Shown here piece by piece: positions 1-64,000 of a stretch of DNA of 64,000 nt. The notes under the pieces were generated by a model. It made no database searches. It saw only the letters and a program-made list of their open reading frames with translations, and was not told the origin of the DNA. Position 1 is the stretch's first letter, and the number at the start of each line of letters is the position of its first letter. This DNA is from Squalus acanthias (taxonomy: Eukaryota), in NCBI GenBank assembly GCA_030390025.1, contig JASTWF010000034.1, positions 2,046,001-2,110,000 of the forward strand, written 5' to 3'. Position numbers and translations under genes: made by a program.

Positions 1-958
1 ACGCATTAGATACAGAGTAAAGACACCTCTATCCTGTTCCAACAAATGCTCCCAGTACAGGTACTGCACGGGTTAGATACAGAGTATAGCTCACTATACA
101 TTGTGCCATCAAACACTCTCAGGGCAGATACAAGAATGGTTAGATATAGAGTAAAGCTCCCTCTACACTGTCCCATCAAACACTCCCAGTTTAGGTACAG
201 CACAGGTAAGATGCAGAGTAAAGCTCCCTCTACACTGCCCCATCAAACTTTCTCAGGCAGGTACAGCACGGGTTAGATACAGAGTAAAGCTCCCTCGACA
301 CTGTCCCATCAAACACTCCAAGGGCAGGTACAGCACGGGATAGATACAGAGTAAAGCACCCTCATCACTGTCGCATTAAAGCCTCGCAGGGCAGGTAGTG
401 CAAGCGTTAGCTACAGAGAAAAGCTCCCTCTACAAAGACTTATCGAACACTCCCAGGGCAGGTGCAGCACAAGGATTGATGCAATGTAAAACTGTCCCTT
501 CAAATATTCCCAGGAAAATACAGCCCGGGTTAGATACAAAGTAAAGCTCCCTCTACAAAGACCCTTCAAATATTCCCAGGGCAGGTACAGCACGGGTTAG
601 ATATAGAGTAAATCTCCCTCAACAAAGACCATTCAAACACTCCCAGGGCAGGAACAGCACGGGTTAGATACAGAGTAAAGCTCCCTCTACAAATACCCAT
701 CAAACACTCCCAGGGCAGATACAGCACGGGTTAGATACAGAGTAAAGCTCCCTCTACAAAGACCCATCTAATATTCCGAGGGCAGGTACAGCCCGGGTTA
801 GATACAGAGTAAAGCTCCATCTACAAAGACCCATCAAACACTCCCAGGGCAGGAACAGCTCGGATTAGATACAGAGTAAAGCTCCCTCTACAAATACCCA
901 TCAAACATTCCCAGGGCAGATACAGCACGGTTTAGATACAGAGTAAAGCTCCCTCTAC
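1..958 (+). repeat. 67-bp tandem repeat (minisatellite), about 14 copies, runs off the window start
   Basis: Unit gggttagatacagagtaaagctccctctacactgtcccatcaaacactcccagggcaggtacagcac; gggttagata recurs at 661 and 728 (period 67). Confidence 0.95.
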
Positions 959-3900
959 CCTGGTCCATCAAATTAGAGAGATGTATGCGTAACTCAAAGA
1001 CTGGTATGGGAGAAATTGATTTCACATCCTGGGGCACTAGCACCACTACTGGGGAAAGTGGGATCTGTACCATTGGGTTGGTCTTCACCTGAACCGTGCT
1101 GGGACCAGTGTTCTGGCGAGTCATATAACTAGGGCGGTAGAGAGGGCTTTCAACTAAATATTGGGGGCCAGGGATCAAATCTGGGAAGATGTGGTAATTC
1201 AAAGAGTAGAAACAAGACAAGTGAGAAAGGTATTAACATGGGAAATGATAAACAGACCGTGACGGGAAGGGATAGAGAGTACAAATCTAAGAGTAAATCA
1301 ACAGATAAGGCTAAAGGTTACAAAAATAATAAAAGGACAAAACTATAGGCTCTGTATCTGAATGCACGAAGCATTCGAAACAAAACAGATGAATTAATGG
1401 CGCAAATAGAATTAAATAAGTACAATCTGATAGCCATTACAGAGACATGGCTGCAGGATGACAAACATTGGGACCTGAATATTGAAGGGTACATGATATT
1501 TAGGAAAAAGTGGAGGGGTGGCTCTGTAAATTAATAATGGTATTAGCGCAATAGAGGGATGACTTAAGTTCAGGAAACCAGGATGTAGAAGCGGTTTGGG
1601 TAGAGATGAGAAATGATGAAGGCAAGAAGTCACTTGTGGAAGTGGTGTACAGGCCCCCTAACAGTAATCACACGTTAGGATGGAGTATCAAGGAAGAAAT
1701 AATGGGAGCTTGTCAGAAAGGTACGGCAATAATCATGGGGGATTTTAATCTACATATAGATGGAAAAATCAGATGGGCAAAGGTAGCCTAGATGAGGAGT
1801 TCATAGAATGTTTTTGGGACAGTTTCTTAGAACAGCACGTTCTGGAGCCAACCAGAGAGCAGGCTATAGTAGACCTGGTATTGTGAAACAAGATAAGATC
1901 AATTAATGACCACATAGTGAAGGTGCCCCTAGGTCGCAGCGATCAGAATATGATTGAATTTTACATTCAGTTTGAGGGAGAGAAGATTTGGTCCAAGACT
2001 AGTTTTTTCTAACTTAAATAAGGGCAATTATGATGGCATGATAGCAGAGCTAGCTAAAGTGAACTGGCAAACTAGAGTAAGCGATAGGTCAATAGAGCTG
2101 CAGTGGCAGACATTTAATGGGATATTTCAGAATACACAGAATAGATCCATTCCAACGAGAAAGAAAAATTCCAAGGGGAGGACCCACCATCTGTGGTTAA
2201 CTAAAAAAGTTAAAGATAGTATCAAACTTAAAGAAAAAGCATATAATGGTGAAAAGATGGGTGGCAGGTCAGAAGATTGGACAGAATATAAACAAACAGC
2301 AAAGAATTACTAAAAGATTAATAACGAGAGAAAAATGAGAGTACGAGAGAAAGCTAGCTAGAAATATAAAAACAGATAGTAAGAGTTTCTATAGCTATTC
2401 TAAAAAGAAAAGAGTTAACAAAGGGAGCGTTGGTGCTATAAAAAGTGAGTCTGGGGAATTAATAATGGAAAATAAGGAGATGGCAGTTGAATTGAACAGG
2501 TATTTTGCATCGGTCTTCACTATAGAGGATACAAGTAACATCCCAGAAACAGCTGTAAATCAGGAAATGGAAGGGAGGGAGGAAGTCAAGAAAATTACAA
2601 TCACCAGGGAAGTAGTACTGAGGAAATTGTCGGAGATGCGGGCTGACAAGTCCCTGGGTCCTGATGGACTTCATCCTAGTGTCTTAAAAGAAGTAGCTCG
2701 TGAGATAGTTGATGCGTTGGTTTTAATTTTCAAAAATTCCCTAGATTCGGAGAAGGTTCCATTAGATTAGAAAATAGCGATTGTAACTCCTTTATTCAAA
2801 AAGGGAGGGAGACAGAAAGCAGGAAACTACAGGCCAGTTAGCTTAACACCTGTCTTAGGGAAGATGCTAGAAACTATTATTAAAGACGTTATAGCAGGGC
2901 ACTTGTAAAAGTTCAAGGTAATCAGGCAGAGTCAGCATGGTTTTGTGAAAGTGAAATCATGTTTAACCAATTTATTGGAGTTCTTTGAGGAAGTAACATG
3001 TGCTGTGGATAAAGGGGAACCGGTGGATGTACTGTACTTAGATTTCCAGAAGGCATTTGATAAGGTGCCACATCAAAGATTATTTCGGAAAATAAAAGCT
3101 CATGGTGCAGGGGGTAACATATTGGCATGGATAGAAATTGGCTAGCTAACCGGAAACAGAGTGAAGGCATAAATGGGTCAATTTCTGCTTAGCAATTGTA
3201 ATGTGTAGTGTGCCATAGGGATAATGCTGGGGCCTCAACTTTTTACAATTTATATAAATGACTTGGATGAAGGGACCGAAGGTATGGTTGCTAAATTTGC
3301 TGATGACAAAAAGATAGGTAGGAAAGTAAATTGTGAAGAGGACATATGGAGGCTACAAAGGTATATAAATAGGTTAAGTGAGTGGGCAAAGATCTGGCAA
3401 ATAGAGTATAATGTGTGAAAATGTGCAATTGTGCATTTTGGCAGGAAAAATAAAAAATAAGCATATTATCTAAATGGTGAGAGATTGCAGAGCTTTGAGA
3501 TGCAGAGGGTTCTGGGTGTCCTGGTGCATGAATCACAAAAAGGTTAGTATGCAGGTACAGCAAGTAATTAGGAAAGCTAATAGAATGTTAACGTTTATTG
3601 CGAGGGGAATTGAATAAAAAAGTAGAGAGATTATGCTTCAGTTATAGAGGGCATTGGTGAGACCACATCTGGAGTACTGTGTACAATATTAGTCTCCTTA
3701 TTTAAGGAAGGATGTAAATGTGTTGGAAGCAGTTCAGAGAAGGTTTACTGGACCAATACCTGGAATGGGCGGGTTGTCTTATGAGGAAAGGTTGGGCAGG
3801 CTAGGCTTGTATCCACTGGAGTTTAGAAGAGTAAGAGGTGACTTGATTGAAACCTTTAAGATCCTGAGGGGTCTTGACAGGGTGGATGCGGAGAGGATGT

Positions 3901-4226
3901 TTCCTCTTGTGGGAGAATCTAGAACTAGGGCTCACTGTTTAAAAATAATGGAGCGCCCATTTTAGACAGAGATGAGGAGAATGTTTTTTCTCACAGAGGG
4001 TCGTGAGTCTTTGGAACTCTCTTCCTCAGAGGGCGGTGGAGGCAGAGTCTTTGAATATTTTTAAGGCGTACGTAGATAGATTCTTGATAAGCAAGGGGGT
4101 GAAAGGTTATCGGGGGTTGGATGGGAATGTGGAGTAATCAGATCAGCCATGATCTTATTGAATGGCGGAACAGGCTTGAGGGACCGAATGGCCGACTGCT
4201 GCTCCTAATTCGTATGTTCGTTATGT
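959..4226 (+). mobile_element. Degenerate CR1 LINE, 5'-truncated within ORF1 (ORF1 end, ORF2 endonuclease-RT, 3' UTR, tail)
   Basis: ORF1 end (WGKWDLY..GLHLN, ..ERAFN* at 1157); ORF2 fragments LNARSIRNK, YRPPN, MGDFN, GPDGLHP, LDFQKAFDKVPH, KFADD, QRRFT; many stops and frameshifts; tail cgtatgttcgttatg near 4211-4225. Confidence 0.93.
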
Positions 4227-4279
4227 ACCTGCCCCGGGGGGATTAGGAGGGGCTCGGCCGCTTTAACATTTTTCCTGGC

Positions 4280-4410
4280 TGCTCTTTGATTGATTGGCTC
4301 CCTGCTCCTGTGATGTCACATGGAAACAGGGCCCCGCCCCTGGTTACGGTCCATCAGTGGGATGTCAGTTTGGGAGGAGCTGGAGTGACAGCTGACACTG
4401 GCAGTGAGTA
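4280..4410 (+). promoter_or_regulatory. Possible promoter and short first exon of an unidentified gene
   Basis: Reverse CCAAT (gattgg near 4292), palindromic tgtgatgtcaca, GC box ggccccgcccc near 4330, donor-like ca|gtgagt near 4403. Motif evidence only. Confidence 0.25.
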
Positions 4411-4588
4411 TAGTTCCAATAAACAGGGCAATGGGCTGAAAGGAACAATTTAATATTAATGTAAGTAATTCAAATACACATTAATTGCAAATATAATGAA
4501 ATTAGATACAATCCCAGTCAAAAAAACAGCTCCACTGTATTCCAGGTACTAGATCTGGGATTAATATGAATGATTTTTGTATTGACAG

Positions 4589-4920
4589 TCTCTGGGAGTG
4601 AGCAATATCACAGGAAGGTGGAGAGAGAGAAGTCGAATCATCGCCACACTCTCTGGGACTAGAGAAATGTCTCTGGTTTCACAGAGCAGATCTGGTGGGA
4701 TCGAGACCCCCCGTGTCGGAGACGGGATAAAACGGGAAGCTTCAACAATGATTGGAAAGGTGAGGAACTTTAGTGAGAATTCCACCAGTCCAGGATTCTG
4801 CCGAGGTGAGAGTCTAACCAGATACTGGGATTTGTTCAACATCTGCCGTCAGGCTCGGCCTTTGATGCAACAAGTTGAGCGGAGCTTAACTCGGAGATAA
4901 ACCTTGCCCGGACCTCACCC
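4589..4920 (+). other. Candidate exon in unique sequence, product unknown
   Basis: Acceptor-like tttttgtattgacag| ending at 4588; donor-like gtgag at 4806 and gtgagt at 4921; open frame 4598-4900 with no recognised domain. Confidence 0.2.
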
Positions 4921-4944
4921 GTGAGTGTTTGACACTTACATGTA

Positions 4945-5283
4945 GAGCGATCTTTATTCTGTATTCATCCCATGCTGTACCCGAGCTGGTTGTGCTTCAT
5001 TGGGTAGTGTCAAGGGAGCTGTACGCTGCATAGAACACATGATGTATCACAGTTGGTTGTGTTGATGAACCAAATTGGAGGGAAGTTTACTCTGTATCTA
5101 ATCCGTGCTGTACCTGCCCTGTGATTGTTTGGTGGGACAGTGTAGAGGGAGCTTTACTCTGTATCTAATCCGTGCTGTACCTGCCCTGGGACTGTTTGGT
5201 GGGGCAGTGTAGAGGGAGCTGAATTTTGTATCTAACCCACTGTACCTGCCCTGGAGGTATTTGATGAGAGCTTTACTCTGTAA
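4945..5283 (-). repeat. 67-bp repeat family, inverted orientation, about 5 partly decayed copies
   Basis: tttactctgtatctaatccgtgctgtacctgccctg... is the reverse complement of the unit at 1-958. Confidence 0.85.
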
Positions 5284-6033
5284 CAGGGGATTACATGGGG
5301 TACACAGCACAGAACCAGGCCAGTCGGCCCAACCAGTCCATGCCAGCGTTTATGCTCCACTCGAGCCTCCTCCCGTCTTACCTCATCTAATTCTATCAGC
5401 GTAACCCTCTATTCCCTTCTCCCACATATGCTTATCTAACTGCCCCTTAAATGCATCAACACTATTCGCTTCAACCACTCCCTGTGGTAGCGAGTTCCGC
5501 ATTCTCACCACTCTCTGGGTAAAGAGGTTTCTTCTGAATTCCCTATTTGATTTCTTGGTGACTACCTTATATTGATGGCCTCTAACCCTCAGCCTTCAAG
5601 AGAAAGGAGACTTAGCCTGCACATCCTTTCCTGACATTGCCTCACCTTGCTTTTCTGGTATTATCCATGTAAATCTTCTCTGCACCCTCTCCAGTGCCTC
5701 TATATCCTTTTTAGAATATAGCGAGCAGAATTGTACACAGTTTTCCAAGTGTGGTCTAAACAAGGTTCGATGCAAGTTTAGCATAAATTCACTACTTTTT
5801 CAATTCTACCACTCCAGAAATAAACCCGAGTGATTGGTTTGCTTTTTATGGCCTTATTAACCTGTGTCGCTACTTTCAGTGATGTGTGTTTTTGTACTCC
5901 GAGATCCCTTTGCTCCGCTACCCAATTTAGATTCTTATTTTCCAAGTAATATGTGACCTCTCTACTTTTCTTACCAAAATGTAATACCTCAGATTTATCT
6001 GTGTTAAATTTCATTTGCCAATTATATGCCCAT
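5284..6033 (-). mobile_element. CR1 LINE 3' fragment
   Basis: Minus-strand WQMKFNTDKSEVLHFG, RPHLENCVQF, ERVQRRFT, followed by a CR1-type 3' UTR. Confidence 0.88.
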
Positions 6034-6113
6034 TAAAGAGTTATTAGAAATACATAATAAATAATATCAATCAGTAATGGAAAAGTATGGCTAAAACTAT
6101 AATATTTATGTCT

Positions 6114-9100
6114 CCCCCCAGTACTGAACCCTGGGGAACTCCACTGCATACCTCCCTCCAGACCCCAGTACAGAACTCTGGGGAAGTCCACTGTATACCT
6201 CACTCCAGACCAAATTACTGAACCCTGGGGAACTCCACTGTATACATCCCCCCAGACCCCAGTACTGAACCCTGGGGAACTCCACTGTATACCTCCCTCC
6301 AGACCCCAGGACTGAACCCTGGGGAACTCCACTGTATACCTCCAGCCAGCCCCAGTACTGAACCCTGGGGAACACCACTGTATACCTCCCCACAGACACC
6401 AGTACTGAACCCTGGGGAACTCCACTGTATACCTCCCTCCAGACCCCAGTACTGAACCCTGGGGAACTACACTGTATACCTCCTTCCAGACCCCAGGACT
6501 GAACGCTGGGGAACTCCACTGTATACACCCCCCCAGACCCCAGTACTGAACCCTGGGGAACTCCACTGTATACCTCCCTTCAGCCCACAGTACTGAACCC
6601 TGGGTAACTCCACTGTATACCTCCCCCCAGACCGCAGTACTGAACCCTGGGGAACCCCACTCTATACATCCCTCCAGACCCCAGTACTGAACCTTGGGGA
6701 ACTCCACTGTATACCTCCCACCAGCCCCCAGTACTGAACCCTGGGGAACATCACTGTATACCTCCCTCCAGCCCCCAGTACTGAACACTGGGGAACCCCA
6801 ATGTATACCTCCCTCCAGCCCCCAGTACTGAACCCTGGGGAACTCCACTGTATACCTCCCTCCAGACACCAGTACTGAACCCCGGGGAACTGCACTGTAT
6901 ACCTCCCTCCATATCGCAGTACTGAACCCTGGGGAACTCCACTGTTTTACTCCCTCCCGACCCCAGTACTGAATCCTGGGGAACTCCACTGTATACCTCC
7001 CTCCAGACCCCAGTGCTGAACCCTGGGGAACTCCACTGTATACCTCCCTCCAGTCCCCAGTACTGAACCCTGTGGAACTCCACTGTATACCTCCCTCCAG
7101 ACCCCAGCACTGAACCCTGGGGAACTCCACTGTATATCTCCCTCCATACCCCAGAACTGAACCCTCGGGAACTCCACTGTATACCTCCCTCCAGACACCA
7201 GTACTGAACCCTGGGGAAATACACTTTATATCTCCCTTCATACCCCAGAACTGAACCCTGAGGATCTCCACTGTGTACCTCCCTCCAGACCCCAGCACTG
7301 AACCCTGGTGAACTCCACTGTATACATCCCTCCAGACCCCAGTACTGAACCCTGGGAAAATACACTTTATATCTCCCTTCATACCCCAGAACTGAACCCT
7401 AGGGAACTCCACTGTATACCTCCCTCCAGATACCAGTACTTGACCCTGGGGATCGCGACTGTATATCTCGCCACAGACATCAGGTCTGAACCCTGGGAAA
7501 CTCAACTGTATACCTCCCTCCAGACCCCAGTACTGATTCCTGGGGAACTCCACTGTATACCTCCCTCCAGACCCCAGTACTGAACCCTGGGGAACTCCAC
7601 TGTATACCTCCGTCCAGACCCCTGTACTGAACCCTGGGGAACTCCACTGTACACCTCCCCCCAGACCCCAGTACTGAACCCTGGGGAACTCCACTTTATA
7701 CCTCCCTCCAGACCCCAGTACTGAACCCTGGGGAACTCCACTGTATACCTCCCTCCAGACCCCAGTACTGATTCCTGGGGAACTCCACTGTATACCTCCC
7801 TCCAGACCCCAGTACTGAACCCTGGGGAACTCCACTGTATACCTCCGTCCAGACCCCTGTACTGAACCCTGGGGAACTCCACTGTACACCTCCCCCCAGA
7901 CCCCAGTACTGAACCCTGGGGAACTCCACTTTATACCTCCCTCCAGACCCCAGTACTGAACCCTGGGGAACTCCACTGTATACCTCCCTCCAGACCCCAG
8001 TACTGATTCCTGGGGAACTCCACTGTATACCTCCTTCCAGACGCCAATACTGGACCCTGGGGAACTCCACTGTATACCTCCCTCCAGCCCCTGCTACTGA
8101 ACACTGGGGAACTCCACTGTATACCTCCCTCCAGCCCCCAGTACGGAACCCTGGGGAAATCCACTTTATATCTCCCTTCATACCCCAGAACTGGACCCTA
8201 GGAACTCCACAGCATACCTCCCTCCAGCCCCTGCAACTGAACCCTAGGGAACTCCACTGTATACCTCCCTCCAGATACCAGTACTGGACCCTGGGGATCT
8301 CGACTGTATATCTCGCCAAAGACACCAGGTCTGAACCCTGGTGAACTCCACTGTATACCTGCCCCCAAGACAACAGTACTGAATCCTGGGGAACTCCACA
8401 GTATACCTCCCCTCAGACCCCTGTACTGAACCCTGGGGAACTCCACTTGAAACATCCCTGCAGCCCCCAGTAGAGCGTCCTGGGTATGTCCAGTGTTTGC
8501 CTACCTCCAGCCCCTGTTCTACACCATGGGGAGCTCCAATATATAACTCCCTTCAGCCCAGAGTATTGATCGCTGGGGAACTCCACTGTATACCTCACCC
8601 CAGACCCCAGTAATATCCCTCCGGAACTCCACTTTAAACTACACGCAAAATCCTGCTACTGAACCCTGGGGAACTCCACTGCATACTTCCCTCCAGACAC
8701 CAGTACTGAACCCTGGGGAACATCACTGTATACCTCCCTCCAGCCCCCAGTACTGAACACTGGGGAACTCCACTGTATACCTCCCTCCAGTCCCCAGTAC
8801 TGAACCCTGTGGAACTCCACTGTATACCTCCCTCCAGACCCCAGCACTGAACCCTGGGGAACTCCACTGTATACCTCCCTCCAGACCCCAGCACTGAACC
8901 CTGGGGAACTCCACTGTATACCTCCCTCCATACCCCAGAACTGAACCCTCGGGAACTCCACTGTATACCTCCCTCCAGACACCAGTACTGAACCCTGGGG
9001 AACATCACTGTATACCTCCCTCCAGCCCCCAGTACTGAACACTGGGGAACCCCACTGTATACCTCCCTCCAGCCCCCAGTACTGAACCCTGGGGAACTCC

Positions 9101-12100
9101 ACTGTATACCTCCCTCCAGACACCAGTACTGAACCCCGGGGAACTGCACTGTATACCTCCCTCCATATCGCAGTACTGAACCCTGGGGAACTCCACTGTT
9201 TTACTCCCTCCCGACCCCAGTACTGAATCCTGGGGAACTCCACTGTATACCTCCCTCCAGACCCCAGTGCTGAACCCTGGGGAACTCCACTATATACCTC
9301 CCTCCAGTCCCCAGTACTGAACCCTGGGGAACTCCACTGTATATCTCCCTCCATACCCCAGAACTAAACCCTCGGGAACTCCACTGTATACCTCCCTCCA
9401 GACACCAGTACTGAACCCTGGGGAAATACACTTTATATCTCCCTTCATACCCCAGAACTGAACCCTGAGGATCTCCACTGTGTACCTCCCTCCAGACCCC
9501 AGCACTGAACCCTGGTGAACTCCACTGTATACATCCCTCCAGACCCCAGTACTGAACCCTGGGAAAATACACTTTATATCTCCCTTCATACCCCAGAACT
9601 GAACCCTAGGGAACTCCACTGTATACCTCCCTCCAGATACCAGTACTTGACCCTGGGGATCTCGACTGTATACCTCGCCACAGACATCAGGTCTGAACCC
9701 TGGGAAACTCAACTGTATACCTCCCTCCAGACCCCAGTACTGATTCCTGGGGAACTCCACTGTATACCTCCCTCCAGACCCCAGTACTGAACCCTGGGGA
9801 ACTCCACTGTATACCTCCGTCCAGACCCCTGTACTGAACCCTGGGGAACTCCACTGTACACCTCCCCCCAGACCCCAGTACTGAACCCTGGGGAACTCCA
9901 CTTTATACCTCCCTCCAGACCCCAGTACTGAACCCTGGGGAACTCCACTGTATACCTCCCTCCAGACCCCAGTACTGATTCCTGGGGAACTCCACTGTAT
10001 ACCTCCCTCCAGACCCCAGTACTGAACCCTGGGGAACTCCACTGTATACCTCCGTCCAGACCCCTGTACTGAACCCTGGGGAACTCCACTGTACACCTCC
10101 CCCCAGACCCCAGTACTGAACCCTGGGGAACTCCACTTTATACCTCCCTCCAGACCCCAGTACTGAACCCTGGGGAACTCCACTGTATACCTCCCTCCAG
10201 ACCCCAGTACTGATTCCTGGGGAACTCCACTGTATACCTCCTTCCAGACGCCAATACTGGACCCTGGGGAACTCCACTGTATACCTCCCTCCAGCCCCTG
10301 CTACTGAACACTGGGGAACTCCACTGTATACCTCCCTCCAGCCCCCAGTACGGAACCCTGGGGAAATCCACTTTATATCTCCCTTCATACCCCAGAACTG
10401 GACCCTAGGAACTCCACAGCATACCTCCCTCCAGCCCCTGCAACTGAACCCTAGGGAACTCCACTGTATACCTCCCTCCAGATACCAGTACTGGACCCTG
10501 GGGATATCGACTGTATATCTCGCCAAAGACACCAGGTCTGAACCCTGGTGAACTCCACTGTATACCTGCCCCCAAGACAACAGTACTGAATCCTGGGGAA
10601 CTCCACAGTATACCTCCCCTCAGACCCCTGTACTGAACCCTGGGGAACTCCACTTGAAACATCCCTGCAGCCCCCAGTAGAGCGTCCTGGGTATGTCCAG
10701 TGTTTGCCTACCTCCAGCCCCTGTTCTACACCATGGGGAGCTCCAATATATAACTCCCTTCAGCCCAGAGTATTGATCGCTGGGGAACTCCACTGTATAC
10801 CTCACCCCAGACCCCAGTAATATCCCTCCGGAACTCCACTTTAAACTACACGCAAAACCCTGCTACTGAACCCTGGGGAACTCCACTGTATACTTCCCTC
10901 CAGACACCAGTACTGAACCCTGGGGAACATCACTGTATACCTCCCTCCAGCCCCCAGTACTGAACACTGGGGAACCCCACTCTATACATCCCTCCAGACC
11001 CCAGTACTGAACCTTGGGGAACTCCACTGTATACCTCCCACCAGCCCCCAGTACTGAACCCTGGGGAACATCACTGCATACCTCCCTCCAGCCCCCAGTA
11101 CTGAACACTGGGGAACCCCACTGTATACCTCCCTCCAGCCCCCAGTACTGAACCCTGGGGAACTCCACTGTATACCTCCCTCCAGACACCAGTACTGAAC
11201 CCCGGGGAACTGCACTGTATACCTCCCTCCATATCGCAGTACTGAGCCCTGGGGAACTCCACTGTTTTACTCCCTCCCGACCCCAGTACTGAATCCTGGG
11301 GAACTCCACTGTATACCTCCCTCCAGACCCCAGTGCTGAACCCTGGGGAACTCCACTGTATACCTCCCTCCAGTCCCCAGTACTGAACCCTGTGGAACTC
11401 CACTGTATACCTCCCTCCAGACCCCAGCACTGAACCCTGGGGAACTCCACTGTATATCTCCCTCCATACCCCAGAACTGAACCCTCGGGAACTCCACTGT
11501 ATACCTCCCTCCAGACACCAGTACTGAACCCTGGGGAAATGCACTTTATATCTCCCTTCATACCCCAGAACTGAACCCTGAGGATCTCCACTGTGTACCT
11601 CCCTCCAGACCCCAGCACTGAACCCTGGTGAACTCCACTGTATACATCCCTCCAGACCCCAGTACTGAACCCTGGGAAAATACACTTTATATCTCCCTTC
11701 ATACCCCAGAACTGAACCCTAGGGAACTCCACTGTATACCTCCCTCCAGATACCAGTACTTGACCCTGGGGATCTCGACTGTATATCTCGCCACAGACAT
11801 CAGGTCTGAACCCTGGGAAACTCAACTGTATACCTCCCTCCAGACCCCAGTACTGATTCCTGGGGAACTCCACTGTATACCTCCCTCCAGACCCCAGTAC
11901 TGAACCCTGGGGAAATCCACCGTATACCTCCGTCCAGACCCCTGTACTGAACCCTGGGGAACTCCACTGTACACCTCCCCCCAGACCCCAGTACTGAACC
12001 CTGGGGAACTCCACTTTATACCTCCCTCCAGACCCCAGTACTGAACCCTGGGGAACTCCACTGTATACCTCCCTCCAGACCCCAGTACTGATTCCTGGGG

Positions 12101-15100
12101 AACTCCACTGTACACCTCCCTCCAGACCCCAGTACTGATTCCTGGGGAACTCCACTGTATACCTCCCTCCAGACCCCAGTACTGAACCCTGGGGAACTCC
12201 ACTGTACACCTCCCCCCAGACCCCAGTACTGAACCCTGGGGAACTCCACTTTATACCTCCCTCCAGACCCCAGTACTGAACCCTGGGGAACTCCACTGTA
12301 TACCTCCCTCCAGACCCCAGTACTGATTCCTGGGGAACTCCACTGTATACCTCCTTCCAGACGCCAATACTGGACCCTGGGGAACTCCACTGTATACCTC
12401 CCTCCAGCCCCCAGTACTGAACCCTGGGAACTCCACTGTATTCCTCCCTCGAGCCCCAGTACTGAACCCTGGGGAACTCCACTGTATACCTCCCTCCAGC
12501 CCCTGCTACTGAACACTGGGGAACTCCACTGTATACCTCCCTCCAGCCCCCAGTACGGAACCCTGGGGAAATCCACTTTATATCTCCCTTCATACCCCAG
12601 AACTGGACCCTGGGAACTCCACAGCATATCTCCCTCCAGCCCCTGCAACTGAACCCTAGGGAACTCCACTGTATACCTCCCTCCAGATACCAGTACTGGA
12701 CCCTGGGGATCTCGACTGTATATCTCGCCAAAGACACCAGGTCTGAACCCTGGTGAACTCCACTGTATACCTGCCCCCAAGACAACAGTACTGAATCCTG
12801 GGGAACTCCACAGTATACCTCCCCTCAGACCCCTGTACTGAACCCTGGGGAACTCCACTTGAAACATCCCTGCAGCCCCCAGTAGAGCGTCCTGGGTATG
12901 TCCAGTGTTTGCCTACCTCCAGCCCCTGTTCTACACCATGGGGAGCTCCAATATATAACTCCCTTCAGCCCAGAGTATTGATCGCTGGGGAACTCCACTG
13001 TATACCTCACCCCAGACCCCAGTAATATCCCTCCGGAACTCCACTTTAAACTACATGCAAAACCCTGCTACTGAACCCTGGGGAACTCCACTGTATACTT
13101 CCCTCCAGACACCAGTACTGAACCCTGGGGAACATCACTGTATACCTCCCTCCAGCCCCCAGTACTGAACACTGGGGAACCCCACTGTATACCTCCCTCC
13201 AGCCCCCAGTACTGAACCCTGGGGAACTCCACTGTATACCTCCCTCCAGACACCAGTACTGAACCCCGGGGAACTGCACTGTATACCTCCCTCCATATCG
13301 CAGTACTGAACCCTGGGGAACTCCACTGTTTTACTCCCTCCCGACCCCAGTACTGAATCCTGGGGAACTCCACTGTATACCTCCCTCCAGACCCCAGTGC
13401 TGAACCCTGGGGAACTCCACTGTATACCTCCCTCCAGTCCCCAGTACTGAACCCTGTGGAACTCCACTGTATACCTCCCTCCAGACCCCAGCACTGACCC
13501 CGGGGGAACTCCACTGTATATCTCCCTCCATACCCCAGAACTGAACCCTCGGGAACTCCACTGTATACCTCCCTCCAGACACCAGTACTGAACCCTGGGG
13601 AAATACACTTTATATCTCCCTTCATACCCCAGAACTGAACCCTGAGGATCTCCACTGTGTACCTCCCTCCAGACCCCAGCACTGAACCCTGGTGAACTCC
13701 ACTGTATACATCCCTCCAGACCCCAGTACTGAACCCTGGGAAAATACACTTTATATCTCCCTTCATACCCCAGAACTGAACCCTAGGGAACTCCACTGTA
13801 TACCTCCCTCCAGATACCAGTACTTGACCCTGGGGATCTCGACTGTATATCTCGCCACAGACATCAGGTCTGAACCCTGGGAAACTCAACTGTATACCTC
13901 CCTCCAGACCCCAGTACTGATTCCTGGGGAACTCCACTGTATACCTCCCTCCAGACCCCAGTACTGAACCCTGGGGAACTCCACTGTATACCTCCGTCCA
14001 GACCCCTGTACTGAACCCTGGGGAACTCCACTGTACACCTCCCCCCAGACCCCAGTACTGAACCCTGGGGAACTCCACTTTATACCTCCCTCCAGACCCC
14101 AGTACTGAACCCTGGGGAACTCCACTGTATACCTCCCTCCAGACCCCAGTACTGATTCCTGGGGAACTCCACTGTATTCCTCCCTCCAGACCCCAGTACT
14201 GAACCCTGGGGAACTCCACTGTATACCTCCGTCCAGACCCCTGTACTGAACCCTGGGGAACTCCACTGTACACCTCCCCCCAGACCCCAGTACTGAACCC
14301 TGGGGAACTCCACTTTATACCTCCCTCCAGACCCCAGTACTGAACCCTGGGGAACTCCACTGTATACCTCCCTCCAGACCCCAGTACTGATTCCTGGGGA
14401 ACTCCACTGTATACCTCCTTCCAGACGCCAATACTGGACCCTGGGGAACTCCACTGTATACCTCCCTTCAGCCCCCAGTACTGAACCCTGGGAACTCCAC
14501 TGTATTCCTCCCTCGAGCCCCAGTACTGAACCCTGGGGAACTCCACTGTATACCTCCCTCCAGCCCCTGCTACTGAACACTGGGGAACTCCACTGTATAC
14601 CTCCCTCCAGCCCCCAGTACGGAACCCTGGGGAAATCCACTTTATATCTCCCTTCATACCCCAGAACTGGACCCTGGGAACTCCACAGCATACCTCCCTC
14701 CAGCCCCTGCAACTGAACCCTAGGGAACTCCACTGTATACCTCCCTCCAGATACCAGTACTGGACCCTGGGGATCTCGACTGTATATCTCGCCAAAGACA
14801 CCAGGTCTGAACCCTGGTGAACTCCACTGTATACCTGCCCCCAAGACAACAGTACTGAATCCTGGGGAACTCCACAGTATACCTCCCCTCAGACCCCTGT
14901 ACTGAACCCTGGGGAACTCCACTTGAAACATCCCTGCAGCCCCCAGTAGAGCGTCCTGGGTATGTCCAGTGTTTGCCTACCTCCAGCCCCTGTTCTACAC
15001 CATGGGGAGCTCCAATATATAACTCCCTTCAGCCCAGAGTATTGATCGCTGGGGAACTCCACTGTATACCTCACCCCAGACCCCAGTAATATCCCTCCGG

Positions 15101-18100
15101 AACTCCACTTTAAACTACACGCAAAACCCTGCTACTGAACCCTGGGGAACTCCACTGTATACTTCCGCATAGACACCTGGATTGAACCCTGGGGAACTCC
15201 ACTGTATACCTCCCTCCAGCCCCCAGTACTGAATCGTGGGTAACTCCACTGTATACCTCTCTCCTGTCCCCAGTACTGAATCCTGGGGAACTCCTCTCTT
15301 TAGATCCTTCCAGACACCTGGACTGAAACCTGGGGAATTCCACTGTACACCTCTCTCCAGTCCCCAGTTCTGAATCGTGGGGAACTCCACTGTATACCTC
15401 TCTCCAGTCCCCAGTACTGAATCCTGGGGAACTCCACTGTTTACATCCCACCAGCCCTTGCGACTGAAGCCTTAGGAACTCCACTGTATACCTCCTTCCA
15501 GATCCCAGTACTGAACCTTGGGGAATCCCACTGCAGACCTCCCTCCAATTCCCAGTACTGAACCCTGGGGAACTCCACTGTATTCCTCCCTCCAGACCCC
15601 AGTACTGAACCCTGGGGAACGCCACGGTATACCGCCCTCCATAACCCAGTACTGAACCCTAGGGAACTCTACTGTATTCCTCCCTTCGAACCCCAGTACT
15701 GAACCCTGGGGAACTCCACTGTATACCTCCCTCCAGCCCCCAGTACTGAACCCTGGGGAACACCACTGTTTACCTCCCTCCAGACCCCAGTACTGAACCT
15801 TGGGAAACTCAACTGTATATCTCCCTCAAGCCCCCAGTAATGAACCCTGAGTAACTCCACGGTATACTACCCCCAAGACACCAGTACTGAACCCTGGGGA
15901 ACTCCACTGCATACCTCCCTTCAGACCCCAGTACTGAACCCCAGGGAACTCCACTGTATACCTTCCTCCAGCCCCCAGTACAGCGTCCTGGGTATGTCCA
16001 GAGTTTGCCTACCTCCAGCCCCCTGTTCTAAACCCCGGGGAATTCAAGTTTATATCTCCCTTCAGCCCACAGTACTGAACCTTGGGGAACTTCACTGTAT
16101 ACCTCCCCCCAGACCGCAGTACTGAACCCTGGGGAACACCACTCTATACATCCCCCCAGACCCCAGTACTGAACCTAGGGGAACTCCATGTTAACTTCCC
16201 ACCAGCCCCCAGTACTGAACCCTGGGGAACATCACTGTATACCTCCCTCCAGCCCCCAGTACTGAACACTGGGGAACCCCACTGTATACCTCCCTCCAGC
16301 CCCCAGTACTGAACCCTGGGGATCCCCACTCTATACATCCCTCCAGACCCCAGTACTGAACCTTGGGGAACTCCACTGTATACCTCCCACCAGCCCCCAG
16401 TACTAAACCCTGGGGATCATCACTGTATACCTCCCTCCAGCCCCCAGTACTGAACACTGGGGAACCCCACTGTATACCTCCCTCCAGCCCCCAGTACTGA
16501 ATCCTGGGGAACCCCACTCTATACATCCCTCCAGACCCCAGTACTGAACCTTGGGGAACTCCACTCTATACCTCCCACCAGCCCCCAGTACTGAACACTG
16601 GGGAACCCCACTGTATACCTCCCTCCAGCCCCCAGTACTGAACCCTGGGGAACCCCACTCTATACATCACTCCAGACCCCAGTCCTGAACACTGTGGAAC
16701 TCCACTGTATACCTGCCCCCAGACCCCAGTACTGAAGCCTGGGGAACTCCACTGTATACCTCCCTCCAGACCCCAGTACTGAACCCTGGGGAACTCCACT
16801 GTAAACCTGCGCCCAGACCCCAGTACTGAACCCTGGGGAACTCCACTGTATACCTCCCTCCAGCCCCCAGTACTGAACCCTGGGGAACTCCACTGTATAC
16901 CTCCCTCCAGACCCCAGTACTGAACCCTGGGGAACTCCACTGTATACCTCCCTCCAGACACCAGTACTGAACCCCGGGGAACTGCACTGTATACCTCCCT
17001 CCATATCGCAGTCCTGAACCCTGGGGAACTCCACTGTTTTACTCCCTCCCGATCCCAGTACTGAATCCTGGGGAACTCCACTGTATACCTCCCTCCAGAC
17101 CCCAGTGCTGAACCCTGCGGAACTCCACTGTATACCTCCCTCCAGAACCCAGTACTGAACCCTGTGGAACTCCACTGTATACCTCCCTCCAGACCCCAGT
17201 ACTGAACCCTGTGGAACTCCACTGTATACCTCCCTCCAGACCCCAGTACTGAACCCTGGAGAACTCCACTGTATACCTCCCTCCAGCCCCCAGTACTGAA
17301 CACTGGGGAACTCCACTGTATAACTGCCTCCAGACCCCAGTACTGAACCCTGGGGAACTCCACTAGAAACCTCCCTCCAGACCCCAGTACTGAACCCTGG
17401 GGAACTCCACTGTATACCTCCCTCCAGACCCCAGTACTTAACCCTAGGGAACACCACTGTATACCTCCCTCCAGACCCCAGTACTGAACCCTGGGGAACA
17501 CCACTGTATACATCCCTCCAGGCCCCAGTACTGAACCCTGGGGAACTCCACTATAAACCTCCCTCCAGACCCCAGTACTGAACACTGGGGAACTCCACTG
17601 TATACCTCCCTCCAGACCCCAGTACTGAACCCTGGGGATCTCCACTGTATACCTCCCTCCAGACCCCAGTGCTGGACCCTGGGGAACTCCACTGTATACC
17701 TCCCTGCAGACCCCAGTACTGAACCCTGGGGAACTCCAATGTATACCTCCCTCCAGACCCCAGTACTGAACCCTGGGGAACTCCACTGTATACCTCCCTC
17801 CAGCCCCCAGTACTGAACCCTGGGGAACTCCACTGTATAACTCCCTCCAGACCCCAGTACTGAACCCTGGGGAACATCACTGTATACCTCCCTCCAGCCC
17901 CCAGTACTGAACACTGGGGAACCCCACTGTATACCTCCCTCCAGCCCCCAGTACTGAACCCTGGGGAACCCCACTCTATACATCCCTCCAGACCCCAGTA
18001 CTGAAGCTTGGGGAACTCCACTGTATACCTCCCACCAGCCCCCAGTACTGAACACTGGGGAACCCCACTGTATACCTCCCTCCAGCCCCTAGTACTGAAC

Positions 18101-20308
18101 CCTGGGGAACCCCACTCTATACATCCCTCCAGACCCCAGTCCTGAACACTGGGGAACTCCACTGTATACCTGCCCCCAGACCCCAGTACTGAAGCCTGGG
18201 GAACTCCACTGTATACCTCCCTCCAGACCCCAGTACTGAACCCTGGGGAACTCCACTGTATACCTCCCTCCAGCCCCCAGTACTGAACCCTGGGGAACTC
18301 CACTGTATACCTCCCTCCAGCCCCCAGTACTGAACCCTGGGGAACTCCACTGTATACCTCCCTCCAGACACCAGTACTGAACCCCGGGGAACTGCACTGT
18401 ATACCTCCCTCCATATCGCAGTACTGAACCCTGGGGAACTCCACTGTTTTACTCCCTCCCGACCCCAGTACTGAATCCTGGGGAACTCCACTGTATACCT
18501 CCCTCCAGACCCCAGTACTGAACCCTGTGGAACTCCACTGTATAACTCCCTCCAGACCCCAGTACTGAACCCTGGTGAACTCCACTATAAACCTCCCTCC
18601 AGACCCCAGTACTGAACCCTGGGGAACTCCACTGTATACCTCCCTCCAGACCCCAGTACTGAACCCTGGGGAACACCACTGTATACATCCCTCCAGGCCC
18701 CAGTACTGAACCCTGGGGAACTCCACTATAAACCTCCCTCCAGACCCCAGTACTGAACACTGGGGAACTCCACTGTATACCTCCCTCCAGACCCCAGTAC
18801 TGAACCCTGGGGATCTCCACTGTATACCTCCCTCCAGACCCCAGTGCTGAACTCTGTTGAACTCCACTGTATACCTCCCTGCAGACCCCAGTACTGAACC
18901 CTGGGGAACTCCACTGTATACCTCCCTCCAGACCCCAGTACTGAACCCTGGGGAACTCCACTGTATACCTCCCTCCAGCCCCCAGTACTGAACCCTGGGG
19001 TACTCCACTGTATAACTCCCTCCAGACCCCAGTACTGAACCCTGGGGAACTCTACTATAAACCTCCCTCCAGACCCCAGTACTGAACCCTGGGGAACTCC
19101 ACTGTATACCTCCCTCCAGACCCCAGTACTGAACCCTGGGGAACTCCACTGTATACCTCCCTCCAGCCCCATTACTGAACTGTGGGGAACGCCACTGTAC
19201 ACCTCTCTCCAGACCCCAGTACTGAACGCTGCGGAACTCCAATGAATACCTCCTACCAGATTCCCGTGCTGAATCCTGGGGATCTCCACTGTATACCGCC
19301 CTCCAGCCCCCAGTACTGAACACTGGGGAACCCAACTGCATACATCCCTCCAGCCCCCAGTACATCGTCCTGGGTATGTCCAGTGTTTGCCTACCTCCAG
19401 CCCCCTGTTCTAAACCCTGGGGAACGCCAATGTATACCTCCCTTCAGATCACAGTACTGATCGCTAGGGAATTCCACTGTATACCTCCCTCCTGTCCCAG
19501 CTACTGAACCCAGGGGAACTCCACTGTATACCTCCCTCCAGACCCCAGTACTGAACGCTGTGGAACTCCAATGAATACCTCTTTCCAGACCCCCGTACTG
19601 AATCCTGGGGATCTCCACTGTATACCACCCTCCAGCCCCCAGTACTGAACACTGGGGAACCCAACTGCATACCTCCCTCCAGCCGCCAGTACTGAACCCT
19701 GGGGAACCCCACTGTATACCTCTCCCCAGACCCCAGTACTGATCGCTAGGGAATTCCACTGTATACCTCCCTCCAGCCCCCACGACTGACCACTGTGAAA
19801 CTCCGCATTCTACCTCCATGCAGCTCCCAGTAATGAACCCTGGGGAACTCCACTGTACAGCTCCCCCCAGACAGCAATACTGAACCCTGGGGAACTCCAC
19901 TGTATTCCTCCCTCCAGCCCAAAGCACTGAACCCTGGGGAACTCCACTGTATACCTCACTCCATACACCAGTACTGAACCCTGGGGAACTCCACTGTATA
20001 CCTCACTCTAGCCCAAAGCACTGAACCCTGGGGAACTCCACTGTACACCTCACTCCATACACCAGTATTGAACCCTGGGGAACTCCACTGTCTACCTCCC
20101 TCCAGATCCAAATAGTGAAACCTGGGGAACTCCACTGTATACCTCCTTCCGGCACACAATACTGAACGCTGGGTAACTCCACTGTATACCTCCCTCCAGC
20201 CCACAGTAATGAACGCTGGGGAACTCCACTGTATACCTCCCTCCAGCCCCCTGTTCTGAATCCTGGGGCACTACACTGTATACCGCCCCCCAGCCCCCAC
20301 GACTGAAC
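6114..20308 (-). repeat. 47-bp satellite derived from CR1 RT motif, about 300 monomers with higher-order repeats
   Basis: Plus-strand unit gaccccagtactgaaccctggggaactccactgtatacctccctcca (47 nt); the minus strand encodes WREVYSGVPQGSVLG; variant blocks recur every 2.06-2.21 kb. Confidence 0.97.
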
Positions 20309-23243
20309 ATAGAATCATAGGAGCAGGAGTAGGCCATTCGGCCCCACGAGCCTGCTCCACCATTCAATGAGATCATGGCTGATCATCCAAATTCAGTACC
20401 CTGACCCTGCTTTCTCGCCATATCCTTGATCCCTTTAGCCTTAAGAAATATATCTAACTCCTTCTTGAATATATTTAATGAATTGGCCTCAACTGCCTTC
20501 TTGGTAGAGAATTCCACAGGTTCACCACTCTCTGGGTGAAGAAATTCCTCCTCATCTCTGTCCTAAATGGCCTTATCCCTTATCCTTAGACTGTGACCCC
20601 TGGTTCTGGACTCCCCAGCCATTGGGAACATCCTTCCTGCAGCTAGTCTGTCTAGTCATGTTCGAATTTTATAAGTTTCAATGAGATCCCCTCTCATTCT
20701 TCTAAACTCCAGCGAGTATAATCCCAATCGACCCAATCTCTCCTCATACGCCATTCCTGCCATCCCAGGTATCAGCCTGGTGAATCTTCGCTGAACTCCT
20801 TCCATGGCAAGAACATCCTTCCTCAAGATAAGGCGACCAAAGCTGCACACAATACTCAAGATGTGGTCTCACCAAGGCTCTGTGCAACTCCAGCAAGACA
20901 TCCTTGTTCCTGTACTCGATCCCTCTCGCTACAAAGGCCGACATACCATTTGCCTTCTTAACCGCCTGCTGCACCTGCATGCTTACCTTCAGCGACTGGT
21001 GCGCAAGGACTCTCAGGTCTCATTGCACTTCCCCTTCTCCCAATCTATTGCCGTTCAGATAATAATCTGCCTCCTGTTTTTGCCACCAAAGTGGATAACC
21101 TCGCATCTATCCACATTGGGCAGATGCATGGCAAATGCAGTACAATCACCCAACCTGTCCAAATCATACTGGAATTTCTCGGCCACCTCCTCACAGCACA
21201 CACGCCTACCCAGCTTTGTGTCGTCTGCAAACTTGGAGATATTACATCTAGGTCCCTCGTCTAGATCATTAATATATATTGTGATTAGCTGGGGTCTTAG
21301 GACCGATCCCTGCGGTACCCCACTAGTCACTGCCTGCCACTCGGAAAAAGACTCATTTATTCCAACTGTTTGCTACCTGTCTGCCAACCAGTTCTCTATC
21401 CAAGTCAGTACCCTGCCCACAATCCCATGTGCCTTACCTTTACACGCTAATCTCTTATGCGGGACCTTATCGAAAGCCTTCTGAAAGTCCAAATACACCA
21501 CATCCACTGGATCTCCCTTATCTATTTTACCAGTTACATCCTTAAAAAATTCCAGTCGATTAGTCAAGCACGAGTTACCTTATGTAAATCCATGTTGACT
21601 TTGACCGATCCTGTCACTGTTTTCCAACTGCTCTGCTATTACATCTTTTGTAATGGACTCCAACATTTTCCCCACTACCGATGTCAGGCTTCCCGGTCTA
21701 TAATTCCCCGTTTTCTCTCTCCCACCTTTTTTAAATGGTGGGGTAATATTAGCTACCCTCCAATGCATGGGAATTGTTCCAGTGTCTATAGAATTTTGGA
21801 AGATGACTAGCAATGCATCTACTATTTCTAGGGCCACTTCCTTAAGTATCCTAGGATGTAGATTATCAGGCTCTGGGGATGAATCGGCCTTCAATCCCGT
21901 CAATTTCCCTAACGCCATCTCCCGACAATTACTGATTTCTTTCAGTTCCTCCCTCTCATTAGACCCTATGTTCCCCGACATCTCTGGGAGGTTATTTGTG
22001 TCCTCCTTTGTGAAGACAGAACCAAAGTATGTATTCGATTGGTCGGCCATTTTTTTGTTCCCCATTATAAATTCCCCTGATTCTGACTGTAAGGGACCTA
22101 CGCTTGACTTCACCAATCTTTTTCTGTTCACATATCTATAGAAGCTTTTGCAGTCAGTTTTTATGTTCCTCGCAAGCATACTCTCATACTCTATTTTCCC
22201 CCTCTTAATTAATCCCTTTGTCCTCCTCTGGTGAATCCTAAACTGCTCCCAATCCTCAGGTTTGCTGCTTTTTCTGGCTAATTTATATGTCCTCTCTTTG
22301 GATCTTATGCTATCCCTAATTTCCCTTGTTAGCCACGGTTGATTCACATTTTTTGTTTTATTTTTATGCCAAACGGGGATGAACAAATTCTGTAGTTCAT
22401 ACATGCGATCTTTAAATGTTTGCCTTTGCCTATCCAAAATCAACCCTTTGATTAACATTCCCCAATCAATCCTACCCAATTCGCGCCTCGTACCATCGTA
22501 GTTTCCTTCATTTAAATTCAGGACCCGAGTCTGTGAGTCAAATACTTCACTCTCTATTTTAATGAAGAATTCGATCATATTATGATCGCTCCGCCCCAAG
22601 GGGCTTCACACAACAAGATTGCTAATTATTCCTTTCTAATTACATAATACCCAGTCTAAGCTGGCCTGATCTCGAGTTGGTTCCTCGACATATTGGTCCA
22701 GGAAAACATCCCGTATACACTCCAGGCATTTCTCCTCCTCAATATTGTTACTAATTTGGTTTGCCCAATCTAAATGTAGATTTAAGTCATCCATGATAAG
22801 TGCAGTGCCCTTATTGCACGCGTCTCTATTTTCCCGTTTAATGCCATCCCCAACTTCAGCATTACTGTTTGGGGGTCTGTATACAACTCCCACTAACGTT
22901 TTCTGTCCCTTGGTATTTTTCAGCTCTACCCATACAGATTCTACATCATCAGAGCTAATATCCTTCCTTATAATTGTGTTAATCTCCTCTTTAAACAGCA
23001 ATGCTACCCGATTCCTTTTCCTTTTTGCTTGTCTTTCCTGAATATTGAATCCCCCTGGATGTTGAATTCCCAGCCTTGGTGACCCTGGAGCCATGTTTCC
23101 GTTAACCCAATCATATCATATCCGTTTACATATATTTGCGATGCTAATTCATCCACCTTATTACGAATGCTCCTCGCATTCAGACACAAAGCCTTCAGGC
23201 TTGTTTTTTTTAACACTCTTAGACCTTTTAGAATTATTATTTA
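20305..23243 (-). mobile_element. CR1 LINE (whole ORF2, no ORF1) inserted into the 47-bp satellite
   Basis: LNARSIRNKVDEL, YRPPNS, LDFQKAFDKVPH, GVPQGSVLRP, KFADDTK and QRRFTR on the minus strand; tail ctatgattctatgttc at about 20305-20320; frameshifts present. Confidence 0.95.
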
Positions 23244-24918
23244 CCGGGGAACTCCACTGTCTACCTCCCTCCAGACCCCAGTACCGAACCCTGGGGATTT
23301 CCACTGTATACCTCCCCCCAGACACCAGTACTGAACCCTGGGGAACTCCACTGTATACCTCCCTCCAAACCCCAGTATTGATCGCTGGTGAACTTCACTG
23401 TATACTTCGCCCCAGACACCAGTACTGAACCCTGGGGAACTCCACTGTATACCTCCCTCCAGACCCCAGTACTGAACCCTGGGGAACTCCACTGTATACC
23501 TCCCTCCAGCCCCCAGTACTGAACCCTGGGGAACTCCACTGAATACCTCCCTCCAGCCCCCAGTACTGAACCCTGGGGAACTACACTATACCTCCCTCCA
23601 TACACCAGTATTGATCGCTGGTGAACTCCACTGTATACCTCCCTCCAGCACCCAGTACTGAACCCTGGGGAATTCCACTGTATACCTCCCCCCAGACCCC
23701 AGTACTGAACCCTGGGGAACTCCACTGTATACCTCCCTCCAACCCCCAGTACTGAACCCTGGGGAACACCACTGCATACCTCCCTCCATACCCCAGTACT
23801 GAACCCTGGGGAACTCCACTGTATACCTCCCTCCAGAACCCAGTACTGAACCCTGGGGAACTCCACTGTCTACCTCCCCCAGACACCAGTACTGAACCCT
23901 GGGGAACTACACTGTATACCTCCCTCCATACCCCAGTATTGATCGCTGGTGAACTCCACTGTATACCTCCCTCCAGCACCCAGTACTGAACCCTGGGGAA
24001 TTCCACTGTATACCTCCCCCCAGACCCCAGTACTGAACCCTGGGGAACTCCACTGTATACCTCCCTCCAACCCCCAGTACTGAACCCTGGGGAACACCAC
24101 TGCATACCTCCCTCCATACCCCAGTACTGAACCCTGGGGAACTCCACTGTATACCTCCCTCCAGAACCCAGTACTGAACCCTGGTGAAATCCACTGCATA
24201 CCTCCCTCCAGCCCCCAGTACTGAACCCTGGGGAACTCCACTGTATACCACCCTCCAGCCCCCAGTACTGAACCCTGGGGAACTCCACTGTATACCACCC
24301 TCCAGCCCCCAGTACTGAACCCTGGGGAACTCCACTGTATACCACCCTCCAGACCCCAGTACAGAACCCTGGGGATCTACACTGTATACCTCCCTCCATA
24401 CCCCAGTATTGATCGCTGGTGAACTCCACTGTATACCTCCCTCCAGCACCCAGTACTGAACCCTGGGGAATTCCACTGTATACCTCCCCCCAGACCCCAG
24501 TACTGAACCCTGGGGAATTCCACTGTATACCTCCCTCCAGACCCCAGTACTAAACCCTGGGGAACTCCACTGTATACCTCCCCCCAGACCCCTATACTGA
24601 ACCCTGGGGAACTCCACTGTCTACCTCCCCCAGACACCAGTACTGAACCCTGGGGAACTACACTGTATACCTCCCTCCATACCCCAGTATTGATCGCTGG
24701 TGAACTCCACTGTATACCTCCCCCCAGACCCCAGTACTGAATCCTGGGGAATTCCACTGTATACCTCCCTCCAACCCCCAGTACTGAACCCTGGGGAACT
24801 CCACTGTATACCTCCCTCCATACCCCAGTACTGAACCCTGGGGAACTCCACTGTATACCTCCCTCCAGACCCCAGTACTGAACCCTGGGGAACTCCACTG
24901 TATACCTCCCTCCAGCCC
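23244..24918 (-). repeat. 47-bp satellite, distal block, about 36 monomers
   Basis: Same unit as 6114-20308, resuming in register after the CR1. Confidence 0.97.
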
Positions 24919-24989
24919 TCGGTGAGAAGGTTATTAGTGAGTAAGTGCCACTTAATAGCACTGTCGACGGCACCTTTCATCACTTTGCT

Positions 24990-25670
24990 CATTTCACCAG
25001 TCTGCCTATGTCCTCCTGAAGCCTACTACTATCCCGCTCTGTTTGTATATAAAAGTCTATATCATTAATATATATCAAAAAGAGCAGTGGTCCGAATAAC
25101 GACATCTGGGGATACCACTGTACACTTCCCTCCAGTCTGAACAACAACCGTTCACCACTACTCTCGGTTTTCTGTCCCTGAGCCAATGTCAGATCCCCAC
25201 TGCCACTGTCCCTTTGGTCCTATCAAGTCTATTCAATTGTACTTCATCAAATGCATTTTTAAAGTCCATATACTCAACTTCAACCGCACTACCCTCATCA
25301 ACCATTTCCGTTAATTCATCACAGAATTTAATCAAGTTTGTCAGACACACTTTGCCGTTAACATATCCATGCTGGTTGTCATTTATTAATGCATGTTTTT
25401 TTTCCAAAAAGCAGATACTTTTCTCTGTGAATATGGCCTCTAGAGTTTTCCCAACACTGACGTTAGACTGACTGGCCTGCAGTTACTGGGTTTATCCCTC
25501 TCTCCTTTTTTAAACAGGCTGTAACATTTGCAAACCTCCTGTCCTCTGGCACCACTCCCATATCCGAGGAGGATTGAAATATTCGGTCCAGAGCCTGCGC
25601 TATTTCCACCATTCCTTCACTCAGCAATCCTCATACTTCCCATCCAGACCGGGTAAATGTTCTACTTTAC
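24990..25670 (-). mobile_element. CR1 RT fragment containing a native copy of the satellite monomer
   Basis: Minus strand QHGYVNGKVCLTNL, YMDFKNAFD and (with a 1-nt slip) VVNGCCSDWREVYSG..FGPLLFLIYIND. Confidence 0.88.
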
Positions 25671-25679
25671 TGTGGTACA

Positions 25680-37229: not shown

Positions 37230-37690
37230 TGTCAGCTGTGGCTCAGTAGGTAGCACACTCGCCTCTCAGTCAGAGGTTGTGGGTTGAAGTCCCACTCCAG
37301 AGACTTGAGCACCATAAATCTAGGCTGACTCTCCAGTGCAGTACTGAGGGAGTGCTGCACTGTTGGAGGTGCCGTCTTTCGGATGAGATGTTAAACTGCT
37401 CTCTCAGGTGGACGTAAAAGATCCCGTTGCACTAGTTCGATGAAGAGTAGTGAAGTTATCCCTGGTGTCCTGGCCAATAATTATCGCTCAATCAACATAA
37501 CAAAAACTATTAATCTGGGCATTATCACATTGCTGTTTGTGGGAGCTTGCTGTGCGCAAATTGGCTGCCGCGTTTCTCACCTGACAACAGTGACGTCACT
37601 CCAAAAGTATTCATTGGCTGTAAAACGCTTCGAGACGTCCGGTGGTCGTGAAAGACGCGATATAAATGTAAGTCTTTCTTTCTCTTTTAT
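37230..37690 (+). mobile_element. tRNA-derived SINE with a DeuSINE-like central domain and an L2-like tail
   Basis: A box tggctcagtagg, B-box-like ggttgaagtccc, core gccgtctttcggatgagatgttaaac, tail tataaatgtaagtctttctttc. Family assignment is from recall. Confidence 0.8.
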
Positions 37691-37704
37691 CTTAGACCTT
37701 ACAA

Positions 37705-37960
37705 TAGCAAAATACTGCTGATGCTGGAAATCTGAAATAACAGCAGAAAATGCTGGAAACACTCAGCAGGTCAGGCAGCATCCGTGGAGAGAGAAACAGA
37801 ATTAGCATTTCAGGTCTGGGACCCTTCGACATAAATGGAAAAATTTAGAGATGTAACAGATTATAAGCAGGTGTAGGGGCAGGTAAAGGCGGGGGGAGGA
37901 ATGATCAAAAGAGATGGTCTGTGATAGGGTGGAAGGCAGGAGAGGTTAAATGTTCCCAAT
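37705..37960 (-). mobile_element. Penelope-like terminal repeat fragment (family 1)
   Basis: gatgctggaaatctgaaataa..aaatgctggaaacactcagcaggtcaggcagcatc; related copies at 42860-42995 and 60165-60262; decayed hammerhead core. Confidence 0.6.
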
Positions 37961-37991
37961 GGGAATGGCAGAATCATTGGCTGTAAAACGC

Positions 37992-38927
37992 TTCTATAGG
38001 CCACCAACTAGTGGGAAGGAAATACAGGAGCAAATTTGCAGGGAAATTGCAGAGAGGTGGAAGAAATATAGAGTGGTAATAATGGGGGACTTCAGTTATC
38101 CTAATATAGACTGAGATAGTAATCGTATAAAGGGAAGGGAGGGGAAAGAATTTCCTTAGTGAGTTCAAGAGAACTTTCTTGATTGGTGCATTTCTGGCCC
38201 AAAGAGGAAGGAGGCATTGCTGGATCTGGTTCTGGGGAATGAGGTAGGTGACGTGGAGAAGATTTCAGTAAGGGAGCATTGAGGGAACGGTGATCGTAGT
38301 ATCATGAGGTTTATATTAGCTATGGAAAAGGACGAGGAGCAATCTAGAGTAAAAATACTTAATTGGGGGAGGGCCAATTTCAGTGGGTTGAGAACCGAGC
38401 CGGCTTGGGTAAAAGGAATCAAAGATTGGCAGGCAAAACTGTCATTGAACAATGGGCAGCCTTTAAAGAAGAGATGATTCAGGTACAATCGAGGTACTTT
38501 CCCACGAGGGGGAAAGGTAGGGCAACCAAAGCCAGAGCTCCCTGGATGACGGAAGAGATAGTGTAAGATAGAGAGTAAGAGGAAGCAGAGAAATGGGGCA
38601 TATGACAGATGTCAAGTTCAGAATACAAGTGAGAACCAGGCTGAATATAGAAAGTTCAGGGAGGAAGTGAAAAAGGAAATAAGAGGGGCAAAGAGAGAGT
38701 ATTAGAATAGATTGGCAGCTAACATAAAATGGAACCCAAAAGTCTTCTTTTGGCATATAAATACTAAACGGGCAGTAAGAGGAGGGGTGGGGCCGATTAA
38801 GGGCCACAAAGGAGATCTACGAATGGAGGCAGAGGGCATGGCTGAGATAGTAAATGAATACTTTGCATTTATCTTTAGCAAGGAAGAAGCTGCTGCCAAA
38901 GTCATAGTGAAAGAGGAGGTAGTTGAG
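37992..38927 (+). mobile_element. CR1 ORF2 fragment (endonuclease to linker)
   Basis: YRPPTSG, MGDF, LDLVLGN, PWMT, NPKVF, NEYFA. Confidence 0.85.
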
Positions 38928-39110
38928 TAAAGTGTTGTGGTGACAATGGTTCAATGAGTCTGTTTGTTCAATGACTGTAATTAATGCCAGTTACAGTGAG
39001 GCCTAATGATGTCACTCGGTGATTTCCCTCTGCTCTAAATAAGGAGCTCCCTTCACTGTGTGACCTCACACAGTCAGCGCGCTGCCCCCAGCACAAAGAC
39101 CACCAGACAC
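38928..39110 (+). promoter_or_regulatory. Putative promoter module of GPCR first exon B
   Basis: Paralogous to 25680-25930. Confidence 0.55.
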
Positions 39111-39120
39111 TCACAGAAGG

Positions 39121-39217
39121 GAAGGCATAGATTGGGGAGAAGTGTTTAGGATATTAGGAATATGTTATGATATACAAAATATGTACTATCCCCTCCTCAC
39201 TGCTGTCGGCGTTCCCA
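39121..39217 (+). pseudogene. GPR139-like: Second GPR139-like exon 1 (module B); probable start codon reads ATA
   Basis: Frame EGIDWGEVFRILGICYDIQNMYYPLLTAVGVP; phase-1 donor CCC A|gtaag at 39217/39218; the only in-frame ATG seen is at 39181. Confidence 0.7.
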
Positions 39218-39251
39218 GTAAGGATCTATGTCCAGTTATTAATTCTAAGTA

Positions 39252-39488
39252 ATGGAGAGGCCCAGAGAAAGAGCTAGGGGCTTGAGCGACGAGGCTTTGG
39301 TGGCTCTGGTTGGCGCTGTGGAACGGCGATGGGCAGTGTTGTTCCCTGTGAGGCACAGGAGGCCATTGCCCCGGGAGTTTAGAAGGGTGTGGAGGGAGGT
39401 GGCTCAGCACATCTCCTCGAGGAGCCTGGTGCCCAGGACCCACACCCAATGTCGGAAGAAGTTCAACGAGCTCACTTGGGTGGTCAGG
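39252..39488 (+). CDS. Harbinger Myb/SANT-like DNA-binding protein, exon 1
   Basis: MERPRERARGLSDEAL..W.EVA..QCRKKFNEL; donor agg|gtgagt at 39488/39489. Confidence 0.8.
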
Positions 39489-39650
39489 GTGAGTACCTGC
39501 TTTTCCAAACCTCTACATCCCTCCATCTCAACTTCACTCTTTGCCCAGAGGATTTACAAACCCAAATGCCCAACACTCATTCAAACCTCTGGCCATTTCA
39601 TAAAACACACATCCACATCCCACACCTTGCACACATTAACTGCTATTCAA

Positions 39651-39998
39651 CAAGATACACTACAGCAACTCACCAAGGCTTCTTCGGCAGCACCTCCCAA
39701 ACCAGCGACCTCTTCCACCTGGAAGGACAAGGGCAGGCGCATGGGAACATCACCACCTTCAAGTTCCCCTCCAAGTCACACACCATCCTGACTTGGAAGT
39801 ATATTGCCGATCCTTCATCATCGCTGGGTCAAAATCCTGTAACTCCCTACTTAACAGCAATGTGGGCGTACCTTCACCACACGGACTGCAGCGGTTCAAG
39901 AAGGCAGCTCACCACCACCTTCTCAAGGGCAACTAGGGATGGGCAATAAATGCTAGCCATGCCAGCGAAGCCCACATCCCATAAACAAATAAAAATAT
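39651..39998 (+). mobile_element. LINE 3' end with A-rich tail inserted in the Harbinger intron
   Basis: Ends cccacatcccataaacaaataaaaata; same family at about 46865-47050 (+) and 60940-61462 (-). Confidence 0.75.
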
Positions 39999-41245
39999 AC
40001 TATGGGAGGCACATCTGCCAAACACATGGCTGCACATAATAACGGCTATTCAGCTGTGGGAGGCACATCTGCCAAACACATGGCTGCACACAGTAATGGC
40101 TATTCAACTATGATAGGCACATCTGCCAAATACATGGCTGCACACAGTAATGGCTATTCAACTATGATAGGCACATCTGCCAAACACATGTCTGCACACA
40201 GTAATGGCTATTCAACTATGATAGGCAACTCTGCCAAACACATGTCTGCACACAGTAATGGCTATTCAACTATAATAGGCACCTCAGCCAAACACATGTC
40301 TGAACACAGTAATGACTATTCAACTATGATAGGCACCTCAGCCAAACACATGTCTGCACACAGTAATGGCTATTCAACTATGATAGGCACCTCTGCCAAA
40401 TACATGGTTGCACACATTAATGGCTATTCAACTAAGATAGGCATATCTGCCAAACACATGGCTGCACACAGTAACGGCTATTCAACTAAGATAGGCACAT
40501 CTGCCAAACACATGGCTGCACACAGTAACGGCTATTCAACGATGATAGGCACATCTGCCAAACACATGGATGCACACAATAATGGATATTCAACTATGAT
40601 AGGCACATCTGCCAAATACATGGCTGCACACAGTAATGGCTATTCAACTATAATAGGCACATCTGCCAAACACATGGCTGCACACAGTAACGGCTATTCA
40701 ACTATGATAGGCACATCTGCCAAACACATGGATGCACACAATAATGGATATTCAACTATGATAGGCACATCTGCCAAATACATGGCTGCACACATTAATG
40801 GCTATTCAACTAAGATAGGCATATCTGCCAAACACATGGCTGCACACAGTAATGGCTATTCAACTATAATAGGCACATCTGCCAAACACATGGCTGCACA
40901 CAGTAATGGCTATTGAACTATGATAGGCACCTCTGCCAAACACATATCTGCACACAGTAATGGCTATTCAACTATGGTAGGCACCTCTGCCAAACACATG
41001 TCTGCACACAGTAATGGCTATTCAACTATGGTAGGCACCTCTGCCAAACACATGGCTGCACACAGTAATGGCTATTCAACTATGGTAGGCACCTCTGCCA
41101 AACACATGGCTGCACACAGTAATGGCTATTCAACTATGGTAGGCACCTCTGCCAAACACATGGCTGCACACAGTAATGGCTATTCAACTATGGTAGGCAC
41201 CTCTGCCAAACACATGTCTGCACACAGTAATGGCTATTCAACTAT
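39999..41245 (+). repeat. 54-bp tandem repeat, about 23 copies, inside the Harbinger element
   Basis: Unit actatgataggcacatctgccaaacacatggctgcacacagtaatggctattca. Confidence 0.95.
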
Positions 41246-41598
41246 TGTTGACAGTTTTCCCGCTCATCTCCATGTTGTGAGAACGAGTTTTGTTAGTTCA
41301 TGAATTGTTGGGTTTGTTTTAATTTGTTTGTCCTGAATAAATGACACAGAGTTGGTAACACAATTAATTTTTTTAATTGTTACTTAACATCTTTTCTGAT
41401 TTGACTCATTGCAGCTTTGTCCAGCAATAGGGGGTGCGGGATGCTTTCAATGATGTGCTTCTTCATCACAGAAACCATCTTCTCAGTAAGGGGTTAGAAT
41501 CGGTGTCTTATGAGCCGTTCACGGACGGCCCTTTCAGTGGCAACATTGTGCACCTCCCTCCCACGTTGGTGCTGCTGATCCTCCTCTTCATCCTCCTG

Positions 41599-42150
41599 CT
41601 ACTCATCCTCCTCCTCCTCTCCCTCTTCCTCCTCCTCAGGTGGTGCACCAATCCCTGGTGGCAATGGTTGGGTCCTCATGATTGCAATGTTATAAAGCAT
41701 GCAGCACACAACAATCAAGAGGGAGACTCGCTCGGGAGAGTATTGCAGGGCTCCTCCTGAGTGATCTAGAAAGCGGAACCGTTGTTTCAAGACACCAAAC
41801 GCCTGCTCTATCATGTTCCTGGTGGCGCTATGGCTCTCATTGTGTTGCAGTTCGACAGGGGTGTTGGGGTTATGGATCGGTGTCATCAGCCAGGTGCAGA
41901 GTGGATAACCCTTGTCTCCGAGGAGCCATCCACCAGGTTGACACGGTGGTTGGAAGATGTGTGCAACACCGGACTGGCGCAGAATAAAAGCATTGTGGCT
42001 GCTGCCAGGATAGCAGGCATTAACGGCGAGTATGAGCTGTCTGTGGTCACACACCCTCTGGTCGCGTTTTCCACTCTCTCTCTCTCTGTGCCTCTGCTGC
42101 CTCGGAAGGTAAAGCTGGACGATGACGCCCCAAGTTAGTGCAGCCCCCAT
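41599..42150 (-). pseudogene. HARBI1-like DDE transposase, internally deleted
   Basis: YPGSSHNAFIL, LLGDKGYP, HSATRNMIEQAFGVLKQRFR, CCMLYN; the N-terminal catalytic Asp region is absent. Confidence 0.85.
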
Positions 42151-42859
42151 CGAAGCTTCTTAATATCGTTAGGAGGAAGGTGAAATAAAAATGAACCTCC
42201 AAATTGGTGCTCATGAGCCAAAACTCCTTCGGTGAGCGTCGAATCTCTCCAGACGTCTCTCAACCTGCATGTAACAAAAATTTTGCCGACAAGAAACGGC
42301 AGGAGGCAACCGCCTTTAAATAGCGCTCCCCCAGCCCCTTCCCGACTTGAAAACATTCCCCATCTACGTGTCGTTCCTAGCGGCAGGGGCTGAGGCAGGG
42401 CACACGACTCAATTTTCAGTCCGGGGCGCTACCAGGGCATTGCACGCTCGACTGATGTCACGATCGGTCGGCGCAGGAGTTCGTGGCGGCAGTGTTTAGT
42501 GCCAGCGCAAAACGACTGGTCAATTTCATGAGCGGCGCTAAAATAGCAGCGCTTGGGCGCTAAGCTCCTATCGCCCCGTTACCCCTCCCCCCCGAAGGTG
42601 CACAGGGGAGGTGCAAACCAACCGACTTTTCCCCCCATAATTATCTGTGTTTCTCTCTCTGTCGTTCCCCATCCCATCCTCGCTGCTGTCAGCTATTGAT
42701 TCTGAAGGTGAATTCGTGTTACCAAGATTAAAATGTTCAACTCAAGTAAATTTATTGGTGGTGACTCTTTATTGAACGAATTTCAGTCTGCTACCGACAC
42801 TGAACATTAGTATCAGGTCAGAAGAATGCTGTCTTGGTTTAGGAGACTTTTCACCTAAT

Positions 42860-42995
42860 GGCGAAAGGCTATCGACCTGAAACGTTAACTCTGTTTCTCT
42901 CTCTCTCCACAGATGCTGCCTGACCCGCTGAGTATTTCCAACATTTTCTGTTTTCATTTCAGATTTCCAGTATCTGCAGTATTTTGTGTTTCTTT
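42860..42995 (+). mobile_element. Penelope-like terminal repeat fragment (family 1)
   Basis: gacctgaaacgttaactctgtttctc..cagatgctgcctgacccgctgagtatttcc; reverse complement of the 37705 copy. Confidence 0.6.
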
Positions 42996-44310
42996 TCACC
43001 TAATGCTTGGTATGGTTACTTACATAGTCACAGGAACAAATCCTGGCAGATCACATCCACATCTTTAAATGTCTGATATATCCGCTAATCATTCAGTTCC
43101 AGTCAGTGTCTCCTTTCCCACCCTCTCCAGTTCTGCATTATTGGCACTGCTTCTGATGGTTAAAGTAGGATTACAAGGATAATTTACATTCTCACAAAAC
43201 GTTCATTCAGCCAGATTTCAATACATTTCTTTCTGATCATTGTTTTGAATTTACAATTGGATGCCATGTCCGTCTGTCACAGTTCAGTGGATCTGTCAGT
43301 GAGACCCAGAGTGATTCTCTATTGCCTCCTGCTGCACTTCAGGATAAACAATCCCAGCTGATTGTAACTGAAGTACTGAGGATAAGAAAATCCTTTGCTA
43401 TCTTCTCGTCTAATATTATTTTCTGCACAAGTTGGAAACAACAGTTGAAAAGTTCAAGGATAAATCTCTTCCATTTGTTTTCAGATACATCACAACAGCA
43501 TTCGGCGGCACTTTGCCTGTGGGTTAAATTGTCTGATTTCGATGCTGATAAATGCATTGAGTGGGACATTACCTGGTCAATCATCACTATTTACTTTAAT
43601 TCAGAGTCCATTATTTGCAATGTTACTGGGCAAATCTTCCTTTCAATGAGCTAGACTTTGTGTATTTCAACAAAAATGCAGTAAACTCAATCTCCAAAGC
43701 ATATCTGATAGCCCAGTTATCTTTATAACTGCAGTGCACTTGTATTTATTATCTTAGCATTGTCGTATTACAGCCGTACATTTTACATACAATTGCCTGT
43801 AATTATTGCATGCCAAGGTTGCAGTTTCTGTATTGTGCTGTTGCATTCATTTTCACTTCTAAATAGAATGGATATTCTAACCAGGAGCAGGAATCCAAGC
43901 GGGATTTCTCCCTCCCTAACACAGGGGGACAGAAGCGAACTGCACCGCTCCAAATGCTGACTGATCCCGGGACACGAAGGCTTCCTGAGAGGGTCTGGTC
44001 CTTTGTGTCCCTGGTACCTCGGGCGGTGCTTTTGTCTGCTGCGCTAAATGTAGATCGATCATTTAATCTCTCCTTGATCAAACATCTGTTACTTTGATAT
44101 TGTATTTATTCCCATTTCATTTATTGATTCCACAATGTATTCCCGATTATTCTTACAATAAGCCCTGTGTTCAGCTCCACAGGTAATAGGATTAGATTAT
44201 ATCATTGAATGTCGGTAATGAGTTGCAGATTTCACCCTGAATTCCCTCAAACTGCTGCTTTTGCTCCCAGCCTGATGAATAATTTCCCTGTTTATTTCCC
44301 TTCCTCACAG

Positions 44311-45211
44311 TTAACTTAGTGACGATTGTGATCCTGTCTCGGGAAAGTGTGGACTCTCCAAATGTGTCACTCGCTACCTGGTGGCCATGGCAGCGGCGGA
44401 TCTACTGGTCGTTATCCTCGACCTGATATTGAGGCACATTCCCATTGTTTATTGGGAACAGTTTGATTTCGTGCGGTCCATCCCCGTGTGTAATATCCAC
44501 GCCGTCCTGCTGTTCGCAGCCACAGACTGTTCTGTCTGGTTCACCGTCACTTTCACCTTTGATCGATTTGTGGCCATTTGTTGCCAGAAGCTGAAAACTA
44601 AATATTGCACCGAGAAAACGGCGGCTGTGGTTCTGGGAACAGTGACTGTGCTGAGCGGTTTAAAGAACATCACCTGGTATTTTATGTTCACAGGTCAGTA
44701 TTGGTTTCTGAACGACCCCTGGTTTTGTGAGGTCACAGAGGATGTTCAGAATTCACGGGTCTGGGGAACAATCGAGCTCCTTCATTATATTCTCACCCCG
44801 TGTGTCCCATTTGTGGTGATTCTGCTGCTCAATGCTGTCACCGTCAGACACATTTTAGTGGCCAGCAGAGCCCGCAGGAGACTCCGGGGTCCCAGCAGTG
44901 GGGAGAGTCCCAGAGACCCAGAGATGGCGAGCCGCAGGAAATCCATCATTTTACTGCTTGTTATCTCCGGCAATTTCATCCTGTTATGGGCAATGTTTAT
45001 GGTGTATTCTATATGGAGCCGGATGTGGTATTTGTGGTATCGGTCTGTATTTCTACCGTATTATGTAATGGAACTGGGATTCATGCTGCAGCTGCTGAGT
45101 TGCTGCACAAACACTGGGATTTACGCTGTGACCCAGACTAAGTTCAGAGAGCAGGTGAAGAATGTGGGGAAATATCCCTTTACTCTGATTGTAAAATTCA
45201 TTAAATGCTGA
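44311..45211 (+). pseudogene. GPR139-like: GPR139-like class A GPCR exon 2 (end of TM1 to C-terminus) with a 1-nt deletion at 44340-44344 (pseudogene or assembly error)
   Basis: Acceptor ttcccttcctcacag|TT AAC; NLVTIVILSR then a -1 shift to GKCGLSKCVTRYLVAMAAADLLV; TM3 FTFDRFVAIC; TM7 LSCCTNTGIY; stop at 45209-45211. Confidence 0.88.
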
Positions 45212-45271
45212 GAAGAAACTGAGACTTTGCAGCCTGAGAGTTGACAGTTCCCTGGGCCTGATATTGTGGAG

Positions 45272-45955
45272 CCCCGCACAAAGATGGCGGCTCCGGGGCC
45301 CCGCCCAGAGATGGCGGCTCCGGGGCCCAGCACAAAGATGGCGGCTCTGGGGCTCCGCACAAATATGGCGGCACTGGGGCTGCGCACAAAATTGGCGGCT
45401 CTGGGGCCCTGCACAAAGATGGTGGCTCTGCAGCCCAGCACAAAGATGGCGGCTCTGGGACCCCGCCCAAAGATGGTGGCTCTGGGGTTCCGCACAAAGA
45501 TGGTGGCTCCGGGTCCACGCACAAAAAGGGGGTCACTGGGGACCCGCACAAAGATGGCAGCTCTGGGGCCCCGCTCAAAAATGGCGGCTCTGGATCCCCG
45601 CACAAAGATGGTGGCTCCGAGTCCACGCACAAAAATGGGGGCACTGGTGACCCGCACAAAGATGGCAGCTCTGGGGCCCCGCACAAAGATGGTGGCTCCG
45701 GGTCCACGCACAAAAATGGCGCCTCTGGCGCTCAGCAAAAAGATGGTGGCTCTGGAACCCTGCTCAAAGATGGCGGTACCCGCGCCCTGCACAAAGATGG
45801 CGTCTCTGGGGACCAGCACAAAAAGTAGTCTCTGGGCCACAGCACAAAGATGGCAGCACCCGCGCCCTGCACAAATATGGCGGCTCCGGCGCCCGACAGA
45901 AAGATGGCGGCACTGGGGTCCCGCACAAAGATGGCGGCTCTGGGGCCCCGCACAA
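45272..45955 (+). repeat. 27-bp GC-rich tandem repeat carrying YY1-consensus motifs, about 25 copies
   Basis: atggcgg at 45284, 45311 and 45338 (period 27); unit ccgcacaaagatggcggctctggggcc. Confidence 0.93.
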
Positions 45956-46504
45956 CGATTGCGGCAGTCACTCGGTGTCTTTCCCTGGCGGCTCGAGGCG
46001 TGTGTCCGGATGGCGGGAGCAATTGGAGTCCCGGTTACTGTGAGAGCGGGCGGCGAGGTGGAGCTGCCTGGCCCGGCACGGCCCACAGGACCCCGAGCAG
46101 CACAGCCCGGGGAGGAGATGGCCCGGCACCAGGACTTTATTAGTCATTATAACACTTTAAAATCATTACACCACTTTACAGATATTTTATAACCCTTTAT
46201 AAGTCATTATGACCATTAATAAAACATTATGACGCTTTTTCAATCATTATGACACATAATAAATCATTTTTATAACTAATTCTTGGGATGTGGGCACCGC
46301 TGACAAGGCCAGCATTTATTTCCCATCAGCAGGTGGTGGGGAGCCGCTTGAGACAAGTGAATGTCTTGCTGGGCCATTTCAGAGTCAACCACATTGCAGG
46401 GGGTCTGGATTTACATTTCAGCCAGACCAGGTAAGGACAGCAGATTTCTCTCCCGATAGGCCATTAGTGAACCAGGTGGAACTTTACGACAATCCGGTAC
46501 TTTC

Positions 46505-46696
46505 ATGATGTGGAGATGCCGGTGTTGGACTGGGGTGGACAAATGTGAGAAGTCGCACAATACCAGGTTATAGTCCAACAGATTTATTTGAAATCACAAG
46601 CTTTCGGAGCGCTGCTCCTTCGTCAGGTTTAGTGAAGAGATGCACATATTGTCAGAGAACACAGCCAGATGACTACAGTTAATCTTATCTTGTCTG
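46505..46696 (-). mobile_element. Penelope-like terminal fragment (family 2) with a possible 8-bp TSD
   Basis: ggagatgccggtgttggactgggg..ccaggttatagtccaacag; ctttcatg at 46500-46507 and 46697-46704. Confidence 0.65.
46594..46635 (-). ncRNA. Minimal hammerhead ribozyme motif
   Basis: Minus strand CUGACGA-A-GGAGC-AGC-GCUCC-GAAA-GCUU-GUGA. Confidence 0.65.
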
Positions 46697-47299
46697 CTTT
46701 CATGGTCACCCTTATTGACATAAGCTTTTCATTCCAGATTTGTTTAATTAATTGAATTTAAATTCCCCCAGCTTTTCGGATTTGAACACATGTATCTGGA
46801 TCATTTGTCCAGTCATCTGGTTTACTATTCCAGCAACATAACCACTATGCTACCTTACCCTTCAAATATATTGCCGTTCTTTCATCGTCACTGGGTCAAA
46901 AGCTTGAAAATCCTTCAGTAACAGTATTGTGGGAGCACCTTCACCACACGGACTGTAGCGGCTCAAGATGAAGGCCCACCATTTTCTCATGGGTAACTAG
47001 GGATGGGCAAGTGATACCAACCTTGACAGAGTCACGCCAAGCCTGATAACAAATACATAGAAATAATAATAGGATTAAAATCAATAATTTTATAATTCAT
47101 TGATTGAAACCAGATGAGGCCTGTGATCAGAGCGGGGCGTCAAGTACGCTAAACAAATTGTCAACACCACTTGGATCTCCAATTCTATCGTTGTATGATT
47201 GATACTACTCACACTTTCCCAATCACTACAAAAGGTGCTTAATAAAGGATCAGATATTACCAAAATTGAAGCCCATGGGATTAAAGTGGCAGTGACAAC

Positions 47300-48530
47300 A
47301 GTGAGTGGTGTGGGGTATATCAGTATGTAAGAGAGAATTACATTGAGGGGTTTATCAGAGTATAACAATGAGGTGTGCAGCATATCAGAGTGTTACAGTG
47401 AGGGGTGTGGTGTATATCAGAGTGTTACAGTGAGGGGTGTGGGGTATATCAGTGTGTTACAGTGAGGTGTGTGGGGTATATCAGAGTGTTACAGTGAGGG
47501 GTGTGGGGAATATCATAGTGTTACCGTGAGGGGTGTGGGGTATATCAGCATGTGCAGTGAGGGGTGTGGGGTACATCAGTGTTACAGTGAGGGGTGTGGG
47601 GTATATCAGTGTTACAGTGAGGGGTGTGGGGTATATCAGAGTATTACAGTGAGATGTGTGGGGTATATCACTGTTACAGTGAGTCATGTGGTGTTAATCA
47701 CAGTGTTACAGTGAGGGGTGTGGGGTATATCAGAGTGTTACAGTGAGGGGTGTGGGGTATATCAGAGTGTTACAGTGAGGGGTGTGGGGTTTATCAGCAT
47801 GTTGCAGTGAGGGGTGTGGGGAATATCATAGTGTTACCGTGAGGGGTGTGGTGTATATCCGTGTTGCAGTGAGGGGTGTGGGGTATATCAGAGTTACAGT
47901 GAGGTGTATGGTGTATATCACAGTGTTACAGTGAGGGGTGTGGGGTATATCAGAGAGTGTAACAGTGCGGGGGTTGGGGTATATCAGAGTATTACAGTGA
48001 GGGGTGTGGGGTTTATCAGCGTGTTGCAGTGAGGGGTGTGGGGTTTATCAGCATGTTGCAGTGAGGGGTGTGGGGTATATCATAGTGTTACCGTGAGGGG
48101 TGTGGGGTATATCACCATGTGCAGTGAGGTGTGGGGTATATCAGAGAGTTACAGTGAGGGGTGTTGGGTATATAGATATTTATAGTGAGGGGTGTGTGGG
48201 GTATATCAGAGTGTTGTAGTCAGGGAAGTGGGTTTACATCAAAGTGCTACAGTGAGAGGTGTGGGGTACATCACAGCAATACAATGAGCAGTGTTGGGTT
48301 AATTAACACAGTGTTACAGTGAGAGGTGTGGTGTATAACAGAGAGTGTTACAGCGAGGGGTATGGAGTATATCAGAGAGTGTTACAGTGAGGGGTGTGGC
48401 GTATATCAGAGAGTGTTACAGCGAGGGGTATGGAGTATATCAGAGAGTGTTACAGTGAGGGGTATGGCGTATATCAGAGAGTGTTACAGCGAGGGGTGTG
48501 GGGTAAAACGGTGTGTTACACTGAGAGGTT
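47300..48530 (+). repeat. 30-32-bp G-rich tandem repeat
   Basis: Unit cag(a)gtgttacagtgaggggtgtggggtatat. Confidence 0.92.
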
Positions 48531-48532
48531 TA

Positions 48533-49365
48533 CGAACATAAGAATGTAAGAAATAGGAGCAGGAGTAGACCATTCGGCCCCTTGAGCCTGCTCCACCATT
48601 CAATGAGATCATGGCTGATTTTCTGCCTCAATTCCATTCACCTGCCTTATCTCGATATCCCTTGATGCCCTCACTAGTCAGAAAACTATCGACTTCTGTT
48701 TTGAATATATTCAATGACTGAGCCTCCACAACCCTCTGGGGTAGAGAATTCCAAACATTCACCACCCTCTGTGTGAAGAAATGTCTTTATTAGAGTTAGA
48801 TATATTTCTTAAGTCTAAGGGGATCAAGGGATATGGGGAGAAAGCAGGGACAGGGTACTGAATTTGGATGATCAGCCATGATCGCATTGAATGATGGAGC
48901 AGGCTCGGGGGGCCGAATGGCCTACTCCTGCTCCTATCTTCTATGTTTCTGTGTTTCTCATCTCAGTCCTGAATGGCCTACCCTTTATCATGAGGCTGTG
49001 GCCCCTGTTTCTTGACTCCCCAGCCAAGAGAAACATTCTCCCAGCATCCAACCTATCAAGCCCTGTAATAATTGTTAATGCTTCAATGAGATCCCCACTC
49101 GTTCATCTGAATTCAAGAGAATACAGGCCTAGTTTACTCAATCTCTTCTCATACGACAGATCCGCCTTCCCAGGAATCAATCTCGTGAACCTTCGTTGCA
49201 CTCCCTCTATGGCAAGTATTTCTTTAATAAGGTAAGGAGACCAAAATTGTTAACAGTACTCCAGGTGCGGTCTCACCAAGGTCCGATATCAAGGGATTAA
49301 GACCTGTTTACTCCTGTACTCAAATCCTCTTGTAATGAAGGCCAGCATACCATTTGCCTTCCTTG
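48533..49365 (-). mobile_element. CR1 3' fragment with a nested plus-strand CR1 tail (about 48793-48952)
   Basis: Minus-strand tail and RT C-terminus; the nested piece is near-identical to 27633-27793. Confidence 0.85.
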
Positions 49366-50112
49366 GGGTATGTAAGAGAGTGTTATAATCAGGAGTATGG
49401 GGTATATCAGAGTGTTATAGTGAGGGGTGTGCGGTATATCAGATTATTACAGTGATGGGTGTGGTGTACATAAAACTATTGCAGTGAGGGGTGTGGGGTA
49501 TATCAAATTGTTACAGCGAGGGTTGTGGGGTATATCAGAGTGTTAAAGGGAGGTGAGTTGGGTATATCGGTCTGTTGCAGTGAGCGGTTTGGGATATGTA
49601 AGAGAATTTAAGTGAATGGTGTGGGGTATATCAGAGTGTTAAAGGGAGGTGAGTGGGGTATATCGGTCTCTTACAGTGAGAGGTTTGAAATATGTAAGAG
49701 AGGATTAAATTAAGGGGTATATCAGAGTGTTACAGTGAGGTGTGTGAGGTATATCAGAGTGTTAAATTGAGGGGAGCGGCGTAAATCAGAGTGTTACCAT
49801 AAGGGGTGTGGGGTATATCGGTGTGTTACACGAAGGGATGTGTGGGGTATATCAGAGTGTTGTAATCAGGAGAGTGGGTTTGCATCAGAGTGCTACAGTT
49901 ACGGGTGTGGGGTACATTAGAGTAATACAATGACCGGTGTTGGGCATATCAGAGTGTTACAGTGAGGGGTGTGGTGTATAACAGAGTGTTACAGTCAGGG
50001 GTCTGGGGTTATATCAGTGTGTTACATTGAGGGGTGTCGGGTATATCAGAGTGTTACAGCGAGGGAAATGGAGTATATCACAAAGTGTTACAGTGAGGGG
50101 CGTGGTGTATTT
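49366..50112 (+). repeat. 30-32-bp G-rich repeat, diverged continuation
   Basis: Same unit as 47300-48530 with more substitutions. Confidence 0.85.
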
Positions 50113-50735
50113 CCAGAGGGATAGAATTGCAAAGCAGGGAGGTTATGTTAAACTTGTACTGATCATGGATTAGATCATACTTGGAGTACTGTGAAAAGCT
50201 CTGCTCTCCATATTATTACGAGGGGCCCAATGGCCTACTCCTGCTCTTATTTCTTATGTTCTTAATATAGAGGCACTGGAGAAGGAGATTTGTAAGGATG
50301 ATCCTAGAACTGACAGGATATACTTCTCAGGAAAGGCTGAACAGGCTGGGTCTCTTTTCTCTTGAAGAAAGAGAATGCTGATGGATGACCGGATAGAGGT
50401 ATTTAAGATTATGAGAAGGTTATAAAGGGTGGTCGTGGAGAAAATGTTTCCACTTGTGGGAGTCCAAAACTGGAGATCATCAATATAAGATAGTCACTAA
50501 TAAATCCAATGGAGAATTCAGGAGAAATTCTTCACACAAAGAGAGGTGAGAATGTGGAACTCGCTACCACAGGGAGTAGTGGAGGCGGATAGTACAGATG
50601 CATTTAAGGAGAAGCTAGATAAACACATGAGGGAGAAAGGAATATAAGGCTATGCTAATAGAATTAGATGAAGAGGGGTGAGAGGAGGCTTGTGTGGGGA
50701 ATAAACACACGCACAAACCAATTGGGCAGAATAGG
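50113..50735 (+). mobile_element. Decayed CR1 3' fragment
   Basis: RGIE, LEYC, ERLNRLGLFSL, 3' UTR. Confidence 0.78.
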
Positions 50736-50739
50736 TCAG

Positions 50740-53098
50740 AGGCAGAGTAAATCTACCCCAACACAGCCCCATCAAACTTTCCCAGGACAGGCACAACACG
50801 ACTTAGACACAGTGTAAATCTCCCTCAGCACTGCCCCATCAAACACTCACAGGGCAGTTTCAGCAAAGGTTAGATACAGAGTAAAGGTCCCTCTACACTG
50901 GCCCAACAAACTCTCACAGAGCAGGTACAGCACGGGTTAGATACAGAGTAAAGGTCCCTCTACACTGACCCAGCAAACTCTCACAGGGCAGGTACAGCAC
51001 AGGTTAGATACAGAGTAAAGGTCCCACTACACTGTCCCAGCAAACTCTCTCAGGGCAGGTACAGCACGGGTTAGATACAGAGTAAAGGTCCCTCTGCACT
51101 GTCCCATCAAACTCTCACAGGGCAGGTACAGCACAGGTTAGATACAGAGTAAAGCTCATCTTTGCACGGTCCCATCAAACACTCCCATGGCTAGTTCAGA
51201 CCATGTTTGATACAGGGTAGAGCTCCCGCTACACTCTCCCTTCAAACCCGTCCAGGACAGGCAGACCACGAGTTAGATACAGAATAAAGCTGCATCAACA
51301 CTGTCCCATCGAACACTCCCAGGGCAGGTACAGCACTGGTTAGATACAGAGTAAAGCTCCCTCTACACTATCCCATCAAACACTCGCAGGGCAAGTACAG
51401 CATGGGTAAGATACAGAGTAAAGCTCCCTCTACAGTGTCCCATCAAACTCTCCCAGGGCAGGTACAGCATGGGTAAGATACAGAGTAAAGCTCCCTCTAC
51501 ACTATCCCATCAAACACTCGTAGGGCAAGTACTGCAAGGATTAGAAACAGAATAAAGCTCTCTATACCATGTCCCATCAAACACACTCAGGGAAGTTTCA
51601 GCACAGGTTAGATACAAAGTAATTCTCACTCTACACTGTCCCATCAAACACTCCCAGGGCATGTTCAGAACATGTTTGACAGAGAGTAAAGTTCCCTCTC
51701 AACTGTCCCGCCAAACACTTCCAGGGCAGGTGCAGCACCCGTTAGATACAGAGTAAAGCTCCCTCTAAACTGTCTCCTCAAATTCTCCGAGGGCAGGAAC
51801 AGCATGTGTTAGATACAGAGTAAAGCTCCCTCTTCAATGTCCCATCAAACATTTAAAGGGCATGTACAGCAGGGGTTAGAAACAGAGTAAAGCCCCCTCG
51901 ACACTGTCCCATCAAACTCCCCCATGGCAGCTACAGCACGGTTAAGATACAGAGTAAAGCTCCCTTTACACTGTCCCATCAAACACTCCCAGGGCAGTTA
52001 CAGTACGGGTTAGATACAGAGTAAAGCTCCCTCTACACTGTCCCATTGAACAATCCCAGGGCAGGTACAGCATGGTGTAGATACAGAGTGAAGCTTCCTC
52101 TTAACTGTCCCAGCAAACACTCCTAGGGCAGGTTCAGACCACGTTTGATACAGAGTAAAGCTCCCTCTACACTGTCCCATCAAACTCCCCCATGGCAGGT
52201 ACAGCACGGTTAAGATACAGAGTAAAGCTCCCTTTCCACTATCCCATCCAACCCGTCCAGGACAGGCAGAACACGAGTTAGACACAGAGTAAAGCTGCAT
52301 CAACACTGTCCAATTTATCACCACCAGGGCAGGGACAGCATGGGTTAGATACAGAGTAAAGCTGCCTCTACACTGTCCCATCAAACACCCCCAGGGCAGG
52401 GACAGCACCGGTTAGATACAGAGTAAAGCTCCCTCTACACTGTCCCATCAAACACTCCCATGGCAGGTTCAGACCACGTTTGATACAGAATAAAGATCCC
52501 TCTACACTGTCCCATCAAACACTGCCTAGGGGAAGGTTCAGAACAGGTTAGATAGAGTAAATCTCCCTCTGAACTGTCCCAGCAAAACACTCCCAGGGCA
52601 GGTTCAGACCACGTTTGATAGAGTAAAGCTCTCTCTACACTGTCCCATTAAAACCATCCAGGACAGGCAGAACACGAGTAAGACAGAGTAAAACTCCCTC
52701 GACGCTATCCCATCAAACACTCCCAGAGCAGGTACAGCATGTGTTAGATACAGACAAAAGCTGCCTCTCCACTGTCCCATCAAACCCTTCCAGGAAAGGC
52801 ACAACACGAGTTAGACACAAAGTAAAGTTGCATCAACACTGGCCCATCAAACACTCCCAAAGCAGGTGCAGCATGGATTAGATACAGATTAAAGATCCGT
52901 TTACACTGTCCCATCAAACTCTCCCAGGGCAGGTAAAGCACAGGGTAGATACAGAGTGAACCTCCCTCTACAATGTAACATCAGACACTCTCAGGGCAGG
53001 TACAGCACGGGTTAGATACAGAGAAAAGCTCCCTCTCCACTGTCCCATCAAACACTCCCAGGGCAGGTTCAGACAATGTTTGGTACAGAGTAAAGCTC
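50740..53098 (+). repeat. 67-bp repeat array, about 35 copies
   Basis: Same unit as 1-958. Confidence 0.95.
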
Positions 53099-53099
53099 T

Positions 53100-54645
53100 G
53101 AAATGAATATTGTGCATCTGTGTTCACTGTGGAGAAGGACGATGGAGGCATATAAATCAGGCAGGGGGATTGTGATATACTTGAACAAATTAGTATTGAG
53201 AGGGAGGAGGTACTAGCGGTTTTAGCGGGTTTAAAAGTGAATAAATCCCCAGGCCCTGACGGGATGTGTCCCAGGCTGCTGTGTGAGGCAAGGGAGGAGA
53301 CTGCAGGGGCTCGGACTCAAATTTTCAGAACCTCTCTGACCACAGGGGAGGTGCCAGAGGACTGGAGAACAGCTAAGGTAGTACCATTGTTCAAGAAGGG
53401 TAGTAGGGATAAACCAGGGAATTACAGGCCAGTGAGCCTCACATCAGTGATAGGGAAATTATTGGAAAAAATTCTGAGGGACAGAATTAGTCTCCACTTG
53501 GAGAGGCAACGATTAATCAGGGATAGTCAGCATGGCTTTGTCAGGGGGAGATCATATCTAAGCAATTTGATTGAATTTTTTGAGGGGGTGACTAGGTGTG
53601 TGGATGAGGATAGTGCAGTTGATGTCGTCTACATGGTCTTCAGTAAGGCTTTTGATAAAGTCCCACATGGGAGACTGGTCAAGAAGGTAAGAGGCCATGG
53701 GATCCAGGGCAATTTGGCACATTAGATTCAAAATTGGCTTAGTGGCAGGAGGCAGATGGTGATGGCCGAAGGTTGTTTTTGTGACTGGAAGCCAGTGTCC
53801 AGTGGTGCACCGCAGGGATCGGTGCTGGGTCCTTTGCTGTTTGTAGTGTACATTAAAGATTTAGATATGAATGTAAGTTCACAGATGACACGAAAATTGG
53901 TGGAGTGGTAAATAGCGAGGAGGGAAGCCTCAGACTACAGGACGATATAGGCGGGATGGTTAGATGGGCAGAACAGTGGCAAATGGAATTTAGCACTGAA
54001 AAGTGTGAGGTGATGCATTTTGGGAGGACAAACAAGGCAAGGGAATACACAATGAATGGTAGGACCCTAGGAAGGACAGAGGATCAGAGGGCCCTTGGCG
54101 TGCATGTACATAGATCCCTGAAGGCAGCAGGACAGGTAGATAATGTGGTTAAAAAGGCATATTGGATACTTGCCTTCATTAGCCGAGGCATAGAATATAA
54201 GAGCAGAGACGTTATGATGGAGCTGTACAAAACGCTGGTTTGGCCACAGCTGGAATACTGTGTGCAGTTCTGCTCGCCACACTATAGGAGGGATGTGATT
54301 GCATTGGAGAGGGTGCAGAGGAGATTCACCAAGATTTTATCTGGGCTGGAGCGTTTCAGCAGAGAAGAGAGACTGGACAGGCTGGGGTTATTTTCCTTAG
54401 AGCAGAGAAGGCTGAGGGGGGAACTGATTGAGGTGTACAAAATTATGAGGGGCATAGCTCGGGTGGATAAAAAGGAAATTCTTCCCTTCGTAGAGGGGTC
54501 AATAACCAGGGGGCATAGTTTCAAGGTAAGGGGCAGGAGGTTTAGAGGGGATTTGAGGAAAAACTTTTTCACCCACAGGGTGTTTGAAATCTGGAGCTCA
54601 CTCCCTTAAAGGGTGGTAGAGGCAGGAACGCTCACGACATTCAAA
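53100..54645 (+). mobile_element. CR1 RT fragment embedded in the 67-bp array, same subfamily as the 27794-34790 host
   Basis: KSPGPDG, SQHGFVRGRS, FSKAFDKVPH, WQMEFS, QRRFT. Confidence 0.9.
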
Positions 54646-55065
54646 TCACTCCCAGGACAGGTACAGCACGGGTTAGATACAGAGTAAAGCTCCCTCTACA
54701 ATGTCCCATCAAACCCTCTCAGGGCAGGTACAGCATGTATTAGCTGCAGAGTAAAGCTCCCTCTACACTGTCCCATCAAACACTCCCACTGCAGGTACAG
54801 CACAGGTTAGACACAGAGTAAAGCTGCCTCTACAATGTCCCATCAAATGCTGCCAGGGCAAGTACAGCTTCTATTAGATACAGAGTAAAGCTGCCTCTGC
54901 ACTGTCCCATCAAACATTCCCAGGGCAGGTTCAGACCACGTTTGATACAGTGTAAAGCTGCTTCTACACTGTCCCATCAAACACTCCCAGGGCAGGTAAA
55001 GCACGGGTTAGATAAAGAGTAATGCTCCCTCTACAATGTCCCATCAAACATTCCTAGTGCAGGTA
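54646..55065 (+). repeat. 67-bp repeat array
   Basis: Same unit as 1-958. Confidence 0.92.
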
Positions 55066-55772
55066 GATCAGTAGTTGTGAAAATGCTGGAATCTATTCTA
55101 AAGGATGCAGTAACTGGGCACTTAGAAACTAATAGTAAGATTGGGCAGAGTCAGCATGGATTTATGAAAGGGAAATCCTGTTTGACAAACATATTGGAGT
55201 TCTTTGAGGATGTAACTGGTGGAGTAGACAAAGGGGAACCGGTAGATGTGGTGCATCTGGATTTTCATAAGACCTTCGATAGGGTCCCACACAAGAGGTT
55301 GTTGAACAAAATGAGGGCACATTGAATTTGGGGGTAATATACTAGCATGGTTCGAGAATTGGTTAACAGACAGAAAACAAAGAGTAGGGAAAAACGGGTC
55401 TTTATCAGGATGGCAGACTGCGACTAGTGGTGTACCGCAAGGATCGATGCTTGGGCCCCAGCTATTCACAATCTATACCAAGGATTTTGGATGAGGGGAC
55501 TTAATGTAACATTTCAAAATTTGCTGATGACACAAAGCTAGGTGGCAGTGTCAGTTGTGAAGAAGATGTGAAGAGACTTCAAGGGGATCTCAAAGGGCTC
55601 AGTGAGGGGCGTGAACATGGCAGATGGAATATAGTGTCGATAAATGTGAAGTTATCCAGTTTGGTAGACAAAACAGAAAGGCAGAGTACTTCCTAAATGG
55701 TGAAAGATTGGGGAACGCAGATGCACAAAGGGACCTGGGAGTCCTTGTACATGAGTCATTGAAAGTGAATGT
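55066..55772 (+). mobile_element. CR1 RT fragment
   Basis: SQHGFMKGKSCLTN, GVPQGSMLGP, KFADDTK. Confidence 0.88.
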
Positions 55773-56468
55773 GCAGAGTAAAGCTTCCTCTAAAGTGTCC
55801 CATCAAACACTCCCAGGGCAGGTTCAGACCACGTTTGATACAGAGTAATGCTCCCTCTACACTGTCCCATCAAACTTTAGAGGTCGCACAACACCAGGTT
55901 ATAGTCCAACAGTTTTATTTGAAATCACAAGCTTTCGGAACTATCGCTGGTGTTGTGCGACCTCTCAATTTTGTCCACCCCAGTCCAACACCGGCATCTC
56001 CGCATCATGACCATCAAACTTTCCCAGGGCAAGTACAGCGGGAGTTAGAAACAGAGCAAAGCTCCGTCTACACTATCCCATCAAACACTTCCAGGACACA
56101 TTCAGACCATGTGATATACAGAGTAAAGCTCCCTTTACACTGTCCCATCAAACCCGTCCAGGACAGGGAGAACACGAGTTAGACAGAGCAAAGCTCCCTC
56201 TATACCGTCCAATCAAACAATCCCAGGGCAGGTGCAGCACGGATTAGATACAGATGAAAGCAGCCTCTACACTGTCCCATCAAATCACTCCCAGGACATG
56301 TATAATACGGGTTAAATGCAGAGTAAAGCTGCCTGTATACTGTCCCATCAAACCCTTCCAGGACAGGCACAACAAGAGTTAGATACAGAGTTAAGCTCCC
56401 TCTACGGCGTCCCATCAACACTCGCAGGGCAGGTACAGTACACGTTAGATACAGCATAAAGCTCCCTC
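55773..56468 (+). repeat. 67-bp repeat array interrupted by a Penelope-like insert
   Basis: Same unit as 1-958. Confidence 0.9.
55879..56010. mobile_element. 132-bp Penelope-like insert with an internal inversion and a 12-bp TSD
   Basis: ccatcaaacttt at 55867-55878 and 56011-56022; 19-bp inverted repeat at 55879-55897 / 55947-55965. Confidence 0.8.
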
Positions 56469-57587
56469 ACTAGAAGGAGACACACCGCGGGCCGCACTCA
56501 CTGGAAGTAGAAACACCGCGGGACACACTCACTGGAAGGAGACACCGCGGGACACACTCACTGGAAGGAGACACCGCGGGACACACTCACTGGAAGCAGA
56601 CACACCGCGGGACACACTCACTGGAAGGAGACACACCGCGGGACCGACTCACTGGAAGGAGACACACCGCGGGACACACTCACTGGAAGGAGACACACCG
56701 CGGGACAGACTCACTGGAAGGAGACACACCGCGGGACAGACTCACTTGAAGGAGGCACCGCGGGACACACTCACTGGAAGGACACACACCACGGGACACA
56801 CTCACTGGAAGGAGACACACCGCGGTACAGACTCACTGGAAGGAGACACACCGCGGGACAGACTCACTGGAAGGAGGCACCGCGGGACACACTCACTGGA
56901 AGGACACACACCACGGGACACACTGACTGGAAGGAGACACACCGCGGGACACACTCACTGGAAGGAGACACACCGCGGGACACACTCACTGGAAGGAGAC
57001 ACACCGCGGGACACACTCACTGGAAGGAGACACCGCGGGACACACTGACTGGAAGGAGACACATCGCGGGACACACTCACTGGAAGGAGACACACCGCGG
57101 GACAGACTCACTGGAAGGAGGCACCGCGGGACACACTCACTGGAAGGACACACACCACGGGACACACTCACTGGAAGGAGACACACCGCGGGACACACTC
57201 ACTGGAAGGAGACACACCGCGGGACACACTCACTGGAAGGAGACACACCGCGGGACACACTCACTGGAAGGAGACACCGCGGGACACACTGACTGGAAGG
57301 AGACACACCGCGGGACACACTCACTGGAATGAGACACACCGCAGGACACACTCACTGGAAGGAGACACACCGCAGGACACACTCACTGGAAGGAGACACA
57401 CCGCGGGACACACTCACTGGAAGGTGTCACACCGCGGGACACACTGACTGGAAGGAGACACACCGCGGGACACACTGACTGGAAGGAGACACACCGCGGG
57501 ACACACTCACTGGAAGGAGACACACCGCGGGACACACTCACTGGAAGGAGACACACCGCGGGACACACTCACTGGAAGGAGACACAC
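56466..57587 (+). repeat. 29/31-bp CpG-rich tandem repeat, about 36 copies
   Basis: Unit ctcactggaaggagacacaccgcgggacaca. Confidence 0.95.
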
Positions 57588-58535
57588 GATGAGAAGGACG
57601 GAGCCCAGGGGCGAGGGAGGGGCCCGGGGGTGCGGTAGATGCCCAGGGGTGGCGCAGCGTGGTCGGGAGGACCACACTGCAGCTTATGAAACCCAGGCAG
57701 AGAGGACTTGCGGGAAGAGGGAGGAGGACAGTAGGAGTGGGTTTGTGTGTGTGTGCTCGTCCGATGTAGCAGAGCCTGGTCTCCAATCGTCTTGGATCCC
57801 CTTGCCATTGGACCAAGACCTTGTTCTGTCAAGCCTGTGTGGTAGCTGGTGTGCAACGGCCACCCCACGTTAAAAGAATTCACGCACAGGCATCTTCCAC
57901 CCTTTAAAATGAAGCTCGGGACCTGGAACATCAGGACCCTCATGGACAAGCCCAACAGCGACAGACCGGAACTCCATTGTGCTATCGTTGCCCGGGAGCT
58001 CAGACGTTTCGAAATAGACATCACCGCCCTAAGCGAGACCCAGTGGCCAGAGGAAGGCCAGCTCAAGGAGCAAGGCTTTGGTTACACCTTCTTCTGGAAA
58101 GGCAAACCTGAAGAAGAACGCCGCCTGCATGGGGTAGGTGTCGCCATAAAAAATGAGCCAGTTAAACATCTCAGAGACTCCCCTTGTGGAATAAACTAAC
58201 GCCTCATCACTCATGGTTCACTAGCCCGGAACCAGTGCGCTACGGTCATCAGTGCATCCGCCCCAACACTGGAAGCCACAGACAAGACCAAAGAGGAATT
58301 CTACTCCAGCCTCGAAAAATCCCTGTCCCGAGTCCCAATGGGCGACAAGTTGATCCCCCTTGGCGACTTCAACACCAGAGGTGGAAAGGACACTGACCTC
58401 TGGGGAGGTGTGATCGGCAGAGAGGGGGTAGGGAAAGCCAACTCCAATGGTACCCTCCTCCTGACGAAATGCTAAGAACATGGCCTTGTCATAACCAACA
58501 CCTTGTTCCGTCAGAGAGACAAGTACAAGGCTTCA
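57588..58535 (+). mobile_element. RTE-clade LINE 5' portion (5' UTR + endonuclease), 3'-truncated
   Basis: MKLGTWNIRTLMD..IDITALSET..GYTFFWKG..HGVG, GDFN, LVITNT. Confidence 0.85.
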
Positions 58536-58949
58536 CGAGATAAAGATCCCATGCCGCTATTTGAACAGCGAGATTCCAGCCTCTTGTGCACCCTGCTCTT
58601 CATCCTACCATTGGCAGTGGTGACTTCAGGAATCTAGGTTCCATATTCTGGAATTCCCTCCTTAGAAACCATCTCTGACCAAGATTTTGATCACCCTTCC
58701 CAAAACTCTGCATCCATGTTCTTCCTTTATGCCTCTTAAGTGTCTTGCAGTATTTTTTCTAAGTTAAAAGGTGCTGTATAAATGAAAGCAGTAGTTATCT
58801 TGGCCAACATTCCTCTTTCAACCAAAACAAAAAGTCAAGAGGTCATTCATGTTTGTGCAGTCTTATTCATACAAAATGGCTGTAATAATAAAAATTAATA
58901 TGAGTGATGGATGTATGCCATGTTGCTGTATGATATGTAATTCTGTCAC

Positions 58950-59970
58950 CAGGTTGCTGAGATATCTCCCTCGCTCCATCTCCCACCTCCAGCTGCTCAG
59001 CGACTCCAGATATTTCTAAAGCAGCCTCCTCTGCTATTGTAAGGTTTGCAAATGATGGGGTGCCACCGCCGGTTCACCCCTTCTCCCTGTTATTGTGGGC
59101 TCTCTTTTCCTGCAAGGAGGGAAAAATAGAAGTTTGAGTGAGACTGATGGAATGAATGTAAGGACTGGATGGGGTAGATATTTAGAGGGTGACTATGATG
59201 GAGTGGGGTGCCAAATACAAGTGGCCTCCTTGTGTGTTGTTAGTTGGTATGATTGCACAAGGGTGAGTTTGAGTGTGAGTGGTGGCTATTGAGATGGGGA
59301 TGTGATAATGTAAATAGAAAGAGGGGGACGGGTGGACGTGCAAGCTATGTTGGTGTGAGTAAGAATATGCAGGGGTAGGGTTGGGAAGGCAGAGTGATGG
59401 GGGTTTGATGAGAGGCATAGCAAGATGAAGGTGAGTGTGGCTTTGTACTCACGTTTCCTGATCTAATGAGATAATTGAAACGTTTGCGGCACTGCACCCA
59501 GGTCTTGCTGACAACATCCCTGCTGGTGACCCTCTCTGCAATCTCCAACCAGGCTGTTTTAGTGTCCTGGGGAGGTTACATCCGTCCATTGGAAGAGAAG
59601 AGGACCACCCTGAATGCTATGACTCCCTTCATAAGCATATGGAGGGAGCCATCAGACAACCTGGGTGCAGCCCTTTGCCTCTGTGCAGTCATTGTCTGTG
59701 TTTGCAGCACTCCAGTGCTGTAGTGCACTGACAGCAGTATGTTACATTGACATTCAAGTCCAATGTGGCCATGGCCCCTTGAAAGATCCCGGCTGAAAAC
59801 GCTTAATCAACGATGTCAACAGTCCAGACCCGCATCATTTAATTGGACCGGGTAACACGCTGGGTGGGCTCAATAGGTCCGACTAACGTAAAGTCATTTT
59901 CAGCAGCGGGCTGACGACCCGCCATTGCCACCGCCCGCACCAGACCTGCCAGGTAGGCACAATTCCAGCC
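58950..59970 (-). mobile_element. Second Harbinger remnant: decayed Myb/SANT gene with intron and terminus
   Basis: ATG at about 59692 (MTAQRQRAAPRLSD..WLEIA..QCRKRFNYL); donor at 59452; acceptor at 59110 into EKRAHN; end-like ggctggaatt at 59970. Confidence 0.75.
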
Positions 59971-60218
59971 GTCTTTTTACGGCCTTGAGGAGTCCATGAT
60001 CCATATGTATTTTCAGTGTGAGAGGTTGCAGCCTTTGTATCATTACCTGAAGTGGCCGGTGGGCACCGCAGCTCAGTGAGGTGATAATCGATCCTCACTG
60101 TCACATTGTGATTTAATTATTGTTTGTGTGTGTGGCTGTATTATACATACTTATTACAGGAATAACAACAGAACATGTTGGAAACACTCAGCAGGTCAGG
60201 CAGCATCGAGGAGAGAGA

Positions 60219-60263
60219 AACAGATTCAACGTTTCGGGTCCAGGGCCCTTCGTCAGAACTGTT
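60219..60263 (-). ncRNA. Minimal hammerhead ribozyme motif in a Penelope-like end (family 1, 60165-60262)
   Basis: Minus strand AACAGUU-CUGACGA-A-GGGCC-CUG-GACCC-GAAAC-GUU-GAAUCUGUU. Confidence 0.55.
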
Positions 60264-60429
60264 ACTTGATATTTGTGGTGTGATGGGACACTTGCCTTAT
60301 TGGTTTATATCCACGTCTAGTGAAAATGGGGCAACTTAATGTCACCCCACTACAGGTAGTGAACAAAGGCCCAATCTGAAAATGTGAATGATCTCTTCAC
60401 CAATTGGAGCTTTCAATGGCGTTCTGTTT

Positions 60430-60920
60430 ACCCAGGATCCGCCGCGCGGCAGAAAGTGCCCTATCAATGACTGCAGGATTCCACTGCGCAGGCGCGTGAC
60501 CGGGGCGTACTCTGAACATGCGCAGTACGCGTGGTGACGTCAAGAGTAATGACGGAGAACAATAAAAGCAGCGGGCAGAGAGAATCAGAGCGAACGGTTC
60601 AGGTCATTTTCTGTTGTACTAATGGCCGAAAAGGCGGCTCGAGAGGCGAGAAGACATTGTGGGGACTGGGGAGCTTCAAAAACACCGGACGCAGGGCTCA
60701 GGCCTCGAATAAGACGCCGTGTTTGCGCCGCGGCGCCAGGCCCGGCCGCCGGGTTGAGCGGTTGACTGTCCGCCCGTTTGCGAGAGCATTTCTCCGCGGC
60801 GACAGGCCCGGGTTACCCCGGAAACCGGCCGCCATCTTGGTGAAGGAAGGCGGGACTTGTCCACGCGCCGCCATCTTGGACAGGGCGGGTTCAGGGCGCA
60901 TGCGCCGCCCACTCCCAGAG
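60430..60920. promoter_or_regulatory. CpG-island promoter with NRF1-, CRE- and YY1-like sites
   Basis: tgcgcaggcgc at 60485, catgcgca at 60517, tgacgtca at 60535, ccgccatcttgg at 60829 and 60868, gcgcatgcgc at 60896; dense CpG. Confidence 0.8.
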
Positions 60921-60939
60921 CAGGTGCAGCAGAAGCTGT

Positions 60940-61462
60940 TTTTTATATTCGTTTCTGCGATGTGGGCGTCGCTGGCAAGGCCAGAATTTATTGCCCATCC
61001 CTAATTGCCCTTGAGAAGGTGGTGGTGAGCTGCCTTCTTAAACCGCTGCAGTCCGTGTGGTGATGGTACTCCCACATTGCTGTTAGATTGGGAGTTCCTG
61101 TATTTTGACCCAGCCATGATGAGGGATCAGTGAAATACTTCTAAGTCAGGGTGGTGTGTGACTTGGAGGGGAACTTTGAGGTGGTGATGTTCCCATGAGC
61201 CTGCTGCCCTTGTTCTTCTATGTAGAAGAATTCGCGGGTTTGGGAGGTGCTACCGATCACGACCTGGCGAGTTGGTGCAGTGCAACTTGTAGATGGTACA
61301 CACTGCAGCCACGGTGCGCCGGTGGTGGAGGGAGTGAATGTTTCATGTGGTGGATGGGGTGTCAATCAAGCGGGCTGATTTGTTCTGGATGGCGTCGAGC
61401 TTCTTGAGTGTTGTTGGAGCTGTACTCATCCAGGCAAGTGGAGAGTATTCCATCACACTCCT
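60940..61462 (-). mobile_element. LINE 3' end, same family as 39651-39998
   Basis: Reverse-complement match (gatgtgggc..gcccatccctaattgcccttgagaaggtggtggtgagctgcc). Confidence 0.78.
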
Positions 61463-61697
61463 CGCACACAGGGGCTGCAGAACTGGAGAGCAGAGGGTGG
61501 GAGAGAGTGGGTTGTGTCAAAAAAATGGTGCAATGGGTAAGGATTTCAGCATAGGGAGAGGGAGAATGTGGGTGGGACAGGAATTTACAGCATTTGGGGG
61601 AAACAAGAGAGGAAAGATTGTTCCATAGAAAGTAGAATTGTCTGTTCTGAATTTATGTCCTGTACTTAGTGATGACTTTTGTAATCTCCTTTTTCAG

Positions 61698-62330
61698 GGT
61701 ATTAGAAGGGGAGGATTTGCAGACAAGAAACTCAAAACAAACATCACGCCAAGATCTGAGAGTCACTCGATTCATCAGGACCTGAATATCATCGGCCTTT
61801 GAATACGGAAGGAGAAATCTTTCTCTGTTCTTGTGTTTGGGAAAGGATTTTACACATCATGCGACTGGGAAAGCACTGAGACCCATTCACACTTGAGCGA
61901 GAGTGTTCCAGTGCACTGACTGTGGAGAGACCTGTAACCAGCTACACAGCCTGAAAAAACTTCGCACCATTCACAGCAGGGAGAAACCGTTCACGTGTTC
62001 TGTGTGTGGACGAGGCTTCAACCGATCGTCCAAACAGGAGAGACAGATGGACCTTGGAGTAACCGTGGGAATGTGCGGACTGTGAGAAGGGATTCAATTA
62101 TCCGTCTGAGTTGCAAATTCATCGGGGCAGACACACAGGGGAGAGACTGTTTACCCGCTCCGTATGTGGGAAGGGATTCAGTCGGTCATCCATCCTGCTG
62201 AAACACCAGCGAGTTCACACTGACGAGAGAATCTGTTCACCTGCTCCATGTGTGCGAGGGGATTCACAAGGCCATCCAGTCTGGTGAAACGCAAGCGAAT
62301 ACACTCTGAAAGCTGACCTTTTAAAAGTTC
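61698..62330 (+). pseudogene. Decayed C2H2 zinc-finger array exon
   Basis: Acceptor ctcctttttcag|; [34 protein letters not shown]; missing His ligands and frameshifts. Confidence 0.8.
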
Positions 62331-62768
62331 TTGTAAGTATTGGTATGCATAGATTATTAAATATAATACACTGGTTTACATATGGAATAATATCAATATT
62401 AAGCTAGAATAACCAGGGATTACGTTAGGTTAGAATACAGTCAAGAAAAACGCACATCTGCTGCCGAGCATGGGTAAGTGTGAAGTTTGAATTTAATGCC
62501 AGCAGGGTATCTGGAGGACTGCGGGGGAGTGTGGCCAAAGAATTAGTCCCTTTTGTAAAGGACATTGGAAGCTGTGAGGGTTTGAAGGTTAAATAAGCAG
62601 GTAATTAACACTCCTGTGTGGGAGAGTAAAGAACAAACTGATAGAGATTTATGGGCACGCACAACGAATGATAACAGCTCACCTCCCCACAAAACGAGCA
62701 GCTCACCTCCCCACTTCACCAGCAGCTCACTCCGCACCACATATGCAGCTCGCCTCCCCACTGAATCA

Positions 62769-63368
62769 TAGTGTTACTGTGAGGCCTGTGGGGTATATCA
62801 GTGTTACAGTGAGGGGTGTGTGGTATATCAGTGTCACAGTGAGGGGTGTGGGGTATATCAGAGTTACAGTGAAGGGTGTGGGGTATATCAGTGTTACGGT
62901 GAGGGGTGTGGGGTATATCTGTGTCACAGTGAGGGGTGTGGGGTATATCAGTGTTACAGTGAGGGGTGTGGGGTATATCAGTGTTACAGTGAGGGGTCTG
63001 GGGTATATCAGTGTTACAGTGAGGGGTGTGGGGTATATCAGTGTTACAGTGAGGGGTGTGGGGTATATCAGTGTTAAAGTGAGGGGTGTGGGGTATATCA
63101 GTGTTACAGTGAGGGGTGTGGGGTATATCCGTGTTAGTGAGGGGTGTGGGGTATATCAGTGTTAGAGTGAGGGGTGTGGGGTATATCAGTGTTACAGTGA
63201 GGGGTGTGGGGTATATCAGTGTTACAGTGAGGGGTGTGGGGTATATCAGTGTTAGTGAGGGATGTGGGGTATATCAGTGCTTTACAGTGAGGGGTGTGGG
63301 GTATATCAGTGTTACAGTGAGGGGTGTGGGATATATCATTGTTACAGTGAGGGGTGTCGGGTATATCA
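62769..63368 (+). repeat. 30-bp G-rich tandem repeat, about 20 homogeneous copies
   Basis: Unit cagtgttacagtgaggggtgtggggtatat. Confidence 0.95.
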
Positions 63369-63478
63369 AAAGGGGATTGGATAAGTGGGACTTGCTGAAG
63401 TGCTCTTGCAGAGAGCCGGCACGGGCTCGATGGGCCGTAAGGCCTCCTTCTGTGGTGTAACCATTCTATGATTCTATA
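63369..63478 (+). mobile_element. Short CR1 3' end
   Basis: gatgggccgtaaggcctccttctgt..cattctatgattctat tail. Confidence 0.75.
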
Positions 63479-63492
63479 GAGCCAGAGATGTC

Positions 63493-64000
63493 CAACAACA
63501 ATAACTTGTATTTAAATAGAGCCTTTAACGTAGTAACACGTCCTAAGGCGCTTCACAGGAGTATTTTAAGACAAACAATTTTGACATTGAGCCACAGAAG
63601 GTTAAATTCGGACAGGTGACTAAAAGCTTGGCCAAAGTGGAAGGTTTTAATGAGCGTCTTCAAGGAGGAAAGAGTGGTAGCGAGGCGGAGAGGTTTAGGT
63701 TGGGAATTCTAGAACTTAGGGCCTAGGCAACAGGAGGCACGGCACCAAATGTTGAGCGATTATAATCAGGGATGCTCAAGAGGGCAGAATTAGAGGAGTG
63801 CAGATATCTCGGGGGGTAGGGGGGCAGAGTTGTGGGCTGAAGGAAATTAGAGATAGGAAGGGGCGAGGCCATGGAGGGATTTGAAAACAAGGATGAGAAT
63901 TTTGAAATCGAGGTGCTGCTTAACCGGGAGCCAGTGTAGGTCAGCGAGCACAGGGGAGATGGGTGAACGGGACTTGGTCCGAGTTAGGACACGGGCAGCC
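63493..64000 (-). mobile_element. L2-clade LINE 3' end, runs off the window
   Basis: Tail aacaacaataacttgtatttaaatagagccttt..aaggcgcttcacagga and a decayed RT C-terminus on the minus strand. Confidence 0.7.

What the first reader, a model, noticed from the sequence alone, without database searches (positions are those of the whole stretch)
6114..24918. A ~16 kb satellite made from the conserved RT motif of a CR1 LINE
Seen: the 47-bp monomer on the minus strand encodes WREVYSGVPQGSVLG, the GVPQGSVLGP RT motif found in the CR1 copies in this window; about 340 monomers in total. Inference: the array arose by tandem amplification of a short piece of RT coding sequence. Plus-strand transcripts would be a multi-copy antisense match to one of the most conserved parts of CR1 mRNA, so the array could be a small-RNA source; this part is speculative.
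Basis: partly seen in the sequence, partly recalled or inferred. Interest (0 to 1): 0.75.

Follow-up and report, generated by a model that had tools for sequence, protein, structure and literature searches.

The report
Satellite copied from CR1 reverse transcriptase
A 16-kb run of 47-base repeats is a copied scrap of a jumping gene's reverse-transcriptase code that no longer evolves as a gene; it also occurs in related species and is likely one more transposon-derived satellite, with no silencing role shown.

Summary
Observation confirmed. There are 336 full plus 4 partial 47-bp monomers (15,869 bp) at 6114-20308 and 23245-24918, split by a 2.94-kb 5'-truncated CR1 that keeps the monomer phase. 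Origin confirmed: the RT-motif match beats 1000 of 1000 shuffles. A decayed CR1 copy carries the parent-type motif 170 bp from the array end (34/47 identical; 39-41/47 once majority letters from public contigs are counted, five of six remaining differences silent). The array shows no coding constraint (substitutions 213/185/219 by codon position). About four ~2.1-kb higher-order blocks are ~99% identical. The unit stands in tandem in runs of three organism codes, so this is likely one array of a larger, older family; both array ends join unrelated DNA. The small-RNA idea could not be tested (contigs only). The motif is conserved as protein, much less as DNA (25-31/44 to five other CR1 copies). 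CR1- and LINE-ORF2-derived satellites are published, and this scan noted several other LINE-derived satellites on other DNA of this genome. Verdict: new member of a known kind.

The parts
6114..20308 (.). Main 47-bp array, 301 full monomers, mean 4.1 differences from consensus; RT sense on the minus strand
6667..15161 (.). About four higher-order blocks of 44-47 monomers (2.06-2.21 kb), with shared runs of 20-42 monomers 98.8-99.7% identical
20309..23244 (-). 5'-truncated CR1-type LINE (nearly whole decayed ORF2, short-repeat 3' tail) inserted inside one monomer; phase kept across it (column 26 to column 28), no target-site duplication seen; 87.5% identical over 892 bp to a copy at 26893-27784; a different subfamily from the monomer's parent (28/44 nt at the motif)
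23245..24918 (.). Second part of the same array, 35 full monomers, mean 2.8 differences; 0 of 26 variant monomers have an identical twin in the main part, 12 of 26 have one within this part
24919..24989 (-). About 70 bp of another abundant LINE-like RT gene (reads SKVMKGAVDSAIKWHLLTNNLLT; contigs continue into a YRPISLLSII motif); no Pfam hit at this length, so family not fixed
   Evidence: (tables 2, 7)
24986..25620 (-). Decayed CR1-type RT fragment of the parent kind, with an internal deletion at about 25062; RVT_1 E 3.9e-5 (below Pfam's cut-off); 46-63% amino-acid identity to the most intact CR1 in the window
25092..25137 (-). Stretch homologous to one monomer (reads DWREVYSG then a 1-bp deletion); 34/47 identical as it stands, 39/47 with the majority letters listed for public contigs, 41/47 with two letters from a loose-end consensus
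   Evidence: 33 and 38 in the printed register, +1 on shifting the unit by one base, done by hand
6035..6113 (.). 79-bp AT-rich spacer between the array and the left CR1 piece; no match elsewhere in the window; origin unknown
5295..6034 (-). 3' half of a CR1-type LINE starting at the W-A codons of RT; likely a different subfamily from the right flank (8 of 30 letters differ from the contigs that continue the right flank)
   Evidence: (table 7)

Best explanation
The array is a non-coding satellite whose 47-bp unit is homologous to the WREVYSGVPQGSVLG stretch of a CR1-type reverse-transcriptase gene; it likely arose by one chance duplication in a decayed CR1 copy and likely grew and spread by unequal exchange, with no function that depends on the motif. 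Shown: unit length, copy number, homology, loss of codon-position constraint, an old CR1 insertion that splits the array in phase, ~99%-identical 2.1-kb blocks, and tandem copies in runs of three organism codes. Inferred: the founding duplication (from the Asp codon before W to the second base of the last Gly codon); order of events (array first, CR1 insertion next, 2.1-kb block duplications last); that the family has many more copies than this one array; and that this locus received or regrew an array rather than being the birthplace, since both ends join unrelated DNA. If it has a role, I expect the generic one of satellite heterochromatin (untested).
For: Protein-level score 67 against the masked window, 0 of 1000 dinucleotide shuffles as high (mean 44.4, max 66). 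Against five other CR1 copies, 33 of 36 mismatches in the SGVPQGSVLG part fall on third codon positions (copies were picked by a PQGSxL pattern, which favours this). Five of six majority letters listed for contigs laid on the flank motif move it to the monomer's letter. Seven X1 contigs carry monomer-like sequence running straight into the CR1 continuation (table 7, place 24824). Substitutions among 177 distinct monomers are even over RT codon positions, 213/185/219, chi-square p = 0.20. Tandem joints ('goes back 94') occur in contigs of runs X1, X6 and X18 (organism codes A, B, E); 5593 X1 and 1233 X6 contigs fit two places of the laid stretch; summed depth on the monomer is 6.8 and 11 times the highest CR1-flank bin in the two DNA runs, which the tool says is not a copy number. 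A second array in the window (33 bp) matches a SINE-like element at 34 of 37 nt. Precedent: reviews PMC9659126 and PMC6947457 (passages) list CR1- and L1-ORF2-derived satellites.
Against: DNA-level match to the window alone is marginal (8 of 300 shuffles). The exact parent subfamily was not isolated: 6 of 47 letters still differ from the best reading of the contig majority, which itself mixes subfamilies. A parent-type motif lies only 170 bp from the array end, in the same orientation, and is the only copy of that type in 64 kb; a purely 'arrived from elsewhere' story does not explain that. No short flanking repeat that would seed a 47-bp slippage was seen. X1 may be the assembly's own sample, and organism codes do not show how distant B and E are. 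Neutrality is shown only for protein coding, not for an RNA or chromatin role.
Confidence: 0.78

Rival explanations
1. The satellite family is transcribed on the plus strand in the germline and yields piRNAs or siRNAs that slice transcripts of its parent CR1 subfamily, so the array would act as an amplified anti-CR1 guide source.
For: Inferred: the 33 nt from unit position 14 to 46 differ from the parent-family majority at about one site, so guides from there would pair almost fully. PIWI slicing tolerates mismatches (PMC10338343, abstract). The unit is shared at exact 31-mers by more than one organism code.
Against: Match to other CR1 subfamilies is poor: 25-31/44 nt, best 26-nt window 18-21/26 for five copies. 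Tens of percent of this window is CR1 sequence in both orientations, so antisense CR1 templates do not depend on this array (inference). No promoter or host transcript was identified.
Confidence: 0.07
2. The array was born at this locus from the neighbouring parent-type CR1 copy, and later rearrangements put the 70-bp LINE piece and the 79-bp spacer at its ends.
For: Parent-type motif at 25092-25137 lies 170 bp from the array end on the same strand. Left and right CR1 pieces both break at the W-A codons (6027-6034 and 24986-24993).
Against: The neighbouring motif is whole, single and only 34/47 identical to the unit; neither array end continues into CR1 in register; the left piece looks like another subfamily (8 of 30 letters differ; p about 0.01-0.09); the unit is in tandem in other organisms.
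Confidence: 0.1
3. The array is centromeric or kinetochore-associated, like the CR1-C-related Cen repeats of chicken.
For: Higher-order structure with ~99% identical 2.1-kb blocks; chicken Cen2, 3, 4, 7, 11 are listed as CR1-C-derived in PMC6947457 (table passage).
Against: Only 16 kb, in a window with at least eight other short arrays, a 7tm_1 ORF and many intact-order LINE pieces; monomers differ by 15% pairwise.
Confidence: 0.04
4. The minus strand is a translated repeat protein (the 141-nt trimer is open in the consensus), or the resemblance to RT is chance.
For: Stop-free stretches up to 660 codons on the minus strand.
Against: The consensus has no stop on that strand, so long frames are expected; no codon-position bias; 54 of 278 monomers have a stop in the RT register; no homologue among 8000 scored candidates of 77-247 aa; chance rejected at 0 of 1000.
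Confidence: 0.01

Closest known systems
Chicken HinfI (SCR1) tandem repeat and Cen2/3/4/7/11 repeats (seen only as cited in reviews PMC9659126 and PMC6947457, passages; primary papers not read)
   Same: Vertebrate tandem repeat containing CR1 sequence, including part of ORF2.
   Different: HinfI holds the 3' UTR plus partial ORF2 inside its unit; here the whole unit is 47 bp from within the RT domain. Centromeric location is untested here.
PROsat (Phodopus) and Pvc 20 (seal), listed as LINE-1 ORF2-derived (PMC9659126, passages)
   Same: Tandem repeat related to LINE ORF2 coding sequence.
   Different: L1 rather than CR1; in PROsat only a small region of the unit matches ORF2 (88%), while here the match covers the whole unit.
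SINE-derived satellites (sSat1-3) of squamates (PMC10702118; abstract, first fifth of the text and passages)
   Same: Sub-element fragments of a retrotransposon amplified to hundreds of units, shared among related species, homogenised in long loci.
   Different: Units there are 70-290 nt, come from SINEs, and mostly keep a longer terminal unit continuing into the parent; here the unit is 47 nt of coding LINE DNA and neither end continues into the parent.
TE-derived minisatellites (Alu, B1, MaLR; PMC6947457, passages)
   Same: Short unit from within a retroelement; slippage then unequal exchange is the proposed route.
   Different: Those models need 5-10-bp flanking repeats, which I did not see at the unit's ends; this array is longer (340 units).

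Membership tests
Satellite DNA | Long head-to-tail array of a short unit | tested here: met
   336 full 47-bp units, 15.9 kb
Satellite DNA | Homogenisation or higher-order repeats | tested here: met
   Mean 91.6% to consensus; 44-47-monomer blocks about 99% identical
Satellite DNA | High copy number or several loci in the genome | tested here: inconclusive
   Thousands of contigs and high summed depth in two DNA runs, but the tool's depth is not a copy number and no genome is held
Satellite DNA | Heterochromatic, centromeric or subtelomeric location | not testable with these tools
   No chromosome position or chromatin data
TE-derived satellite | Unit collinear with part of a transposable element, beyond chance | tested here: met
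   0 of 1000 shuffles; third-position mismatches; 39-41/47 to the parent-type majority
TE-derived satellite (in-place birth, as in squamate sSats) | Terminal units continue into the parent element | tested here: not met
   Left end joins a 79-bp AT-rich spacer, right end a piece of another LINE; seven X1 contigs do show monomer-like to CR1 continuity, but may be plain CR1 copies
CR1 LINE (parent element) | ORF2 with endonuclease and RT domains | tested here: met
   For the most intact window copy: Exo_endo_phos E 3.1e-21 and RVT_1 E 7e-23. The parent-type flank holds RT only (E 3.9e-5) and is 46-63% identical to it. Feature from PMC4316615, passage
CR1 LINE (parent element) | ORF1 with esterase domain in CR1-like elements | tested here: inconclusive
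   Met for the copy at 28252-28887 (Lipase_GDSL_2 E 4.3e-13); the parent-type flank has no ORF1 left. Feature seen only as a reference title in PMC4316615 and otherwise recalled
CR1 LINE (parent element) | RT phylogeny places the parent in the CR1 clade | not tested
   No named reference RTs were available; the protein search found none
piRNA or siRNA source locus | Germline transcription and 24-32-nt RNAs with 1U bias and ping-pong overlap | not testable with these tools
   Only contigs could be laid; they show no strand, ends or level
piRNA or siRNA source locus | Complementarity to a transposon transcript | tested here: inconclusive
   Close to the parent-type majority (inferred), poor to five other CR1 copies

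The most novel reading that the evidence does not exclude
A multi-species, high-copy satellite built wholly from the RT motif of one abundant CR1 subfamily is transcribed antisense in the germline and serves as a self-amplifying guide-RNA source against that subfamily, kept close to the parent sequence by selection: a host turning a retrotransposon's own catalytic-domain code into a tandem silencing array.
Probability: 0.07. Interest if true: 0.72.

Novelty: new member of a known kind. Interest (0 to 1): 0.3.

Why it matters
The origin of most satellites cannot be traced; here the unit maps to the base on a coding stretch, with five of six remaining differences silent, and the array carries internal clocks (an old CR1 insertion, young 2.1-kb blocks). 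With the other LINE- and SINE-derived arrays noted in this genome it points to a lineage where retrotransposon scraps often become satellites, which makes the question of how satellites start testable by comparing relatives. Taken alone it is one more example of a published process. It would matter much more if the array were shown to make anti-CR1 small RNAs.

Tried and rejected
No whole genome is held, so other loci could not be mapped. No RNA holder listed on record; this says nothing on expression. Two guessed-RNA runs were laid (2 of the 4 guessed-RNA rows): monomer-to-CR1 depth ratio 0.45 (X18) and 0.04 (X19) against 6.8 and 11 in the DNA runs; the runs may be DNA, contigs give no strand and depth is a poor measure, so I draw nothing from it. 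Protein search with the trimer translation: no hit among 8000 scored candidates; with the flank RT piece: none of 98 candidates. Pfam on the trimer: only a sub-threshold PhoR match. Rfam: 0 matches in the window. Folding: a 6-bp hairpin per monomer, no better than shuffles (z -0.71 and -0.45), so structure-driven amplification is not supported. A 30-nt monomer pattern had 0 exact matches in metagenome, prokaryote-genome and viral collections. My early idea that the two flanks are halves of one CR1 with an 8-bp target duplication was weakened (8 of 30 letters differ) and left open. A megablast for long blocks printed nothing and was replaced by a monomer-level scan. Earlier-findings look-ups by sequence, near place, relatives and words found no note on this monomer. 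Nine answered literature searches plus one on PIWI rules showed no paper describing this repeat; the library lacks most subscription papers and Repbase/Dfam were not available. Supplements of PMC11406177 (shark satellite unit lists) were not read and could contain it.

Full report
Observation. Tandem Repeats Finder reports period-47 arrays at 6116-20308 and 23246-24915. Wrap-around alignment splits them into 301 and 35 full monomers plus four partial ones, 15,869 bp in all. The consensus equals window 23452-23498. Its minus strand reads WREVYSGVPQGSVLG once per monomer, the frame shifting each time because 47 is not a multiple of three. The motif occurs in five CR1 copies outside the array. 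No genome is held for this window; that the host is a shark rests on earlier AI notes and my recall of such repeats, not on a test.

Is the RT match more than chance? At DNA level against the rest of the window it is marginal: 8 of 300 dinucleotide shuffles scored as well. At protein level the score is 67 and 0 of 1000 shuffles reached it (mean 44.4, max 66). Against the five other copies, 33 of 36 mismatches in the SGVPQGSVLG part are at third codon positions, although picking copies by a PQGSxL pattern favours that. So the unit descends from RT-coding DNA.

The parent. My pattern search missed a sixth copy because of a frameshift: the CR1 fragment right of the array (24986-25620, minus strand) reads ...CCSDWREVYSG at 25102-25179 and has a weak RVT_1 match. 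Its stretch 25092-25137 matches the unit at 34 of 47 (one search prints 33 in a register one base off). Laying public contigs on this flank lists majority letters at six places in the motif; five move it to the monomer's letter, giving 39 of 47 (80 further rows of that table were not shown). Two more letters from a loose-end consensus give 41 of 47. By hand, five of the six remaining differences are silent in the RT frame (one fits CpG decay; the consensus has no CpG) and the sixth is at the monomer junction. Seven X1 contigs run from monomer-like sequence straight into the CR1 continuation (table 7); they may be close CR1 copies or array ends. The unit thus spans the Asp codon before W to the second base of the last Gly codon. 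I saw no 5-10-bp flanking repeat of the kind slippage models call for (PMC6947457, passages), and folding is no better than shuffles.

After amplification. Substitutions among 177 distinct monomers fall evenly on RT codon positions (213/185/219; p = 0.20); 43 of 278 scorable monomers keep the exact peptide and 54 have a stop. Long open frames on the minus strand (up to 660 codons) follow from a stop-free consensus and found no homologue. A 2.94-kb 5'-truncated CR1 of another subfamily sits at 20309-23244 inside one monomer, with phase kept and no target duplication seen; it is 87.5% identical to a nearby relative, so it is not recent. The two array parts have since diverged: 0 of 26 variant monomers of the short part have an identical twin in the long part, 12 of 26 have one in their own part. 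In the long part, runs of 20-42 monomers repeat at 98.8-99.7% identity, with basic lags of 44, 45 and 47 monomers, giving about four 2.1-kb blocks over 6667-15161. The inferred order is array, insertion, recent block duplications.

Born here? Neither end continues into CR1. The right end joins about 70 bp of another abundant LINE-like RT gene (24919-24989), the left end a 79-bp AT-rich spacer with no match in the window, then the 3' half of a CR1 (5295-6034). Both CR1 pieces break at the same W-A codons, which first suggested one split element, but contigs that continue the right piece differ from the left piece at 8 of 30 letters (p about 0.01-0.09), so they are likely different subfamilies. 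That coincidence, and the parent-type motif lying only 170 bp from the array, remain unexplained and keep in-place birth alive as a rival.

Spread. Twenty of 21 listed runs, from 9 studies, hold part of 23245-25700. I laid four. Tandem joints appear in X1, X6 and X18 (organism codes A, B, E); 5593, 1233, 104 and 19 contigs of X1, X6, X18 and X19 fit two places of the stretch; summed depth on the monomer is 6.8 and 11 times the highest CR1-flank bin in the two DNA runs. The tool warns this is no copy number, and X1 may be the assembly's own sample; X6 is another organism and study. I infer a family larger and older than this array.

Small-RNA idea. Untestable here: only contigs were available, and the two guessed-RNA runs show neither strand nor level. 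On sequence, the motif is conserved as protein, not DNA: 25-31 of 44 nt, best 26-nt window 18-21 of 26, to five other CR1 copies. Only the parent subfamily would be well matched, over about 33 nt with roughly one mismatch (inferred). PIWI slicing tolerates mismatches (PMC10338343, abstract and outline), so the idea is not excluded, but ordinary antisense CR1 copies are already plentiful in the window. I give it 0.07.

Context and literature. Tandem arrays fill 27.2 of 64 kb. The 33-bp array at 34832-35421 matches a SINE-like element at 34 of 37 nt, and the 54-bp array lies between Myb/SANT and DDE_Tnp_4 ORFs. Earlier unchecked notes describe 49-, 51-, 28- and 54-bp LINE-derived satellites on other pieces of this genome. 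Reviews list CR1-derived (chicken HinfI, Cen repeats) and L1-ORF2-derived satellites (PMC9659126, PMC6947457; passages); squamate SINE-derived satellites are the closest described process (PMC10702118). Two shark genome papers (PMC11406177, PMC10620051; passages) discuss satellite or tandem-repeat content without describing this unit in the passages seen; their supplements were not read. My ten answered searches found no description of this repeat.

Verdict. Real feature, origin supported, function unshown. A new member of a known kind, a cleanly traceable CR1-RT-derived satellite. Interest 0.3.

Noticed in passing
window 34832-35421 and 37234-37680: 33-bp tandem array whose unit matches 34 of 37 nt of a SINE-like element with a tRNA-like head (head judged by eye and recall; Rfam found nothing); a second TE-derived array in the window.
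   Followed up: partly
window 39249-42159: Harbinger-like element (Myb/SANT ORF 39249-39791, DDE_Tnp_4 ORF 41599-42159) with a 23-copy 54-bp array (39999-41245) between its ORFs; the unit matches 32 nt at 39627-39657 inside the element.
   Followed up: partly
window 6027-6034 and 24986-24993: The CR1 pieces on both sides of the array break at the same W-A codons with a near-identical 8-mer, yet look like different subfamilies; unexplained.
   Followed up: partly
window 6-972, 5078-5254, 50743-53098, 54641-55065, 56013-56468: A 67-bp repeat occurs as five separate arrays in both orientations; origin not traced.
   Followed up: no
window 47347-48529, 49377-50118, 62770-63368: Related 32-bp and 30-bp purine-rich repeats at three places.
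   Followed up: no
window 28252-31625: Nearly intact CR1-type element: esterase ORF1, endonuclease-RT ORF2 broken by one stop at about 30641.
   Followed up: partly
window 44315-45211: Single-exon 298-aa 7tm_1 receptor ORF followed directly by a 27-bp GC-rich array (45267-45965).
   Followed up: no
window 8358-8685 and its copies at 10565, 12770, 14834: A run of about seven highly diverged monomers (8-14 differences each) is copied almost unchanged in each 2.1-kb block, a marker of an old decayed patch swept up by recent duplication.
   Followed up: partly
window 36112-36918, 56466-57587, 62147-62309: Further arrays (51 bp, 31 bp) with no match elsewhere in the window, and a short 86-bp duplication that reads like C2H2 zinc-finger linker sequence (by eye).
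   Followed up: no
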